NCBI GenBank assembly: GCA_963805065.1 | Contig: CAWDSS010000010.1 | Span: 664,359-728,358, forward strand | Reading direction: 5' to 3' | Source of the DNA: Candidatus Omnitrophota bacterium | GTDB taxonomy: Bacteria > Omnitrophota > Gorgyraeia > Gygaellales > Profunditerraquicolaceae | DNA: 64,000 nucleotides | Shown here: piece after piece, positions 1 to 64,000 of the stretch | Position numbering within the stretch: the first letter of the stretch is position 1 | Layout of the letters: every line of letters starts with the position of its first letter | Notes under the pieces: generated by a model | What the model was told of the DNA's origin: nothing | What the model saw: only the letters and a program-made list of their open reading frames with translations | Database searches by the model: none | Made by a program: the position numbers and the translations under genes

Positions 1-391
1 AGCCAGCTCTATACCTTTTCTTTCTTTGGTAATGGCCCCCGCGATAAATACGTTTGCCTGCGCGGTTTCTCCAATAATACCCTGTAGTAATTTTATATTC
101 TCCGGGCTGTCCATACTAGGCATCGTATTAGGCATGGCAAGCACGCTTGTAACTCCTCCGCGAAGCGCGGCTCTTGTACCGGAAGCGACAGTTTCTTTGT
201 CTTCTCTGCCCGGCTCTCTTAAATGCACGTGCATATCAACCAACCCTGGCATAACAATCTTACCGATTGCCTCGATTGTTTGTTCGGCATCAGCTGTAAT
301 ATTTTTTGCTACTTGGGATATCTTAGAATTTTCTACTAGGATATCCAAGTTAGCATCAAGATTATTGGCCGGGTCAATCACGTGCCCGTTT

Positions 392-407
<16 letters not shown>
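1..407 (-). CDS. pyrC: dihydroorotase, N-terminal part (3' end runs off the window)
   Basis: Not in the ORF track because it is open at the window edge. Reverse translation from the ATG at 407-405 gives [13 protein letters not shown]...[18 protein letters not shown]...AMPNT, with the HxH metal motif of amidohydrolase-type dihydroorotases. It overlaps the pyrB stop by 16 nt, in pyrB-pyrC order. Confidence 0.88.
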
Positions 408-1934
<1,527 letters not shown>

Positions 1935-2019
1935 TGTTAAGCTTGTCTGTTGTTTAAGTATCATTTTATTTGCCTTGCCAGCTTCTCAAGAGCCAGCTTA
2001 AAGGTCCTTGTTATCAATA

Positions 2020-2048
2020 AATATACCATCTGAACTCCCGAATGTCAA
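2020..2048 (-). promoter_or_regulatory. sigma70-like promoter of the pyrR-pyrB-pyrC operon
   Basis: Minus strand reads TTGACA (2048-2043), 17 nt, TATATT (2025-2020). The -35 hexamer lies inside a perfect 38-bp palindrome (2044-2081). Confidence 0.45.
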
Positions 2049-2135
2049 TGTTTTATTTCATTAATGAAATAAAACATTGACACTGCAGCACATTGCTGCA
2101 GTATCTAACTACATGTGCTTGGGAATCTTATGTCG

Positions 2136-2789
2136 CTATACCACAACTACAAACTCCCCTTTTGGTTTCTGTTTTTGAAAATGCTCGAGTATTTGTTGTG
2201 CGGTGCCCCGCTTTACCTCTTCAAACTTCTTAGTCAGCTCCCGCGCCAGGACAATTTCCTTTTCTTTAAAAATGAGCCCGATATCTTGCAATGTAGACAA
2301 AATCCTGTGGCAGGATTCATAAAATACTAAAGTGTATTTTAGCCTGGAGAGTTCTTTTAAGCGGTTGCGCCTCGCCTGCTGCCGATTAGGCAGGAATCCT
2401 GCGAATAAAAATTCGTGGCTGGGTTTTCCTGAAAGAATCAAAGCGTTTACAAAAGCTGTGGGCCCGGGTATAACAGTAATTTCAATATTATTTTTAACGG
2501 CTAAATTAATTATGTGGTGGCCCGGATCTAGTATGCCGGGTGTCCCTGCATCCGAAACCAAAGCTATGGATTTTTGCCGCCTTAATAAATCCAAAAGATA
2601 TTCTCCCTTAGTGATTCTATTATGCTGAAAATAACTTGTGGTGGGTTTGCGTATGCCGTAATGATCCAGCAATATTTTCGTATGGCGGGTGTCTTCGCAA
2701 GCAATCAAATCTACTGTTTTTAAAACTTCGATTGCCCGTAAGGTTATATCCTGTAGATTGCCTATGGGCGTGGCGACTATATATAGCAT
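2136..2789 (-). CDS. rsmI: 16S rRNA (cytidine1402-2'-O)-methyltransferase
   Basis: 217 aa with the N-terminus MLYIVATPIGNLQDITLRAIEVLK...IACEDTRHT, typical of RsmI tetrapyrrole-methylase-fold enzymes. Confidence 0.88.
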   Translation of the reverse strand: MLYIVATPIGNLQDITLRAIEVLKTVDLIACEDTRHTKILLDHYGIRKPTTSYFQHNRITKGEYLLDLLRRQKSIALVSDAGTPGILDPGHHIINLAVKNNIEITVIPGPTAFVNALILSGKPSHEFLFAGFLPNRQQARRNRLKELSRLKYTLVFYESCHRILSTLQDIGLIFKEKEIVLARELTKKFEEVKRGTAQQILEHFQKQKPKGEFVVVV

Positions 2790-2804
2790 GTTTAATCAAT
2801 ATGC

Positions 2805-2921
2805 TGTGTAACGTTTAATGTTTAATGTGTAACGTGTGTGTAATGTTTAATTGTGTAATGACATTACACTTTATTTTGCGTTACACTGGCATTACACATT
2901 ACACTTTACACATTACACATA
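2805..2921 (-). repeat. GTGTAAT-word intergenic repeat, copy A (reverse orientation on + strand)
   Basis: The reverse complement aligns almost base for base with 27355-27483 and 43406-43535. It lacks about 12 nt of the central loop. It fills the glmS-stop to rsmI-start gap. Confidence 0.9.
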
Positions 2922-2925
2922 CTTA

Positions 2926-4764
2926 TCATTCTACCGTCACAGACTTGGCAAGATTGCGCGGCTGATCCACATCACAGCCTCTTTTAACAGCGATATGATA
3001 CGCGATAAGCTGCAAAGGAAGAGCCACTAAAAGCGGAGAGAACAATTCGCTGCACTTGGGTATATAAATAACTTCTTTGGTTTGTTCTTTGATTTTTTCA
3101 TCGCCGCGGCTGGCAATGGCGATGATTTTTCCTTTGCGCGCGCGTATTTCCTGTAAATTGGAAATCATTTTTTCATAGACTTTAGATTCACAGGCAATAC
3201 AAACCACTGCGCGGTATTCATCGATAAGGGCTATCGGGCCATGCTTCATTTCACCCGCTGCATAACCTTCAGCCGGTATATAAGAAATTTCTTTTAATTT
3301 TAATGCGCCTTCCAGCGCAGAAGGAAAATTAATATTCCTACCCAGGTACAAAAACGAACCGAAGTGAGAATGCCTGCGTGCTAATTTGCCGATATTGTCC
3401 TGATCTTTTAAAATCTCTTCCTGCTGCTTAGGGATTCTCTGTAATTCTGCGAGGTATTTATTTATCGCATCTTGAGTCAGGATATTTTTAATTCCGGCAA
3501 GATAAAACGCGAACAGATAAAGTGCTGTCAATTGTGCAGTGTATGCCTTTGTAGAGGCAACTCCGATCTCTGGGCCTGCGTGGGTATAAATTACGCCATC
3601 TGACTCCCGGGTCAGGGTTGAACCCAGGACATTGCAAATAGACAATACTGGTACGCCCAGTTTCTTTGCCTGGCGCACACCGGCTAAAGTATCTGCCGTT
3701 TCACCGGATTGGCTTATGGCAATAACCAGGGTTTGCTTGTCAATAAGCAAATCTCTGTATCTAAATTCGCTGGAAACATCAACCAGCGTCTGTATGCCGC
3801 ACACCGATTCTATAATATACTTACCCACCAAGCCTGCATGATACGCTGTGCCACATGCTACAATGGCAATATTTTTTATGTTTTTCAGCTGTTCTTCGGG
3901 GATATGTTGTTCTTCAAAAATTATTTTTCCGGTTTTACTTTGGATCCGCGCACTAATCAAATTTTCTAAAATGCTGGGCTGCTCATTGATTTCCTTGAGC
4001 ATGAAATGCTTGTATCCCTGTTTTTGCGCCTGAGTTATATCCCAATTTATTCTTGTGGGGGTCTTTTTAATCACCTTTCCGTTAAAATCGGTTACTTTAC
4101 AGCTGTTTTTTGTCAAAACAGCTATTTCATTTTCTCCTAAAAAGATAATGTCTTTAGTTGCGTCCAGTATCGCAGGCGCATCCGAAGCTAAGAAATTTTC
4201 TCCCTCCCCTACTCCCACAATCAAAGGGCTTCCTAAGCGGGCACCGATAAGCTTATCGGGTTCTTTCGAGGAAATAACCCCGATTGCAAAAGAGCCTTCT
4301 AATTTTGGCAGGGCTTTTCTTACTGCTTCTTCTAAACTCCCGTTCTTGAAAAATTTTTCTATCAAATGCACGATTACCTCTGTGTCGGTCTGGCTGGCAA
4401 ATTTATGGCCTTCTTTTATCAGCTGCTGCTTAAGCTGGGCATAATTTTCAATAATGCCGTTGTGGACAATGGCAATTTGTTGTTTGCAGTCTGCGTGCGG
4501 GTGGGCGTTAATCTGATTGGGCTCTCCGTGCGTTGCCCATCTTGTATGAGCAATTCCCACTGTACCGGCGAGAGGTTTTTTGTTAAGCAGGCTTTCCAGG
4601 GCTTTAATCTTTCCCTGTGTTTTTCTTATGGAGAGGGTGTTTTTCTTGGGCAACAGAATCGCCATGCCGCTTGAATCATATCCGCGGTATTCTAAGCGTT
4701 TTAATCCGCTTAAAAGTATCTCTTGTGCCTGTCTTTCTCCAATGTAACCAACTATTCCACACAT
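2926..4764 (-). CDS. glmS: glutamine--fructose-6-phosphate aminotransferase (isomerizing)
   Basis: 612 aa. Starts MCGIVGY (N-terminal nucleophile Cys), has two SIS domains and ends ...AKSVTVE. Confidence 0.97.
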   Translation of the reverse strand: MCGIVGYIGERQAQEILLSGLKRLEYRGYDSSGMAILLPKKNTLSIRKTQGKIKALESLLNKKPLAGTVGIAHTRWATHGEPNQINAHPHADCKQQIAIVHNGIIENYAQLKQQLIKEGHKFASQTDTEVIVHLIEKFFKNGSLEEAVRKALPKLEGSFAIGVISSKEPDKLIGARLGSPLIVGVGEGENFLASDAPAILDATKDIIFLGENEIAVLTKNSCKVTDFNGKVIKKTPTRINWDITQAQKQGYKHFMLKEINEQPSILENLISARIQSKTGKIIFEEQHIPEEQLKNIKNIAIVACGTAYHAGLVGKYIIESVCGIQTLVDVSSEFRYRDLLIDKQTLVIAISQSGETADTLAGVRQAKKLGVPVLSICNVLGSTLTRESDGVIYTHAGPEIGVASTKAYTAQLTALYLFAFYLAGIKNILTQDAINKYLAELQRIPKQQEEILKDQDNIGKLARRHSHFGSFLYLGRNINFPSALEGALKLKEISYIPAEGYAAGEMKHGPIALIDEYRAVVCIACESKVYEKMISNLQEIRARKGKIIAIASRGDEKIKEQTKEVIYIPKCSELFSPLLVALPLQLIAYHIAVKRGCDVDQPRNLAKSVTVE

Positions 4765-4850
4765 ATTAATTTATAATGTCCCCAACCGGCCCCATTACAC
4801 CGTTAACTTAGTGAGAACTGCTTAATGGGACTCGGTTGGTAGAACTACAG

Positions 4851-4925
4851 TGTCCCCAACCGGATTTGAACCGGTGTCGAGAGCTTGAAAAGCTCTTGTC
4901 CTAGACCAGGCTAGACGATGGGGAC
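4851..4925 (-). tRNA. tRNA-Glu (anticodon UUC)
   Basis: The reverse complement GTCCCCATCGTCTAGCCTGGTCTAGGACAAGAGCTTTTCAAGCTCTCGACACCGGTTCAAATCCGGTTGGGGACA folds as a cloverleaf. The anticodon loop is CTTTTCAAG. CCA is not encoded. Confidence 0.9.
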
Positions 4926-4929
4926 GTAT

Positions 4930-7365
4930 TTATTCTTCTTCCTCTGCAATGACGGGGGCGACGCAGGAAACGCGATCTTTATCCTGCAACTTAATTAAAC
5001 GCACGCCCTGGGCGGATCTACCGGTTGTGCGGATATCTTTAATAGCGCAACGTAAAAACATCCCGTTTTGAGTAATGACCATCAATTCATCGTTGTCGCT
5101 AACAGTCTTTAAGGCAACGGCCTCGCCATTTTTGTTGGTAACTTTTATATTGATAATCCCCTTGCCGCCCCTGCTTGTCAGGCGGTATTCTTCAAAAGGG
5201 GTGCGCTTGGCAAAACCTAATTCCGTCACTGTCAATATAGTGGCGTCCTTTTGTGCTAACACCATGGCAATAACTTCGTCCTTTTTAGCCAAAGAAATTG
5301 CCCGCACCCCGCCTGCCTGCCTGCCCATGTCTCTTACCTTTGCTTCAGGAAATCTTATTGCCTTGCCTTGGCGCGTGCCGATAAGCAACTCCTGTTTTCC
5401 GTCGGTTAACTCCACGCCTATCAGCTCATCGCCTTTATCAAGGGTAATCCCGATAATGCCGCCCTTCCGCGGATTCCCGTAAGCATCAAGCTTGGTCTTT
5501 TTGATTGTCCCTTGTTTCGTAACCATAACCAGAAATTTATCGGGGGAAAATTCCTTAACCGGCATTGTCGAACTTATTTTTGCACCCTGCTCCATCTCTA
5601 AAAGATTTACAATCGCCTTTCCTTTAGAGATGCGGCTTGCCTGAGGGATCTCATAAACTTTTAGCCAATGCACCTGGCCTTTTTCGCTAAACACCAACAG
5701 GTAGTCTTTCGTCGAAGCGACAAAAAGGTGTTCCACGAAATCTTCTTCTTTAACCTCGGCTCCCGTAGCGCCTCGCCCCCCGCGTTTTTGTTTACGATAC
5801 GCGCTTACCGGCAGCCTCTTAATATAACCGCCGTGGCTAATCGTAACTACCACATCTTCTTCGGCAATTAAATCCTCCACCTCCAGCTCTTCTACTTCGC
5901 CGACGATATCAGTCCTGCGTTCATCACCGTATTTTTTCTTCAAGTCCTCTAATTCTTCTTTAATAATTGCCTCGATTTTTTTCTCAGAGGCCAAGTATCG
6001 CCTTGCAGAGTTCTATTTTCTTTAACAATTCAGCGTATTCGGCGTCTATCTTATCCCGCTCAAGCGCAGTCAGGCGCTGCAATTGCATCTCTAATATTGC
6101 CTGCGACTGGATCTCTGAAAGCTCGAACTCCTTCATCAAGCGCACCTTGGCATCTTCGGTATTTTTAGAAGTTTTGATTGTCTTGATAATGCGGTCAATG
6201 TATTTAAGCGCGATCTTTAAGCCCTCTAAAATATGCGCCCGTTCTTAAGGCCTTATCTAATTCAAATTGCGTGCGGCGGCGGATAATAACTTTGCGATGC
6301 GCGATATAAGCATCGAGCACCTGCCTTAAATTTAACACCCGCGGCCGGTTCTCAACCAAGGCAAGCATGATAATGCCGAAAGTGGTTTCTAGCTGGGTGT
6401 GCTTAAAAAGCTGGTTCAAAATAATCTGTGATTCGACGTCGCGCTTAAGTTCCACGACTATGCGCATTCCGTCTTTATCGGATTCATCGCGGATATCGGA
6501 AATCCCCTCCATCTTCTTATCATCAACTAAGGCTGCGATAGCTTCGATAAGCCCTGCCTTCTGCACCTGATAAGGGATTTCGGTAATGACAATCAAATCT
6601 TTGCCGTTTTTCTGATGCTCGACTGTGGCCCGTGGCGCGCACTAACAGCTTACCCCTGCCGGTTGTATAGGCTTCTTTGATCCCGCCCTTGCCGCAGATA
6701 ACTCCGCCCGTCGGGAAATCCGGGCCCTTGATATAACGCATCAGGTCTTTAATTTCTGCTTCCGGATGGTCCAGTATATAAATAATCGCATCCGCAACTT
6801 CGTTTAAATTATGCGGCGGGATATTGGTAGCCATGCCTACGGCAATACCGCTTGAGCCGTTCACTAACAGGTTCGGCAGGCTGGCCGGCAACAACAGCGG
6901 CTCTTTTAAAGAGGCATCGAAGTTGGGGCCGAAATTGACTGTTTCCTTATCAATATCTCCCAGCATGTCGTCGGAAATCGCCGCCAGCCGGGCCTCGGTG
7001 TAACGCATGGCTGCTGCTGCATCGCCGTCTACAGAACCAAAGTTTCCCTGTCCATCGACTAAAGGATAGCGCAGAGAAAAATCCTGCGCCATTCTGACTA
7101 AGGTATCATAAACCGCCACGTCTCCGTGCGGATGATATTTACCCAAAACTTCTCCGACGATACGCGCGCATTTTTTATAGGGCTTAGAGTGGTCAAGGCT
7201 AAGCTCCTGCATGGCATAAAGAATCCGCCGGTGCACGGGCTTCAGGCCGTCGCGCACATCGGGAAGCGCCCTGCCGACGATTACGCTCATGGCGTAATTC
7301 AGATAAGAATCTTTTACTTCTTCTTCAATATAAACCGGGATTATTTTTTCGTTTCTGGCATACAT
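4930..7365 (-). pseudogene. gyrA: DNA gyrase subunit A, reading frame broken by at least 3 single-nt frameshifts
   Basis: Track ORFs 6523-7365 (N-terminus with active-site region [10 protein letters not shown]), 6204-6596 and 4930-5994 (C-terminal beta-pinwheel) are collinear GyrA pieces. Frame changes occur near 6620, 6240 and 5997. The stretch 5995-6240 reads on as ...ILEGLKIALKYIDRII...ERDKIDAEYAELLKKIEL in another frame. Confidence 0.9.
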
Positions 7366-7475
7366 GTTGGTAAGTTAAAACTTAAAAGCAAAAAGGTAAA
7401 AGTTCAAGTTAAAATTTAAAATTTTTGACTTTTTACTTATACTTTTTCCTTTTGGCTTTTTACTTTTTCCTTTTA

Positions 7476-9931
<2,456 letters not shown>

Positions 9932-9935
<4 letters not shown>

Positions 9936-10219
9936 TTTGCATCTCCCATATAAAACCTTATATCCTTTAAATTAGCAAGCTGCTTATTAAACCTGGTGAT
10001 TAAATCCTGCTTTTGCAAATTAAAGTTGTAAAGCCAGGCAGAGGAGTCTACATGGAAACTTAAAACTCCCTTTTTGAAATTATTAAACTTTATATGCTGC
10101 AACTCTTTCTTTGTCAAGATTTTTTTTAATGCTTCCTGCGGCTCATTATCCCGCAGGGCTGCCTTTTTTCCCTGCAAGCGCTGCATTACATTGCCTACCG
10201 TCTCTTTAATTGCTTCCAT
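9932..10219 (-). CDS. DUF721 (DciA-like) protein
   Basis: 95 aa with the pattern ...GVLSFHVDSSAWLYNFNLQKQDLITRFN..., as in DUF721. It sits in the conserved slot between dnaN and gyrB. Confidence 0.65.
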
Positions 10220-10228
10220 GTGAAATAA

Positions 10229-11320
10229 TTAACTTAGCCGCATGGGCAGAACTATATAAACATAACCGTTTGTGCGAATAACCCCGGGTTTTTCACTGTC
10301 TGTTAATTCCAACTCAACAGAATCAATACTTAAATTTTTTAACACATCAATTAAGTATGCGGGGTTAAACCCTATGGCCAGTTCTTTACCTTGATATTCT
10401 ACGGGCAATTCTTCCCTGGATTCCCCGATATCGGGTGTGGATTTGGAAACAACCAATTTATTCTTAAACAACTCCAGCTTAACAGCCTGATAATCCGGGG
10501 TTGATAACAACGAGGCTCTTCTAACCGCCAATAAAAATTTGTCCCGCTCGGTTTTCATAACATTATTAGACGGTGCAGGCACTACCTGTTTATAGTCCGG
10601 GAATTCTCCCTCTATCAACCGGGAAATTACAATTACATTACCCAAATCAAACAATACCTGGTTATTGCCTAATATTAAAGATAATTCCCCCTCATCTTTT
10701 AAGTTGCGGTTTAATTCGTGTATGGTTTTAAGCGGTATGATAAAAGATGCCTCTTTATCCAATTCCTGTTTTAATTTTTTTTCCATAATCGCCAGCCGTT
10801 TACCATCCGTAGCTACTAAAGTAAGGTTGTTTTTATTAATCTTAAATAAGATGCCGTTTAAGATATATCGTGTCTCATCTATAGATACCGCAAAGGAAGT
10901 GAGGCCTAACATTTGCTTTAACCCGGCCTGCTCTAATTTAGTCACTTCTTTATCTTTAAATTCCGGTAGTTTAGGAAATTCTTCACGGGCTAAGCCCATA
11001 ATCTTAAACTGGCAGGATTCTGTTTCAATAACCACAAGGTTATTCTTTTTAGTGGTTATATTCACATTATCACTGGGTAATTCTTTGATTATATCGTTAA
11101 ATCTTTTAGCTGGGATGGTAATGGCTCCGACTTCCTGAATATCCACAGGTATTACACAACTTATACCGATATCCAAATCTGTTGCGGTCAACCTTAATCC
11201 GTTTTGTTGCGATTCAATTAAAATATTGGATAGTATTGGTAAGGCTGATTTTGTGCTAATAACGTTTTGTACTATTTGTATGCCGTTCATCAATGTGTTT
11301 TTTTCCGCTTTGAATTTCAT
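10229..11320 (-). CDS. dnaN: DNA polymerase III beta sliding clamp
   Basis: 363 aa with a three-domain clamp-like sequence, ending ...YVYIVLPMRLS. Immediately downstream of dnaA. Confidence 0.94.
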   Translation of the reverse strand: MKFKAEKNTLMNGIQIVQNVISTKSALPILSNILIESQQNGLRLTATDLDIGISCVIPVDIQEVGAITIPAKRFNDIIKELPSDNVNITTKKNNLVVIETESCQFKIMGLAREEFPKLPEFKDKEVTKLEQAGLKQMLGLTSFAVSIDETRYILNGILFKINKNNLTLVATDGKRLAIMEKKLKQELDKEASFIIPLKTIHELNRNLKDEGELSLILGNNQVLFDLGNVIVISRLIEGEFPDYKQVVPAPSNNVMKTERDKFLLAVRRASLLSTPDYQAVKLELFKNKLVVSKSTPDIGESREELPVEYQGKELAIGFNPAYLIDVLKNLSIDSVELELTDSEKPGVIRTNGYVYIVLPMRLS

Positions 11321-11459
11321 TGTTCCCTCTCCTTCTATTATTATAAATATATATTATAAATCATAATAGTAATAATGGTTTTTGTTTTTGTGAAGAAATC
11401 TATAATTTATATAATTTAATAGGGTTATATTAAATAAATACATTTAACAACCAGTGAAT

Positions 11460-12800
11460 TTACTGTTTAATGACTTGTATAACCCTCTCTACCCTGTCTT
11501 TTAATTCCGGCCTCCGATTAATTTCTTCTTTAATTTTATTATATGAGTGTAATACGGTAGTGTGGTCTTTGCCTCCAAAAAAATTGCCTATTTCAGGCAA
11601 GGATAGATCTGTCAACTCTCTACTGAGGTACATGGCGACTTGCCTGGGCAGCACAATGGTTTTATTACGCCGCTTTGTCTTAATATCTTGTAGAGAAATC
11701 CCGAATTCTTCTGAAACACAACGCTGGATAAAATCAACCGTAATTAATTTTTTCGGCTCTTTTAATAAATCTTTTAATACCTCGCGGGTTAAATCCAGTG
11801 TTATGGGCTTTTCTTCTAATAATGAATAGGCTATGGTACGGATAAGCGCTCCCTCTAATTCCCTGATGTTGGTTTTAATAAGCTGGGCGATAAAAAATAT
11901 AACATCATCCGGCACAGATACGGGTTCCCGTTCAATTTTCTTTTTGAGTATAGCTACCCTGGTTTCTAGGTCCGGAGGCTGTATGTCGGTTGTAAGCCCC
12001 CAGCCAAACCTGGATACCAGCCTGTCTTGCAGATTGGCAATTTCTTTAGGCGGCCTATCAGAGGAAAAGATAATTTGTTTATGTGCATCATACAATGCAT
12101 TAAAGGTGTGGAAAAATTCTTCCTGGGTAGATTCTTTCCCGGCAATGAAATGTATATCGTCAATGACCAGCACATCCACATTTCTATATCTTTGCCGAAA
12201 AGATGCGGTTGAGTGGTGTTGTATCGCATCTATTAATTCATTGGTGAAGCGCTCGGAAGACATATAGCAAATCTTCAGGCTGTTATTAGAGGATTTGCTT
12301 TTGACGTGATGGCAAATTGCCTGTATTAAATGTGTTTTTCCCAGCCCCACCCCACCGTAAATAAACAACGGATTATAAGTCTTGGCAGGAGATTCTGCTA
12401 CTGCCAGGGAATATGCGTGTGCGTGGCGGTTAGATGGGCCGACCACAAAATTTTCAAATGTGTACCTGGAGTTAAGGCCCCAGGTATTAGAATCTTGAGG
12501 CTTCTGTTTTTCCTCTGGCTGTTTAGTGGAATCTTGTAAAGGCCTGGGTGATGAGCTGGCCTGAAGGTGTACGGATATGGCTGTGCTTACGCCTGGCTGG
12601 TTAATCGCCTCTGTTATCAAGGATTTGTAGTGCTTCTCCACCCAGTCCCTGAAAAAAGTATCCGGGGCCTCGATGATTATGCTATGCTCGTCCTTTTCTT
12701 TGGCTTGTAAAGGTAGAATCCAGGTGGTAAAAACAGTTTCCCCTACTCTGTTTTTAAGGTATTCCTGGGCTTGCTGCCAAGTCTTGATTATGTCCGCCAT
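11460..12800 (-). CDS. dnaA: chromosomal replication initiator protein DnaA
   Basis: 446 aa with Walker A GGVGLGKTHL, Walker B VLVIDDIHF, and the C-terminal DNA-binding domain ...VLPRQVAMYLSRELT...IGNFFGGKDHTTVLHS. Confidence 0.97.
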   Translation of the reverse strand: MADIIKTWQQAQEYLKNRVGETVFTTWILPLQAKEKDEHSIIIEAPDTFFRDWVEKHYKSLITEAINQPGVSTAISVHLQASSSPRPLQDSTKQPEEKQKPQDSNTWGLNSRYTFENFVVGPSNRHAHAYSLAVAESPAKTYNPLFIYGGVGLGKTHLIQAICHHVKSKSSNNSLKICYMSSERFTNELIDAIQHHSTASFRQRYRNVDVLVIDDIHFIAGKESTQEEFFHTFNALYDAHKQIIFSSDRPPKEIANLQDRLVSRFGWGLTTDIQPPDLETRVAILKKKIEREPVSVPDDVIFFIAQLIKTNIRELEGALIRTIAYSLLEEKPITLDLTREVLKDLLKEPKKLITVDFIQRCVSEEFGISLQDIKTKRRNKTIVLPRQVAMYLSRELTDLSLPEIGNFFGGKDHTTVLHSYNKIKEEINRRPELKDRVERVIQVIKQ

Positions 12801-13169
12801 ATTTACATATTAACAGCTTATTCACATCTTGGATAAATCTGTGGAAAATGCTGTGGGCTAGAAAATACTTTACACATGCTTACAATTTTCTGCTCCAACG
12901 AAACAATACAAGAATTATATCAGAAGCAAAACGCTTTGCAAGAAAAAAAGATAAGCCTCTAAATTAAGCGCCCCGGAGAGGGCAAATTTTTAAATGCCCC
13001 GGCAGAGAAACGCGAATTATTATACAATAATTTTTATTACCGTCAACTAAAAAGAAAAATTGTGCAAAACCAGCGCAGTTGTTAACAATCCAAATGCGCC
13101 TTGCGCCCGCTCGTCCCGACGGGAAACCCGGGCGACTTAAGGCATGTGATTTTTTCCGGGAAAATAGCA
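12801..13169. other. candidate oriC (dnaA-rpmH intergenic region)
   Basis: DnaA-box-like 9-mers lie just upstream of dnaA: TTATTCACA (12818-12826), the reverse complement of 12840-12848 (TTTTCCACA), and TGGATAAA (12830-12837). AT-rich tracts are present. The gene-strand switch is absolute here. A second AT-rich tract lies at 11321-11459. Confidence 0.55.
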
Positions 13170-13197
13170 TTGACTTAATGTTGCTTTGTGTTATAAT
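13170..13197 (+). promoter_or_regulatory. sigma70-like promoter of rpmH
   Basis: TTGACT (13170-13175), 16 nt, TATAAT (13192-13197), about 40 nt upstream of the rpmH RBS AAGGAG. Confidence 0.5.
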
Positions 13198-13238
13198 TTA
13201 AAAATTCTGGACTTAAAGCATAAGGAGTAATTTAGGAA

Positions 13239-13376
13239 ATGAAGAAAAATTTAAAGACCCCCACAAATATTGTGGGTAAACGTAAACACGGCTTTAGAAG
13301 CAAGATGGCTACAAAGTCAGGCAGAAAAGTGCTCGCCAGACGGCGTCAAAAAGGCAGAAAAAGAATAAGTCTTTAA
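13239..13376 (+). CDS. rpmH: 50S ribosomal protein L34
   Basis: Not in the track because it is 45 aa. Translation [45 protein letters not shown] shows the typical L34 basic pattern. An RBS TAAGGAG lies upstream. Confidence 0.9.
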
Positions 13377-13591
13377 TGCTTAAGCAAATACCCCTTAGCC
13401 TTATTAGCATATATCAAAGGTATATAAGATTGATTTTGCCTTCGAGTTGCCGCTTTTCACCCAGCTGCTCCGAATACGCAAGGCAGGCAATTATAAAGTA
13501 CGGCTTTGTTAAAGGCTCTTTAAAAGGCGCAAAAAGACTTTTTTTGTGTCATCCCCTTTCCCACAAAGCCGGATACGATCCCTTAATATAA
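13376..13591 (+). CDS. yidD: membrane protein insertion efficiency factor YidD
   Basis: 71 aa with the conserved CRFxPSCSEY motif (SCRFSPSCSEYARQAI). The start overlaps the rpmH stop (TAATG). Confidence 0.85.
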   Translation: MLKQIPLSLISIYQRYIRLILPSSCRFSPSCSEYARQAIIKYGFVKGSLKGAKRLFLCHPLSHKAGYDPLI

Positions 13592-13594
13592 CTT

Positions 13595-15121
13595 ATGGAA
13601 AAACGTTTAATTTTAGCTATTGCACTATCATTATTAATACTACTTTCCTGGTCTGCGTTCGTCTCCAAAATATATCATATTGAAAATAAAGAAGTTACAA
13701 CTACAAAAACCGAGCTCCCCAAGGCCGAATCCAGCCCGAATATAACCCCTGCAGAAATCGCTGAGCAAGAAATACCCCCCTCTTCTTTATCAAAATTTGT
13801 GGGAGAAAAATTTACCATTACCTTTGTTGATTCCGCAGCTGCAATTAAGGAAGTAAAATTTCATAACCACCAGGATTATAATTTCCTACTGGTTAATGGA
13901 TTCATGTTAGGCGATAAGGCGCTTCAGTTTAAGAGGACTAGTTCATCAGATGACACGGTAACATTTGTCTGCGACGGCCCTATCTATCGCATTACAAAAA
14001 TATTTACAATACATAACTCTAATTATACCATGGAGTTATATATTAAAATCCAGAACATTTCTCAAGACGCGGTAAAACTTGAATTGCCCTTGATGTTAGG
14101 AACACTGGACTTCTCCTCCAACAGTATGGATTCCCGCTATCAAGATGTGGCTGCTGAAACCCAGGAAAAGATTGTGCACTTGAATGCGCAAAAAAATACA
14201 GACATTCAGGATATTAAATTTTTAGCCATCAGAGACAGATATTTTTGTGCGATTGTTGAGCCTGGTGAAAATACCTGGAATGCTTTTGTGCGCAAAGGCA
14301 ACTCAAAAAAATCAGAAGCCGGCTTAAATTTACAGTCCATGTCTCTGGTACCCAGCCAACAGGTTGAGAAAAAATTCTCTATCTATTTGGGGCCACAGGA
14401 TTTAAAACTAATCAACAGCATTAAGCCTAGCTGGTCTGCAATAATTTATTATGGCACCTTTGATTTCATTGCGCAATTGCTGTTACAGCTATTGGGATTT
14501 TTGTATGGCCTAGTGCATAATTGGGGTTGGGCAATTGTATTATTAAGCCTGTTAATCTATTTTATCCTATACCCCTTAACTTTAAAGCAAATGCGCTCTA
14601 TGAAAGAAATGCAGATTCTGCAGCCTAAAGTCGAAGAATTACGCAAAACTTATAAAGACAACCCGCAAAAGTTAAATAAAGAAATCATGGAATTATACCG
14701 GGTACACAAGGTTAATCCTTTAGGCGGATGCTTACCGCTGTTATTACAAATGCCCATATTTTTTGCTCTTTATCAGGCTTTAATGCGTTCGGTGGCTTTA
14801 AAAGGAGCGCATTTCTTGTGGATAAAAGATTTGTCCCAGCCGGATCGCCTATTCGTAATTCCTGCAACCTTACCGGTTTTGGGCAATGAAATTAACATTT
14901 TGCCGATAATTATGACAATAGGTATGTTTATACAACAAAAATTCACTATGGCCACAGCAACTTCTGGTACTTCAGCTGAGCAGCAAAAAATCATGATGTT
15001 GGTTATGCCGTTAATGTTTGGATTGATTTTTTACCATATGCCAGCTGGTTTAGTGTTGTACTGGTTTATCAACAGTACGCTAATGTTAATATACCAGATT
15101 CGTATAAGCAGAACAAAATGA
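13595..15121 (+). CDS. yidC: membrane protein insertase YidC
   Basis: 508 aa with an N-terminal TM helix, a periplasmic domain and the C-terminal 60-kDa insertase core (...NPLGGCLPLLLQMPIFFALY...). Confidence 0.92.
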   Translation: MEKRLILAIALSLLILLSWSAFVSKIYHIENKEVTTTKTELPKAESSPNITPAEIAEQEIPPSSLSKFVGEKFTITFVDSAAAIKEVKFHNHQDYNFLLVNGFMLGDKALQFKRTSSSDDTVTFVCDGPIYRITKIFTIHNSNYTMELYIKIQNISQDAVKLELPLMLGTLDFSSNSMDSRYQDVAAETQEKIVHLNAQKNTDIQDIKFLAIRDRYFCAIVEPGENTWNAFVRKGNSKKSEAGLNLQSMSLVPSQQVEKKFSIYLGPQDLKLINSIKPSWSAIIYYGTFDFIAQLLLQLLGFLYGLVHNWGWAIVLLSLLIYFILYPLTLKQMRSMKEMQILQPKVEELRKTYKDNPQKLNKEIMELYRVHKVNPLGGCLPLLLQMPIFFALYQALMRSVALKGAHFLWIKDLSQPDRLFVIPATLPVLGNEINILPIIMTIGMFIQQKFTMATATSGTSAEQQKIMMLVMPLMFGLIFYHMPAGLVLYWFINSTLMLIYQIRISRTK

Positions 15122-15318
15122 CACAAAAAACATCTATTGAAGTAGAGGGAAAAACAGTAGAAGAAGCAATTAAAAAGGCACTTAAAGAATTAAAGCTTGC
15201 CAGAAGCAAGGTAAAAATAGAGGTACTTTCCGAAGAAGAAAAAGGCTTATTTGGTATGCCTGGCGCAAAGCCAGCTAAAGTCAGGGTGAGCTTAAAAGAG
15301 AGCAAAGAAAATACTTGA
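15118..15318 (+). CDS. Jag/KhpB N-terminal-domain protein (short; no KH/R3H domains)
   Basis: 66 aa reading IEVEGKTVEEAIKKALKELKL...VKIEVLSEEEKGLFG, which matches the Jag_N pattern. It sits in the conserved position after yidC with an ATGA overlap. Confidence 0.7.
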   Translation: MTQKTSIEVEGKTVEEAIKKALKELKLARSKVKIEVLSEEEKGLFGMPGAKPAKVRVSLKESKENT

Positions 15319-15342
15319 CAACGCAGCTATTTTTAAGATAAT
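15315..15342 (+). promoter_or_regulatory. possible promoter of parAB
   Basis: TTGACA (15315-15320), 16 nt, GATAAT (15337-15342). Confidence 0.35.
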
Positions 15343-15397
15343 AGAAGTATAATTAACGTAGTTTCGCGTGGAACATCGCGTAACTATCGAAATATCA

Positions 15398-16183
15398 ATG
15401 GGTAAGATTATTACAATTTGTAATCAGAAGGGCGGCACAGGAAAAACAACCTCGGCAATTAATCTGGCTGCATATCTTGCTATGGCCGGCAAGAAAGTTA
15501 TGCTTATTGATTTGGATCCCCAGGCCAATGCTACCAGCGGCATAGGAATAAATAAACACAATATCAAACAAAGTACTTACCATGTTCTTTTGGAAGAGCT
15601 GGAAATCAAAGAAATTCTTCAGTCCACGGCAATTAATAATCTATTATTAGCGCCATCTAATTTGGACTTGACTGGCGCAGAAGTGGAATTAGTAGGCGCC
15701 CTAGGAAGAGAATACAGGCTAAAAAGAGCCCTGGTTAAAGAAAAAGATAACTTTGATTTTCTGCTTATTGATTCACCGCCTTCCTTAGGCTTATTAACTA
15801 TTAATGGATTGTGTGCAGCTGACTCTGTGCTTATTCCTGTTCAGTGTGAATATTATGCACTGGAGGGATTAACGCAACTCACTAATACTGTTAAACTTAT
15901 AAAGGATAATTTAAACCCTAATCTGGTTATTGAAGGCGTATTGCTGACCATGGCGGATTTCCGGACTAATCTAACTAAAGAAGTTATTCAAGAAGCAAGA
16001 AATTATTTTAAAGATAAAGTTTATACAACCGTGATCCCGCGCAATATTCGCTTAACCGAGGCCCCGAGTTTTGGCAAGCCGATTCTCTTGTATGATAAAG
16101 ATTCTTTAGGCGCCCAAAAATATGAGGAGCTAAGCAGGGAAATGTTAGGTATGCCATTAACTACACCATCACAAATATCTTAA
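15398..16183 (+). CDS. parA: chromosome partitioning ATPase ParA/Soj
   Basis: Deviant Walker A NQKGGTGKTT. The track ORF starts at the GTG at 15368. The ATG at 15398 (MGKIITICNQKGG) fits the family N-terminus. Confidence 0.92.
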   Translation: MGKIITICNQKGGTGKTTSAINLAAYLAMAGKKVMLIDLDPQANATSGIGINKHNIKQSTYHVLLEELEIKEILQSTAINNLLLAPSNLDLTGAEVELVGALGREYRLKRALVKEKDNFDFLLIDSPPSLGLLTINGLCAADSVLIPVQCEYYALEGLTQLTNTVKLIKDNLNPNLVIEGVLLTMADFRTNLTKEVIQEARNYFKDKVYTTVIPRNIRLTEAPSFGKPILLYDKDSLGAQKYEELSREMLGMPLTTPSQIS

Positions 16184-16227
16184 CACCCGGCCTTATTGGA
16201 TAGGCCGGTGTGCGCTTCTGCGCAAGG
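16183..16227 (+). repeat. ~45-nt double-hairpin motif, copy 1
   Basis: ACACCCGGCCTTATTGGATAGGCCGGTGTGCGCTTCTGCGCAAGGA aligns with 39974-40021. It lies directly before the parB RBS. Confidence 0.75.
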
Positions 16228-16237
16228 AGAAGATTGA

Positions 16238-17099
16238 ATGGAAAGAAAAGCCTTAGGCAAAGGAATCAGCGCTTTAATACCGGAAAGGCCGGAAAAGGAA
16301 TCAACTCATAGAACTGAGATTATATATGTCCAAACTGAGCAGATTAAGACAAACCCTTTTCAGCCGCGAGAAGATTTTGATACTCAGAGTATTGAAGAGT
16401 TGGCCCAGTCTATTAAAGAAAAGGGAGTGATCCAACCATTATTAGTGAGGCGAAAAGGCGATTCATACGAACTTATAGCCGGAGAAAGAAGGTTACGTGC
16501 TGCTAACATATTGAATTTAAAAGAGTTACCAATAATTGTCAAAGATGTAGAGGACCGCGATTCTTTAGAAATGGCTTTAATTGAAAATATTCAAAGGCAA
16601 GGGTTGAACCCGATTGAAGAAGCCCATGCTTATCAATATCTCATCGAGAAGTTTCAGGTCACCCAAGATAAAATCAGCGAGGTTTTGGGTAAGGCCAGGG
16701 TCTCTATCACTAATACTTTACGTTTGTTGAAATTGCCGCTGGAGGTGCAGGCAGAAATTAAGAAGGGGCGCATTTCTTTTGCCCACGGCAGGGCTTTATT
16801 AGAAATAGAAGACGCAAATCAGCAGCGCCGTCTTATGCAGGAAATTATTTCCAAGGATTTATCAGTAAGAGAGCTGGAGAATTTAATTAAGTCCCATAGG
16901 CCAAGGGGCATGAAGCGCAAGATAGGATTATCGCCCAGAGACCCTTCAGTGATGATTCTGGAAGAAGAGCTGCAGCATGTTTTGGCACCAAGGTAAGGAT
17001 AAGCAAAAGAAAAAAGCGCGGCCATATTTTAATTGAATTCTATTCCCAGGAGGAACTGGAGCGGATTATGAGCGTCCTGAGAGGAGGCAAGACCACATG
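16238..17099 (+). pseudogene. parB: chromosome partitioning protein ParB/Spo0J, single frameshift near 16984
   Basis: The ParB-box motif GERRLRAA is present. The ORF stops at 16996 (...LQHVLAPR*). The +2 frame continues with the canonical ParB C-terminus GTKVRISKRKKRGHILIEFYSQEELERIMSVL, ending at a TGA that overlaps the ndk ATG. One G appears to be missing in TTTTGG(G)CACC. Confidence 0.88.
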
Positions 17100-17600
17100 A
17101 ACCAGGCAGCCCTGATTCTCATAAAACCCGACGGGCTCAAAAAATCCCTGACCGGGAATATCCTCACGCGGTTATCTGAAACAAAATTGGAAATCGTAGC
17201 AGCCAAGATGGTGCGCGTATCTAAGAACCTGGCTGAAGAACACTATAAGCACCTCAAAGGCAAGCCCTTTTTTGGGGACCTGGTAAAATATATTCAAGGA
17301 GAACTGCATGATAGGAAAAAAGTCATGGCATTAGTATATTGGGGAAAGGATGCAATAAAAAAATGCCGGGAGCTCGCCGGTGCAACAAACCCGGAGGAAG
17401 CAGAACCCACTTCCATAAGAGGCTCTTATGGCAGGATTACTACATCCGGCGTTTATGAAAATGTCATCCATGTTTCTTCGAATGAGCCTGAGGCAGAACG
17501 CGAGATAAAGCTGTGGTTTGAACCGCAGGAGATAATCGTGGATTTGTATCCTGCAAAACAAATTATCGAGAAAGATTGCAAAAAATCAATTTGGGCTTAA
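17097..17600 (+). CDS. ndk: nucleoside-diphosphate kinase
   Basis: 167 aa containing ALILIKPDG...SIRGSYG...NVIHVSS (active-site His region). Confidence 0.88.
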   Translation: MNQAALILIKPDGLKKSLTGNILTRLSETKLEIVAAKMVRVSKNLAEEHYKHLKGKPFFGDLVKYIQGELHDRKKVMALVYWGKDAIKKCRELAGATNPEEAEPTSIRGSYGRITTSGVYENVIHVSSNEPEAEREIKLWFEPQEIIVDLYPAKQIIEKDCKKSIWA

Positions 17601-17624
17601 AAGAAAAAGGAGTAAATTAATCCT

Positions 17625-18449
17625 ATGCAAAGCATGACTGGTTTTGGAAGCAGGGAGGCAGAGGTTGCGGGCCTGGGTAAAATTAGCGTCGAGCTAAGAA
17701 GCACGAACCATAAATTCTTAGAGATAGTGTTCCATTTGCCCGAGGGGTTTTTGTCCCTGGAAGACAGGATAAAAAAACTTATTGAGTCGAAAATCAAAAG
17801 AGGAAGGCTGATATGTTCAATAAATATAACCGGCACAAATTCAGCCAGCCTGCAGATTAATAAGGGCCTGCTTAAACAGTATTTGTCCAGCTTAAAAAAT
17901 ATTAAAAGAGAGTTCGGCATTCACGATGAAATCAGCTTTAACACATTAATACATTTACCCGGCATTTTATCTGCCGCGGAAAACAAAAGCCTTGGGCCCA
18001 GTATCTGGCCGCGCTTAAAAATCTTAGCCAGCCAGGCACTTGAGGAATTGGTTAAGACACGCCAGAAAGAAGGCAAAGCCCTGTTTGTGCACTTGAAAAA
18101 CCGGGCAGAAGCGCTTCAAGCAAACCTTGGCTACATTAGAGCCAGATTCAAAAAAGCAATTAAGGATAAGCTTAGCCAATTAAATTCGGATGAGGAGCGC
18201 TCAAGCTTTTTAAAAGATACGGATATTTCTGAAGAAATAGAGAGATTGGCATTCCACATCCAGAATTTCAGGAACAGGCTTTCTAGGCAAGAGCCCATAG
18301 GCAAAGAACTTGATTTCATCGCGCAGGAGATGCAGCGCGAAGCAAATACTATGGCAGCAAAGTCTTTTGATATAGCTGTGTCAGCAAGGGTTATCCAGGT
18401 TAAAAGCCAGGTAGAAAAGATCCGCGAACAAGTACAAAATATAGAATAA
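17625..18449 (+). CDS. yicC: YicC-family stress-induced protein (endoribonuclease YicC-like)
   Basis: 274 aa with the family N-terminus MQSMTGFG and the C-terminal DUF1732-like ELDFIAQEMQREANTMAAKS. Confidence 0.8.
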   Translation: MQSMTGFGSREAEVAGLGKISVELRSTNHKFLEIVFHLPEGFLSLEDRIKKLIESKIKRGRLICSINITGTNSASLQINKGLLKQYLSSLKNIKREFGIHDEISFNTLIHLPGILSAAENKSLGPSIWPRLKILASQALEELVKTRQKEGKALFVHLKNRAEALQANLGYIRARFKKAIKDKLSQLNSDEERSSFLKDTDISEEIERLAFHIQNFRNRLSRQEPIGKELDFIAQEMQREANTMAAKSFDIAVSARVIQVKSQVEKIREQVQNIE

Positions 18450-19091
18450 GTGGCGCCTAATCGTAATACAAGTTGCGGCTTAATATTTGTTATTTCCGGG
18501 CCGTCTGGCTCGGGTAAAACTACGCTGCGCGATAAGCTTCTTACGGATAGAGATTTAAGGGGGCAGTTTGTAAAATCAGTTTCCTTTACCACCCGCCAGA
18601 AGCGGTCCGGGGAAAGAAACAGAAAAGATTATTTGTTTATAACCGAGGGGGAATTTAAGAAGCGCTTAAGAGCGAAAAAAATTCTTGAATGGACAAAATA
18701 TTTGGGTTATTATTACGCCACATCCAAAGATTTTGTAGATAAGCAACTGGCAAATTGTAAGAATATTATTCTTTGCCTGGATTTAAAAGGCGCTTTAAGG
18801 ATAAAAAGGCTTTATCCAAATAATTCCCTAACCATTTTTATTGTTCCTCCGTCGATAAAATCGTTGCGGCAGCGTATTGAAGGCCGCTGTAACAGGACCA
18901 AGAAAGAAGAGATTCAAAAACGTTTAAGGCTTGCCAAGAAGGAATTGTCCTGCGCAGGCAAATACGATTTTACCGTAGTGAACAAAAATTTATCACAGGC
19001 TGTAAGAGAGTTAAAAGGGATTATATTAAAGAGTGCAAAAAGAAAAGGGGACGTTTCTATTTTTAACGTCTCCAGGGAAATGGAAAAATAG
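18450..19091 (+). CDS. gmk: guanylate kinase
   Basis: P-loop ISGPSGSGKTTL and YYYATSKDF motifs. The last ~16 codons (KRKGDVSIFNVSREMEK) are encoded by a repeated hairpin element. Confidence 0.88.
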   Translation: MAPNRNTSCGLIFVISGPSGSGKTTLRDKLLTDRDLRGQFVKSVSFTTRQKRSGERNRKDYLFITEGEFKKRLRAKKILEWTKYLGYYYATSKDFVDKQLANCKNIILCLDLKGALRIKRLYPNNSLTIFIVPPSIKSLRQRIEGRCNRTKKEEIQKRLRLAKKELSCAGKYDFTVVNKNLSQAVRELKGIILKSAKRKGDVSIFNVSREMEK

Positions 19092-19108
19092 AAACGTCCC
19101 CTTTATTT
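19044..19108 (+). terminator. conserved hairpin / intrinsic-terminator-like repeat, copy 1
   Basis: AAAGGGGACGTTTCTATTTTT, a ~19-nt loop, then AAAAATAGAAACGTCCCCTTTATTTT. The stems are identical to copy 2 at 44394-44458. Confidence 0.75.
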
Positions 19109-19144
19109 TCGTTAAACGTTACACAAATATAGCGAGGTAAAAAT

Positions 19145-19354
19145 ATGGGTTATGTAGCACTGGAAAAGCTTTTGGATAAAAGCTGCAACTCTATTTACAA
19201 ACTGGTGATCTTAGCGTCAAAACGGGCATTAGAGATTGCTGAAGGCCAGCCTAAACTGGTAGTGGTAAATGCCTCCATAAAACCTTCTACTGTTGCGCTT
19301 TATGAAATTGCCGAGGGCAAAGTGTATTGCAAAAAATTAAAACAGAGGGATTAA
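19145..19354 (+). CDS. rpoZ: DNA-directed RNA polymerase subunit omega
   Basis: 69 aa reading ...NSIYKLVILASKRALEI.... It sits in the conserved gmk-rpoZ arrangement. Confidence 0.8.
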   Translation: MGYVALEKLLDKSCNSIYKLVILASKRALEIAEGQPKLVVVNASIKPSTVALYEIAEGKVYCKKLKQRD

Positions 19355-19361
19355 TACTTCC

Positions 19362-19901
19362 GTGGCCAGAGAAAAGAACATAATTTTAGGGGTAAGCGCC
19401 AGCATTGCAATTTACAAGGCTTGCGATATTGTGCGCAGGCTCAAAGACGAGGGGTTTTCTGTCAGCGTAATAATGACGCGCGAGTCAGAAGAGCTAATCA
19501 AGCCCATTGTTTTTCAGAGCCTGTCCGGAAACAAGACCTATACAGGATTATTCGAAATGCCCGAGACCTGGCAGATAGAGCATGTGTCCTTGGCTAAAAA
19601 AGCTGATTTGGTTTTACTGGCTCCGGCAACCGCCAATATTATAGCAAAAATTGCCGGGGGAATTTGCGACGACTTATTAACCTGTGTTATCTGCGCAACC
19701 CAGGCGCCTGTTTTAATCTGCCCGGCGATGAACGAGAATATGTATAAAAATAAAATTACCCAGGGCAACATTCTTAAACTTAAATCCTTGGGTTACAACT
19801 TTGTAGAGCCTAGGACAGGCAAGCTTGCTTGCGGAGAAACAGGCGTTGGCTGTTTGGCAGAGGCAGAGGCCATAATTAAAGAAGTTAAAAAGATTCTTTA
19901 A
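19362..19901 (+). CDS. coaC: phosphopantothenoylcysteine decarboxylase-type flavoprotein (CoaC domain only)
   Basis: 179 aa with ILGVSASIAIYKACDIVRRL...PAMNENM.... Only the flavoprotein (CoaBC N-terminal) half is present. Confidence 0.78.
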   Translation: MAREKNIILGVSASIAIYKACDIVRRLKDEGFSVSVIMTRESEELIKPIVFQSLSGNKTYTGLFEMPETWQIEHVSLAKKADLVLLAPATANIIAKIAGGICDDLLTCVICATQAPVLICPAMNENMYKNKITQGNILKLKSLGYNFVEPRTGKLACGETGVGCLAEAEAIIKEVKKIL

Positions 19902-19909
19902 TATAGTTT

Positions 19910-19984
19910 GGCGACGTAGCCAAGTGGTAAGGCAGCTCTCTGCAAAAGAGCTATTCAGCGGTTCGAATCCGCTCGTCGCCTCCA
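19910..19984 (+). tRNA. tRNA-Cys (anticodon GCA), CCA encoded
   Basis: GGCGACGTAGCCAAGTGGTAAGGCAGCTCTCTGCAAAAGAGCTATTCAGCGGTTCGAATCCGCTCGTCGCCTCCA forms a perfect cloverleaf with anticodon loop CTGCAAA. Confidence 0.93.
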
Positions 19985-20142
19985 TTTAATTTTCCGATAA
20001 GGAAAATTTTATGGATACTCACGCGAGCGTCGCGAGGCAGTCCCTCGGTCTCCGACCTCGGGATAATTCACCTGCAAGTTATAGCGGGTGAATTAACAAG
20101 CTGCGCAGTGAACGGGGTATCTAAGCAAGGGGTCAAAATTAG

Positions 20143-20817
20143 ATGCCTAATAAAAGAAAAGTTTTAAAAATTGAAGGAGCAAATCTTTGGTATTTGGTGG
20201 GGCTAATTGCAAGCGATGGATCTTTGTCTATGGATGGGAGACATATTAATATTACTTCTAAAGATGAGTTTTTTCTTAAGAAAGTTATCTTAATGACACG
20301 ACTTGAAAATAAAATAGGAATAAAAAATAAAGGTAAAATTAATCAGGCTTTTCAAATTCAATTTTCCAATAAAAACCTCTATGAATTTTTATTGTCGGTG
20401 GGCTTGACGCCAAAAAAATCTTTAAGTTTAGGCAAGTTAGATATTCCAAAAGAATTCTTTATCGATTTTTTAAGAGGTTTAATTGACGGGGATGGGTCCA
20501 TACGCAGTTGGATACATCCAACAAATTTACATGAGCAATGGTCATTAAGAATTTTTTCTGGCTCAAATGTATTCATAGCGTGGTTAAAGTCGCAAATAGA
20601 AGGATATTTTGGCTGTAAAGGTAAAATTCACTCAGCTCTTAGGCCTGAGCGAGAGAATTTGATTTACACTTTGAAATATGGCAAGATAGCTGCAAAAAAG
20701 ATTTTGAAAAACTGTTACTACAAAAATGCACTCGGTTTAGATAGAAAAACGCACTTAGCACAAAAATGCTGTTCTTCTTACGCTGGATGGCAACAAAGTA
20801 AAACAGTTTTTAATTAA
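20143..20817 (+). CDS. LAGLIDADG-family homing endonuclease (two-motif, monomeric type)
   Basis: 224 aa with two dodecapeptide motifs: LVGLIASDGSL (N-terminal half) and LRGLIDGDGSI (C-terminal half). Confidence 0.85.
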   Translation: MPNKRKVLKIEGANLWYLVGLIASDGSLSMDGRHINITSKDEFFLKKVILMTRLENKIGIKNKGKINQAFQIQFSNKNLYEFLLSVGLTPKKSLSLGKLDIPKEFFIDFLRGLIDGDGSIRSWIHPTNLHEQWSLRIFSGSNVFIAWLKSQIEGYFGCKGKIHSALRPERENLIYTLKYGKIAAKKILKNCYYKNALGLDRKTHLAQKCCSSYAGWQQSKTVFN

Positions 20818-20826
20818 AATTTAATC

Positions 20827-20910
20827 GCCGGGGTGGCGAAACTGGCAAACGCACGGGATTTAAAATCCCGCGACCGTAAGGTCTTGTGGGTTCAATTCCC
20901 TCCCCCGGCA
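20827..20910 (+). tRNA. tRNA-Leu (anticodon UAA), long variable arm
   Basis: GCCGGGGTGGCGAAACTGGCAAACGCACGGGATTTAAAATCCCGCGACCGTAAGGTCTTGTGGGTTCAATTCCCTCCCCCGGCA. The anticodon loop is TTTAAAA. There is one T-T mismatch in the T stem. CCA is not encoded. Confidence 0.85.
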
Positions 20911-21049
20911 CTTGGACTCATAGCTCTAGTCCCGAAAACAGCAATGGATAAATGGCTGATTCGGGATTTCGCAGGGACACCGAATAAATCTAAGCCTTTG
21001 TCATTGGTTTACTAGGTGTTCGCTATGAGCATTAACAAGTTAGAGGTCT

Positions 21050-21126
21050 GGGCTCATAGCTCAGTTGGTTAGAGCGTTGCGTTGACATCGCAAAGGTCTG
21101 AGGTCCGAATCCTCATGGGCCCACCA
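21050..21126 (+). tRNA. tRNA-Val (anticodon GAC), CCA encoded
   Basis: GGGCTCATAGCTCAGTTGGTTAGAGCGTTGCGTTGACATCGCAAAGGTCTGAGGTCCGAATCCTCATGGGCCCACCA. The T loop reads TCCGAAT (C at the near-universal U55 position), which could be real or a base error. Confidence 0.8.
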
Positions 21127-21132
21127 GAAAAT

Positions 21133-22862
21133 ATGGATTTAAATACTTTAAGACATTCTTGTTCACATGTAATGGCAGAAGCGGTAAAAGAGCTTTGGCC
21201 TGAGGTTAAATTAGGCATCGGTCCCTCCATTGAAGACGGCTTTTATTATGATTTTGATAAGAAAGAGCCGTTTACCGACGATGGATTTGGCCAGCATTGA
21301 AAAGAAGATGGCCGAGATTATTGCCAAGAATTCGAACCATTTATCAGGGAAGAGCTTGTCTAAAAAGGAAGCGACAGAGTTGTTTAAGAAACTAAAAGAA
21401 GATTATAAGATAGAGCTTATTCACGCAGATTCCCGATGAAAAAGTTTCTATTTATAAAACCGGTGATAAGTTTTTGGATTTATGCCGCGGCCCGCATATA
21501 AAATCTACTGGAGAGATAAAAGCCTTTAAATTGCTTATCGGTTGCCGGGGCCTATTGGCATGGCATAGAAACTAACCCCATGCTGCAGCGAATTTACGGC
21601 ACTTGTTTTGAAACCCAGCAAAGAACTAGAGGAGTATTTAAAAAATCTGGAAGAGGCAAAGAAGCGCGACCATAGAAAATTCGGCCCGGCATTAGAGTTT
21701 TTTGATATATATCATGAAGAGGCCGGCGCAGGCTTAGTATTTTATCATCCCAAGGGAGCGCTGTTGCGCACGATCATCGAGGACTATGAAAAAAAAGAAC
21801 ATCTTAAAGCGCGGTTATCAAATGGTAATCACTCCGCATATTATGCAGGCTGAACTTTGGAAGACCTCCGGGCACTATGATTACTACAAAGAGAATATGT
21901 ACACCCTTAAAATCGATGAGAAAGAGTATGTATTAAAGCCGATGAATTGCCCCGGCCACATCCTTGATTTATAAATCCAAAACCAGGAGCTATAAAGATT
22001 TACCAATCCGGTTTTTTGAACTAGGCACGGTTTACCGCCATGAAAAAGCAGGAGTATTGCACGGGCTGTTGCGCGTGCGCGGATTTACCCAGGATGATGC
22101 GCATATATTTTGCCTGCCCGAACAATTGCGCGAAGAGATAAAAGCCATTATAGATTTTGTGTTTGATACGATGAAGGTGTTTGGATTTAATGATGTAGGT
22201 ATTGAATTAAGCACGCGGCCGGAGAAATATATCGGCTCAGAAGAGGATTGGCAGAAGGCAACAGAGGCCCTGGAGGAGGCTTTGAAAGAAAAAGGCTTAA
22301 AGTATGATATTAATGTCGGAGAAGGGGCATTTTATGGCCCAAAAATAGATATAAAATTAAAGGATGCCTTAAAGAGATCATGGCAGTGCGCAACTATCCA
22401 GTGCGATTTTGCTTTGCCCAAAAGGTTTGATCTCGCCTATATTGATTCCGACGGCAAAGAAAAACAGCCGATTATGCTGCACCGGGTTTTATTGGGTAGC
22501 CTAGAGCGTTTTATCGGCGCGCTGATTGAGCATTATAATGGAGAACTGCCTTTATGGCTGGCTCCTGCACAGGTTTTGATTATCCCGATAAAGGACTCGG
22601 TTTTGGAATATGCAAAAGAAATAAAGAAGACCTTGAGGAAAATGGTATACGCGTGGAATTGATAACCGCAATGAAACTTTGGATAAAAGAATACGCAATG
22701 CCGAGCTGAATAAGATCCCTTATTTCTTAGTTGTAGGAGAGCGCGAAGCCAAAGCAAGAAATGTCTCGGTAAGAAAAAAAGGCAAAGGCGATTTGGGGGC
22801 AGTTGCCAATAGAGGAATTTATAGAACAGATAAAGCAACAGATCGATAATAAAGCAATATAG
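21133..22862 (+). pseudogene. thrS: threonine--tRNA ligase, frame broken by at least 7 frameshifts
   Basis: Collinear ThrRS fragments occupy different frames. They are 21133-21300 ([17 protein letters not shown]...GFYYDFD), 21230-21439, about 21440-21610, 21608-21853, 21786-21974 and 21964-22662 (class II core). The C-terminal anticodon-binding part runs to the TAG at 22860-22862. The gene starts 6 nt after tRNA-Val and has no TGS domain. Confidence 0.9.
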
Positions 22863-22897
22863 TTATCACGGGTAACTAAAACAAGGAGGTGGTTGCT

Positions 22898-23417
22898 ATA
22901 AAAAAATATATCCGTATTAACGAGAGGATTCGAGTCCCGCAGGTACGGCTGATCGGCCCGGAAGGCGAATCAATTGGGGGTAATGTCCATACAGAAGGCG
23001 CTGGAATTAGCCAATCAACATGAGTTGGACCTGGTGGAAGTTGCGCCCAGCGCCAACCCGCCGGTATGCCGCATCATCGATTTCAGTAAATTTAAATATG
23101 ACCAGGAGAAAAAAGAGCGCGAGGCCAAAAAGCACCAGAAGCAGGGACAATTAAAAGAGATCCGCCTTAAGCCCAATATTGACGAGCATGATTATGCAGA
23201 CCAAAGTTAAACAGGCGATTACTTTCCTCAAAAAGAAAGATAAAGTAAAAATAAATCTCTTCTTCCGGGGCAGGCAGATGGAGCACCTGGACTTAGGCAG
23301 AAAGATTTTAGATAAATTTATTATTGATACGCAAAGTGACGGGCAGGTAGAAAAAGAGCCCGTCCTTAGAAGGCAGGGTGATGTCTTTCGTGGTTGCCCC
23401 AAAATAAGGGAGTGATT
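22898..23417 (+). pseudogene. infC: translation initiation factor IF-3, 3 frameshifts, non-AUG start
   Basis: From ATA at 22898 (8 nt after GGAGG) the translation is IKKYIRINERIRVPQVRLIGPEGE. The frame slips at the G5 run 22976-22980, at about 23195 (GATTATgCAGACC) and at about 23365. The restored reading ends ...EGRVMSFVVAPK with the TAA at 23415-23417. Confidence 0.85.
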
Positions 23418-23419
23418 CA

Positions 23420-23620
23420 ATGCCAAAATTAAAAACAAAAAAAGGAGTAGCTAAGAGATTTAAGTTAACCAAAAAGAAAAAACTGCATTATGTCCCGGGC
23501 GGAAAAAGCCATTTAGCGTCCAGCAAAAAACAAAAAAGGCTAAGGCGCCTGAGGAGACATGCAGTATTACAAAATAAAACAGAGATAAAATATTTTAAGA
23601 GAATGTTACCTTATGGTTAG
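23420..23620 (+). CDS. rpmI: 50S ribosomal protein L35
   Basis: 66 aa starting MPKLKTKKGVAKRFKLTKKKK..., in the infC-rpmI-rplT operon order. Confidence 0.92.
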   Translation: MPKLKTKKGVAKRFKLTKKKKLHYVPGGKSHLASSKKQKRLRRLRRHAVLQNKTEIKYFKRMLPYG

Positions 23621-23643
23621 CATTACAACGAAGGAGTAATGTC

Positions 23644-23994
23644 ATGTCAAAAGTAAAACACAGCGTTGCTACCCGCAGAAGAAAAAAGCGGCTGTTAAAA
23701 AAATCAAAAGGGTTCTGGGGAGACAGGAGTAAACAATACCAACAGGCCAGGCGCGCCCTTATGCATGCCTTGGTGTATGCCTACCGGGACAGGAAAGCCA
23801 AGAAAAGGGAGTTTCGCAGCCTTTGGATTGCGCGCATTAATGCTGCCTGCCGCGAAGCAGGAACTACCTATAGCAAGCTCATGAGCGGGCTTAAAAAAGC
23901 CAAGGTTACTATCGACAGAAAAATTTTAGCAGACCTGGCAGTAAGGGACAACCACGCGTTTAAAAAACTCGTAGATATAGCTAAAGGTAAATGA
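23644..23994 (+). CDS. rplT: 50S ribosomal protein L20
   Basis: 116 aa containing ...RRRKKRLLKKSKGFWGDRSKQYQQARRALMHALVYAYRDRKAKKREFRSLWIARINAA.... Confidence 0.95.
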   Translation: MSKVKHSVATRRRKKRLLKKSKGFWGDRSKQYQQARRALMHALVYAYRDRKAKKREFRSLWIARINAACREAGTTYSKLMSGLKKAKVTIDRKILADLAVRDNHAFKKLVDIAKGK

Positions 23995-25031
23995 TCGGGG
24001 ATATTATGGATATCGAGGCTATTAAAGCGCAAATAGAAGCGGATCTACAAAACGTAAATTCAGCACAAGGACTGGAAGCGTTTAAGCTAAAATACCTGGG
24101 CAGAAAAGGTGTTATTGCGGAACTCACCAGTTCAATTCCCGGACTGCCCCAGGAGCAAAGGGGCGCGTTTGGCAGGCAGGTTAATGAGCTAAAAAATAAT
24201 CTAGCTTGCGTAGTTACAGAGAAAGAGAAATTAATTTCTTCGGCGCCTGTCGAAGCAAGTATTCCTGGTTGCGATATGGGCATGCCTGGAATTGCCCAGG
24301 AGCTTGGGCATCTGCACCCCATTACACAGACTATCGATGAAATCTGCAGTATATTTGACCGCATGGGGTTTTCCATAATCGAGGGGCCGGAAATAGAGAC
24401 AGAATATAATAACTTCACCGGATTAAATATCCCGCTGGAGCATCCCTCAAGAGATGCATTCGATACATTTTATCTTAAATCGAAAAACCTGAACGAAGGC
24501 AAACTATTATTGCGCAGCCACACTTCACCCGTGCAAATCCGCGTAATGAAATCGCATAAGCCTCCTCTGGCGGTAGTTGTCCCGGGAAGGGTTTATCGGC
24601 CGGATGCGGTTGATGCATCGCATTCTTTTATGTTCCATCAGATAGAAGGTTTTATGGTAGATAAGTCCATAAAATTTTCTGATTTAAAAGGAATCCTGGA
24701 GGTTTTTGCCAAAGCAGTGTTTGGTAAAGATATTAAAATGCGCTTTAGACCCCACTTCTTCCCTTTTACAGAGCCCTCGGCAGAAGTGGATATTTCCTGC
24801 ATCATCTGTAAAGGCCAGGGTTGTTCTGTGTGCGGCAGGAAAGGATGGCTGGAGATTTTGGGCTCAGGGATGATTCATCCCAATGTATTTAAACATGTAG
24901 GTTACGACCCTAAGAAATATACGGGATTTGCTTTCGGCATGGGGATTGAAAGAATAGCCATGCTTAAACACGGTATTAATGACATCAGGTTATTTTTTGA
25001 AAACGATTTGAGATTCTTGAAACAATTCTGA
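23991..25031 (+). CDS. pheS: phenylalanine--tRNA ligase alpha subunit
   Basis: 346 aa with class II motifs (...RSHTSPVQIR..., ...FRPHFFPFTEPSAEVD..., GFAFGMGIERIAM). The start shows an ATGA overlap with rplT. The ATG at 24006 is also possible. Confidence 0.95.
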   Translation: MIGDIMDIEAIKAQIEADLQNVNSAQGLEAFKLKYLGRKGVIAELTSSIPGLPQEQRGAFGRQVNELKNNLACVVTEKEKLISSAPVEASIPGCDMGMPGIAQELGHLHPITQTIDEICSIFDRMGFSIIEGPEIETEYNNFTGLNIPLEHPSRDAFDTFYLKSKNLNEGKLLLRSHTSPVQIRVMKSHKPPLAVVVPGRVYRPDAVDASHSFMFHQIEGFMVDKSIKFSDLKGILEVFAKAVFGKDIKMRFRPHFFPFTEPSAEVDISCIICKGQGCSVCGRKGWLEILGSGMIHPNVFKHVGYDPKKYTGFAFGMGIERIAMLKHGINDIRLFFENDLRFLKQF

Positions 25032-25091
25032 GTTAGTTCTCGAGTTCGTGAGCTGTTGAGTTAGCTTAAGAACCCAAGAACCCAAGAACGA

Positions 25092-27131
25092 ATGAAAGTA
25101 ACGTATAACTGGTTAAAAGACTTTGTAGATATTAAAATTTCTCCTCAGGCGCTGGCGGATAAACTAACTATGGCCGGCTTAGAAGTAACTTCCCTGGAAG
25201 AAAAAGCAGGGGACTGCGTTTTTGAAATCGAAATTACTTCCAACAGGCCGGATTGGTTAAGCATAATTGGCATAGCCAGGGAAGTCGCTGCCATTACAGG
25301 TAGAAAATTGAAATTAGGTTCTAGGTTCTCGGTTCTAGGTTCTAGGAAGTACAGAGCAGCAAAGACCGGACAGATAAATATTATTATCGAAGATAAAAAA
25401 GATTGTCCTTTGTACACCGCTAAAATAATCAAAGATGTAAAGGTGGGCGTCTCGCCTGATTGGCTAAAAAAGCGGCTGGAATTAATCGGCTGCCGCAGCG
25501 TAAACAACATCGTAGATATTACAAATTATATTTTATTTGAGACAGGAGAACCATTGCATGCTTTTGATTTGGATAAATTAAGCCAAGATACAATAATTGT
25601 GCGTAGGGCCAAGCCGAATGAAAGCATAACCACTATTGACGGGGAGTCTAGAAAACTTAGCCCCGATATATTGGTTATTGCAGATAAAATAAAATGCGTG
25701 GCAATAGCTGGAGTTATGGGCGGAAAATATACAGAAGTTTCTACGGCTACAAAAAACGTGCTCTTAGAAGTAGCGGTGTTTAACCCTATAGTGATTCGCA
25801 AAGGGCGCCAGGCAATTGGATTACAAAGCGAATCTGCATACAGGTTTGAAAGAAGCGTAAATCCGGCAACAGTGGAATATGCGTCGAGCAGGGCAGCTGA
25901 ATTAATAAGCAAATTAGCCGGCGGCAAATGCGTTTGTGCAAAAAGTTCAGCCAAATCCGTATCCCAGGTCAGGAAAATTGCTTTATGCACTCCAACAGTC
26001 AACAAAATGCTGGGTATAAATTTATCAGCAGCCCAGATAAGGAGAATTTTAAATAGCCTAAGGTTTAAAACGAAAGGAAGAGCAAAAAACAATTTGTCAG
26101 TTGAAATTCCCTCGCATAGGCAGGACGTCAATTTAGAGATAGATTTAATTGAGGAGCTGGCACGCATATATGGGTTTGAAAATATCCCCAAAACATTGCC
26201 CGTGGTTACGCCAAGCCTAAGCAAAGACAAAACACAGGATTTAGTCAGCATCTCGAAAAATATTCTTAGGGGTTTGGGTTTAAATGAGGCGATTACCTAT
26301 AGCCTCATTGATAAAGAGTTGTTAAAAAAGTTTAGCTTAGGTACGCAAGAGTCGGTAATAGAAATTATGAATCCACTAAGCGAGGAACAGGAAATTCTCA
26401 GGCCAACGCTTATCCCCAGTTTAGTGCGCTGCGTTGCCGTAAACCTCAACCAAAAACAGGAATTCGTTAATATATTTGAAATGGCCAAGACATTTTCTCA
26501 CAATCAGCATAAAGAAGAACTGAGTTTGGGAATCGCTATGAGCGGCACGCGCCAATTAAGGCTTACGCAGGGCTTGATTAGAGAACAAGTTTGCTTTCTG
26601 CACTTAAAGGGCATATTGCAGGCACTGTTTGAAGGCATAGGCATTAAGAATTATGATTTTATAATAAAAGACAATCCTTCAATGGTAGATGTATGTGTAA
26701 ATAAGCAAAGAGTGGGAGTATTGGTAAACATATCTAAGGATACCCTAAGCAGCCTGGATATAAAAAATAAAGAAGTATTCGCAGCAGAAATTTCACTGGA
26801 AAAGCTTTTCCCAGGTGCCTCTTTACAAAAGAAATTCCTGCCGTTGCCAAAATATCCCGGGATTGCCAGGGATATAAGCCTTATCCTTAAGGACGATTAT
26901 GCCCTAAAAGATTTATTAACTGCAATAGAAGAAAAGGGAAAGCCTTTGTTAAGCAGCGTTAAGATCGTGGATTATTATTCAGGCAAGCAAATACCGGCGG
27001 GATACAGGGGCATGACTTTGTCTTGTTTTTACCGTTCTAATGAGCGCACCCTGACCGATGCAGAAATTAACCCCTTGCAGGCAATGATTTGCGAACTGCT
27101 ACAGCAGAAATTCGGCGCTAAGATCCGATAA
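25092..27131 (+). CDS. pheT: phenylalanine--tRNA ligase beta subunit
   Basis: 679 aa starting MKVTYNWLKDFVD..., with B3/4, B5 and FDX-ACB-like regions. It contains an in-frame (GGTTCTN)x4 heptamer array at 25317-25346. Confidence 0.95.
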   Translation: MKVTYNWLKDFVDIKISPQALADKLTMAGLEVTSLEEKAGDCVFEIEITSNRPDWLSIIGIAREVAAITGRKLKLGSRFSVLGSRKYRAAKTGQINIIIEDKKDCPLYTAKIIKDVKVGVSPDWLKKRLELIGCRSVNNIVDITNYILFETGEPLHAFDLDKLSQDTIIVRRAKPNESITTIDGESRKLSPDILVIADKIKCVAIAGVMGGKYTEVSTATKNVLLEVAVFNPIVIRKGRQAIGLQSESAYRFERSVNPATVEYASSRAAELISKLAGGKCVCAKSSAKSVSQVRKIALCTPTVNKMLGINLSAAQIRRILNSLRFKTKGRAKNNLSVEIPSHRQDVNLEIDLIEELARIYGFENIPKTLPVVTPSLSKDKTQDLVSISKNILRGLGLNEAITYSLIDKELLKKFSLGTQESVIEIMNPLSEEQEILRPTLIPSLVRCVAVNLNQKQEFVNIFEMAKTFSHNQHKEELSLGIAMSGTRQLRLTQGLIREQVCFLHLKGILQALFEGIGIKNYDFIIKDNPSMVDVCVNKQRVGVLVNISKDTLSSLDIKNKEVFAAEISLEKLFPGASLQKKFLPLPKYPGIARDISLILKDDYALKDLLTAIEEKGKPLLSSVKIVDYYSGKQIPAGYRGMTLSCFYRSNERTLTDAEINPLQAMICELLQQKFGAKIR

Positions 27132-27134
27132 CTG

Positions 27135-27162
27135 TTGACTAAATTATAATATGTGGTATAAT
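27135..27162 (+). promoter_or_regulatory. strong sigma70-like promoter with no ORF downstream
   Basis: TTGACT (27135-27140), 16 nt, TATAAT (27157-27162), directly after the pheT stop. Confidence 0.55.
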
Positions 27163-27169
27163 ATAATTG

Positions 27170-27356
27170 AAAAGGAAAAATAGCTCTTTTAGATTCCCTG
27201 CGGTGCGCGTTGGATATTCGATAATTGTTGAACCAACAGTAATTTAATGGGAACCCACAGATTCTTGGGCGCTTCGGCACTTAAGAGAGGGTACCCACCT
27301 GAAACCAAAACGGTTCAGACTGTCAATCCAACGGCACAATGCGGGGATTTTTTTTG
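27170..27356 (+). ncRNA. ~185-nt rod-like structured RNA, candidate 6S RNA (ssrS)
   Basis: It runs from the promoter above to a U8 tract (27348-27356). The 5' segment 27193-27215 (ATTCCCTGCGGTGCGCGTTGGAT) pairs with 27326-27347 (ATCCAACGGCACAATGCGGGGA). There is internal TGAACC/GGTTCA pairing and an apical hairpin with a UUCG loop (27263-27285). No ORF is present. Confidence 0.4.
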
Positions 27357-27483
27357 TGTAATGTGTAAAGTGTAATGTGTAATGCCAATGTAACGCAAAA
27401 CAAAGTGTAATGGCAAAAAGCATCTCCATTACACAATTAAACATTACACCCACGTTACACATTACACATTAAACGTTACACAG
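27355..27483 (+). repeat. GTGTAAT-word intergenic repeat, copy B
   Basis: Near-identical to 43406-43535. It ends 9 nt before the rarA ATG. Confidence 0.9.
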
Positions 27484-27492
27484 ATAAACAAT

Positions 27493-28836
27493 ATGGATCT
27501 TTTCGAAGAAAAAGAGATAAATCATAAAGATGCCCCCTTGGCTGTGCGCATGCGGCCTGCTAATTTAGATGAATTTGTAGGCCAAAGCCACATCCTGGGT
27601 AAAGGGAAATTGCTGCGCAGGGCCATAGAGGCAGACCGTTTAAGCTCTCTAATTTTGTTTGGGCCGCCGGGAGTCGGGAAAACCTCGCTTGCCTGGTGCA
27701 TTGCCAATGTGACCAAGTCTAATTATGTGGGGATAAATGCCACTACCTCAAACGTCGAGGAGCTAAGGCGGGTTATTGCCCAGGCTAAACTTAAAAAAAG
27801 TAACACCGGCGATAAAACCATTTTGTTTATTGACGAAATACACAGGTTTAACAAGGCCCAGCAGGATGTGCTTCTTCCGGATATCGAGGAGGGGAATCCT
27901 GTGCTTATCGGGGCTACTGTCCATAACCCGTTTTTCTCTATTGCCTCTCCGCTTTTGTCACGCTCGCTGGTATGCGAATTAAAAGCCTTAAAAGATAACG
28001 AGATACTTTTGATATTAAGCGCTGCTTTAAAGGATAAAACCAGGGGTTTAGGCAATTACAAAGTCAGGATGGATAAAAAAGCACTATCCTTTTTAGCTAA
28101 GACCTGCGAGGGAGATGCCCGACGTGCACTTAACGCCCTGGAGGTAGGGACGCTTACCACTCCTAAATCAAAAGACGGCTTTATAGACTTTTCTTTAGAA
28201 GTTGCCAGCGAATCAATTCAGAAAAAAGCCATAGTTTATGACCAGGATGAGGATGCGCATTATGATACTGCCTCGGCTTTTATAAAATCCATGCGCGGCT
28301 CTGACCCTGATGCAGCTTTATACTGGATGGCGAAAATGCTTTATGCCGGGGAGGACCCGCGTTTCATTGCCAGGCGCATATGCATTCTGGCTGCAGAAGA
28401 TGTAGGTAATGCCGATCCTCTTGCGCTTGTCCTGGCAAACGCTGCGTTACAAATTTCTGAATTTGTCGGCATGCCTGAGGCCAGGATTCCCCTGGCACAG
28501 GCGGTTATTTATGTTTCCTGTGCCCCGAAGTCAAACGCATCTTACCTGGCAATTGATAAGGCATATCAGGATATAGAACAAGACAGGGCTCAGGAAGTTC
28601 CCGACCATCTTAAAGACGCCCATTATCAGGGAGCGGAAAAATTAGGCCGGGGCATAGGTTATAAATATGCCCATGATTACGAAGGCCATTACGTAAAACA
28701 AAAGTATACCAAAAAAATTGTTAAATATTACGAGCCGACTGATATAGGCTATGAGGCGAAAATCAAGGCACGGCTGGAGAAATTGCGGCAAAGCAAGAAT
28801 CCAGAAAGTGTCGAGGATGTAAAGGAGGGCACATAA
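27493..28836 (+). CDS. rarA: replication-associated recombination protein A (MgsA/RarA AAA+ ATPase)
   Basis: 447 aa with Walker A GPPGVGKTS, Walker B FIDEIHRFNK and the MgsA C-terminal domain (...YDQDEDAHYDTASAFIKSMRGSDPDAALYW...). Confidence 0.92.
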   Translation: MDLFEEKEINHKDAPLAVRMRPANLDEFVGQSHILGKGKLLRRAIEADRLSSLILFGPPGVGKTSLAWCIANVTKSNYVGINATTSNVEELRRVIAQAKLKKSNTGDKTILFIDEIHRFNKAQQDVLLPDIEEGNPVLIGATVHNPFFSIASPLLSRSLVCELKALKDNEILLILSAALKDKTRGLGNYKVRMDKKALSFLAKTCEGDARRALNALEVGTLTTPKSKDGFIDFSLEVASESIQKKAIVYDQDEDAHYDTASAFIKSMRGSDPDAALYWMAKMLYAGEDPRFIARRICILAAEDVGNADPLALVLANAALQISEFVGMPEARIPLAQAVIYVSCAPKSNASYLAIDKAYQDIEQDRAQEVPDHLKDAHYQGAEKLGRGIGYKYAHDYEGHYVKQKYTKKIVKYYEPTDIGYEAKIKARLEKLRQSKNPESVEDVKEGT

Positions 28837-29246
28837 TGCAAAAATTAAAAATATTTTTCTGGGCGCTTGCCTCGATTTTAATAGTTTCTGTGGCGGTATT
28901 GGCTCAAGAAACGCAAGATGATTCCGGATATGCTGCGGGAACCATGACCACTCAGGAGGTTACTTCCGGAAAAAGTAACGTAGAAGTAGCTCCGGGAATG
29001 GGAGTGACAAAAATGGGGGCCGTAAGCATAGTTGGCCCAAAGGATATAAAAGTGCAAAAACAAGAAGGAAGGGTGATCTCAGAAGACCCCGCAGCATATA
29101 TGGGGAGAAAATTTGAGGCAATAGAAAGCCGGCTGGATAAAATTGAGCAGCAGCAAGAGGAGCTTAAGAAGGAGCTTGAGCAATTAAAACCTAAACCCCA
29201 GAATGCTAAACCTCAAGATAACTTAAAAGAAGGAGGAGCCAAATGA
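28836..29246 (+). CDS. secreted protein with C-terminal coiled coil (unknown function)
   Basis: 136 aa with signal peptide MQKLKIFFWALASILIVSVAVLA/QE and C-terminal IESRLDKIEQQQEELKKELEQLK. The start overlaps the rarA stop. Confidence 0.6.
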   Translation: MQKLKIFFWALASILIVSVAVLAQETQDDSGYAAGTMTTQEVTSGKSNVEVAPGMGVTKMGAVSIVGPKDIKVQKQEGRVISEDPAAYMGRKFEAIESRLDKIEQQQEELKKELEQLKPKPQNAKPQDNLKEGGAK

Positions 29247-29743
29247 ATAGAAAGTTAATGATTGCTGTATCAACTGCCATTGCTTTATTGGCTGTAGGTT
29301 GCCAGGCCAGCCAAAATAGGGCAGTTGAAGGAGGCATAATCGGCGGATTATTAGGCGGGGCAGCAGGAGGAATTATTGGCCACCAGAGCGGTCATGGCGG
29401 AGAAGGGGCTGCTATTGGAGTGGCAGCAGGCGCTGTTACAGGAGCTATCGTAGGCAGCCAAATACCTAAACAAGGACAACCTCAACCAGTAACTACAACC
29501 AGCGCTACTACCAGTGCCCCTACGGCAACGCCTCAAACAATCCAGGCAAATCAGGCTGCCAACCCCAATCAGATGAGCCTGCAGCAAATCCTAGATTTTA
29601 CCAAGCAAGGGGTTAATGAAAACGTGATTGTGGATAAAATCAGGCTTACCAATTCAAAGTTCAATTTAAGCCCCAGCGATGTTGATTCCCTGAAGCAGCA
29701 AGGCGTAAGTCAAAAGGTGATTGACGCTATGCAGGGAAAATAG
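29243..29743 (+). CDS. glycine-zipper lipoprotein
   Basis: 166 aa with lipobox LLAVGC and the glycine zipper [18 protein letters not shown]...[13 protein letters not shown]. It also has a T/P/Q-rich linker and a small C-terminal repeat domain. ATGA overlap with the upstream gene. Confidence 0.65.
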
Positions 29744-29756
29744 GAAGGAAACCTTA

Positions 29757-32700
29757 GTGAATATATTAATTCTGGCTGCCATAGGCACGGGTTTTGCTAT
29801 GATTGCCTATGCCGTATATTTAGTAATATTTTCCGCTGAGCCGGGCGCAGAGGCAAAGCCCAGAAAAAGGCAGCTTGTAAATTCGCAGGAGCAAAGGCTC
29901 GCCAGCCAGGAACAAAAAATCCAAGCCTTCCAGGAAGAAATTAATGTTTTAACCTCCGAGCTTAAAAAGGCAAAGGCTGATTTTACAAATAGCCAGAATG
30001 AATTTGAGGCAGTCAAGAAAAGGGCAGCAGAGTTAGAAACAGAAATAAGCAGGCGGCAGGAGTGGGTGGGTAAATCCGAGGGAATGCTTACCAAAGCCAA
30101 GGAAGAAAGCCTGGACCTGAAAAACAAATTCATTGCCAAAGAAAAAGAATTGCAAGACATATTTACCAAGAACGTAGCTGCGAATAAAGAAAAAATAGAG
30201 CTGGCAAAAAAGATAGAATCCTGGGAAAAAGACAGCGTAGCAAAAACCGACCAGATAGAGTCATTGAAACATAGGATTGAAAGCCTCAACCAGGAAATCA
30301 AAACCCGTCAGGAGACAATCGAAGCCTTCAAAAAGAAAGAAAAAATCAGCGAGTGGGTGCCAAAGCTAGAATTCAATAAGCTCAACGATGAATATACAGA
30401 ATTGGAAAAAGAACTGGAAGAAAAAGAAGAGAGGCTAAAGAGTTTTGCTGAAGAAATCATGCAGCTACGTAACCACCTGGAACATAAACCGCTGGCTCCT
30501 GTTAAGCCTGAGCCTGAAATCCCGCCTGAAGGACAAGAGGAGAAGAAAGATAAGCGCAAGGAAGAATTAGAGAGCCTGGAGTCAATTTTAGAGCATGTAG
30601 AAAAAGCCGATACGACCCTGCCGGAAAATGAAAAGATTGCAAAAGAAATTGAACCTGTGCAATTAGAAGAACCCGAGGCAAAAGAGAAGCCGGATGAAAA
30701 AGCGGTTAAGCCAAAGCCTGTCCCCCGAATCAGCTTAGACAAAGTGAGAAATATCGGAATCATGGCACACATTGATGCGGGCAAGACTACCTTATCAGAA
30801 AGAATCCTGTTTTATACAGGCCGTTCACATAAAATTGGCGAAGTGCATGAAGGCAAGGCGCAGATGGACTGGATGAAACAGGAGCAGGAGCGAGGCATTA
30901 CAATTACTGCGGCAGCAACTACCTGTTTTTGGAAAGACCACAGGATTAACCTAATTGATACTCCCGGACACGTTGATTTTACAGTAGAGGTGGAGCGCAG
31001 CCTGCGCGTACTCGACGGCGCGGTAGCAGTTTTTTGTGCCGTGGGCGGAGTTGAACCGCAGTCAGAAACCGTGTGGCACCAATCCAATAAATACAATGTT
31101 CCGAAAATCGCCTTTATAAATAAAATGGACCGCACAGGAGCGGACTTTTATGCGGTGTTAAAAAGTATCGAAGAAATATTAGGAGGTAATGTCATTCCTT
31201 TAGAGATACCCGTAGGCCAGGAAGATACCTTTAGGGGCGTAGTTGACCTTATAGAAATGAAGGCCTATATTTATGAAGAAGATTCTCAGGGAAAAGATTT
31301 TCGCATTGAAGAAATTCCCCAAGAACTCCAAGAGCAGGCGCAAAAATTACGCCACTTAATGATTGAAAGGGTGGCTGCTTTTGATGAAGCACTGACTAAA
31401 AAATACCTTGCGCAAGAAACATCCATAACCCAGGAAGAGCTTGTGCAGGTTATCCGTCGGGGAACCGTAGCAAACAAGATGGTCCCTGTGATGTGCGGCG
31501 CAGCTTTTAAAAACAAAGGCGTGCAGAAACTGCTGGATGCGGTAACCGCGTATTTGCCCTCTCCATTGGACCTCCCTCCTGTAAAAGGCCATGACCCCGA
31601 TGATCCGGAGAAAATTATCGAAAGAAAACCGGATATAAATGAGCCATTCGCTGCGCTGGCTTTTAAAGTGCAAGCCGACCCGCATATGGGTAAGCTGGTT
31701 TACGCAAGAATTTATTCCGGGATTCTGGATACGGGAACCTATGTTTTAAATGCCAGCAAAAATAAAAAAGAACGCGTAGGAAGAATCGTGCAAATGCACG
31801 CTAATCAAAAAGAAAATATTGAGTACGGTTTTTGCGGCGATATTGTGGCAATAATAGGCTTGAATAATACTATAACCGGCCATACACTTTGTGATCCTGA
31901 AAGCCCGGTGTTACTGGAAGCCATACAATTTCCTACTCCTGTAGTTTCCTTGAGTATTGTGCCCAAGACCAGAGCCGATCAGGACAAGCTGGGGAAAGCC
32001 TTGGGCAGGCTGACAGAGGAAGACCCCACTTTTATAGTCAGTAGCGACGAGGAAACCAAGGAAACCATACTTACCGGCATGGGTGAATTGCACCTGGAAA
32101 TTATCGTGGACAGGTTAAAGGTGGAATTCGGGGTAGAAGCGATTGTCGGCCAGCCAAAGGTAGCTTTCCGAGAAACAATTACTACTGCATCAGGGGCAGA
32201 AGGTAAATACATCAGGCAGACCGGTGGCCGCGGACAGTATGGTCATGTAGTGCTTGAGGTTTCGCCAAATCTTGCGGGCGAAGGTTTTAAATTCATTAAC
32301 AGCATTAAAGGAGGCGCAATACCCGCCTCATTTATCCCCTCGGTTGAAAAAGGCATTATTGAAGCCATGGGAAAAGGCGTTTATGCGGGTTATCCTGTGG
32401 TGGATGTTACGGTTAATCTTTTAGACGGCTCATTTCACGAAGTAGATTCTTCGGAGCTCGCATTTAAAATTGCCGCAAGCATCGGTTTTAAAGAAGCGTT
32501 TTTAAAAGCGCAGCCCATACTCCTTGAGCCGTATATGTCGTTAGAAGTTAATAGCCCCGAGGAATATGCCAACGCCTGTGTGGGTTACATCTGTTCCAAG
32601 AGAGGCAAAATCTTAAACATCGAAGTTAAGGCAAAACAAAAAATTATTTCCGCAGAGGTCCCGCTTTCTGAGATGTTCGGTTATGCCACCAACATCCGTT

Positions 32701-32813
32701 CTTTAAGTAGCGGCCGTGCCAACGCTACCATGGAATTCAACAAATACATGCAGGTGCCTGCAGAGATCGCCCAGAAAATCATCGAGGAAAAGAAGAAAAA
32801 AGAAGAGAGTTGA
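29757..32813 (+). CDS. elongation factor G paralog fused to an N-terminal TM helix and a ~330-aa coiled-coil/charged spacer
   Basis: The ORF is open from 29721 (TTG). The GTG at 29757 follows AGGAAGG by 7 nt. One hydrophobic helix ([23 protein letters not shown]) is followed by a long E/K/Q/L heptad-like region. From about residue 340 there is a complete EF-G ([29 protein letters not shown], domains II-V). Confidence 0.85.
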
Positions 32814-32838
32814 AATATTTTTATTAGGAGGTATAATA

Positions 32839-33390
32839 ATGGACATGAAAAAAATTTCTATCATATTAATAGCCGGGTTATTTTTATGGGCGCTTTCTAA
32901 AGGAGCTTCTAGCATGGATGAAAAAATAGTAGTTTTAGAAACATCTCAAGGAAAAATTGAGATTAAGCTTATGCCTGATATAGCTCCCAAGGCCTGTGAG
33001 AACTTTGAAAAATTAGTCAGCAAGGGTTATTATGACGGATTAATTTTCCATCGGGTAATAAAAGGTTTTATGATTCAGGGAGGCGATCCCACAGGAACCG
33101 GCAGGGGCGGGGAATCAATATGGGGCAGCACTTTTGAGGACGAGGTTACCCCTAACGTCAAATTTGACAGGCCCGGTATGCTTGCCATGGCGAACGCCGG
33201 ACCGAATACCAATGGCAGCCAGTTTTTTATCACCACTGCAAAAACTCCCTGGCTGAATATGCGCCACACAATATTCGGGGAAGTGATTTCAGGTTATGAA
33301 ACTGTCCAGGCCATAGAAGAGACTCCGACCGCAGAAGCCGATAGGCCTGTTACGGAACAAAAGATCATCAGAGCTTACTTAAAAAACTAA
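32839..33390 (+). CDS. peptidyl-prolyl cis-trans isomerase, cyclophilin type, with signal peptide
   Basis: Contains FHRVIKGFMIQGGDP...GSQFFIT. The ATG at 32839 follows GGAGG. The signal-like N-terminus is MDMKKISIILIAGLFLWALSKGASS. Confidence 0.88.
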   Translation: MDMKKISIILIAGLFLWALSKGASSMDEKIVVLETSQGKIEIKLMPDIAPKACENFEKLVSKGYYDGLIFHRVIKGFMIQGGDPTGTGRGGESIWGSTFEDEVTPNVKFDRPGMLAMANAGPNTNGSQFFITTAKTPWLNMRHTIFGEVISGYETVQAIEETPTAEADRPVTEQKIIRAYLKN

Positions 33391-33430
33391 CCGCCAAGTA
33401 TCTCTCGCCAATCCCCGGTTTTTTTCTCAG

Positions 33431-35479
33431 ATGACACACAAAATCGACTATCTTAAAGAATTAAATCCCGCACAATTAACAGCTGTGCAGTCAACCGAAG
33501 GGCCGTTTTTGGTAATTGCGGGAGCTGGAAGCGGGAAGACACGCGTTTTGGTCCATCGCGTGGCTTACCTCGTTGAAAAAGGCATACAGCCTCAGGAAAT
33601 ATTACTGCTTACGTTTACGCGCAAGGCTGCCGAAGAAATGCTGCGGCGTGCATCATTGCTTCTGGACGAGCGCTGTTCAAAGGTGGCAGGCGGCACATTC
33701 CATTCCTTTGCCAACATAATTTTAAGAAAATATGCCAGCGTATTAGGGTTGTCTAATAACTTCACTATCCTAGATGAATCCGACTCCCAGGACACGGTTA
33801 ATTTAATCCGCACACAGCTAGGTTTTCACAAATCAGAAAAACGTTTTCCCAGAAAAAAAGCCATTACTGAATTAATTTCCAAGAGCGTGAATAAATCCGA
33901 GGATTTGGGAATTGTTTTGTATGACGAATACCCGCAGTTTATAGAATGGGAAGAAGAAATAAAAAAAATCAGGGATGAATACAATAAATATAAACGCCAT
34001 AAGTCGCTTCTGGATTACGACGACCTTTTGGTTTACTTAAAAGAATTGCTGGTAAAACATCCTGATGTCAGGTCAAGGCTCTGCGCGAGATATAAATATA
34101 TCATGGTTGATGAATACCAGGATACCAACAAACTTCAGGCATATATTGTCTGCCTCCTGGCATCAGAGCATAATAACATTATGGTTGTAGGGGACGATGC
34201 GCAGAGTATCTATTCTTTCCGGGGAGCTAATTTTAAGAACATCATTGAGTTTCCCAAGATTTTTAAGCAGGCCAAAATAATTACGCTGGAAGAAAATTAC
34301 CGCTCCACCCAGCCGATTTTAAATCTTTCCAATAGAGTAATCGCGCAGGCAAAGGAAAAATTTGAAAAAGAGTTGTTTACCAGGAAAAAGGGCAATAGCT
34401 TGCCGGTTTTTGTGGATGCGCGTGATGAGAACGCGCAATCCAAATACATCGCCGATAAAATACTGGAATTAAGGGAAGAGGGGTTAGAGTTAAGTAATAT
34501 CGCCGTGCTTTTCAGGTCAGGCTGGCACTCTAATGATTTGGAAGTGGAGCTTGCCTCAAGAAATATTCCTTTTGTCAAATACGGGGGGCAGAAATTTGTA
34601 GAAGCCGCGCACATCAAAGATGTTATCTCGTATTTGCGCATTGCTTATAATATGTTTGATGAGGTCAGTTGGCACAGGGCATTGTTGCTTATCCCCGGAG
34701 TTGGCCCAAAAACCGCTCAAGCGCTAATTAATGAAATGATGATTAATAAAAAAGGCCTGTCCTCAGATAGCAAGCTGGTTAAAAGCAAAGAGGGAATCGC
34801 TGAATTGCTGGAGCTTCTTAAGGGTGTTGAGATTAAACAGGCAAATCCCTCTAAGATTATCCAGATGTTCCTGAAGTATTACCAGCCGCTCTTAAAACAG
34901 AAGTATGATGACTTTAACAAGCGGCTTAATGATCTTGATTCCCTGTGCAGGATTGCTGCAAGGTACAAATCGGTAGAGGAATTTTTATCTGATATTGCCC
35001 TGGAGCCACCAGAGCGTAACATTATCGAGGCAGGCTTAAAAGACCATGATGATTCAAGGCTTACGCTTTCTACGATTCACTCTGCAAAAGGCCTTGAGTG
35101 GCACACGGTGTTTTTGATTTACGTTGCCGAAGGGTATATGCCTTCCTACCTTTCATTGGAAAATGAAGATTCCATCGAAGAAGAACGCAGGCTGTTTTAT
35201 GTGGCTTCTACTCGCGCAAAGGAAAACCTGTTTTTATTAAAACCGCATATTGACCGCTCTCCTAAAGGTTTTATGGATGAAGGGGGATCTGTGTTTACGC
35301 AAGTGTCGCGTTTCTTAGACGAGGGGAATATCATGGATAAGTTTGTGGATATTGAAACAACTCAAGACGCAGACAATTTTTTCGAAGACACGAATGATAA
35401 TGTCCAGGAACGGCTTTCGAAAAACAAAGACTTCCTTAACATCATGAAAGAGTACTTCCGCGATTTAGACGATTATTAG
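33431..35479 (+). CDS. UvrD/PcrA/Rep-family ATP-dependent DNA helicase
   Basis: 682 aa with motif I AGAGSGKT, motif II VDEYQDTN, motif ...VGDDAQSIYSFRGA..., and C-terminal ...STIHSAKGLEW...YVASTRAKE. Confidence 0.9.
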   Translation: MTHKIDYLKELNPAQLTAVQSTEGPFLVIAGAGSGKTRVLVHRVAYLVEKGIQPQEILLLTFTRKAAEEMLRRASLLLDERCSKVAGGTFHSFANIILRKYASVLGLSNNFTILDESDSQDTVNLIRTQLGFHKSEKRFPRKKAITELISKSVNKSEDLGIVLYDEYPQFIEWEEEIKKIRDEYNKYKRHKSLLDYDDLLVYLKELLVKHPDVRSRLCARYKYIMVDEYQDTNKLQAYIVCLLASEHNNIMVVGDDAQSIYSFRGANFKNIIEFPKIFKQAKIITLEENYRSTQPILNLSNRVIAQAKEKFEKELFTRKKGNSLPVFVDARDENAQSKYIADKILELREEGLELSNIAVLFRSGWHSNDLEVELASRNIPFVKYGGQKFVEAAHIKDVISYLRIAYNMFDEVSWHRALLLIPGVGPKTAQALINEMMINKKGLSSDSKLVKSKEGIAELLELLKGVEIKQANPSKIIQMFLKYYQPLLKQKYDDFNKRLNDLDSLCRIAARYKSVEEFLSDIALEPPERNIIEAGLKDHDDSRLTLSTIHSAKGLEWHTVFLIYVAEGYMPSYLSLENEDSIEEERRLFYVASTRAKENLFLLKPHIDRSPKGFMDEGGSVFTQVSRFLDEGNIMDKFVDIETTQDADNFFEDTNDNVQERLSKNKDFLNIMKEYFRDLDDY

Positions 35480-35638
35480 TCTAGTTGATTACGGCTGATG
35501 TCGTTGCTAGCCCCTTAAGAAACCGCTTTCCCAAAACCCCTGATTTAGCCTTGTAACAGCTTACCTATATGCCATACTTTGTATTAATACAAGGTTGATG
35601 AACCAAGAACCACACCAAAACAACAAAACACCAATAAA

Positions 35639-36694
35639 ATGAAAAGGTTTTTCTCTCTTTTATTATGCTTTTTTCTTATCTTTGAGCAAAGCTGTTTTGC
35701 TCAAGTCCTACCCATGCAGGCAATACCTTCTTGGTCAGCGCTTCCCAGCTTACGTTACCTAAGCGTTAACTCTGCTAACCCTTACAACTACTTTAACTTC
35801 CTCCTGGACAGAGGAGACAAACCTTTTACTAAAGACAGCCTTAACTTAGAATCAAAAAAGCTTATCAATTATTTCTTTTTAGGGCTTACCCTACCTAGTG
35901 AATCTCTCTGGGTAAACCTTCGGCCTGATGAGCCGGGAAAGATTACCTCGGATGAGCTGAGCTCGACTGACCTTGGCCGCATCCTGCTGGAAGAAGACCT
36001 GCGGCTTAAAAAGGATGGCGCCGCCTACCTTAATCCTAACAATCCCAAAGGCAAGGAATTCTGGGAGAAGCTTTATGCAGCTATCGGCAAGGACAAGCTA
36101 AGAAGGACAGGGATTACCACCTCAAACCGCATCTGGATAGTGCCTGATGAGGCAGTGGTCATGGAAACCGAAGACGGGGCATTTGTAGCCTCTGCAAAGC
36201 TAAAGGTACTCCTGGAGAATGACTATTTGAAAGCCAACCCCAAGGATGCCACCCAGGCATTGACCGAGAAGCTGATGAAGGAAATAATTCTTCCCTGCCT
36301 GGCTAAAGATGTCAATACCTCTTCTACCTACGCACCAGTGCGCCAGATTTATTACTCTCTTATCCTGGCAGAGTGGTACAAAAGGAAGCACAAAACCTCA
36401 AATGACGCCTATTCCTCATACATAAACAAAGGCTCAACCAAAGGCCTTGAGTCAACACTACCCTGGTCAAAACAGCAGATCTGGCAGGATTATTTAGTAT
36501 CTTACCAAAAGGGAGAATACAACCTTAAGTCTGACCTTTTTGGCTTAAAGAGGATGTACTTTAGCGGTGGGATGGATTTCGTACAATTAGGCAGCAGCCC
36601 GATAATCACAAAGCTACCTTCTCAAGCAGACTTAGCAAAACCACAAGAAAGCTTAACAACAAATCCCGAAAACATTCAGATTTTATATTCTTGA
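35639..36694 (+). CDS. secreted hypothetical protein
   Basis: 351 aa with signal peptide MKRFFSLLLCFFLIFEQSCFA/QV. I recognise no family motif. The leader is CA-rich with no Shine-Dalgarno sequence. Confidence 0.6.
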   Translation: MKRFFSLLLCFFLIFEQSCFAQVLPMQAIPSWSALPSLRYLSVNSANPYNYFNFLLDRGDKPFTKDSLNLESKKLINYFFLGLTLPSESLWVNLRPDEPGKITSDELSSTDLGRILLEEDLRLKKDGAAYLNPNNPKGKEFWEKLYAAIGKDKLRRTGITTSNRIWIVPDEAVVMETEDGAFVASAKLKVLLENDYLKANPKDATQALTEKLMKEIILPCLAKDVNTSSTYAPVRQIYYSLILAEWYKRKHKTSNDAYSSYINKGSTKGLESTLPWSKQQIWQDYLVSYQKGEYNLKSDLFGLKRMYFSGGMDFVQLGSSPIITKLPSQADLAKPQESLTTNPENIQILYS

Positions 36695-36815
36695 CGCAAA
36701 GCAAAATACAAAAAATCCCCCACAAATAGAAGGTATCAAACAAAGGGAAGACCATCTGTCGCCTTTAACATTATCAGACAAAATAGGCATCCCCACTAAA
36801 AACCCAATACTTATC

Positions 36816-39800
36816 TTGACTAAACGTGAAGAGGCGCTCCAGTCTGAGTTTGGTTCATCAGCCAAAATCCAGCCTGAAAACACGGGCGCCTCTTCAACTA
36901 AGATCGCCGCCTCGCCGCTTAAAAAAGCTTTTGCAGAGCGATTAAAGGATCTTGGAATCGCAAGTCTGGGTGTTTTAATGTGGGTAACCGCTGCAGGCGC
37001 TCAGGATAACACTTTAGTGCCATCTAATCAACAGAATCCATACGTACTTAACACAAATTATAGCGATACTTTAAACGGCACTTATGCTAATGTCAATCTT
37101 GAATTGGGAAAGCATCTAATTTTGACCGTGGGAGCTCTTAAGGGCGCAGAAGAATCCGGTCCTTATGGTCCTTATGCAGGTTTTACCTTTAATACTGTTG
37201 AGTCTAGCCAAGACTTCTTTATGAAAGGTGGTTTTGAGATATCCATGTTTAATTATCAGAACGAGATAGCACAGCAAAATAGCAGTAATTTGTTTGTGGG
37301 GAGCGCAAACTATGCTGTGGCTAAACTCTTCCCTCTGACGAAGACAGTTGATATTACTGTTGGCGGTGCGGCTAGCGTTTCTGGGTCCTATACTAATTCC
37401 GGAAATGATATATCGGAAAACTGGAGATTCTTTAGCCCTCCGACTTTGGCAGGCAAAATTCTGTTAGGATGGAATATCTCTCCAGACAAAAGAGTCACAC
37501 TCGGCCTAGATACAACTGCCTACAATGAATTTACGAATGTCCAGAGTTACAGCATGGCATTTTTTCCATATTCTAAGTTAAGACTAGGGTATTCTACAAT
37601 ATGTCTTCTGGGAGTTCCAACCAATTTTGGGGCAAGCTACGGAGAAGGGCCGGGTTACGGGCGAATTTTTTCAATTGATACTAAAGGGTCGCCTACACCA
37701 GGAACCGACGTGGCAGTCGAATACCAGCAGGCAGACAAACCTACCTATGTTATTTTCCCTGAGGGCAGAAAAATAGGCCTAACTGTGGATAAACAGTTAA
37801 CTAGCAGAGAAGGAGGGCCAAGGTTCTCATTGACGGCTTCAGTGGAGAAGCTTATTTATGAATGGGGCGGCCATTCTCAAACAAATAGCACAGTAGGTTT
37901 TAAGTTAATCATCCCGTTTCAGCCAACTCGTAACCTAGGCGCGGGTATGTCCGTTGAAAAAGAGGTCGGAACTCCTTTTGTTGCTAACAACTATAAAATC
38001 ATTCCTTTTGAGTCTCCAGCAGCATTTTCTTTTGATGAACTAAAGCAGGCTTTGGAGACAATGTCTCCTGATGAGTTTGTAAATAATTTTCTGCGTAATC
38101 GTACTAAAGTTAAGAACTTGAATGATCTATTGCAATCAGTTGCGTATATTACAGATCAATTAGGCACATATAACTGGAGTGAAAAATCAGATCCGCTTTT
38201 TAAAGGTGTGAATATGCTTAATATTACTGACGCCCAGATGCTTAGTACTCTGGGGGAAAGCCTAAGAACTGGTGAACCAATACCAGCAGTAGTTTGTGCC
38301 GGCATATTTTCAGCAGGATCAGACTGGATTAATGCTGCTAGGTTGCCAGGGGTTTTTGCTTTTCAAGCTTCCGTGGAAGCGGGGCATCCACAAGGCGGCC
38401 ATATCATTACAGTAGTGGTTACTCCCAAAACAATTTATTTGGTGGATTACTTCCAATACAAAATCATAGATACGGGGACTCGTAATTCTGCAGAGGCCCT
38501 CGCCTTGTATGAACGGATACAACAAGGCGGCGATGCTGCTTTGACGCATGAGATTTTTTATAACAGAAAATTTATCGGGTTCGCCGGTGGTCCATTCGAT
38601 GACAACTATGGTTCACGCGATGGGGAACTTCTTAGAGATGCTCTGACTATCGATGGGGGAAAATCGGCGGATAAACTTTTGGAAGATGCGGTCAAGGCAG
38701 TTCAGCCTCCCTTAACTGTACCACAACAGCCAAAAGCGATAGAGCCATTAAAACCGAATATTAATCATGCACCTATTCCCGAAGTACATATGGTAGCCAA
38801 AAGCGCCTCTTCGACGATGCTCGATTTAGCTAACCTTGGTAAGGAAATAGCTGACAAGCTTATAAATTCAAAGTATAAATCCGATATCCGGGAAATCCTT
38901 AGGAAAGGAAATATTATTTCCTGGGGTAAATCGTTAAAAGAAATAGCTGATGAATTAGGGATAGTGATTCCTGATGGCACAGACTGGGAAAAGCTCTCAG
39001 AGAAGATTTGGCAGAATGCAATACTTAGACCGCAAGAAGTGGTTAGCAGGGCAAGGGAAGAGTTAGGAAAACAGCAGCGATTATTTAACTCAAGAGAGCA
39101 GCAAGAGCTATTTGCTCTTTACCCCGTTAATTTTAATGCGCCTTTGGGAACAGTACAAGATAAGGCATTGCTAAATACAGCATATGCAGGGTTGCTCTCT
39201 ATAGATGAGGCAAGGCGCATAGGTTATTCTGCAGGAGCCATTAAACAACTTGATGTGTCAAAACAATCAGAACTGGATAAATATGTAGAGGCTCCCGCAC
39301 AGCGGCTTGTAAAAGATATTATAGGCTTGGGTGGCATAACATATTCAAGCAATGCCTATGGCGATGGTCTTAAAGGCGTATTTTGGATAAAAAACAATAC
39401 AGAATATTTTACGCCTTTAACCATTGATGATTATAACATTGACGATATAACTCGTGAGTCTCTTGGGTTAATAAAATCCTCCGGCTCACCGTTGGATGCA
39501 AAAGGCGGCATCGACCTCTCCAAAATCGAACTCACGCTTAAAGATGAGAAATACATCTCAAGCCTCAGCCCTGCTGATGTAAAGGTGTTGCGTGCTGCCA
39601 AAGCCTTAAAAGACGGCTGGAACAGCCTATCGCTACTCTATGCGCATGAGGTAATGCTGATGCTAGAGGATAAGGTGGTGTTAAGCCTCAAGAATAAGCC
39701 AATGTTACAGGAAGTCCTTAACCAGCTTAACAGCAAAGAATGCTTAGACCCCCAAGGCCTCATCTTCTTACAAGCAATGCAATCACGCCTATCTACCCTT

Positions 39801-39824
39801 GAATTAGCCGCAGTTAAACCTTAA
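36816..39824 (+). CDS. large (about 1000 aa) envelope protein: putative beta-barrel N-terminal half plus a transglutaminase-like Cys-His-Asp region
   Basis: The ORF is open from the TTG at 36816 and the true start is uncertain. A signal-like segment reads LGIASLGVLMWVTAAGA/QD. Residues about 70-370 show alternating beta-strand patterning, ending ...VGFKLIIPF. Then VVC(494)AGIFSAG...RLPGVFAF...GGH(529)IITVV...YLVD(544)Y has papain/transglutaminase-like spacing. Confidence 0.6.
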   Translation: MTKREEALQSEFGSSAKIQPENTGASSTKIAASPLKKAFAERLKDLGIASLGVLMWVTAAGAQDNTLVPSNQQNPYVLNTNYSDTLNGTYANVNLELGKHLILTVGALKGAEESGPYGPYAGFTFNTVESSQDFFMKGGFEISMFNYQNEIAQQNSSNLFVGSANYAVAKLFPLTKTVDITVGGAASVSGSYTNSGNDISENWRFFSPPTLAGKILLGWNISPDKRVTLGLDTTAYNEFTNVQSYSMAFFPYSKLRLGYSTICLLGVPTNFGASYGEGPGYGRIFSIDTKGSPTPGTDVAVEYQQADKPTYVIFPEGRKIGLTVDKQLTSREGGPRFSLTASVEKLIYEWGGHSQTNSTVGFKLIIPFQPTRNLGAGMSVEKEVGTPFVANNYKIIPFESPAAFSFDELKQALETMSPDEFVNNFLRNRTKVKNLNDLLQSVAYITDQLGTYNWSEKSDPLFKGVNMLNITDAQMLSTLGESLRTGEPIPAVVCAGIFSAGSDWINAARLPGVFAFQASVEAGHPQGGHIITVVVTPKTIYLVDYFQYKIIDTGTRNSAEALALYERIQQGGDAALTHEIFYNRKFIGFAGGPFDDNYGSRDGELLRDALTIDGGKSADKLLEDAVKAVQPPLTVPQQPKAIEPLKPNINHAPIPEVHMVAKSASSTMLDLANLGKEIADKLINSKYKSDIREILRKGNIISWGKSLKEIADELGIVIPDGTDWEKLSEKIWQNAILRPQEVVSRAREELGKQQRLFNSREQQELFALYPVNFNAPLGTVQDKALLNTAYAGLLSIDEARRIGYSAGAIKQLDVSKQSELDKYVEAPAQRLVKDIIGLGGITYSSNAYGDGLKGVFWIKNNTEYFTPLTIDDYNIDDITRESLGLIKSSGSPLDAKGGIDLSKIELTLKDEKYISSLSPADVKVLRAAKALKDGWNSLSLLYAHEVMLMLEDKVVLSLKNKPMLQEVLNQLNSKECLDPQGLIFLQAMQSRLSTLELAAVKP

Positions 39825-39895
39825 AAGACCCAACATAATTTAGCATATCTTAATCATTTCTCTTGAACTTACCTTGTAATTTGGGAGCAGATCTT

Positions 39896-40032
39896 GATTT
39901 TGCGGGTGACTGCCAAGCCGAAGCCCTTGCCGCGCGCAACGCGGTGAGCACGGCGAGACACACAGGCAAGGCAACACTCGGCCCTATCGGATAGGCCGGT
40001 GTGCCGCATTCTGCGGCAGGACCCGCAAAATC
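39896..40032 (+). promoter_or_regulatory. GC-rich 137-nt hairpin-enclosed leader element (contains double-hairpin motif copy 2 at 39974-40021)
   Basis: GATTTTGCGGGT (39896-39907) pairs perfectly with ACCCGCAAAATC (40021-40032). The interior is very GC-rich relative to its surroundings. It lies 78 nt upstream of the 40111 ATG. Confidence 0.5.
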
Positions 40033-40110
40033 TATAACATGATACCTACACCTATCATTTCCCTTGAGCTTAATCTTTGAATGTGCTAACATGTTAGTAA
40101 AGGAGATTGA

Positions 40111-40764
40111 ATGATTGTCACCCAGCAAAAGCCTTTACAGGAACTGATCGTCAGCCTAAAAGATTACAACAAGATATTTCTGGTCGGTTGCGGAGAATGT
40201 GCCACTACTTGTAAAACCGGCGGAGAAGCAGAGCTTTTGGCGATGAAGAAGGCATTGGAAGAACAAGGGAAAATTATCGTAGGCACTTGTATTCCTTCTG
40301 CTCCTTGTGTGGCCAGCCAGGTAAAGACCGAGCTAGCCAAGAATATGAAAGCGTTGCGTGAAGCAGAGGCAATTTTAGTGTTGGCCTGCGGCCTGGGAGT
40401 GCAATCTGTAAAGGAAAATGACAGGCTGGGGCTTACGGTTTTACCGAGCTGCAATACAGTTTTCGGCGCTGTGATGGATAGCCAGGGTAATTTCTATGAA
40501 AAATGTTCCATGTGCGCAGAGTGTGTTCTGGATGTTACTGCGGGAATCTGTCCGATTACGCTATGTGCCAAAGGCCTTTTAAACGGGCCTTGCGGAGGCA
40601 TGGATAAAGGTAAATGTGAAGTCGACAAAGAAAAGGATTGCGCCTGGGTGTTAATTTATAAAGAATTAGCCAAAAAAAATAAGTTGGGTAAGATTAAACA
40701 AATCCAGGCGGCAAAGGACTTTAAAAAATCCGGCAAACCGCATCAATTAATTATCAATAAGTAA
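40111..40764 (+). CDS. Cys-rich protein resembling the methylenetetrahydrofolate reductase C-terminal (MetV-like) domain
   Basis: 217 aa with multiple Cys clusters (GCGECATTC, CSMCAECV, CPITLC) and the LLNGPCGG motif I associate with MTHFR_C/MetV proteins. Assigned from memory, not from a search. Confidence 0.5.
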   Translation: MIVTQQKPLQELIVSLKDYNKIFLVGCGECATTCKTGGEAELLAMKKALEEQGKIIVGTCIPSAPCVASQVKTELAKNMKALREAEAILVLACGLGVQSVKENDRLGLTVLPSCNTVFGAVMDSQGNFYEKCSMCAECVLDVTAGICPITLCAKGLLNGPCGGMDKGKCEVDKEKDCAWVLIYKELAKKNKLGKIKQIQAAKDFKKSGKPHQLIINK

Positions 40765-40767
40765 TAT

Positions 40768-41193
40768 ATGGCGCAATTACCTTATAGCGAAAAAGTAATG
40801 GATCATTTCATGAACCCCAGGAATGTTGGGGAAATTCCCGACGCCAGCGGCATAGGCACCGTAGGTAATCCTATCTGCGGAGACGTGATGAAGATGTTTC
40901 TAAAGATAGAAAACAACGTAATTGTGGATGTAAAATTCAAAACTTTTGGGTGCGGCGCGGCTGTGGCCACTAGTTCCATGGTTACGGAAATGGTTAAGGG
41001 CAAGACCATAGAAGAGGCGCTTAAAATTTCTAATAAGGCTGTAGCAGAAGCGTTGGGAGGGTTGCCGCCCATAAAAATGCACTGCTCTGTATTGGCTGAG
41101 GAAGCCCTGCGTTCTGCCTTGAATGATTATTATAAACGCCAGGGCAAAGAGCCACCTTTTAAATTTAGCGAACACGCCCACGAAGAACATTAG
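40768..41193 (+). CDS. iscU: Fe-S cluster assembly scaffold IscU/NifU-like
   Basis: 141 aa with NPICGDVMKM...FKTFGCGAAVATSS...MHCSVLAEEAL, giving the three conserved Cys in IscU spacing. Confidence 0.85.
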   Translation: MAQLPYSEKVMDHFMNPRNVGEIPDASGIGTVGNPICGDVMKMFLKIENNVIVDVKFKTFGCGAAVATSSMVTEMVKGKTIEEALKISNKAVAEALGGLPPIKMHCSVLAEEALRSALNDYYKRQGKEPPFKFSEHAHEEH

Positions 41194-41205
41194 AAGCTTT
41201 TCGTT

Positions 41206-41751
41206 ATGTTGACAAAAGCAGAAATCCGTAGTAAAATCCTTTTAAAGCTAAAAACACAAAAGGAGGACACAAGACGCCAAAAAAGTAGCATAATAAGAAA
41301 AAAACTTTTAAGGACAAAGGTTTTTAAGAAAGCAAAGACCATAATGTTCTACATCGCGTTTGACGGCGAAGTAAATACAGAAGAGATGATACGAGAAGCA
41401 AGATTATTAAATAAAATAATAGCTGTGCCAGTTTGCAAAAAGAATAGAATAACTATAAGGCCATGCCTGTTAGGCAAGAATCCCAGCTTAACAAAAGGCC
41501 CTTATGGAGTTTGCGAGCCAGCGGTTAAGAAATCTATCAAGCTAAAAGATATAGACTTGGTTGTTGTTCCAGGAGTAGCCTTTGATAAAAATGGCAACCG
41601 TTTAGGCCGCGGCAAGGGTTGTTATGATCGTCTGCTAAAATTGCTCCCCACAGACACCCCTTCTATAGGACTGGCATTTGACTTCCAAATCATTCCTTCT
41701 CTACCCACCCAAGAACACGATGTAGGCGTCAACAAGCTCATCTTTGCTTAA
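41206..41751 (+). CDS. 5-formyltetrahydrofolate cyclo-ligase
   Basis: 181 aa with the C-terminal signature VPGVAFDKNGNRLGRGKGCYDRLL. Confidence 0.85.
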   Translation: MLTKAEIRSKILLKLKTQKEDTRRQKSSIIRKKLLRTKVFKKAKTIMFYIAFDGEVNTEEMIREARLLNKIIAVPVCKKNRITIRPCLLGKNPSLTKGPYGVCEPAVKKSIKLKDIDLVVVPGVAFDKNGNRLGRGKGCYDRLLKLLPTDTPSIGLAFDFQIIPSLPTQEHDVGVNKLIFA

Positions 41752-41757
41752 TTCTTA

Positions 41758-41808
41758 GCTTTCAGTCATCAGTTTTCAGTTGAGAGCTGACAGCTGAAGG
41801 CTGAAAGC
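41758..41808 (+). terminator. imperfect long hairpin built of TTCAG/CTGAA words (terminator-like)
   Basis: GCTTTCAGTCATCAGTTTTCAG, loop, CTGACAGCTGAAGGCTGAAAGC, starting 7 nt after the stop codon. The U tract is weak. Confidence 0.4.
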
Positions 41809-41851
41809 AAAATTCAATTTTAATTATCAAAAAGGGAGGTCGAGTAAACTT

Positions 41852-43405
41852 ATGTTAAATATAATCATTTTTATCGGTATTGCCTTGGTTGCAACAGGCA
41901 TAGGTTATTTTTTAAGAAAGCACGTCGCGGAACAAAAGATTCAAAATGCGGAATTGCAAGCGCAGCATATTTTAGAACAGGCTAAAAAAGAAACACAGGA
42001 CAGGCGCCGTGAAGCCGAATTGGAGGCCAAAGATCTTCTTTACAGGATGCGCCAGGATTTTGAGCGCGAGACCAAAGACAGAAGGCAGGAAATTTCCAAC
42101 CTGGAGAAAAGGCTTACGCAAAAAGAAGAAAACATCGATAGGAGACTGGATTTATTAGAAAAGAAAGAAAAGGAAATTGAGGCAAGGCATGAAAACATCA
42201 AAAAGCAGGAAGAGGCGCTGAAGCTCAAGGATAATCAGTTGCATTTACTCATCGCCGAGGAAAAAGACAGGCTGCAAAAAATTTCCTCTTTATCGGCAGA
42301 AGAGGCAAAACAGATTTTGCTTAGCCGCCTTAACGAAGAATTGAATGCGGAAAAAGCCGTGTTTATAAAGAGGCAGGAAGAGGAATTGCGCAGCATCTCT
42401 GACAAAAAAGCCAGGGAGATTTTAAGCCTGGCAATACAAAGGTGTGCCGCAGAACATACCGTGGAATCTACCGTAAGCGTAGTAACGCTTCCTAATGATG
42501 AAATGAAAGGAAGGGTTATCGGAAGAGAAGGTAGAAATATCCGCGCACTGGAAATGGCCACGGGAGTAGACGTTATTATCGACGATACTCCTGAAGCAGT
42601 AACCCTGTCTGCCTTTGATACGGTGCGCAGGGAAATTGCGCGGCTTAGCCTGGAAAAACTCATTGCCGACGGCAGAATCCATCCCGGAAGAATCGAAGAA
42701 ATAGTGGAAAAAACCAAAAAAGAGATGGATGAAAAAATAAAAGAAGAAGGAGAGCGCGCGGCATTTGAAGCAGGGGTTAACGGCCTGCATCCTGAATTGG
42801 TAAAGCTTTTAGGCAGGTTAAAATACCGCACCAGCTTCGGCCAGAATGCGCTGCAGCACTCCAAGGAAGTTTCGTTTCTATTGGGCATGATGGCGTCTGA
42901 GTTAGGATTGGATTTTAAATTGGGCAGGCGTATCGGACTATTACATGATATAGGCAAGGCCGTAGACCATCAGGTTGAAGGCACCCATGCAAAATTGGGA
43001 GCGGACCTGGCGAAAAAATATAACGAGCTGCAGGAAGTAGTAGGCGCGATTGAGGCGCACCACGAAGAAACTCAGCCTCAAAGCTTGTATGCGGTATTGG
43101 CAGTGGCAGCAGATGCCATAAGCGCTGCCCGGCCAGGCGCCAGGCGCGAGACCTTAGAGACCTATATAAAGAGGCTGGAAAAATTAGAGTCCATTGCCAA
43201 CTTGTTTAAAGGCGTTGAGAAATCGTTTGCCATACAGGCAGGACGCGAAATACGCGTAATCGTGCAGCCGGAAAAAATCACGGATACGGATGCAGTAAAT
43301 CTTGCCCGCGATATAAGAAAAAAGATAGAGGAAGGCATGGAGTATCCCGGACAGATTAAGGTTACTGTAATTCGAGAGACAAGAGCGATTGAGTTCGCAA
43401 AGTAA
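41852..43405 (+). CDS. rny: ribonuclease Y
   Basis: 517 aa with an N-terminal TM helix, a coiled coil, a KH domain ([15 protein letters not shown]) and an HD domain (LLHDIGKA). Confidence 0.95.
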
Positions 43406-43535
43406 TTGTGTAATGTGTAAAGTGTAATGTGTAATGCCAGTGTAACGCAAAACAAAGTGTAATGGCAAAAGCATTCCCATTACACAATTAAACATTACAC
43501 CCACGTTACACATTACACATTAAACGTTACACAGA
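43406..43535 (+). repeat. GTGTAAT-word intergenic repeat, copy C
   Basis: It fills the whole rny-stop to ymdB-start gap and is near-identical to copy B. Confidence 0.9.
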
Positions 43536-43543
43536 TAAAATAT

Positions 43544-44338
43544 ATGAATATTTTATTTATCGGCGACATAGTCGGCAGACCTGGCAGAGACGCAATTAAA
43601 CAACTCTTGCCAGAACTGCAAAAACAATACCAGCTGGATTTCGTGATTGCCAACGCAGAAAATGCAGCCGGAGGTTCAGGCATTACTCTCAAGGTGTCAG
43701 AGGAGCTTTTTAATTCAGGCATAGATGTTATTACGTCCGGTGACCACATTTGGAAAAAACAGGATGTCTTTGAGTTTATAAATCAAGAAGAAAGGATATT
43801 AAGGCCAATAAATTTCCCGGCAGGCGCTCCGGGAAGAGGTTTTAATGTATATAAAACAAAAGGCAACAAAATTTTAGGAGTGGTCAATGTAAATGGCAGG
43901 GTGTTTATGGAGCCGTTGGAATGTCCTTTTAGAACTACTCTCGCTGCCTGTGAGGAAATATCTAAAGAAACAAATATAATAATCGTAGATATCCATGCCG
44001 AAGCAACATCAGAAAAAATTGCCTTGGGATGGTATTTAGACGGCAAGGTATCCGCGGTCTTGGGCACGCATACCCACATACAAACTGCGGATGAAAGAAT
44101 TCTACCCCAGGGGACAGCCTTTCTTACGGATGCCGGCATGACCGGTCCGTATGATTCTGTTATCGGAAGAAAAGTCGAGGATGTATTAGAGAGATTTCTT
44201 ACTGCCATACCCACAAGGTTTGAAGTGGCATCAGAGAATATCCGGCTTTGCGGAGCAGTTCTGGATATAGACGATAAAACAGGTAAGGCGCGTTCGATTG
44301 AGAGAATTCAAAGAAAACTATTGCTTAATGACAAATGA
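43544..44338 (+). CDS. ymdB: YmdB-family metallophosphoesterase (2',3'-cyclic-nucleotide 2'-phosphodiesterase)
   Basis: 264 aa containing MNILFIGDIVGRPGR...NAENAAGG...GDH.... Conserved rny-ymdB synteny. Confidence 0.88.
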   Translation: MNILFIGDIVGRPGRDAIKQLLPELQKQYQLDFVIANAENAAGGSGITLKVSEELFNSGIDVITSGDHIWKKQDVFEFINQEERILRPINFPAGAPGRGFNVYKTKGNKILGVVNVNGRVFMEPLECPFRTTLAACEEISKETNIIIVDIHAEATSEKIALGWYLDGKVSAVLGTHTHIQTADERILPQGTAFLTDAGMTGPYDSVIGRKVEDVLERFLTAIPTRFEVASENIRLCGAVLDIDDKTGKARSIERIQRKLLLNDK

Positions 44339-46323
44339 CAAAATTCAAAGTACAAAATAAATCCTTTAATTCAGGCAATTCAACACCCAAAGAAAAGGGG
44401 ACGTTTCTATTTTTAACGTTTCCTAATCAGAAGAAAAATAGAAACGTCCCCTTTATTTTGGGTTTTGTCATTTGTGCTTTGAGTTTATTTTGGATTTTGT
44501 GCTTTGATATTTGTCATTCAGCCTTTGCTCAAGAAACAGACCTTGAATTCTCTCTTGATGCCGCATCCAATACAATTACTCTTCCCAAGATCTTTAAGCC
44601 CAATATCGACCTAAGCGGACGCGGGTATCACCGTGATGCAGCCTGGCCACAAAATTTGGCAGCAAAAGAGACTATCGAACGCTGGCAAAACGATATCGGA
44701 TTTAACGGCATATACCGCATGCAGTATAGCTTATGGGAAATAACCCAGCTTTCAAAAGACAAGGAAGCGCAGGATAAGCTGCTGGGTAATTACGAAGACA
44801 TAATGAAGGACATAACTGATGCCGGAGGCATAGTTATTCTGGATGTTTTTGGCACGCCGGCCGGATTAGGCCAGGTATTGGATAAAAAAAGCCCTGCCCG
44901 CGACCTCAAGGCATTCAAGGAATTCATCAAAGGCTATATAAGGCAATTAAGTTGTAATAAAAAATATAATATATGGTATGAGCTTTGGGATGCGCCTGAC
45001 TTGGACGATTTCTTTTTAGGCAGGAAACAAGACTACCTGAATATGTACCGGGCGCTAGCTGAGAGCGTAGAAGAACTGGAGGCAGAAACAAAAATACATA
45101 TACCTATTGGAGGCCCCAGCGTAAGCTGGTGGTTCCAGAACCTTGATGGTAACACAATCGCAACTCCCGAAAAGAGCCTGGCCTACGAATTAATTAAATT
45201 CTGTTCGCATTACCACTTGCGGCTGGATTTTATCAGCTGGCATGCTTTCTCAACAGATGTTGCCGCGGAAAAGGAAATCAGCTTATATAAGAAAACTGCG
45301 GTTGAGCTCATTCGCGATTGGTTATCCTATTTTAATCTTGATAGAAATACCCCTTTAATTGTAGATGAATGGAATTACGACACCAATGCCAACATAGTGC
45401 CAGGCCGGGCAGAGAAATCATTTATTTGCGCCAGTTACATCCCCGGCCGCATAAAGAATATGTTCGAATCCGGGATAGATTACCAGATTTATTTTTGCCT
45501 GGAGGACTTTCAGAACAACAAAGAAGGAGTAGTAAGAAACGTAGGGATTTTTTCTTTTGACCCGGAAAGTTCCAAATACAACGCTAAAGCCAAAGCCACA
45601 TACACTGCGTTTAGGATGCTTGGAAGCCTGGGGGCTGAGATGTATTTAACAAAGCTCGATGACCCTTTTGTGGGAGTAATTGCTACCAAGACGCCGGAGG
45701 GGCTGGTTTTTCTGATTTATAATTACATTGATCCGGACATTGCAATGAATTATATCTCTAAAAATATTGCCAGTTTAAATCCTGCCGAACGAAAAAGACT
45801 GATTAATATTATTAAAGCAAAAAAAATCGAAGATATTTTAAAAGGCACTTCCGACATATCGGTTTTACGCCTGCCAAACAACGTGAAAAATTTGTTGAAA
45901 AAGGCCCGCGATTTGGATGACAAGGAAAAGAAGTTTGAAACAACCGAGCGCAATATAAAGATACAAATCAAAAACTTAAGCACACCAATTGATAAATCTT
46001 CGCAACAATCAACAGAACCAGTTAGCGCAGAAACAAAACAAGAGTACATTTACCAGCGTTACGTGCTGGATTCTGGGTGTAGCTCTGATTGTGAATTTAG
46101 CCCGTTTGAACAGAAAGACGTTTTTGGACTTGAGGTTTTTGAAGAGAAATTAACTATTAAGCCGTATTCGCTACAAATGGTTTTATTTAAAAAGAAACCC
46201 CAAGAGCTGGAGGCCCCAAAGACAACTGAGCAGCCGGCTGCTAACACGGCACCTATTGCTACTGCTGAGCCTACGGCACCCGCACCAGCCAAGAGCGAAG
46301 AGACGAATGCAGCAAAACAATAA
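44335..46323 (+). CDS. secreted TIM-barrel glycoside hydrolase-like protein (GH39/GH5-like) with a Pro/Ala/Thr-rich tail
   Basis: Hydrophobic signal/anchor VPFILGFVICALSLFWILCFDICHSAFA/QE. Candidate acid/base site YELWDAPD and nucleophile VDEWNYD. The start is uncertain: the ATG at 44335 precedes the terminator-like hairpin, and an alternative TTG lies at 44458. Confidence 0.6.
   Translation: MTKFKVQNKSFNSGNSTPKEKGTFLFLTFPNQKKNRNVPFILGFVICALSLFWILCFDICHSAFAQETDLEFSLDAASNTITLPKIFKPNIDLSGRGYHRDAAWPQNLAAKETIERWQNDIGFNGIYRMQYSLWEITQLSKDKEAQDKLLGNYEDIMKDITDAGGIVILDVFGTPAGLGQVLDKKSPARDLKAFKEFIKGYIRQLSCNKKYNIWYELWDAPDLDDFFLGRKQDYLNMYRALAESVEELEAETKIHIPIGGPSVSWWFQNLDGNTIATPEKSLAYELIKFCSHYHLRLDFISWHAFSTDVAAEKEISLYKKTAVELIRDWLSYFNLDRNTPLIVDEWNYDTNANIVPGRAEKSFICASYIPGRIKNMFESGIDYQIYFCLEDFQNNKEGVVRNVGIFSFDPESSKYNAKAKATYTAFRMLGSLGAEMYLTKLDDPFVGVIATKTPEGLVFLIYNYIDPDIAMNYISKNIASLNPAERKRLINIIKAKKIEDILKGTSDISVLRLPNNVKNLLKKARDLDDKEKKFETTERNIKIQIKNLSTPIDKSSQQSTEPVSAETKQEYIYQRYVLDSGCSSDCEFSPFEQKDVFGLEVFEEKLTIKPYSLQMVLFKKKPQELEAPKTTEQPAANTAPIATAEPTAPAPAKSEETNAAKQ
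44394..44458 (+). terminator. conserved hairpin / intrinsic-terminator-like repeat, copy 2
   Basis: It has the same 21-nt arms and flanks as 19044-19108 with a different loop, followed by TTTATTTT. It lies 56 nt after the ymdB stop. Confidence 0.75.
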
Positions 46324-47584
46324 AGATAGGCATATCTTTACGGTTTCCGAAATAACCAAAGATATTAAGTTAATCCTGGAAAATACCTTTGGGCAAGTCT
46401 GGGTTGAAGGCGAGGTTTCCAATTTTAAAGCAGCCAGCTCCGGGCACTTTTATTTTTCCTTAAAAGATGAAGGCGCACTTCTGGCAGCAGCGATGTTTTC
46501 CCGCGCCAATAAAGACATAAAATTCAAGATAGAAGACGGCCTCAAGGTAATAAGTTTTGGCAAAATTGACGTTTATGCGCCGCGCGGGCAATATCAGATA
46601 ATCATAGAAAGAATTGAACCCAAGGGCATAGGTGCACAGCAGTTGGCTTTTGAGCAGCTGAAAAATAAATTGTTAAAAGAAGGCTTATTTGATTCTGCGC
46701 ATAAAAGAGAACTGCCGTTAATGCCTTTTCGGCTGGGTTTAGTTACTTCCAGCGCAGGTGCCGCGGTAAGGGATATTTTACAGATACTTAAAAAAGGAGC
46801 ACCTTGCGTTGATGTTGTAATCCGCTCAGTGCGGGTGCAGGGGGAATTTGCGGCAAAAGAGATAGCTGCAGCAGTGGAAGATTTCAATCAGTTTTCCCGC
46901 CAAGCGAATGAAAGCGAGGGCGGGATCCCGCAAAATGCGGGAAAGCAGGTGGATGTAATTATCATTTCGCGCGGCGGCGGAAGCATAGAAGACCTCTGGT
47001 CGTTTAACGAAGAAATAGTAGCGCGCGCAATTTATAATTCCCAGATCCCCACTATTTCTGCAGTGGGCCATCAAATAAACATTACTTTATCCGATATGGT
47101 TGCGGATGTATTTGTCGAGACCCCCTCTGCAGCAGCAAAAATCATCGTGGACAAGAAAAATCAGTTTAAAGCTAACATGGATAATTATAGATATGAACTC
47201 AAGTCTTCTATTACGCAAACACTCAATTCCCTTAAGCATGACTTGATAGCATTAAGGCATATGCTTAAGAGCCCTCTGGACAGGCTGTTGGAGAAACAGC
47301 AGTTGTTAGACGAGATGGGCGCGGGCCTTACAAATAATATGAAGAGTTACATAAACATAATAAAGGAAAAAGCGTCCTCTTTGATTCAGAGGCTGGAGGT
47401 CTTAAGCCCCCTTTCAGTATTATCGCGCGGATATAGCTTAAGTATGATTTTTCCCACAGGAGAAATAGTTAAAGACGCAAAGGAGCTTAAAAAAGGCGAT
47501 TCGATAAAAACGGTTTTAGAGAAAGGTGCGTTTATAAGTTCTGTAGAGGAGGTTATAAAGGATGAAGGAAAAACAAAACTTTGA
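46307..47584 (+). CDS. xseA: exodeoxyribonuclease VII large subunit
   Basis: OB-fold N-terminus FTVSEITKDIKLILENTFGQVWVEGEVSNFK and catalytic core ...ISRGGGSIEDLW.... I prefer the ATG at 46307 over the track start at 46256. Confidence 0.92.
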   Translation: MQQNNKDRHIFTVSEITKDIKLILENTFGQVWVEGEVSNFKAASSGHFYFSLKDEGALLAAAMFSRANKDIKFKIEDGLKVISFGKIDVYAPRGQYQIIIERIEPKGIGAQQLAFEQLKNKLLKEGLFDSAHKRELPLMPFRLGLVTSSAGAAVRDILQILKKGAPCVDVVIRSVRVQGEFAAKEIAAAVEDFNQFSRQANESEGGIPQNAGKQVDVIIISRGGGSIEDLWSFNEEIVARAIYNSQIPTISAVGHQINITLSDMVADVFVETPSAAAKIIVDKKNQFKANMDNYRYELKSSITQTLNSLKHDLIALRHMLKSPLDRLLEKQQLLDEMGAGLTNNMKSYINIIKEKASSLIQRLEVLSPLSVLSRGYSLSMIFPTGEIVKDAKELKKGDSIKTVLEKGAFISSVEEVIKDEGKTKL

Positions 47585-47804
47585 AGAAGACATTAAAAAA
47601 TTACAAAGAATAGTCGAGGAGCTGGCCGGTGGTAAACTTACGCTGCAGGAATCCCTGAAAAAATACGAGGAAGGCATTAAGTTAGCCCAATCATGCTCTT
47701 CTCAATTGTCAGACGCCCAGAGAAAAGTAGAGTTATTGATGAAAAAAGACGGAAAGTTCTCTCTGGATAAATTTGAAGACGAAGAACCCAAGGAAGGAAA
47801 CTAA
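47562..47804 (+). CDS. xseB: exodeoxyribonuclease VII small subunit
   Basis: 80 aa with FEEDIKKLQRIVEELAGGKLTLQESLKKYEEGIKLAQSC. Overlaps xseA. Confidence 0.88.
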   Translation: MKEKQNFEEDIKKLQRIVEELAGGKLTLQESLKKYEEGIKLAQSCSSQLSDAQRKVELLMKKDGKFSLDKFEDEEPKEGN

Positions 47805-49666
47805 TGTGGCTTGAATTAATTAATTCCCCTGGCGACTTAAAAAATCTTTCAGTTGAACAGCTTATTTTGCTTGCAGCGGAGATTCGTAAACGGATGATTG
47901 AAGCAGTGTCTTCATCTGGAGGCCATCTTGCCTCAAGCCTGGGGACGGTAGAGCTGGCAGTTGCCTTGCATTATTGTTTGGATACACCAAACGATAAAAT
48001 CATCTGGGACGTGGGGCACCAGGCCTACGCGCATAAAATCTTAACCGGAAGAAATATTGATTTCTCTGGGCTACGCCAATACGGCGGGATAAGCGGATTT
48101 CCCTGTAAAGATGAATCCGAATATGACCCCTTTACCACAGGGCACAGTTCAAATGCCGTGTCTTTGGCATCAGGCCTTGCCTGTGCAAGGGACAACTTGC
48201 CCAAAGACAAATATTTTAAGGTGATTGCCGTAATAGGGGATGGCTCTTTGAGCGGTGGCTTGTGTTTTGAGGGGCTTAATAATGCCGGGCATTTAAAAAA
48301 GGATATGCTGGTCATCTTAAACACTAATGAATTAAGTATTGCCCCGAATGTAGGCGCGTTAAGCACTTACCTAAATAAACTTATTTCTCTACCTATCTAC
48401 AACCGTTTTAAATATTCCCTGGAAGATTTTGTAAAATCCCGCATGCCTAAGGGCAGCCGTGTAATAAAACTTGCCAATAAATTTGAAGAAGGGCTTAAGA
48501 GCTTGTTTGTACCGGGAATGTTTTTCGAAGAACTGGGGTTTCGTTATTTTGGCCCGTTAGACGGCCACGACATCAGCCGTCTGATACACACCTTAAAAAA
48601 CATACTGGGCTTTAAAGGCCCCAAAATACTTCACGTAGTGACAAAAAAAGGTAAAGGTTATATTCCTGCAGAGTCTGAACCAGTAAGGTTTCACGGGACA
48701 GGGCCTTTTGATATTGCTACCGGCAAGGCCAAGGCAAAAGATAAGGCGGCACTTAAAACCTACACAGAAGTTTTTAGCGAAAAGATTGCCAGCTTAGCAG
48801 AAAACAATAAAGATATTATTGCCATAACTGCTGCTATGCCCGAAGGAACAGGCCTGGATAGATTCCGGGATTTGTATCCGGAAAGATTTTTTGACGTTGG
48901 CATTGCCGAAGGGCACGCAGTCTGTTTTGCTGCAGGTCTGGCCAGGGCCGGGTTGAAGCCGGTAGTCGCCATATATTCCACATTTTTACAGCGGGCCTAT
49001 GACCAGATTATACAGGACGTGGCCTTGCAGAGGCTAAGCGTGATTTTTGCCATTGACCGCGCAGGAATTGTGGGTGAAGACGGAGCAACCCACCAGGGAG
49101 TTTTTGATATTGCCTTCTTAAGGCATATTCCTAACCTGGTAGTAATGGCTCCTAAAGATGGCCCGGAACTTGAGGCAATGCTGGAATTTGCCGTCGGGTT
49201 GAAAGAACCCGTTGCCATAAGGTATCCTAAATCATCCATTCCCTCTATTCATTATCAAACCCAGCCCTTGGAATTGCATAAAGCAGAAATATTAAAAAAA
49301 GGCAGGGATTTTGCTATGATCGCGGTCGGCAGCATGGTCAATACATGTTTTGAAGCTATGCAATTATTAGAGAAACACTCTTTGTCAGGGACATTAATAA
49401 ATGCCCGGTTTATAAAACCATTGGATAATGAGTTGCTGGAAGATGTCGCTTCAGGGTGGAAATTTATTTTTACTGCAGAAGAAGGATTGCTGGATGGCGG
49501 GTTTGGCAGTGCTGTGGCTGAGGCAACAAATGCAGCGGTTACTAAAATAGGCTTGCCTTGCGAATTTATATTGCACGGCAAGAGAGATAAATTATTGGAC
49601 AAATACGGCTTAACCCCTGAAGGTATTTGCAACAGAATTTTAGAGGTTACCAAAAAACGTGGCTAA
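47804..49666 (+). CDS. dxs: 1-deoxy-D-xylulose-5-phosphate synthase
   Basis: 620 aa with GGHLASSLGTVEL, the TPP-binding GDGSLSGG, and transketolase-like middle and C-terminal domains. Confidence 0.95.
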   Translation: MWLELINSPGDLKNLSVEQLILLAAEIRKRMIEAVSSSGGHLASSLGTVELAVALHYCLDTPNDKIIWDVGHQAYAHKILTGRNIDFSGLRQYGGISGFPCKDESEYDPFTTGHSSNAVSLASGLACARDNLPKDKYFKVIAVIGDGSLSGGLCFEGLNNAGHLKKDMLVILNTNELSIAPNVGALSTYLNKLISLPIYNRFKYSLEDFVKSRMPKGSRVIKLANKFEEGLKSLFVPGMFFEELGFRYFGPLDGHDISRLIHTLKNILGFKGPKILHVVTKKGKGYIPAESEPVRFHGTGPFDIATGKAKAKDKAALKTYTEVFSEKIASLAENNKDIIAITAAMPEGTGLDRFRDLYPERFFDVGIAEGHAVCFAAGLARAGLKPVVAIYSTFLQRAYDQIIQDVALQRLSVIFAIDRAGIVGEDGATHQGVFDIAFLRHIPNLVVMAPKDGPELEAMLEFAVGLKEPVAIRYPKSSIPSIHYQTQPLELHKAEILKKGRDFAMIAVGSMVNTCFEAMQLLEKHSLSGTLINARFIKPLDNELLEDVASGWKFIFTAEEGLLDGGFGSAVAEATNAAVTKIGLPCEFILHGKRDKLLDKYGLTPEGICNRILEVTKKRG

Positions 49667-49862
49667 AGTCAGCATTAATAAAGACAAGTGCAAAGGCTGC
49701 CTCTTGTGCATAAGCTTCTGTCCCAAGGGAGCAATTAAAAAAAGCAAAGCAATAAATAAATTGGGAGTTAATTTTGTAGAATTTCAAGATAATGATGCTT
49801 GTTTAGGCTGCATGATGTGCGCTCTTATTTGCCCTGATTGCTGTATAGAAATTTATAAATAA
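49659..49862 (+). CDS. 4Fe-4S dicluster ferredoxin (delta subunit of 2-oxoacid:ferredoxin oxidoreductase)
   Basis: 67 aa with two CxxCxxCxxxCP motifs (CKGCLLCISFCP, CLGCMMCALICP). Confidence 0.85.
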   Translation: MAKVSINKDKCKGCLLCISFCPKGAIKKSKAINKLGVNFVEFQDNDACLGCMMCALICPDCCIEIYK

Positions 49863-49870
49863 CCGCTATT

Positions 49871-50929
49871 ATGAATAAACCGATATTAATCACTGGTAAT
49901 GAGGCTATTGCAGAAGGCGCAATCCAGGCTGGCTGCAGGTTTTACGCAGGCTATCCGATTACTCCACAGAATGAAATTCCCGCGTATATGTCTTACAGGA
50001 TGCCTGAGGCAGGCGGAGTATTCATTCAGGCAGAATCAGAATTAGCTGCCATAAACATGGTGTTCGGAGCAGCAGCTACAGGCGCACGAGCCATGACTTC
50101 TTCTTCTAGTCCGGGTATCAGTCTTAAGCAGGAAGGCATTTCTTATATTGCAGGCGCAGAATTACCGGCAGTGATTGTAAACGTAATGCGCGGTGGCCCG
50201 GGTTTAGGCAATATCTCTCCTGCGCAATCAGATTATTTTCAGGCAACCCGCGGCGGCGGGCACGGAGATTACCATAATATAGTATTGGCTCCGGCTTCTG
50301 TCCAGGAAGCATATGAACTTATGTTTCCTGCATTTGATTTGGCGGATAAATACAGAAACCCTGTGCTTATTCTCACAGACGGGATGTTGGGACAAATGAT
50401 GGAGCCACTATTAGTCCGCAGCAAAAGCTCTAAAGCCCCAGCTAAACCTTGGGCATTGACCGGCTGCAAGAATAGGCAGCCCAACATTATCAAATCCTTT
50501 TACATGGCAGAGGGAGAATTAGAAAAAGCAAACTTAAGGCTGCAGAAAAAATATAAGGCAATAAAAGAAAAAGAACAGCGCTATGAGTCCCTGTATTTAG
50601 AAGACGCAAAAATTATTTTGGTAGCTTATGGCACAATGGCGCGTATTGCCAAAGGAGCTGTTAAAACACTAAGAGAAAATGGCAAAAAAATTGGCTTGAT
50701 ACGGCCTATAACGCTTTGGCCTTTTCCCCGGGAGGCTTTTAGTAAATTAGCTGCCAGAAAAAAGAACGCCAAGATTATAGTAGTAGAGATGTCTTACGGG
50801 CAATTGCTGGATGATTGTTTGCTCGCTGTTAATTGTAAATTTCCGGTGGATTTCTTAGGCAGGGCAGGCGGCGGAGTGCCCTCGGAAACAGAGATTATCA
50901 ATAAAATTAAACATGCAAAAAATATTTAG
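49871..50929 (+). CDS. 2-oxoacid:ferredoxin oxidoreductase alpha subunit
   Basis: 352 aa starting ITGNEAIAEGAIQAGCRFYAGYPITPQNEI..., typical of KorA/PorA/VorA. Confidence 0.88.
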   Translation: MNKPILITGNEAIAEGAIQAGCRFYAGYPITPQNEIPAYMSYRMPEAGGVFIQAESELAAINMVFGAAATGARAMTSSSSPGISLKQEGISYIAGAELPAVIVNVMRGGPGLGNISPAQSDYFQATRGGGHGDYHNIVLAPASVQEAYELMFPAFDLADKYRNPVLILTDGMLGQMMEPLLVRSKSSKAPAKPWALTGCKNRQPNIIKSFYMAEGELEKANLRLQKKYKAIKEKEQRYESLYLEDAKIILVAYGTMARIAKGAVKTLRENGKKIGLIRPITLWPFPREAFSKLAARKKNAKIIVVEMSYGQLLDDCLLAVNCKFPVDFLGRAGGGVPSETEIINKIKHAKNI

Positions 50930-51641
50930 CCACCCACAATCATTGCGCAACATAACGACGCATTATTGCCCGGGATGCGGGCATGGAATAGCCCACAGGC
51001 TTATTGCCGAAGTAGTGGATGAATTGGGCATAAGGGATAGAGTAATCGGAGTTGCTCCGGTAGGTTGCGCCGTGGTAGCCTATAATTATTGGGATTTTGA
51101 TTGTTCAGAGGCAGCACACGGAAGGGCATTGGCAGTAGCAACAGCCATTAAAAGGATGCGGCCGCAAAATATCGTATTTACTTATCAAGGCGACGGAGAC
51201 CTGGCAGCGATAGGTACGAATGAAACAATACATGCGGCAAACCGGGGGGAAAACCTTACGGTTGTTTTTATCAATAACGCAATCTACGGAATGACCGGAG
51301 GCCAGATGGCTCCCACAACACTTTTGGGCCAGAAGACCGCCACTACTCCTTTAGGCAGGAATTATAAATCAGAAGGCTATCCCTTAAAAATTTGCGAAAT
51401 GTTGGCGTTACTGGCAGGAGTAAAATATATCGAACGCACATCCATGCACTCTCCGCAGGAAATAATAAACACTAAAAGAGCGATAAAACAAGCATTCTTA
51501 AACCAGATGGAAAACTGCGGTTTCTCATTAGTGGAAATATTATCCCCTTGCCCCACTTATTTGGGTAAATCTCCAAAAGATTGTTTGGATTGGATAAAAG
51601 AGGTCATGGTAAAGGAATTCCCTCTGGGAAGATTGAAATGA
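50913..51641 (+). CDS. 2-oxoacid:ferredoxin oxidoreductase beta (TPP-binding) subunit
   Basis: 242 aa with YCPGCGHG and GDGDLAAIGTNE motifs. Confidence 0.88.
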   Translation: MQKIFSHPQSLRNITTHYCPGCGHGIAHRLIAEVVDELGIRDRVIGVAPVGCAVVAYNYWDFDCSEAAHGRALAVATAIKRMRPQNIVFTYQGDGDLAAIGTNETIHAANRGENLTVVFINNAIYGMTGGQMAPTTLLGQKTATTPLGRNYKSEGYPLKICEMLALLAGVKYIERTSMHSPQEIINTKRAIKQAFLNQMENCGFSLVEILSPCPTYLGKSPKDCLDWIKEVMVKEFPLGRLK

Positions 51642-52168
51642 CAGAGCGTATTATAATAGCCGGTAGCGGCGGCCAGGGAATTATGCTTCTGGGAAAAATT
51701 ATGGCAATGGCTGCTATGCAAGAAAATAAATTTGTAACGTGGCTGCCTTCCTATGGCGCAGAGGTGCGCGGAGGCACAGCCCATTGCATGGTGACTATTT
51801 CCGACGCTGAAATAGGCTCTCCTTATATAGACAAAGCAGATAGTTTGATTATAATGAATAAGCCGTCTTTGGATAAATTCAGATGCAGGCTTAAAAATAA
51901 GGGATTGCTGATAGTTAATAATTCTCTTTGCCAGGTAGCTAAGAATGGAAATGCCCGAATTAAGAGCCACCAGTTTAGCGCGATAGCCATGAACCTGGGT
52001 AATATCAGGGTAGCAAACATGGTGGCTTTAGGTTATTTTGTCTCCCAGAAAAAAACAATAGCTTTAAAATCGGTTTTACAGGCTATGGCAGATTTTGCAC
52101 CGCCAGATAAAAAAGACCTTATTGAGATTAATAAGAAGGCATTAGAAAAAGGAGCAGGATTAAAATGA
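51638..52168 (+). CDS. 2-oxoacid:ferredoxin oxidoreductase gamma subunit
   Basis: MTERIIIAGSGGQGIMLLGKIMA.... The ATG at 51638 overlaps the beta-subunit stop (ATGA). The track start at 51581 is an upstream extension. Confidence 0.85.
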   Translation: MTERIIIAGSGGQGIMLLGKIMAMAAMQENKFVTWLPSYGAEVRGGTAHCMVTISDAEIGSPYIDKADSLIIMNKPSLDKFRCRLKNKGLLIVNNSLCQVAKNGNARIKSHQFSAIAMNLGNIRVANMVALGYFVSQKKTIALKSVLQAMADFAPPDKKDLIEINKKALEKGAGLK

Positions 52169-53460
52169 TCAGGGTTCGTTTTGCGCCGTCGCCTACGGGC
52201 AATTTGCACATAGGAGGTGCGCGCACCGCTTTATTTAACTGGCTGTACGCCCGGGCGAAAAATGGAAAGTTTATTTTAAGGATAGAAGATACTGATAAAG
52301 AAAGGTCTAAAAAAGAATTTTTGGATGAGATCCTCTATAGCCTGGTGTGGCTCGGTTTTAAGTGGGATGAAATTTATCATCAAAGCCAGAGATTCGGTAT
52401 CTACAGGGAATACGCGCAAAAACTGTTAAAAAACAATGAAGCCTACATAGAGAAATCCGAAAACGGAGAAGCCATTATTTATAAAGTAATGCCTCAGAAA
52501 ATAAAGATGAACGATTTGATACGCGGCCAGATAGAGTTTGATACTGAGGTTATTAAAGACCAGGTGTTGATAAAGTCCGACGGTACTCCCACCTATAACT
52601 TTGCTTGCGTAGTCGATGATGCTACCATGGACATTACTCATGTCATAAGAGGGGATGATCATATCTCCAACACTCCCAAGCAGGTGTTATTATACAAGGC
52701 GCTGGGATTTAAAATCCCTGAATTTGCGCATTTACCTTTAATCATGGGCAAGGAAGGCGGGAGGCTTTCTAAAAGAACCGGGGCCACCGCGATTTACGAA
52801 TATCGAAACATGGGTTATATGCCCGAGGCGCTGGTAAATTACCTTTTACTCTTAAGCTGGTCTCCGGGAGAAAACAGAGAAATCATTGGTATATCTGAAG
52901 CGATAAAGTTATTTGAAATAATCAATGTTAATAAGACTGCAGCCGCCTTTGATATGGATAAACTTAACTGGATTAACAATCAATATTTAAAGAAGGTCGA
53001 TCCAGAGAAGCTCGCAGATTTAATCATCCCGTTATTGATAGAAAAGAAATATATCCCCGAAAAAGATTTTGATAGAAACTACGTAGTTTTTCTAGTAAAA
53101 TTGTTTCAAGGCAGGCTATCAACTTTGAACGATTTTGTTGATTGGGCAGACTTCTTCTTTGCAAAAGATATTGCAATAAGCGAAGAGCTTCAAAAAAAAT
53201 TCTTCAGCAGTGATTTATCCCGTGAATTCGGGCTGTTCATAGAAAGGCTGGAGGCACTGGATAAATTCGATGTCGCAGGGATTGAAGCAACTTTTCGGGA
53301 TTTGGTAAAAGAGCTAAACATAGAATCAAAGGCGCTTATTCATCCCATAAGAGTTGCGCTTACCGGAAAGACCATAGGCCCGGGATTGTTCGAGGTCATA
53401 TATTATTTAGGAAAAGAACGCACAAAAACGAGGCTTAAAGCAGCACTTACCCGGAGGTGA
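52165..53460 (+). CDS. gltX: glutamate--tRNA ligase
   Basis: 431 aa with class I signatures HIGGARTALFNW (HIGH) and RLSKR (KMSKS). Confidence 0.93.
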   Translation: MIRVRFAPSPTGNLHIGGARTALFNWLYARAKNGKFILRIEDTDKERSKKEFLDEILYSLVWLGFKWDEIYHQSQRFGIYREYAQKLLKNNEAYIEKSENGEAIIYKVMPQKIKMNDLIRGQIEFDTEVIKDQVLIKSDGTPTYNFACVVDDATMDITHVIRGDDHISNTPKQVLLYKALGFKIPEFAHLPLIMGKEGGRLSKRTGATAIYEYRNMGYMPEALVNYLLLLSWSPGENREIIGISEAIKLFEIINVNKTAAAFDMDKLNWINNQYLKKVDPEKLADLIIPLLIEKKYIPEKDFDRNYVVFLVKLFQGRLSTLNDFVDWADFFFAKDIAISEELQKKFFSSDLSREFGLFIERLEALDKFDVAGIEATFRDLVKELNIESKALIHPIRVALTGKTIGPGLFEVIYYLGKERTKTRLKAALTRR

Positions 53461-53699
53461 AAATGTCAGAGGAGCTTATCAGAGTTTTTATTCCGGCGAT
53501 TATCGCCCTGCTGATTATATGGTTAATCTACCGCATAAAGGCGAGGATCCAGCTTACCATCAAGAATGAAATTTACGCCAATTTTCCCGCTATAAAAGAC
53601 ACAATCGATAACTTTGAGCGCAGGATAATATATTTACAGTCCCAAGTAGAAATGCTCGAGAACAAGGTTAAAGAAATGGATAGTAAAACGAAGAAATAG
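53457..53699 (+). CDS. small membrane protein with coiled-coil tail (unknown function)
   Basis: 80 aa with the TM helix VFIPAIIALLIIWLIY, then ...IIYLQSQVEMLENKVKEM. Overlaps the gltX stop. Confidence 0.5.
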   Translation: MKMSEELIRVFIPAIIALLIIWLIYRIKARIQLTIKNEIYANFPAIKDTIDNFERRIIYLQSQVEMLENKVKEMDSKTKK

Positions 53700-53705
53700 G
53701 CCGGC

Positions 53706-53894
53706 ATGAATAGCAAAAACTATAAATACATGGAACATTACAGGGGTAATAAAATTCTTATCTATGGCCTGGGCAGGGAATGGTGGTGGGAAGTAGTAAT
53801 ACAGGATAAGCCAAAAACCTCTCCCGCAAGCTTCTTTAGCGTGCAGACCACATTGAAGGATGCCAGAAAATACATCGACAAGAAAGTCATTTAG
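53706..53894 (+). CDS. hypothetical protein
   Basis: 62-aa ORF between co-directional genes with no recognisable motif. Confidence 0.35.
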   Translation: MNSKNYKYMEHYRGNKILIYGLGREWWWEVVIQDKPKTSPASFFSVQTTLKDARKYIDKKVI

Positions 53895-53902
53895 GTAATA
53901 AT

Positions 53903-54964
53903 ATGAAATTTTTTAAATTCTGGAAGCCGCGTAAACGCGAAGTAATCAGCCATGAGGAGCTTGAAAGATTAAGGCAGGCGAATCTGGAGCTCAACGAGCG
54001 GTTAAAGAACAGGGAAAAGGAAATAGAGGAAAAGCTCGGTATTATAGCCAGGTACGAAAAGATAAAAGAAAGCATCCGCTCGGTGCGTCCTGAGCCCGAA
54101 AAACCACAGAAGCAGCCGGAAGTAACTACTACGCAAAAAAAGAAAAAAATCGGGGAAATTCTATTATCGCATAACCTGATTACAAAAGAGATGCTGGATA
54201 GGGCCTTGGCCTATAATGAACAAAGCGGCGGAAGCATAACTCAATACCTGCTTGCCTACGGTTATATAGACGAACGTCAATTAGCCCAATGCCTATGCAC
54301 ACAGTTCGGTATTCCGTATCTGCCTCTTACCTCTTACGACATATCCGAAGAAATAATAAAATTGGTGCCGGTAGATATTGCCCAGAAATACTGGCTAATA
54401 CCGGTAGATAAGCGCGGTGATTCTCTTATGGTGGTTATGATTGATCCCCTGGATACCAGGGCAATAAAAGAGATAGAAGATGTCACCGGGTATAAAGTAA
54501 TGCCGTTTGTAGGAATTATCTCTGAGATAGTTGAGGCGTTGGAAATTTACTACAAAATTTTTGTCCGAAGCAAAGAAGCCAAGGGCAGTGAGAAACAGGC
54601 TCCGTTTTTTATAGACTCTAAAACTTACAGGGGCCTTGAACGCAGGCGTTCGATAAGATTCAAAGTTAAAATTGATCTTCAATTCGCAGTGGGCGGCTCG
54701 TTTAAGAAAACCCAGACAAAAAACATAAGCAGGGGAGGCCTATCTTTTGATTCCGACATTGCCCTGCAGGTAGGTTCTCTTATTACGCTTCAATTTGACC
54801 TTCCTAAGACCTTTAGCCCTTTACCGATATTAGCAATAGTGCAGGTAGCAAGAATCATTTCCTTAGGGCCCAATAGATTTGAAATCTCCTCTAAAATGAT
54901 TAAGATATCAAAACAGGAACTCACCACCCTTATCGAATACGCCTCTATTTACGAGGAGAAATAA
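53903..54964 (+). CDS. coiled-coil / T2SS-E N-terminal (MshEN-like) / PilZ three-part protein
   Basis: 353 aa. IGEILLSHNLITKEMLDRALAYNEQSGGSITQYLL...AQKYWLIPV...LMVVMIDPLD matches the GspE/MshE N-terminal domain. The C-terminus RRRSIRF...ISRGGLSF matches PilZ RxxxR and D/NxSxxG. Confidence 0.7.
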   Translation: MKFFKFWKPRKREVISHEELERLRQANLELNERLKNREKEIEEKLGIIARYEKIKESIRSVRPEPEKPQKQPEVTTTQKKKKIGEILLSHNLITKEMLDRALAYNEQSGGSITQYLLAYGYIDERQLAQCLCTQFGIPYLPLTSYDISEEIIKLVPVDIAQKYWLIPVDKRGDSLMVVMIDPLDTRAIKEIEDVTGYKVMPFVGIISEIVEALEIYYKIFVRSKEAKGSEKQAPFFIDSKTYRGLERRRSIRFKVKIDLQFAVGGSFKKTQTKNISRGGLSFDSDIALQVGSLITLQFDLPKTFSPLPILAIVQVARIISLGPNRFEISSKMIKISKQELTTLIEYASIYEEK

Positions 54965-55075
54965 TGTAGCCCCCAAGGTTTTAACCTGATTATTTCTATT
55001 GAAAGGAACTTATCGAAACGCTATAATTTAATCACAATTTGGCAAATCGCGCGGGATTATTACAAAGGAGAAGCG

Positions 55076-55261
55076 ATGCCTGCAAAAAGTATGTTAGCGG
55101 CAGTTGTGTTTTTTAGCTTTATGTTTGTAAGCGGCTGCTCAACCGCTAAAGGCATTTCCAGCGGTATCGATAGCACGGCTAAGGGGATCTGCCAGGATTC
55201 CAAGGCCCTTTGGGAGAAGGCGTTAAAGGCAGACGACTGGATGAAAGAAAACCTCTGGTAA
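55076..55261 (+). CDS. small lipoprotein
   Basis: 61 aa with lipobox FVSGC and an RBS AAAGGAG upstream. Confidence 0.55.
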   Translation: MPAKSMLAAVVFFSFMFVSGCSTAKGISSGIDSTAKGICQDSKALWEKALKADDWMKENLW

Positions 55262-55262
55262 T

Positions 55263-55344
55263 TTTTGCCCTGTCGTCTAATCAAGCGAGCTTGTTTTCTT
55301 TTATCTTGAGGCGAGCGCAGTCCCCCGAAGGGGGATGGTAGGAC
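55263..55344 (+). repeat. partial, interrupted copy of the tRNA-Gln 5' end (att-like remnant)
   Basis: TTTTGCCCTGTCGTCTAAT (55263-55281) is identical to 55358-55376. After a 54-nt unrelated insert, TGGTAGGAC (55336-55344) matches 55377-55385. Confidence 0.8.
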
Positions 55345-57088
55345 GTTTGAAAAATGATTTTGCCCTGTCGTCTAATTGGTAGGACTTCAGATTCTGGATC
55401 TGACTATCATGGTTCGATTCCATGCGGGGCAGCCATTGTTGACAACTGTCCGAAACACCGCCTAGCGGTGCAGTAGGCACAAGCGCCTTACAGGCTTCTG
55501 TAGGGCGTTTTTCTTTTATAGAGGTTATTTCGCTGGGGAGGATGTCCTCAAGCGGCTCTTCAATATACATATTGATTACCAGCCTGTCGCTATATACGTA
55601 AATGTCTTTGATCAGGGCCTGTATAATGCTTTTCTGGGCTTCCGGAGGGGCGTCTTCGAGGTGCTGTATGGCAAAGTTCATGCTGCGGTATACGAGCTCT
55701 CCGGAACAGGCATTGATGCTGGCGACTCTCTTTTGCGCCTGCAGTTTGTCTATCTCATCTTCCAGTTGTGCGATCTCGGTTTCTAATTCGGTCATTTTGT
55801 CTTTATAGGTGGAGCCTTTGGTGACTGTGTTACCCATTGCCAATTCCAGCAGCTTATTGGCCTGGTGCCGGAAGCCGTTTAGCTTCAATTCTTTTTCTTT
55901 GAGATCCGCGTCTATCTTTTCAAGCTTTGCCTGCGACTCAAGCATGGCGTCTCCCAGAGCCTTTGTGATAATGCTTCGGTCCTTGGCTGCCCGCTTAAAA
56001 TAATCAGTTATGGCTTTGTCAAAAGTGGTTGCGGAGATGCGTGCGGCTTTGCATCCTAATGACTGTTTGGAGCGGCTGCATTCATAATAAAAGAATTTTC
56101 TTCGGTCACGGCCCCCTGAGAAATTACAGACCATATGGCTTCCGCAATCGCCGCACCGCAGAATTCCGGCAAGCAGGTATTCGTAAAACCTCGCTTTCTG
56201 CACAAAGTTGTGGCCGGGGAGCCTAGCGCTCAGTATCTTATTGGCCCGCTCCCATAGTTTTTCATCGACAATTGCGGGGTGATTGCCTTTGTGGTATTCG
56301 CCGCTGTACCGGATGTAGCCTTTGTAGAAAGGATTTTTTACGATTCTTGAGATAACCTGCCTGCGCCATTCCTTGCCGTTCAGAGTTTTTAGCCCGCGTC
56401 TGTGAAGCTCAAGGCCTACCTGCGTAAGCGATCGGTTATCCGCGGCCATCTCCCAGATAACTTTAAGATGGGGAACTATCGTCTCATTAAGCACAATTTT
56501 ATGTGGCTGACGGCCGTTAGGAAGCGGCTCTCCATCTGGTATAAGTTTATATCCATAAGGCAGCATCCCGCCTACCCATTTGCCCTGGCGTACCCGCGCG
56601 ATAGCGGAGGCTTTCACGCGCTCGCCGGTAAGCTCTCGTTCAAAGGCTGACAAAATCCCGAGTATACCAATTACTACCCTGCCTATAGCAGTTGAGCTGT
56701 CCAAGTTTTCTCTTACCGATACAAAATCAATTTCCTTTTCTCTGAATAGATCAATAAGCCAGTAAAGGTCCCGGGTATTGCGGGTTAAGCGGTCAAGCCG
56801 GAAAAATATGATTCCGTCAAACGGGGCTTTTTTGCGTACGTGGTCGATAATCATTTGAATGCCGGGCCGGTTGAGATCCTTGCCGGAATAGCCGTCATCA
56901 TTTATTCTGCCTTTGTCGCCTATCTTGGCAAGGTCATATCCGAAGGCATCCAGCATGTTCTTGCAGTGGTGGGCCTGCGCATCAAGGGTTGTAAAATCTC
57001 CCTGGGCCTGGTCATCAGTAGAGCAGCGGGTATAGATGACATAGTGTTTTTTCTTATTTGTATTATCTGTTTTGGCGTTCATAATCAT
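55301..57088 (-). CDS. large serine recombinase (phage integrase type)
   Basis: 595 aa with catalytic motif YTRCSTDDQ, plus DRLTRN and ERELTGERVK. It has a recombinase domain, a zinc ribbon (CGDCGSHMVC...YYECSRS) and a coiled coil. The last ~45 codons are antisense to tRNA-Gln (…WLPRMESNHDSQIQNLKSYQLDDRAK…). Confidence 0.9.
   Translation of the reverse strand: MIMNAKTDNTNKKKHYVIYTRCSTDDQAQGDFTTLDAQAHHCKNMLDAFGYDLAKIGDKGRINDDGYSGKDLNRPGIQMIIDHVRKKAPFDGIIFFRLDRLTRNTRDLYWLIDLFREKEIDFVSVRENLDSSTAIGRVVIGILGILSAFERELTGERVKASAIARVRQGKWVGGMLPYGYKLIPDGEPLPNGRQPHKIVLNETIVPHLKVIWEMAADNRSLTQVGLELHRRGLKTLNGKEWRRQVISRIVKNPFYKGYIRYSGEYHKGNHPAIVDEKLWERANKILSARLPGHNFVQKARFYEYLLAGILRCGDCGSHMVCNFSGGRDRRKFFYYECSRSKQSLGCKAARISATTFDKAITDYFKRAAKDRSIITKALGDAMLESQAKLEKIDADLKEKELKLNGFRHQANKLLELAMGNTVTKGSTYKDKMTELETEIAQLEDEIDKLQAQKRVASINACSGELVYRSMNFAIQHLEDAPPEAQKSIIQALIKDIYVYSDRLVINMYIEEPLEDILPSEITSIKEKRPTEACKALVPTAPLGGVSDSCQQWLPRMESNHDSQIQNLKSYQLDDRAKSFFKRPTIPLRGTALASR
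55361..55435 (+). tRNA. tRNA-Gln (anticodon CUG), CCA encoded
   Basis: TGCCCTGTCGTCTAATTGGTAGGACTTCAGATTCTGGATCTGACTATCATGGTTCGATTCCATGCGGGGCAGCCA. It has a U1-A72 pair and anticodon loop TTCTGGA. Confidence 0.88.
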
Positions 57089-57122
57089 AGAATTCTTACC
57101 ATATTTTAGGTGCAGGCATCCG

Positions 57123-57149
57123 CCAGGCAGAAGATCGTCTTCTGCCTGG
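57123..57149 (-). terminator. perfect 12-bp hairpin downstream of the 57164-57508 gene
   Basis: CCAGGCAGAAGA-TCG-TCTTCTGCCTGG. No clear U tract. Confidence 0.4.
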
Positions 57150-57163
57150 CAGCGCTAAAGCAA

Positions 57164-57508
57164 TTATGCCTGGGTTTTCTGCTTTTTGCCTTTGCCCCAG
57201 CCGGTCTTCCATCTGGCCACGGCCCCGGCCACAATAGCATCAACAGCCTTTTGATCGCCGATGTTCTTGAGCACGTCAGCGAGCTCCTGCTTGTTGAGCA
57301 CCCGGAAATTCTTAACTCCGCGCTGCTTAGCCGTCAGCATTAGTTCGTTGCGCGTACTGCCAGCCGTCAAGACAATGCCTTCTTTAGGCGACGGAGAATT
57401 ATCAGTCGGCGCTTTCGGCTTTTGAGTTTTTGATTTCTTTTTGCCGTAATGCTTGGCATGAAGTTTATTCAAAAACTCTTTGTTTTTCTTTTTCTGCTCT
57501 GCGGTCAT
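57164..57508 (-). CDS. lysine-rich hypothetical protein
   Basis: 114 aa with basic N- and C-termini (KKKNKE..., GKGKKQKTQA). The central segment ...FRVLNKQELADVLKNIG... is loosely Rho-N/SAP-like. It is divergent from the + strand phage genes. Confidence 0.5.
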   Translation of the reverse strand: MTAEQKKKNKEFLNKLHAKHYGKKKSKTQKPKAPTDNSPSPKEGIVLTAGSTRNELMLTAKQRGVKNFRVLNKQELADVLKNIGDQKAVDAIVAGAVARWKTGWGKGKKQKTQA

Positions 57509-57717
57509 GTGGTTTCACCCCCTTTCAGGTTATTTGGACACCCCAACCCTATAACAAAACCCCTACAAGTCAAGAGGAAAGAACCGGATTTAACGGTCTT
57601 TGATGCAGTCCGGAATACGGGCCTCTATGCGTGTATATCTGATTTTTCTGCTTTTTGTCGCAAGCCGAATGCGACATTTTGAGAAAAAAAGCAATATACA
57701 CGCTGTAGAGGTGAAGC

Positions 57718-57933
57718 ATGGGACAGCGGGTAAGAAATAATTTCGATAAGCGGTTCGGAGACCGAATTCAGGTAGTTTATGCGCAGAGCCTTTCGCCTTC
57801 AGAAAGAGAACTCCGAAACAAAAAACTTTGCGAGGCAGTTATAAAAGTTTTGACTGGCATTCTGGGCAGAGAACCCACGCAGAGGGAATTATTCGGCATT
57901 GATGATCTATCGAAGGTAAAGAGACACAAATAG
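57718..57933 (+). CDS. hypothetical protein (phage early region)
   Basis: 71-aa ORF following GAGGTGAAGC-ATG, with no recognisable motif. Confidence 0.4.
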   Translation: MGQRVRNNFDKRFGDRIQVVYAQSLSPSERELRNKKLCEAVIKVLTGILGREPTQRELFGIDDLSKVKRHK

Positions 57934-58014
57934 CGATATCTCCGCATATATTTATGAGCCCTCCGTGATTTACTCCGCATCTTTGGAAGTATATCTTTAG
58001 TTAGAGCTCATTTT

Positions 58015-58049
58015 GAGACACCTCAGAAAACAAAAAAAGGAGGTGTCTC
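58015..58049 (+). promoter_or_regulatory. RBS-sequestering hairpin in front of the sigma-factor gene
   Basis: GAGACACCTC (58015-58024) pairs perfectly with GAGGTGTCTC (58040-58049). The 3' arm contains the GGAGG Shine-Dalgarno and ends at the ATG (58050). Confidence 0.55.
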
Positions 58050-58622
58050 ATGAGTCTCAATTACGGAGGTTTATTTGAGAGTTGGGAGATTGCGGTTGCA
58101 AAGAAGGTAATCAATGATTACAGGAAAAAATATAAGTTGCTTGAGCGCGATGGATTCGATGACCTATTGCAGGAATGTCTTATGCACTGGCTGGATGTTC
58201 GCGGTCAATATGATCCAAAGCGCGGCGCCTCGAGAAAGACTTATATGGCCGAAGTCATTGGGAATGTGCTCGGCCAGCTTGCCGCAAAAGCAAGGACAGC
58301 CAAGCGAAGGACGATTTATGAAAGCGTATCGTTGGATGAGCCTCTTAACGATGAGGAAGACTCGCCTGCCTTAAAAGACAAAATCGCAGAAAGCGATGAA
58401 GCCCCGCCGCAGACTAAAACAGAACTTAAGATAGACCTCTCCAAGGTATACCGGAAACTTACGCCCCAGCAGCAAAAACTATGCAGGCTTTTAGGCGAAG
58501 AGGGATTAAGCATAAATGAGGCTTGCAAGTATTTCAGCAAACATAGAAGCAATATTTACCGGGATGTGCTTCGCATCAGGAAGCTTTTCGAGGAAGAAGG
58601 GCTTAAGGATTATTTGAAATAA
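58050..58622 (+). CDS. sigma-70-family (ECF-like) RNA polymerase sigma factor, phage-encoded
   Basis: 190 aa with a region-2-like DDLLQECLMHWLDVRGQYDP...TYMAEVIGN and a region-4 HTH LTPQQQKLCRLLGEEGLSINEACKYFSKHRSNIYR. Confidence 0.75.
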   Translation: MSLNYGGLFESWEIAVAKKVINDYRKKYKLLERDGFDDLLQECLMHWLDVRGQYDPKRGASRKTYMAEVIGNVLGQLAAKARTAKRRTIYESVSLDEPLNDEEDSPALKDKIAESDEAPPQTKTELKIDLSKVYRKLTPQQQKLCRLLGEEGLSINEACKYFSKHRSNIYRDVLRIRKLFEEEGLKDYLK

Positions 58623-58661
58623 AGGGCGCGACATTTTAAAGGGAAACCCGATATACACATA

Positions 58662-58952
58662 TTGGAGGCAAGCGAAATGACCGATGTATGCAAGTTTAAA
58701 TTTCAGGAAAAGGTAGGCAAAAGAACCATTGAAAAAGAGATTGCCCGCGCCATTGAGACTGCCGAATACGCCTTTGGCCAGGCCAGGGTAAGGCTGCACG
58801 CGGCATACCTGGCTACTAATGACAAAGCGGTTATCGATGCCTCAAGCGAAGTAGGCGAATACATCGCCCAGATATTTATCGGGTTAATGACCCGCAAACT
58901 CGGTGAGGACAAATTCACCGTAGAAAGAATAAGGAGGAGCGACGAATTATGA
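58662..58952 (+). CDS. hypothetical protein
   Basis: 96-aa ORF in the phage plus-strand gene block. Confidence 0.45.
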   Translation: MEASEMTDVCKFKFQEKVGKRTIEKEIARAIETAEYAFGQARVRLHAAYLATNDKAVIDASSEVGEYIAQIFIGLMTRKLGEDKFTVERIRRSDEL

Positions 58953-59068
58953 AAGTCACCAAAGGCTTAAAAAAGGTTTACAAGGGGCTTAGCTGGTATA
59001 ACCGACAGAAACTTATTGAAGCTAACCGTCCTTGCGGAAAAGAGAAAAGAAAACCCAAAAAGAAATAA
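58949..59068 (+). CDS. small basic hypothetical protein (39 aa)
   Basis: Not in the track. It shows an ATGA overlap with the preceding ORF and is preceded by AGGAGGAG. Translation: MKVTKGLKKVYKGLSWYNRQKLIEANRPCGKEKRKPKKK. Confidence 0.35.
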   Translation: MKVTKGLKKVYKGLSWYNRQKLIEANRPCGKEKRKPKKK

Positions 59069-59079
59069 GACAGATTTTT

Positions 59080-59499
59080 ATGGGAAATGAAAAGATAGAA
59101 ATCAGGGATCTGCGCGACGGCAACTTTCTCTGGATAGACAAGGCAGCATTAAGACTTATCAGCGAGAATGCCGGGACGATGGCTGTAGCCGTTTATTCAT
59201 GGCTTTGCTATTACGCTAACTTTAAGGCTCAGGATTGTTTTCCCTCAATAACTACATTGGCATATCACTGCGGAGTATCCCGGCGCACAATCATGCGGGC
59301 TGTAAAGCAATTGGAGCAGATGAAGGCTGTCTTGATTGAGAGAAAGAAGGGCAAGCCCAACATTTATAAGCTGCTTAATATCCCAAGGACGCAAAGTTAT
59401 CCACAGGTAGGTAGTGACATTGATGTCACCAGTGACGCTCACGACACCGGAGTGGTGACGCGGGCGTCACCAGCAGTAGTGTCAGGGATGTCATCCTAA
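59080..59499 (+). CDS. helix-turn-helix protein, phage replication-organiser-like
   Basis: ...FPSITTLAYHCGVSRRTIMRAVKQLEQMKAV... is a winged-HTH of the type found in DnaD/replisome-organiser-like phage proteins. I prefer the ATG at 59080 over the track start at 59032. Confidence 0.55.
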   Translation: MGNEKIEIRDLRDGNFLWIDKAALRLISENAGTMAVAVYSWLCYYANFKAQDCFPSITTLAYHCGVSRRTIMRAVKQLEQMKAVLIERKKGKPNIYKLLNIPRTQSYPQVGSDIDVTSDAHDTGVVTRASPAVVSGMSS

Positions 59500-59750
59500 C
59501 AATAGATATTTAACAAGAGATACCTAAAAATAATAGTAGAGGTTGTGAATTCTGTGAATAAGTCATGGGTCCTTCCAGCGGGGGCTGGCGGCGAGGGTCG
59601 GGCGAGGCGCGGGTTGTGAGTGATTTAAAATTTCAAAAAGTGATGTCGTGGTCGCAAATAGGCATTTTAGGGTAAGAATTTATTCAAATGTAGATAAAAT
59701 TAAGCCTTTGTAGATTATAAAGTTACGTAGAAAAACGAAAGGAGTTTTGT

Positions 59751-61055
59751 ATGCCGAAGATTAACGTCAAGCCGGACATTTGCGACATCAAGATGTCCGA
59801 TATAAAGCCGGCGCCCTATAACCCGAGAGAAATTTCCGAGGAAGCGCTTTTAGGTTTAAGGCATTCTCTTGAGAAGTTTGGTTTGGTAGACCTGTTAGTC
59901 ATAAATAAGCGCACCATGCATATCATTTCCGGGCATCAGCGCTATAAGATTCTGCAGGCTGACGGTGCGCAAACTGTCACTGCAATCATGGTTGACCTTG
60001 ATGAGACCTCGGAAATGGCGATGAACGTGACTTTAAACTCTCAACAGATAGTAGGGGCCTGGACAGCTGCATTAATTCCGGTTCTTGAAAAACTAAGGAA
60101 AGATATGCCCGAGGATTATCTGGATTTAAGGCTCAAAGAGCTGCGGGAAGAGGTTTCCGAACTTGAGGTTGAGAATATGGGATCCGGAAAAACTCTGCCT
60201 GATGATATTCCTGAACCGCCGAAAGAGGCGGTCACTAAAAAAGGCGATCTTTGGATTTTAGGCGAGCACCGGCTTCTTTGCGGCGACGCGACTAATGAGC
60301 AAGATATCGCAAGATTGATGAGCGGCCAGAAGGCAAGTCTCTTTGCCACGGATCCGCCGTATTGCGTTGACTATACCGGAGCAAATAGGCCGACAGGAGG
60401 CCATGACTGGTCAGATGTTTATCATGAGGTGGATATCCCTGATGCCAAAGAGTTTATAAATAAGTTTTACCGAGCAGGCTTAAAATTCATTAAAGAAAAT
60501 ACCGCACTTTATCTTTGGCATGCCTCAAAACGCAGAGCCATGATTGAGGGAATCTGCGATGAGTTAGGTATTTTAATCCATCAGCAGATTATTTGGGTTA
60601 AGCCCTGCGCAGTATTGACCTATTCGTTTTATTCCTGGCGGCATGAGCCCTGCCTTTTAATGTGGGTTAAAGGGCAGAAGCCGTTTTATAAGCCAAAAGA
60701 CAAATCCATTGGCACGGTCTGGACAATTGATTTTTTAAGAACAGGAGATCCGACCAAACCGGAATACTACAGTGACGTCTGGGAGCTTGACTGGGAAGGT
60801 AAAAAACGCAATCCGGGTCTCCTGCATCCTACAGTCAAGCCTACCGAAGTTTTTGCTATTCCTATGCGCGTGCATACTAGTGTAGGAGATATTTGCTATG
60901 AACCTTTCTGTGGCTCAGGCTCGCAGATTATCGCAGCCGAACGATTAAACCGCAAATGTTTTGCCTTGGAACTTGAGCCGATATTCTGTGATGTCACAGT
61001 ACGCAGATGGGAGGAGTTTACCGGCAAGAAAGCGCAACTGGAAGGCAGGACATGA
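59751..61055 (+). CDS. ParB-like nuclease domain fused to an N6/N4 DNA methyltransferase
   Basis: 434 aa with an N-terminal ParB/Srx fold (...PYNPREISEEAL...ISGHQRYKIL). MTase motif IV is FATDPPY and motif I is YEPFCGSGS (beta-class order). Confidence 0.85.
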   Translation: MPKINVKPDICDIKMSDIKPAPYNPREISEEALLGLRHSLEKFGLVDLLVINKRTMHIISGHQRYKILQADGAQTVTAIMVDLDETSEMAMNVTLNSQQIVGAWTAALIPVLEKLRKDMPEDYLDLRLKELREEVSELEVENMGSGKTLPDDIPEPPKEAVTKKGDLWILGEHRLLCGDATNEQDIARLMSGQKASLFATDPPYCVDYTGANRPTGGHDWSDVYHEVDIPDAKEFINKFYRAGLKFIKENTALYLWHASKRRAMIEGICDELGILIHQQIIWVKPCAVLTYSFYSWRHEPCLLMWVKGQKPFYKPKDKSIGTVWTIDFLRTGDPTKPEYYSDVWELDWEGKKRNPGLLHPTVKPTEVFAIPMRVHTSVGDICYEPFCGSGSQIIAAERLNRKCFALELEPIFCDVTVRRWEEFTGKKAQLEGRT

Positions 61056-61657
61056 CCGAAGCAAAACAAAATCTTGCTGAGATTGCCCGCAAGAAACGCC
61101 ACCTGCATTTAATTGAAAAACTTCAAGGCGGGAAATCCCTTACCAAACAGGAGATCGCTGAGCTTGAAGAATTTGAGGCAGAGCCTTTAGCGCCTACTAT
61201 CGTCAAGACCATGGAAGAGGTAGCCAAGGTCATGGATGTAACTTGCCGGACTGTGCAGCGCTGGAAACAGGACGGCATGCCCTCAACCAAAGACGGCTTC
61301 TATGATTTAGAAGAGATAAAGAGCTGGCATGTGCTCAGGAACCAGAAATATAAAGATCAGGACGGCAAGGCTTACTGGGATGAGAAAATACAGCAGTATA
61401 AAGCAGAGCTCTTAAAGATAGAGCTTAAAAAAGCGACCGGAGAGCTGATTCCTTTTAGCGAGCACACCTCAATTCTTAAGAATCAAATCAGAGGAATCAA
61501 GATGGGATTCTTAAGGCTTCCGCATTATATCGCGCCTAAGTTATACCAGCAGGAGCCAAAGCTCATCTGCGAAATCTTAGATAATGAAATCAGAGCAATT
61601 ATCAGTCAATTTGCCGGAGTGCCTTATGCCGATAAAGATCGCCAAGAAAGCGCTTGA
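61052..61657 (+). CDS. putative terminase small subunit (HTH)
   Basis: It shows an ATGA overlap with the methylase gene. The HTH-like segment is MEEVAKVMDVTCRTVQRWKQDGMP. It lies immediately upstream of, and overlaps, the large terminase gene. Confidence 0.55.
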   Translation: MTEAKQNLAEIARKKRHLHLIEKLQGGKSLTKQEIAELEEFEAEPLAPTIVKTMEEVAKVMDVTCRTVQRWKQDGMPSTKDGFYDLEEIKSWHVLRNQKYKDQDGKAYWDEKIQQYKAELLKIELKKATGELIPFSEHTSILKNQIRGIKMGFLRLPHYIAPKLYQQEPKLICEILDNEIRAIISQFAGVPYADKDRQESA

Positions 61658-63491
61658 GACTATTAAGCCTTATGTGCGCAGCGAATGGGCCTTGCCTGAT
61701 AAGGTGACGGTGAGCGTTTGGGCAGATAAGTATCGGCGCTTAGACACTAAAACCTCAGCTGAGCCAGGCCAGTGGTCAACAGCCAGAACACCCTATTTAA
61801 GAGGCATTATGGATGCGTTCACCGATCCTTTTGTAGATGAGATTACGGTTATGTCCGCAAGCCAGGTCGGTAAGACTGAAGCTATGCTGAATATGCTCGG
61901 TTATATTATTGATCAGGATCCCGGGCCTACGCTCATGGTTTTACCGCGGGCTGATGATGCAAAGAGCGTGTCTTATAACAGAATAAAACCGATGATTGAA
62001 GGATCCCCTAACCTTGAAAGATACATCCCGCAAAACTCAGATGATATCACCAAACTTGAGTATCATTTTGACCGGATGATTCTTTACTTTGCCGGTTCAA
62101 ACTCTCCAGCTGACTTAGCCTCAAGACCGATAAGATATTTATTTTTAGATGAGGTGGATAAATACCCAAGGTTTTCCGGACGCGAGGCAGACCCGATAAA
62201 GCTTGCGCAGGAGAGGCAGAAAACTTTTTGGAATAAAAAGACAGTGAAGGTCTCAACGCCCACCACACGCGAAGGATATATTTTTAGGGAGTATGAAAAA
62301 TCCGATCAGAGGCGTTTTTATATACCCTGTCCACACTGCGGGAAAATACAGGTTTTAATCTTTGGGCAAATTAAATGGCCTAAAGAAGAGGCGTCAGCCG
62401 AGCGGATTAAAAACGAACGTCTTGCCTGGTACGAATGTTTGCATTGCAATAAACGCATAGAAGACAGTCAAAAACCCAGAATGATGCAAGGTGGCGAGTG
62501 GATTGCCGATAAAAAAGAACCAAATAAAAACAGGGGATTTTGGATCAGTTCTTTATATTCGCCTTGGCTTACTTGGAGCGATATCGCCGCAGAGTTCTTA
62601 AAGTCAAAGGACTATATAGAATTACTGATGAACTTTGTCAATTCCTGGCTGGCCGAAGTCTGGGAAGAGAACATCGGTAAAACCAAACCGGAAGAATTGT
62701 TAAGCTTAGTACTTCCTAATCCAAGAGGAATTGTGCCGGTCGGTGCAAGGGTTTTAACTGCCGGAGTGGATGTGCAGAAGGATCACTTTTATTTAACTAT
62801 CCGCGGCTGGGGATTACATCAGGAGTCTTGGTTGATTTTGGCCACGAGGGTTGAGGAGTGGGATGACGTAATAGAAATCCTGTTTAAGACTTATTACCCT
62901 TCTGAAAGTGAAGGCGTAGAACCTTTTGGCGTAAGGCTTACTTGTATTGATACCGGATATCGTACTGATGAAGTTTATGAAGTAGCCCGGCTTTGGCGCG
63001 ATATCGCGCGTCCGATTAAAGGGCAAAGCTATATAAGCGGGGTGCCTTTTAGGGTTTCAAGCATTGATAAGTATCCGGCTACAGGCCAGACTATCCCTGG
63101 AGGCCTGCTTCTCTGGCATATCGACACCAGTTATTTTAAAGACAAGATCAGCCGGTTGGTAAAAAATACTAAACTTGATGCACCCGGAGGATGGCATTTA
63201 CATAAGGACCCATCTGATGAATATTTAAAACAGTTTTGCGGGGAGCATAAGATTATTATCCGCGATAAAAAAACAGGGCGCGCCCGGGAAGAATGGCGAA
63301 CGGTTTCTGTGCATGCGCAGAGCCATTTCTTTGATACGGAGTGTTACTCAATAGCAGCGGCGGAGATGATCCGGGTATTTGCTCTGCAGGAAGACGGAAA
63401 GAAAATCTATCCCCGCCAAGACACCGAAAGTTTAAAATACAGCATTAACAAAAACTGGCTTCCCAGACGTCCGAATTGGATAAAGAGATAA
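61626..63491 (+). CDS. phage terminase large subunit, GpA (lambda) type
   Basis: Walker A SASQVGKTE, Walker B YLFLDEVDKYP, zinc-ribbon-like CPHCGK...CLHCNK, and a C-terminal nuclease domain. The track start is 61584; the ATG at 61626 is preferred. Confidence 0.88.
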   Translation: MPIKIAKKALETIKPYVRSEWALPDKVTVSVWADKYRRLDTKTSAEPGQWSTARTPYLRGIMDAFTDPFVDEITVMSASQVGKTEAMLNMLGYIIDQDPGPTLMVLPRADDAKSVSYNRIKPMIEGSPNLERYIPQNSDDITKLEYHFDRMILYFAGSNSPADLASRPIRYLFLDEVDKYPRFSGREADPIKLAQERQKTFWNKKTVKVSTPTTREGYIFREYEKSDQRRFYIPCPHCGKIQVLIFGQIKWPKEEASAERIKNERLAWYECLHCNKRIEDSQKPRMMQGGEWIADKKEPNKNRGFWISSLYSPWLTWSDIAAEFLKSKDYIELLMNFVNSWLAEVWEENIGKTKPEELLSLVLPNPRGIVPVGARVLTAGVDVQKDHFYLTIRGWGLHQESWLILATRVEEWDDVIEILFKTYYPSESEGVEPFGVRLTCIDTGYRTDEVYEVARLWRDIARPIKGQSYISGVPFRVSSIDKYPATGQTIPGGLLLWHIDTSYFKDKISRLVKNTKLDAPGGWHLHKDPSDEYLKQFCGEHKIIIRDKKTGRAREEWRTVSVHAQSHFFDTECYSIAAAEMIRVFALQEDGKKIYPRQDTESLKYSINKNWLPRRPNWIKR

Positions 63492-63739
63492 TGACCAAAT
63501 GGATAAATACCAAAGGATGGCTGAAAGGATATGTTTCGGAAAGGGATAGAGCCGAAGCAAGTAATGAGAATGTAAATAAAGAGCAGAAACCAAAATCAAC
63601 TGTTGTGCGTTTGGTCTTAAGATGTCCAAGATGCAAATCCTTAAAACTAAAATGCTACGGCGCAGATAGGCCCGTATTGTATTATAAATGTAATTCCTGT
63701 AGCTGGAAGTTTAAAGTGCTTGAAGTGGATAACCTATGA
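63476..63739 (+). CDS. small zinc-ribbon protein
   Basis: CPRCKS...CNSCSW forms a four-Cys ribbon. The start may instead be the ATG at 63491, which overlaps the terminase stop. Confidence 0.5.
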   Translation: MDKEIMTKWINTKGWLKGYVSERDRAEASNENVNKEQKPKSTVVRLVLRCPRCKSLKLKCYGADRPVLYYKCNSCSWKFKVLEVDNL

Positions 63740-63804
63740 GATATAATATTATTAGGAGATTTTAAAATTTACTTATTACGCCTATGGAATATTGTTATAA
63801 CATC

Positions 63805-64000
63805 TCAAAATTTAAAACTTTTGAATCTAATCAAGCTCCAAAAATATTCCCCGATAATTTCAAACTTAATATCAAAGATGATAAAGTTTCCCTTATCATT
63901 AGAACAGAAAATGTGTTGGATAGCGAAGTCTTTATTGAAGTTCAACGAGAGTGCGACAGAATTTTCTTTCTTACAGGCGAACAACTCGATCCGCACTTCC
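63805..64000 (-). CDS. hypothetical protein in an AT-rich segment, possibly 5'-truncated by the window edge
   Basis: The minus-strand frame is open to the window end, and the track start at 63996 is a GTG. It is markedly more AT-rich than the phage genes to its left. Confidence 0.3.
   Translation of the reverse strand, partial: EVRIELFACKKENSVALSLNFNKDFAIQHIFCSNDKGNFIIFDIKFEIIGEYFWSLIRFKSFKF

Follow-up and report, generated by a model that had tools for sequence, protein, structure and literature searches.

Short GTGTAAN palindromes at Omnitrophota gene junctions as probable MITE-like derivatives of an IVS-like element with a PF05635 gene

The palindromic repeats found at three gene junctions of the window (the whole 64,000-nucleotide stretch of Candidatus Omnitrophota DNA analysed here) are, with a probability that we put at roughly 0.8, non-autonomous, internally deleted, MITE-like members of a palindromic family whose full-length form resembles the intervening sequences (IVS) of 23S rRNA and carries a PF05635 gene. 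They are best filed as MITE-like, ORF-less derivatives of an IVS-type PF05635 element, and not as a dedicated host regulatory RNA.

Copies in the 64-kb window

The copies, the structure of copy C, a remnant and the surrounding replication context are located as follows.

2803 to 2921, minus strand: copy A, ORF-less palindromic element at the junction of glmS and an rsmI-like methylase gene
27353 to 27484, plus strand: copy B, starting inside the T-run that closes the 6S RNA gene; the rarA/mgsA start (27493) lies 9 nt on
43406 to 43535, plus strand: copy C, with the rny stop codon (43403-43405) immediately 5' and the ymdB start (43544) 9 nt on
43408 to 43464, plus strand: 5' arm of copy C, GTGTAAT GTGTAAA GTGTAAT GTGTAAT, a spacer, GTGTAAC, a spacer and GTGTAATGG
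43465 to 43476, plus strand: apical loop of copy C, CAAAAGCATTCC
43477 to 43535, plus strand: 3' arm of copy C, with the inverted words ATTACAC / GTTACAC / ATTAAAC and the terminal ...CATTAAACGTTACACAGA
19112 to 19125, plus strand: remnant, an exact 14-nt 3' terminus of the element, TTAAACGTTACACA
12801 to 13594, no strand: probable replication origin (context, outside the element), between dnaA (11460-12800, minus strand) and yidC (13595-15121, plus strand)

The 29-nt 5' arm GTGTAATGTGTAAAGTGTAATGTGTAATG occurs exactly three times in the window, identical in copies A, B and C, and in none of 100 shuffles, which bears out the claim of the initial annotation that three near-identical copies exist at these places. 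The word GTGTAAT is present 25 times where 4.8 are expected, a five-fold excess, and 19 of these 25 occurrences lie inside the three copies. Copies B and C are nearly identical and have the same apex sequence, and copy A differs from C by four substitutions and by an apex that is 13 nt shorter (also shorter than in B). As each heptamer shifts the frame by one (7 is 1 modulo 3), the 5' arm, with copy C as the example, puts a TAA into every one of the three frames inside 21 nt.

The neighbouring genes were identified with Pfam and Rfam, which agree with the names given earlier. Copy A lies between glmS (2926-4764, minus strand) upstream and the rsmI-like methylase gene (2136-2789, minus strand) downstream, copy B between pheT plus the 6S RNA gene (27192-27351, 62.7 bits) and rarA/mgsA, and copy C between rny and ymdB. 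The ATG follows the terminal ...CACAG at a distance of 14 nt in copy A and of 9 nt in both B and C; the short spacing described before is thus real, with these values in place of the range of 9-17 nt. The antisense ORFs at 27244-27462 and 43184-43513, already suspected of being spurious, do exist and have only the translated repeat in common. A coding function of the apex ORF was dropped as a candidate, the short peptides differing between B and C.

Two further features had not been recorded before, namely the fourth trace of the element (19112-19125) and the oriC in the window. The remnant has a chance expectation of 0.03 matches and is located directly 3' of an unrelated terminator-like hairpin repeat. 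The probable origin is a 0.8-kb spacer (12.8-13.6 kb) flanked by dnaN, dnaA, yidC and parA, and both the sign of the GC skew and the gene strand flip there. Copies B and C share a replichore with the remnant, copy A being on the opposite one, and all are co-oriented with fork movement and with the genes. Genes on the lagging strand are present in the 55.3-57.5 kb region of the window. Because oriC lies at about 13 kb, gene orientation is confounded with replication here, and within the window co-orientation of element and gene cannot be separated from co-orientation of element and replication. Palindromes made of different words are present at further gene junctions of the window (25031-25092, 41755-41811 and 44323-44522); a GH39 gene reads through the last of these in frame.

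Distribution and geometry of the family

Family members were collected by pattern scans of public genomes and metagenomes and then with an nhmmer profile, which together recovered at least about 56 distinct full-length copies. Among the matches listed, the full-length relatives in named genomes were all from Candidatus Omnitrophota MAGs, and the closest YmdB homologues are likewise labelled Candidatus Omnitrophota. A loose GTGTAAN x3 pattern gave, among the matches listed, many unrelated phyla and plain heptamer microsatellites. The element measures 115-160 bp, has terminal inverted repeats and conserved ends (TYT-GTGTAA...TTACAC-ARA), and is bordered by A/T-rich flanks. Its density is three copies and one remnant per 64 kb in the window and 2-3 copies per 10-20 kb in loci L130, L248 and L249. 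Forward and reverse profile scores are mostly 30-60 bits apart (for copy A, nhmmer gave 109 bits forward and 50 bits reverse), so that each copy has a definable orientation.

With a simple ORF heuristic applied to the roughly 56 unique copies, the element typically starts 0-10 nt past the upstream stop codon, and the downstream start codon mostly lies 4-25 nt beyond its end. In about a dozen copies the upstream ORF terminates in the TAA of word 1 or 2, as does gatA in L249. Counting orientations relative to flanking genes across the family, a check proposed by the initial annotation, gave 28 sense and 5 antisense copies between co-oriented genes under strict criteria (p = 6.6e-5, a count in which some copies are orthologous and hence not independent). 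The antisense copies are found in L249 (two), L130, L210 and L073. Two copies are located between convergent genes and none convincingly between divergent genes. The fixed geometry first noticed at three junctions therefore extends to the family but is not absolute. A purely neutral insertion model does not explain the 28:5 bias.

No GTGTAAN element was seen inside ORFs. There is also no sign of a phage vector, since 67 loci with the heptamer pattern on viral contigs included neither a full copy nor a PF05635 gene. Internally deleted versions and solo 5' arms were found at gene junctions as well, forming a decay series.

The starts downstream of A, B and C all lack an SD-like motif, as had been observed. 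This is not special to them, as only about 14 of 46 window genes (~30%, a crude count at the longest start) have such a motif, and ymdB lacks an SD also in relatives without the element. Furthermore, in L065, L200, L148 and L127 a normal SD is retained downstream of the element, which argues against the proposal that the repeat is a leader replacing the SD.

Filled and empty junctions

Comparison with relatives indicates that the three window copies are insertions. In the three closest YmdB relatives, the rny-ymdB spacer is 7 nt in L241 (TAAttgtgctATG), 2 nt in L243 (TAAaaATG) and 65 nt in L246, where it is an unrelated palindrome. The stretch from the 6S RNA T-run to rarA, a spacer of 23-40 nt in relatives, contains no element in L243 and L246, and no copy was found in the 20-kb syntenic loci of L241, L243 and L246. 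The identity of these three to the window is 76-82% for YmdB and 93-95% for RNase Y. At rny-ymdB the more distant L037 (74% and 90%) carries a copy whose flanks differ; since it is filled whereas the closer relatives are empty, either independent insertion or repeated loss must be assumed from these comparisons. Five further pairs of filled and empty junctions were found, the empty ones being 2-31 nt spacers or ATGA overlaps.

The tight fit to stop and start codons would follow from insertion into the 0-30 nt spacers of compact genomes, because in genomes this compact a tolerated insertion between operon genes must abut both. The initial annotation had held that a neutral MITE would not show such geometry; the empty junctions of the closest relatives and the existence of truncated and solo-arm remnants argue against that view. 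A scan for target-site duplications (k = 2-6, all offsets, 54 copies) gave nothing beyond permutation expectation, although very short duplications in A/T-rich flanks could escape it. Terminus-like remnants are present at empty junctions, two in L241 (ttgtg; GTGTAA) and one in L124 (TTGTG), and these could be excision footprints or target homology. Some junctions are occupied in separate lineages: the window has rny-ymdB filled in common with L037 and glmS-rsmI in common with L240, and X-rpsP is filled in both L065 and L200. The insertion model has no explanation for this same-junction occupancy in independent lineages.

The full-length form contains a PF05635 gene

Locus L185 has widely separated arms with a 123-aa ORF between them that matches PF05635 (E = 2.7e-29) and TIGR02436, families named '23S rRNA-intervening sequence protein' and 'four helix bundle protein', respectively. 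Weak superfamily matches of the enclosed protein were to NF033474 and PF22296 (bAvd), and the only solved relative found by sequence is the X. campestris S23p pentamer (PDB 2GSC, E = 3.6e-7). A PF05635 ORF with arms at profile positions 3-68 upstream and 73-134 downstream was observed in L248, L249, L250, L251, L185 and L224, so the gene takes exactly the place of the apical loop in the short element. In L248 one such ORF spans 10001-10372. Immediately before the ORF start come 4-6 GTGTAAN words, in a number that varies among copies. Close PF05635 homologues are annotated in Omnitrophota MAGs, most of them on contigs shorter than 3 kb.

Several features connect the two forms. The inner ATG-containing word of the 5' arm marks, in full-length relatives, where the PF05635 ORF begins, and the short form retains ATGTGGAATG/ATGTGTAATGGAAAA, the first codons of that ORF (MWNGK), plus the post-stop TTTTAGCATTACAC. 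In L248 and L249, short and ORF-bearing copies lie within a few kb of each other on one contig and have contig-specific arm signatures in common. This suggests that the short element is an internal-deletion derivative of the ORF-bearing form and that the apical-loop sequence, which varies widely among copies, is the deletion scar of the PF05635 gene. The shared apex of B and C, which gives them a common deletion breakpoint, would place both as descendants of one deleted master copy. Three copies in L130 likewise have one common apex sequence; sharing of this kind indicates that copying to new sites took place after the deletion, which points to a factor acting in trans. The 64-kb window contains no ORF-bearing copy.

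The full-length form is found among housekeeping genes, on the same strand as its neighbours: between proA and nadD and between rpe and glmM in L248, between gatA and gatB in L249, and after an SpvB-domain gene in L251. It was sense-oriented in all seven cases seen. No recognisable transposase accompanies the element, whose partner protein is a four-helix bundle without known catalytic activity.

Folding, expression signals and alternative explanations

The hairpins predicted for A, B and C have energies of -38.6, -47.8 and -49.8 kcal/mol (z-scores -4, -7 and -9), and the predicted stem of copy C is near-perfect, with runs of 10 + 3 + 15 bp. Because the words repeat, RNAalifold on 40 copies picked an out-of-register fold, and the natural register was then imposed. 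In that register 88.8% of the cells of the 40 family members are paired, yet the covariation score was at or below that of 499 of 500 shuffles, and the RNAalifold covariation term was -0.11. The only variable positions are the 7th base of each heptamer, and these are unpaired in 8-21 of the 40 sequences. What is conserved is the GTGTAA words and not pairing; there is no evidence for selection on pairing. The covariation check thus speaks against the suggestion of the initial annotation that the hairpin itself is conserved. That suggestion had drawn on a loss of about 12 nt confined to the apical loop of copy A; 13 nt are indeed missing, but from a loop that appears to be a PF05635 deletion scar. 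Sense and antisense folding energies (G.U test) showed no systematic difference. In Rfam searches of the window at gathering thresholds and of copy C at permissive ones, the element matched only generic miRNA-precursor hairpins, below threshold.

These results bear on whether the repeat is a host-selected RNA element, its hairpin kept to mark a processing site, to stabilise the mRNA or to give the downstream gene an SD-independent leader. The strong sense bias, the fixed position after stops and 4-25 nt ahead of starts, the filling of identical junctions in different lineages and the stable predicted hairpins would all suit such a role. We nevertheless consider it improbable, given that the equivalent junctions of the closest relatives are empty, covariation is absent, the sense strand has no systematic energy advantage over the antisense strand and clear antisense copies lie between co-oriented genes. 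Truncated remnants, downstream genes that keep their own SD in several copies, and unrelated word-palindromes in equivalent junctions (L132, L246) weigh in the same direction. Least credible is a terminator-promoter cassette that ends the upstream transcript and starts the downstream one, also raised by the initial annotation. It might account for the location of copy B right after the 6S RNA T-run and for a weak promoter-like match in copy C (ATTACA-18-TAAAAT, 9/12) that ends 2 nt before the ATG. However, matches in a sigma-70 promoter scan were within the shuffle range with no hexamers common to the three copies, and the -10-like hexamer of copy C is located in the flank, outside the element. 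An intrinsic terminator scan found no terminator-like site, and no U-tract follows the hairpin. The 23-40 nt spacer between 6S and rarA in relatives argues that co-transcription is ancestral there.

Movement as single-stranded DNA by a RAYT (Y1 HUH) transposase, as for REP/REPIN elements, would explain the missing target duplication and the co-orientation with replication, the window copies all running with the fork on both replichores. The long hairpin form would fit as well, and Y1_Tnp genes with REP-like hairpins are present in L254, a genome from a related habitat. This origin is nonetheless very improbable: the gene enclosed by the arms is PF05635 and not Y1_Tnp, the arms are tandem direct heptamers rather than 20-40 nt imperfect palindromes with GTAG/CGTC tags (PMC3733652), no Y1_Tnp gene was seen adjoining a copy, and the hairpins in L254 differ in sequence. 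Two other candidates were dropped, namely iterons or a KOPS-like polar DNA signal (the word is present in both orientations) and a PATE of the IS200/IS605 type (there are no separate subterminal hairpins).

Proposed mechanism

In the MITE-like reading, the full-length element consists of two inverted GTGTAAN heptamer arrays around a 123-aa PF05635/TIGR02436 (S23p/Avd-like) gene, and its home would be the short spacers between co-transcribed protein genes. A deletion that removed roughly codon 6 through the stop codon of the gene would have produced the short form, which would then have been copied to new junctions. Since the full-length form has no room for a promoter of its own and was sense-oriented wherever it was seen, the element is probably transcribed together with its operon. 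Its arms of about 55 nt could fold into a long hairpin that RNase III may cut as it does IVS stems and Correia elements (PMC4990558; PMC2649163); such a cut would separate the cistrons on either side, so that the insertion could be tolerated. TAA in three frames, with upstream genes ending there, means that insertion at or near a stop codon never makes a read-through fusion. The PF05635 protein, acting in trans, may recognise the heptamer arrays and be needed for copying. The element is likely to affect mRNA processing as a secondary consequence.

Comparison with known elements

The closest parallel is the S23p IVS of Coxiella burnetii, Leptospira and Brucella (PMC4990558), which like the full-length element has terminal inverted repeats that pair as a long stem, with a PF05635 gene of about 120 aa in the loop. 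The Coxiella IVS consists of a 28-bp terminal stem and an S23p ORF with a variable number of tandem GACAGAT heptamers near its start, and is excised by RNase III (PMC4990558). Tandem heptamers of variable number near the ORF start and decay of the ORF are thus found in both. IVSs are regarded as selfish and possibly mobile, with ORF decay seen (PMC4990558); they and the S23p proteins have been known since about 1990, and their origin and spread and the function of the protein remain unknown (PMC4990558). Whereas the IVS sits in helix 25 or 45 of 23S rRNA, the element lies between protein genes or after 6S RNA, and the window has no rRNA match. The word also differs (GTGTAAN versus GACAGAT), the heptamer arrays form both arms of the element, and there are many copies per genome, most without the ORF. 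RNase III excision has been shown for the IVS, whereas the element is a predicted stem resembling its substrates.

ERIC elements of enterobacteria are CREE-like palindromic MITEs that are transcribed with neighbouring genes. Like the Correia elements (CREE) of Neisseria (PMC2649163, PMC2229807, PMC10969869), the element is an imperfect palindrome with terminal inverted repeats, intergenic within transcription units. CREE and ERIC are also in the 100-150 bp range and variably present, between strains for CREE/ERIC and between relatives for the element. RNase III binds the hairpin RNA of CREE and either cleaves or protects it (PMC2649163), and MITEs of this type can alter expression of flanking genes (PMC2649163, PMC2229807, PMC10969869). 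The element nevertheless has no sequence similarity to CREE/ERIC, no detected TA or other target duplication and no promoter consensus at its ends; its arms are tandem heptamers and its partner is a four-helix-bundle protein, not a DDE transposase. Measured against MITEs in general, it has the small size, terminal inverted repeats, longer partner and presence/absence variation, but neither the transposase nor the target duplication.

REPINs, doublets of hairpins some 100 nt long, form genome-specific families, each linked to a cognate single-copy gene with the repeat on its flanks (PMC3116915, PMC3733652). The element resembles REP/REPIN sequences as an extragenic hairpin repeat without target duplication and in having a cognate gene that the repeat flanks. 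It differs in that its cognate is PF05635 and not a Y1 HUH transposase, it has no GTAG/CGTC tag, and its arm is a direct-repeat array and not a palindrome.

Avd, an accessory protein of diversity-generating retroelements (DGRs), likewise falls into PF05635 (PMC10053308). The element-enclosed protein and Avd belong to the same four-helix-bundle superfamily (PDB 4DWL for Avd versus 2GSC). None of the copies was seen to have a reverse transcriptase, a template repeat or a variable repeat beside it. Alayyoubi and colleagues are said to have described Avd, in 2013, as a pentamer that binds nucleic acid and RT. Another known group, the Rickettsia palindromic elements, are short mobile repeats of reduced genomes that are tolerated very near or inside coding sequence. 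The present element has stop codons in all frames and no sequence relation to them.

Other PF05635 lineages and a wider reading

Inverted GTGTAA arrays flank PF05635 genes also in MAGs labelled Elusimicrobia (L252), Desantisbacteria (L253), Verrucomicrobia (L066) and Lysobacterales (L002). In other PF05635 lineages the tandem words are different: AAAAACAG in L130, TAGGGGR in L002b, GTAGTGA in L091 and CCTTACGTAA in L249b. The PF05635 gene of L082 is flanked by a plain 20-bp inverted repeat. In other genomes, junctions treated above hold ORF-less palindromes of different words, with AGCGTAN heptamers at glmS-rsmI in L132 and two such palindromes in L246. The GTGTAA-flanked proteins of Omnitrophota, Elusimicrobia and Desantisbacteria have at least 51% mutual identity and at most 31% identity to the rest, and L002 contains two 44%-identical paralogues with different words. 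Exceptions are L066 and L002a, where GTGTAA-like words accompany proteins with just 16-30% identity to the main clade, which weakens a simple one-protein, one-word specificity.

As a tentative extension, in which we place far less trust than in the reading of the window copies, PF05635 proteins might be the sequence-specific factor of a widespread, as yet unrecognised class of mobile elements without a transposase, each lineage recognising its own words of 7-8 nt. One word could be bound per subunit of a pentameric ring, on single-stranded RNA or DNA, and the protein, by promoting their copying, would bring the element and its ORF-less derivatives into gene junctions and rRNA helices. Copying might go by way of an RNA intermediate released by RNase III. 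If this were true, the class would include the 23S rRNA intervening sequences as a special case.

Implications

PF05635 is among the commonest 'hypothetical' families. In open-access text we found no paper that puts PF05635 genes at the centre of elements invading gene junctions, or of MITE-like derivatives of these. Three things in particular were not found together in that literature: IVS-like elements outside rRNA and between housekeeping genes, ORF-less derivatives copied after loss of the gene, which imply a factor in trans, and tandem words that flank PF05635 genes and differ by lineage, in six phyla or more. On the practical side, the repeats create spurious ORFs and N-terminal extensions and probably break assemblies. 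The main interest of the family is as a handle on IVS/S23p biology and on how such elements spread. It turns the question of S23p function into testable predictions, namely binding of the protein to the words, RNase III processing of the operon mRNAs, and mobilisation.

Gene junctions shared with other genomes

In other genomes, palindromes built from other words occupy junctions at which the window or locus L168 carries the GTGTAAN element. At the rny-ymdB junction of L246, one of the closest relatives, the palindrome is of the ACTACGA type. L246 also contains AACCTTAGG-type words, which are similar to those flanking a gene of the S23p/Avd-like four-helix-bundle family PF05635 at L249:17470-17919. 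Short pieces resembling the terminus of the GTGTAAN element were found in junctions that lack it.

Palindromes of other words and terminus-like pieces at gene junctions of other loci
L132:1601-1676, AGCGTAN-heptamer palindrome, glmS-rsmI junction
L246:9936-10000 and 17363-17456, palindromes of other words
L241:9994-10000, terminus-like piece (TAAttgtgctATG), empty junction
L241:17318-17329, terminus-like piece (TAAttaaGTGTAAatATG), empty junction
L124:7445-7452, terminus-like piece (cTTGTGa), empty junction

The probability of a chance occurrence is low for each of these pieces, being roughly 0.003 for the cases in the close relative L241, but all of the pieces were noticed post hoc. The pieces in L241 and L124 are either excision footprints or a reflection of homology between target and element end.

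Palindromic repeats elsewhere in the window

The window contains a second repeat family and a large nested palindrome.

Other repeats in the window
19039-19109 and 44381-44467, second repeat family, terminator-like hairpin, two copies
44323-44522, nested palindrome of about 200 nt with AATGACA/TGTCATT heptamer arms, beginning at the ymdB stop codon (ATGA overlap)

The terminator-like hairpin has arms of 26 nt (AAAGAAAAGGGGACGTTTCTATTTTT) around a 19-nt loop and is trailed by TTTATTTT; its first copy (19039-19109) adjoins the GTGTAAN element's 14-nt remnant. The palindrome at 44323-44522 is read through in frame by the GH39 ORF, which encodes 662 aa in the window vs 608-639 aa in relatives, where ymdB overlaps or directly adjoins the GH39 gene. 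A palindromic element may have been inserted here, in frame, within the N-terminal region of GH39. Two short word-palindromes are located in operon spacers: the one at 41755-41811 (NTTTCAG/CTGAAAN heptamers) separates the 5-FTHF cyclo-ligase gene from rny, and the one at 25031-25092 (AAGAACCC words) separates pheS from pheT.

Variant GTGTAAN copies were also observed at loci outside the window. The copies at L167:10667-10827 and L156:1594-1739, which come from different samples, have in common a nested 20-bp G+C-rich palindrome (CCTGCCTGCCGGCAGGCAGG) at an identical position in the 3' arm. At L199:2760-3071, the arms are separated by about 200 nt of unrelated sequence with inverted segments resembling GTCATTCTGAGG...CCTCAGAATGAC; a different small repeat has apparently inserted itself into this copy. 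GTGTAAN-like heptamers also form long, pure tandem arrays, the longest about 1 kb (L099, L126/L140, L165, L176/L236, L188, L234 and L204/L223), on unrelated metagenome and genome contigs that include Cytophagales, rumen and termite-gut samples.

6S RNA and probable replication origin

The 6S RNA gene in the 27135-27351 region (Rfam match, 62.7 bits) is preceded by a near-consensus promoter at 27135-27162, TTGACT-16-TATAAT with a TG extension. In the relatives L243 and L246, the gene order pheT-6S-rarA is conserved, as is the terminal T-run, which suggests co-transcription of 6S RNA and rarA.

The probable replication origin also lies in the window.

Probable replication origin region
10229-16183, dnaN (-), dnaA (-), 0.8-kb spacer (12801-13594), yidC (+), parA (+)

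The GC skew switches sign around 12-13 kb; on both sides of this point, almost every gene is co-oriented with replication.

PF05635 genes in other genomes

Two Y1_Tnp (IS200/RAYT-like) genes are located between housekeeping genes in a Desantisbacteria MAG (L254:5900-8377, also L253), and both are flanked by REP-like hairpins (GTAACTCAGACCTTCAGGTCTGA). At the same locus, the genes for the large and small aconitase-family subunits are split by a PF05635 gene and an OmpA gene. An Elusimicrobia-labelled MAG has an intein (PF14890) within the UvrD helicase gene downstream of its PF05635 element (L252:6438-9431).

In Flavobacterium columnare, a gene for a 'four helix bundle protein' stands between gmk and nadD and is listed within a 'phage region' (PMC5524665, Table 5). 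Locus L248, with the order proA-PF05635-nadD, shows the same gene-junction habit, which suggests that such 'phage region' calls may be PF05635 junction elements instead of prophage.

Follow-up and report, generated by a model that had tools for sequence, protein, structure and literature searches.

A predicted membrane-tethered elongation factor G widespread in Omnitrophota

The locus and its neighborhood

The window (the whole stretch of DNA analyzed, 64,000 nucleotides) carries the following features around a gene for an EF-G with an N-terminal membrane anchor.

27135..27162, + strand: sigma-70-like promoter match (consensus scan, TTGACT-16-TATAAT, 11/12), about 30 nt 5' of the 6S RNA
27192..27351, + strand: 6S RNA (ssrS), between pheT and rarA (Rfam RF00013 at 62.7 bits, gathering score 46.4)
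27493..28836, + strand: rarA/mgsA, AAA+ recombination-associated ATPase (Pfam MgsA_C, 3.2e-69)
28836..29246, + strand: 136-aa protein, N-terminus signal-peptide-like as read from the sequence, C-terminus coiled-coil-like
29243..29743, + strand: glycine-zipper lipoprotein (PF05433 at 28.8 bits, cut-off 24.2; lipobox LAVGC read from the sequence)
29742..29749, + strand: ribosome-binding site AGGAAGGA (read from the sequence), 7 to 8 nt 5' of the GTG
29757..32813, + strand: whole gene for the membrane-tethered EF-G, 1018 aa
32839..33390, + strand: exported cyclophilin-type peptidyl-prolyl isomerase with a signal peptide (PF00160, 4.3e-54)
33431..35479, + strand: UvrD-family helicase, a conserved downstream neighbor (Pfam; 42 of 85 sources)

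The reading frame of the tethered EF-G is opened by a TTG at 29721. Translation likely starts at the GTG at 29757, which has a ribosome-binding site upstream and corresponds to the residue where homologs start. Spacing from rarA to this gene is tight: the first two junctions overlap, by 1 nt and then 4 nt, and the third leaves 13 nt between genes. The promoter match at 27135 to 27162 could possibly drive transcription from the 6S RNA and rarA to the end of the tethered EF-G gene: a scan of the + strand from that match to 32813 found no terminator-like site, and the consensus scan found no strong promoter belonging to the EF-G gene itself, behind rarA.

Across related loci, the conserved string is pheS-pheT, 6S RNA, rarA, the anchor gene with or without EF-G, cyclophilin and uvrD. 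The 6S RNA, whose position was checked in the window and eight related loci, lies just 3' of pheT in all eight and immediately 5' of rarA in most, and rarA is upstream of the anchor gene in 69 of 85 sources. The first-pass annotation had placed the gene behind rarA in an operon with envelope proteins, and the neighbors that it named (rarA, a signal-peptide coiled-coil protein, a glycine-zipper lipoprotein and a signal-peptide cyclophilin) are all present as described. As a conserved association, the envelope operon holds for the cyclophilin and fails for the other two envelope genes. The cyclophilin follows fused and EF-G-less forms alike (36 of 85 sources), at a median gap of 3 nt and with a signal-peptide-like N-terminus every time; it is the sole persistent, tightly abutting neighbor of the anchor gene. 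The 136-aa coiled-coil protein, which gave sub-threshold Pfam matches and no Pfam or NCBIfam family above threshold, has a relative in just one other locus among the 85 sources and is a local insertion, not a conserved neighbor. Among the 85 sources, 12 have the lipoprotein gene directly 5' of the anchor gene, and in each of these 12 the anchor is fused to EF-G. For rarA, uvrD and the 6S RNA there is no obvious tie to membrane translation, which counts against reading the locus in those terms.

Architecture of the tethered EF-G

The 1018-aa product consists, in order, of an N-out/C-in transmembrane (TM) helix, a K/R-rich flank, a helix of ~200 aa, a Glu/Pro/Lys linker of ~80 aa and EF-G.

29763..29831, + strand: TM anchor helix, residues 3-25, N-terminus outside (Kyte-Doolittle; AlphaFold helix 3-25)
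29832..29882, + strand: disordered K/R-rich membrane-adjacent segment, residues 26-42 (AlphaFold pLDDT <50)
29883..30353, + strand: stalk helix 1, residues 43-199, ~23 nm long (one unbroken helix in AlphaFold, most of it at pLDDT >90)
30354..30485, + strand: kink (SEWVPK) and stalk helix 2, residues 200-243 (AlphaFold, homolog alignment)
30486..30725, + strand: disordered Glu/Pro/Lys-rich linker, residues 244-323 (AlphaFold pLDDT about 30)
30726..32810, + strand: complete five-domain canonical EF-G, residues 324-1018 (Pfam, TIGR00484)

Residues 3 to 25 reach a Kyte-Doolittle 19-residue maximum of 2.07, and the same scan found no second hydrophobic segment in the whole protein. The TM helix is present in 112 of 120 homologs; the other eight look like miscalled starts. 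Each homolog carries, on average, 0.10 K/R ahead of the helix versus 4.67 within the 20 residues past it (n = 120), a positive-inside bias that supports the cytoplasmic placement of the C-terminal part already proposed in the first-pass annotation. The five-part layout in that annotation is likewise borne out by Pfam, hydropathy and AlphaFold, with two lengths revised. The stalk, put at ~290 aa, is about 200 aa in the AlphaFold model (helices 43-199 and 203-243, mean pLDDT 85), and the Pro/Glu/Lys linker, put at ~50 aa, is about 80 aa.

The modeled stalk would measure roughly 30 nm and presumably forms a dimeric coiled coil. Stalk helix 1 carries a first conserved motif in the homolog alignment, E96..RRQ(D/E)W103V..KSE..L..K113, and a second spans the kink and stalk helix 2, K194..E199 W200 V P K203..F206 N K L N E212..E217. 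All aligned homologs share W103 and W200, and about 97 residues separate the two Trp motifs. The linker varies in sequence and length among homologs (53 to 103 aa, median 80) and is composed of 25.5% E, 17% P and 11.5% K; neither a cleavage motif nor an internal start codon is conserved across the linker and junction. P323 and L327, at the point where canonical EF-G begins, are invariant. Residues 1 to 328 gave no Pfam match above threshold.

The remainder is a canonical and, as judged from its sequence, catalytically intact EF-G by every score applied. All five domains (G with G', and II to V) exceed their Pfam cut-offs: GTP_EFTU at 329-602, EF-G_D2/GTP_EFTU_D2 at 630-713, EFG_III at 725-798, EFG_IV at 800-919 and EFG_C at 922-1007. 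The TIGR00484 equivalog model scores 1043.2 bits, above its cut-off of 659.4, and the match spans model positions 5-691 of 691. Comparison with Thermus thermophilus EF-G (1dar) gives 881 bits at about 62% identity, versus 397 bits for the T. thermophilus EF-G-2 structure. The G motifs quoted in the first-pass annotation as marks of a complete EF-G are invariant in 20 homologs (AHIDAGKTT, 337-345; DTPGH(V)DF, 401-408; NKMD, 455-458), as is GGRGQYGH at 823-830; catalytic His405 and the domain IV loops, including DGS(F/Y)H.VDSSE, show little or no variation in the same set. The GTPase motifs and domain IV loop residues align with those of T. thermophilus EF-G. Core identity across Omnitrophota is 74 to 81%, compared with about 50 to 58% for pheT from the same loci.

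Models for other translational GTPases fell below their cut-offs. These were EF-G2/EFGII (NF009377, 506 bits against 890; NF058620, 480 against 1000), tetracycline ribosomal protection proteins (NF012153, 376 against 775), LepA/EF4 (182 against 534), RF3 (256 against 473; RF3_C, 31.5 against 40.1) and TypA/BipA (211 against 757). The protein departs from a soluble EF-G of ~700 aa without further domains in its 323-aa N-terminal extension with a TM helix. Its gene has rarA and cyclophilin/uvrD as neighbors and not the str operon (rpsL-rpsG-fusA-tuf), a location that is typical of EF-G genes, not universal.

Distribution and an independent anchor-stalk family

The best 120 database matches to the tethered EF-G are all 969 to 1042 aa long, and most cover 95 to 100% of the query at 63 to 81% identity. 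The fused protein forms more than 120 protein clusters, drawn from NCBI, JGI, ENA and Logan assemblies. In the GTDB species-representative collection, 124 stretches encode the N-terminal module, and 80 of them, nearly all labeled Omnitrophota, were examined. An uninterrupted fused open reading frame (ORF) of about 990 to 1077 aa is present in 56 of these 80 genomes, while 23 loci hold a standalone anchor-stalk-tail ORF between rarA and cyclophilin-uvrD, with no EF-G remnant at that slot. On the sequences compared, the gene appears to be specific to Omnitrophota and widespread within the phylum. The same recurrence bears on the concern that a chimeric join or missed stop, both raised in the first-pass annotation, or a frameshift had united two genes in an error-prone assembly. 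The assembly does contain indel errors, since in this window gyrA is spread over three frames and both gyrB and thrS are broken up. However, the fusion is uninterrupted in 56 independent species-level genomes and in all those clusters, and the junction residues are conserved; the likelihood of an artifact is next to nil. The junction is genuine, and the protein is a true fusion of an anchor-stalk protein with canonical EF-G, maintained by selection.

A profile of the N-terminal module matched 340 cluster representatives at E<=1e-3 and 57 at E<=1e-30; among the 150 of the 340 matches that were listed, most are standalone proteins of 150 to 420 aa. Three features define what we call the anchor-stalk family: a TM helix at the N-terminus whose flank follows the positive-inside rule, ~200 aa of helical stalk, and the pair of Trp motifs. 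The N-terminus of the tethered EF-G possesses all of them. Standalone members (such as P0121 and P0124, and the more distant P0217 and P0225) share the TM helix, K/R flank and stalk, and carry Trp motifs of the form ..(D/G)W.. and ..xWVxKxE(F/Y)xxL... They end after the stalk (225 aa) or after an acidic tail (230 to 414 aa), without EF-G. The EF-G-less loci at the conserved slot retain a linker-like tail; the more distant 225-aa relatives have none. One relative, P0210, bears MshEN and PilZ domains in place of EF-G. The N-terminal part is thus an independent, previously undescribed membrane coiled-coil family, and because the module survives without EF-G, its primary role is independent of EF-G. 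The first-pass annotation had missed this family and its survival without EF-G in one clade. In midpoint-rooted neighbor-joining trees of rarA and of the module, built without an outgroup, the EF-G-less loci form one clade nested among fused lineages.

Copy number, proposed role and known systems

The fused gene is probably a second EF-G in this genome, beside a fusA in an S12-S7-EF-G-EF-Tu operon. Omnitrophota chromosomes with contiguous S12-S7-EF-G-EF-Tu-S10-L3 genes have been described (preprint, bioRxiv 10.64898/2026.06.07.730766), and no S12 gene is present in the window or in any of the 84 related loci around the tethered gene. The nested position of the EF-G-less clade and its retained linker-like tail suggest that EF-G was probably lost at the locus there. 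As that clade must keep an EF-G elsewhere, EF-G at this locus is dispensable in it, which makes second-copy status probable for the fused gene. If the root lay on the branch to the EF-G-less clade, the fusion would instead be a gain and the dispensability argument would weaken.

The opposing view, which we think unlikely, is that fusA left the S12-S7 operon and joined the anchor, so that the tethered protein is the only, housekeeping EF-G and all translocation is membrane-tethered. It accords with the canonical equivalog core and its housekeeping-level conservation (74 to 81% across the phylum), with an inferred geometry in which a reach of 30 to 60 nm in cells ~200 nm wide covers most of the cytoplasm, and with the fact that a second EF-G was never directly observed. 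It is at odds with the canonical gene order that the preprint gives for many Omnitrophota chromosomes, with the clade that lost EF-G at the locus and must still possess one, and with a gene lying behind rarA without a strong promoter of its own, an arrangement not expected for a protein required in roughly one copy for each ribosome.

We propose that the gene is an Omnitrophota fusion, probably a second EF-G, whose product is tethered and serves membrane-proximal ribosomes, a joint claim that we regard as evenly balanced. The EF-G part would be expected, from its sequence, to hydrolyze GTP, drive translocation and recycle ribosomes with RRF. The stalk and the flexible, acidic, Pro-rich tether (50 to 100 aa) would confine it to a shell ~30 to 60 nm under the cytoplasmic membrane. 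Ribosomes close to the membrane, for example those engaged in co-translational insertion or secretion, would thereby meet the factor at a higher local concentration. Most Omnitrophota cells are about 0.2 µm (PMC10066038). A shell of 30 to 60 nm would be most of the cytoplasm in a ~200-nm cell, so the factor need not be restricted to translocon-bound ribosomes. Against tethering, a factor that binds and leaves the ribosome at each codon while held on a tether is kinetically unusual.

A different role is conceivable though improbable: the EF-G part may be a ribosome-binding handle that docks translating or hibernating ribosomes, or the linker may be cut, so that the fusion only couples synthesis. 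The anchor-stalk has conserved motifs of its own and persists alone, which points to EF-G having been added to a protein that already had a separate function; proteases could in principle reach the linker, given its length and disorder; and 6S RNA, known from model bacteria as a stationary-phase regulator, lies upstream of the gene in the window and all eight loci tested. Yet the residues for GTP hydrolysis and domain IV translocation are invariant, where a mere handle would be expected to drift, and cleavage fits poorly with a linker lacking any conserved cleavage motif or internal start and with an invariant P323 and L327 at the junction. More doubtful still is the idea that these cells have a translation zone near the membrane for co-translational export, marked by the tethered EF-G, its stalk and the tightly coupled cyclophilin that is exported, at the extreme with the tethered protein as the sole EF-G. 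With its distance to the membrane fixed, the translocase would then keep ribosomes moving while secreted and membrane proteins are threaded; the cargo could include giant surface proteins, for which Omnitrophota are known (10,000 to 100,000 aa).

EF-G is the textbook freely diffusing factor, visiting the ribosome once per codon. If our proposal is correct, a phylum-wide membrane-tethered EF-G would mean that elongation can be spatially organized in bacteria, at least in cells ~10 ribosome diameters wide; were it the sole EF-G, protein synthesis would be entirely membrane-organized. The fusion offers a natural system for asking how much diffusion EF-G needs, whether a dedicated factor pool benefits membrane-bound ribosomes and how giant-protein nanobacteria sustain very long co-translational export. 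It has also brought to light a family of membrane coiled-coil proteins, undescribed until now, whose Trp motifs are conserved. The name given to the fusion in databases is plain "elongation factor G," so the tether is invisible in annotation. We found no description of an EF-G with this anchor-stalk architecture in the searchable literature, in agreement with the first-pass annotation, and a 2015 survey of translational-GTPase subfamilies nowhere mentions membrane, coiled-coil or N-terminal extensions.

Among known systems, RNase Y follows the same design, an RNA-metabolism enzyme held by an N-terminal TM helix and a coiled-coil-like segment, and a typical RNase Y is encoded in the window (41852-43405; PF12072, 3.6e-59). 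The EF-G stalk exceeds that segment in length and leads into a long disordered tether, and there is no sequence relationship: residues 1 to 328 gave no PF12072 match even at E<=0.1. ZipA/TonB-type tethers combine an N-terminal anchor, a charged membrane-adjacent region, a Pro/charged spacer and a globular head, an architecture resembling the anchor, charged flank, Pro/Glu/Lys spacer and globular domain seen here, although no homology to the EF-G extension was detected. The TonB spacer is periplasmic and the ZipA head binds FtsZ, whereas the head here is a ribosome factor. The tethered EF-G resembles EF-G2/EFGII, spdEFG1/2, gcEFG2, Tet(M)/(O), LepA/EF4, RF3 and BipA as a probable extra translational GTPase copy; LepA has been reported at the membrane in Escherichia coli. 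Those paralogs are divergent in sequence and have no TM anchor, while its catalytic part is not divergent. With canonical EF-G (FusA; T. thermophilus 1dar, E. coli) it shares domains G/G', II, III, IV and V, the GTPase motifs and the domain IV loop tips. It differs in the added 323 aa of TM helix, coiled-coil stalk and acidic tether, in a gene position behind 6S RNA and rarA, and in a product predicted to be membrane-bound and not freely diffusing. Its core being canonical, the novelty of the tethered EF-G lies entirely in the appended anchor.

Anatomy of the tethered EF-G

The tethered EF-G is encoded by a plus-strand frame that stays open from 29721 to 32813 without interruption. Translation of the 1018-aa product probably begins with the GTG at 29757, because AGGAAGGA lies 7-8 nt upstream of it and homologues begin at the equivalent residue. 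Pfam places a complete EF-G (GTP_EFTU, domain 2, EFG_III, EFG_IV, and EFG_C) at residues 329-1007 and gives no above-threshold match for residues 1-328. The sole hydrophobic segment of the whole protein is residues 3-25 (Kyte-Doolittle 19-residue maximum, 2.07). Across 120 homologues, the mean number of Lys/Arg residues is 0.10 ahead of this helix versus 4.67 in the 20 residues behind it, and by the positive-inside rule all parts past the anchor helix are therefore predicted to be cytoplasmic. A cleavable signal peptide exporting the EF-G was ruled out, since the N-region is not positive, the Lys/Arg residues lie behind the helix, and an exported GTPase would make no sense. We also ruled out an internal start giving a soluble EF-G. 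Around the first residue of a canonical EF-G, neither Met nor Val is conserved; the fusion carries Pro323 and Leu327 there, both invariant, and the junction holds no conserved start codon.

An AlphaFold model of the N-terminal 251 residues (mean pLDDT of 85) has the helix at 3-25, disorder at 27-42, and an unbroken stalk helix at 43-199, which a kink of three residues separates from a second helix at 203-243. The full-length model, built from 20 sequences, agrees on these helices and leaves residues 243-325 disordered; it is poor overall (mean pLDDT of 49.5) and uninformative on contacts between stalk and EF-G. From these helix and disorder boundaries, the stalk is modeled at about 200 aa and the Glu/Pro/Lys linker at about 80 aa, which revises the 290 and 50 aa of the first-pass annotation. 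We regard the anatomy of the tethered EF-G as secure.

Conservation of the fusion and its gene neighborhood

A cross-genome test of the fusion matters because the assembly of the window is error-prone. Essential genes are broken at three places:
4930-7365, minus strand
9186-9644, minus strand
21964-22662, plus strand

In the window, gyrA is spread over three frames; gyrB and thrS are fragmented, only portions of each being present as long open reading frames (ORFs). This pattern suggests assembly indel errors, possibly from long reads, and not true pseudogenes.

In a search of 5.8 billion proteins, the best 120 matches to the fusion all fall within 969-1042 aa, and most cover 95-100% of the query at 63-81% identity; fusion homologues come from NCBI, JGI, ENA, and Logan assemblies. 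A search with a profile of only the N-terminal part matched 124 stretches in the GTDB species-representative genome collection, 80 of which were fetched and compared. Almost all of these are titled Candidatus Omnitrophota, and the few labeled automatically as "Planctomycetales" or otherwise group among Omnitrophota loci in trees. The first-pass annotation had named a chimeric join, or a fusion found in no related genome, as grounds for abandoning its reading. Comparison across genomes answers this: the frame from anchor through EF-G is unbroken in 56 of the 80 loci (about 990-1077 aa), and this conservation rules out an assembly artifact. The tethered EF-G is a genuine variant of a known protein, conserved throughout the phylum.

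Neighbors were counted in 85 sources, namely, 84 related loci (some of them duplicates) and the window.

Neighbors of the tethered EF-G or its anchor-stalk module
rarA, 69 of 85 sources
pheT, 63 of 85
uvrD, 42 of 85
cyclophilin, 36 of 85
Gly-zipper lipoprotein, 12 of 85
signal-peptide coiled-coil protein, 2 of 85

The neighborhood also contains a 6S RNA gene.

6S RNA in the window and in related loci (L numbers)
Window, 27192-27351, plus strand (Rfam RF00013, 62.7 bits), between pheT and rarA
L003, 6445-6602
L009, 6544-6677
L012, 3748-3907
L017, 5425-5584
L020, 6402-6560
L035, 6416-6576
L038, 6372-6532
L048, 6460-6619

In all eight related loci tested, which include fused and EF-G-less types, 6S RNA lies just downstream of pheT, and in most of them it is directly upstream of rarA, so that pheT-ssrS-rarA looks like a phylum-level arrangement. 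A near-consensus promoter-like site (27135-27162) lies just upstream of the window's 6S RNA, and the plus strand showed no terminator-like site from there through the EF-G gene; cotranscription of the tethered EF-G with 6S RNA is possible. Together, the neighbor counts and the 6S RNA findings define a conserved string of pheS-pheT, 6S RNA, rarA, the anchor with or without EF-G, cyclophilin, and uvrD.

The cyclophilin gene adjoins the anchor gene at a median spacing of 3 nt, and the two often overlap by 4 nt. It follows fused and EF-G-less forms alike, its product always has a signal-peptide-like N terminus, and it is the only persistent neighbor with an envelope connection. The four tightly packed genes described earlier were all confirmed in the window, along with the features reported for them (signal peptide, lipobox, and cyclophilin). 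The proposed operon with envelope proteins is nevertheless mostly local to this genome, since the small envelope genes occur in few sources; what survives of that proposal is the link to an exported prolyl isomerase, which is real in terms of gene order.

Several other features of the window were recorded:
10229-12800, minus strand, dnaA-dnaN
13595-16996, plus strand, divergent yidC and parA-parB
19362-19901, CoaC-only ORF
19910-19984, tRNA-Cys
20143-20817, plus strand, 224-aa ORF with a weak LAGLIDADG homing-endonuclease match
20827-20911, tRNA-Leu(UAA)
35639-36694, plus strand, 351-aa ORF with a signal-peptide-like start
36816-39824, plus strand, 1002-aa ORF
about 55300-64000, integrated phage-like element
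55301-57088, minus strand, large serine recombinase of this element, its 3' end overlapping tRNA-Gln (55361-55435, plus strand)
59751-61055, ParB-N/DNA methylase fusion of this element
61584-63491, gpA-type terminase large subunit of this element

From the arrangement of dnaA-dnaN with divergent yidC and parA-parB, we place the putative origin region of chromosome replication some 15-17 kb upstream of the gene for the tethered EF-G. The 224-aa ORF, which comes just after the CoaC-only ORF and is flanked by the two tRNA genes, may be a free-standing homing endonuclease or the remnant of a mobile intron or intein. The 351- and 1002-aa ORFs, just downstream of uvrD, have no Pfam or NCBIfam match. 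The phage-like element also holds a helix-turn-helix (HTH) protein.

Class and copy number of the EF-G part

The EF-G part scores 1043 bits against the NCBIfam EF-G equivalog TIGR00484 (cutoff, 659) and falls below the cutoffs of the NCBIfam models for EF-G2, Bacteroidota EF-G2, Tet protection proteins, RF3, LepA, and TypA. Among known structures, Thermus thermophilus EF-G matches at 881 bits (~62% identity), T. thermophilus EF-G-2 at 397 bits, TetQ at about 390 bits, and TetM/TetO at 226 bits. A 20-sequence alignment shows little or no variation in the G1, G3, and G4 motifs, in catalytic His405, and in two loops, GGRGQYGH of domain IV and DGS(F/Y)H.VDSSE. Across Omnitrophota, the EF-G core is 74-81% identical to that of the window, compared to about 50-58% for pheT of the same loci; conservation of the core is thus at a housekeeping level. 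On sequence grounds, we class this part as canonical EF-G and not EF-G2, spdEFG, Tet, LepA, or RF3; it is by sequence a member of the equivalog family that stands outside the usual architecture (soluble, ~700 aa) and gene context.

Of the 80 loci, 23 have an anchor-initiated ORF that stops at 230-414 aa and comprises anchor, stalk, and an acidic proline-rich tail, with no EF-G sequence anywhere in the locus. Twenty of the 23 occupy the identical slot or belong to the same clan (pheT, rarA, anchor-stalk-tail, cyclophilin, uvrD). In midpoint-rooted neighbor-joining trees of rarA and of the module, EF-G-less loci form a single clade nested among fused lineages, with three (L021, L057, and L082) scattered outside it. 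Their tail is similar to the fused form's linker and is missing from distant 225-aa relatives. Given the nesting and the tail, the most economical interpretation is an older fused state from which one lineage lost the EF-G part. Because these trees have no outgroup, the root may instead fall on the EF-G-less stem, which would make the fusion a single gain. A C-terminal motif of some EF-G-less proteins (ENIEKKTKETE) vaguely resembles the EF-G C-terminal tail and was judged too weak to indicate an internal deletion. Since EF-G is essential, the EF-G-less lineage must encode one elsewhere, and its ancestor probably had two EF-G genes.

The tethered protein could alternatively be the sole EF-G of its host. 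The str operon is absent from the window (which carries pyrB/pyrR, glmS, gyrA/B, dnaN, dnaA, yidC, parAB, thrS, pheST, RNase Y, dxs, gltX, and a prophage), S12 is in none of the 84 related loci, and a single-protein scan of genome contigs gave no match to a str-operon fusA of Omnitrophota. Two scans of viral contigs returned only EF-Gs of other organisms at ≤55% identity and one high-GC S12-S7-EF-G fragment. In published supplements, K02355/TIGR00484 is recorded as presence or absence only (PMC10066038), and there are no EF-G entries in another set (PMC12583861). A 2026 preprint covering 176 complete genomes of Omnitrophota (bioRxiv 10.64898/2026.06.07.730766) reports that S12-S7-EF-G-EF-Tu-S10-L3 is contiguous in 51 of the loci it called; five of the chromosomes concerned are named. 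From this gene order and the EF-G-less clade, we infer that the tethered EF-G is quite likely an additional copy. One metagenome-assembled genome (MEGAHIT-group-0.826) contains two different tethered EF-G loci, L005 (JAZDPH010000052.1) and L068 (JAZDPH010000010.1), each behind its own pheT-rarA; this bin probably mixes two Omnitrophota genomes.

The anchor-stalk family and its proposed role

The stalk is more than a plain spacer. It contains two motifs that vary little or not at all, E96..R-R-Q-(D/E)-W103-V..K-S-E..L..K113 and K194..E199-W200-V-P-K203..F206-N-K-L-N-E212..E217, and the conserved Trp motifs suggest that the stalk has a partner. A search of 1.84 billion cluster representatives with the module profile returned 340 at E ≤ 1e-3 and 57 at E ≤ 1e-30; among the 150 matches listed, most are standalone proteins of 150-420 aa. 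Distant relatives of ~225 aa retain the transmembrane helix, the Lys/Arg flank, and both Trp motifs, with unchanged spacing. Profile searches of Pfam, NCBIfam, and PDB assigned the N-terminal part to no known family, giving only sub-threshold generic coiled coils (such as SMC arms, GCN4, keratin, and Lpp). By sequence it constitutes a protein family of its own, undescribed in these libraries. One relative (P0210, 724 aa) has repeated stalk segments fused to MshEN+PilZ in place of EF-G, which indicates that the module is joined to other predicted cytoplasmic heads. An MshEN+PilZ protein of the c-di-GMP receptor type is also encoded in the window (53903-54964, plus strand).

Distant ~225-aa standalone modules occur in a different conserved context, as in two related loci (L085, 7001-7681, and L086, 7001-7714). 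Upstream are a SpoU methylase, HD, an M48 peptidase, Hpt, and an overlapping ~600-aa TPR protein, and downstream are an aminotransferase, a dCMP deaminase, and a response regulator; the order Hpt-TPR-module-aminotransferase gave no clue to function.

With the catalytic machinery intact, we favor a working EF-G concentrated near the membrane over an EF-G part that serves as a ribosome-docking handle for the stalk protein; cleavage of the linker is a further alternative. The stalk helices would measure about 23 nm (43-199) and 6 nm (203-243), and the 80-residue linker would add several nanometers on average, or as much as about 30 nm at full stretch, confining the EF-G head to a shell roughly 30-60 nm below the membrane. 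With most Omnitrophota cells measuring about 0.2 µm across (PMC10066038), this shell would make up roughly two-thirds or more of the cytoplasm. A working EF-G at raised concentration near the membrane could aid ribosomes engaged in cotranslational insertion or secretion, the function that we infer for it.

Source databases name the fusion simply "elongation factor G." The first-pass annotation knew of no characterized tethered GTPase of the EF-G type, and this held up: full-text literature searches returned no description of a tethered EF-G in Omnitrophota/Omnitrophica, and a 2015 survey of translational GTPase subfamilies does not mention membrane, coiled-coil, or N-terminal extensions. The closest parallels are in design. 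RNase Y is likewise an RNA enzyme held by a membrane helix and a coiled coil, and ZipA/TonB-like tethers are built along similar lines, but neither is homologous to the tethered EF-G.
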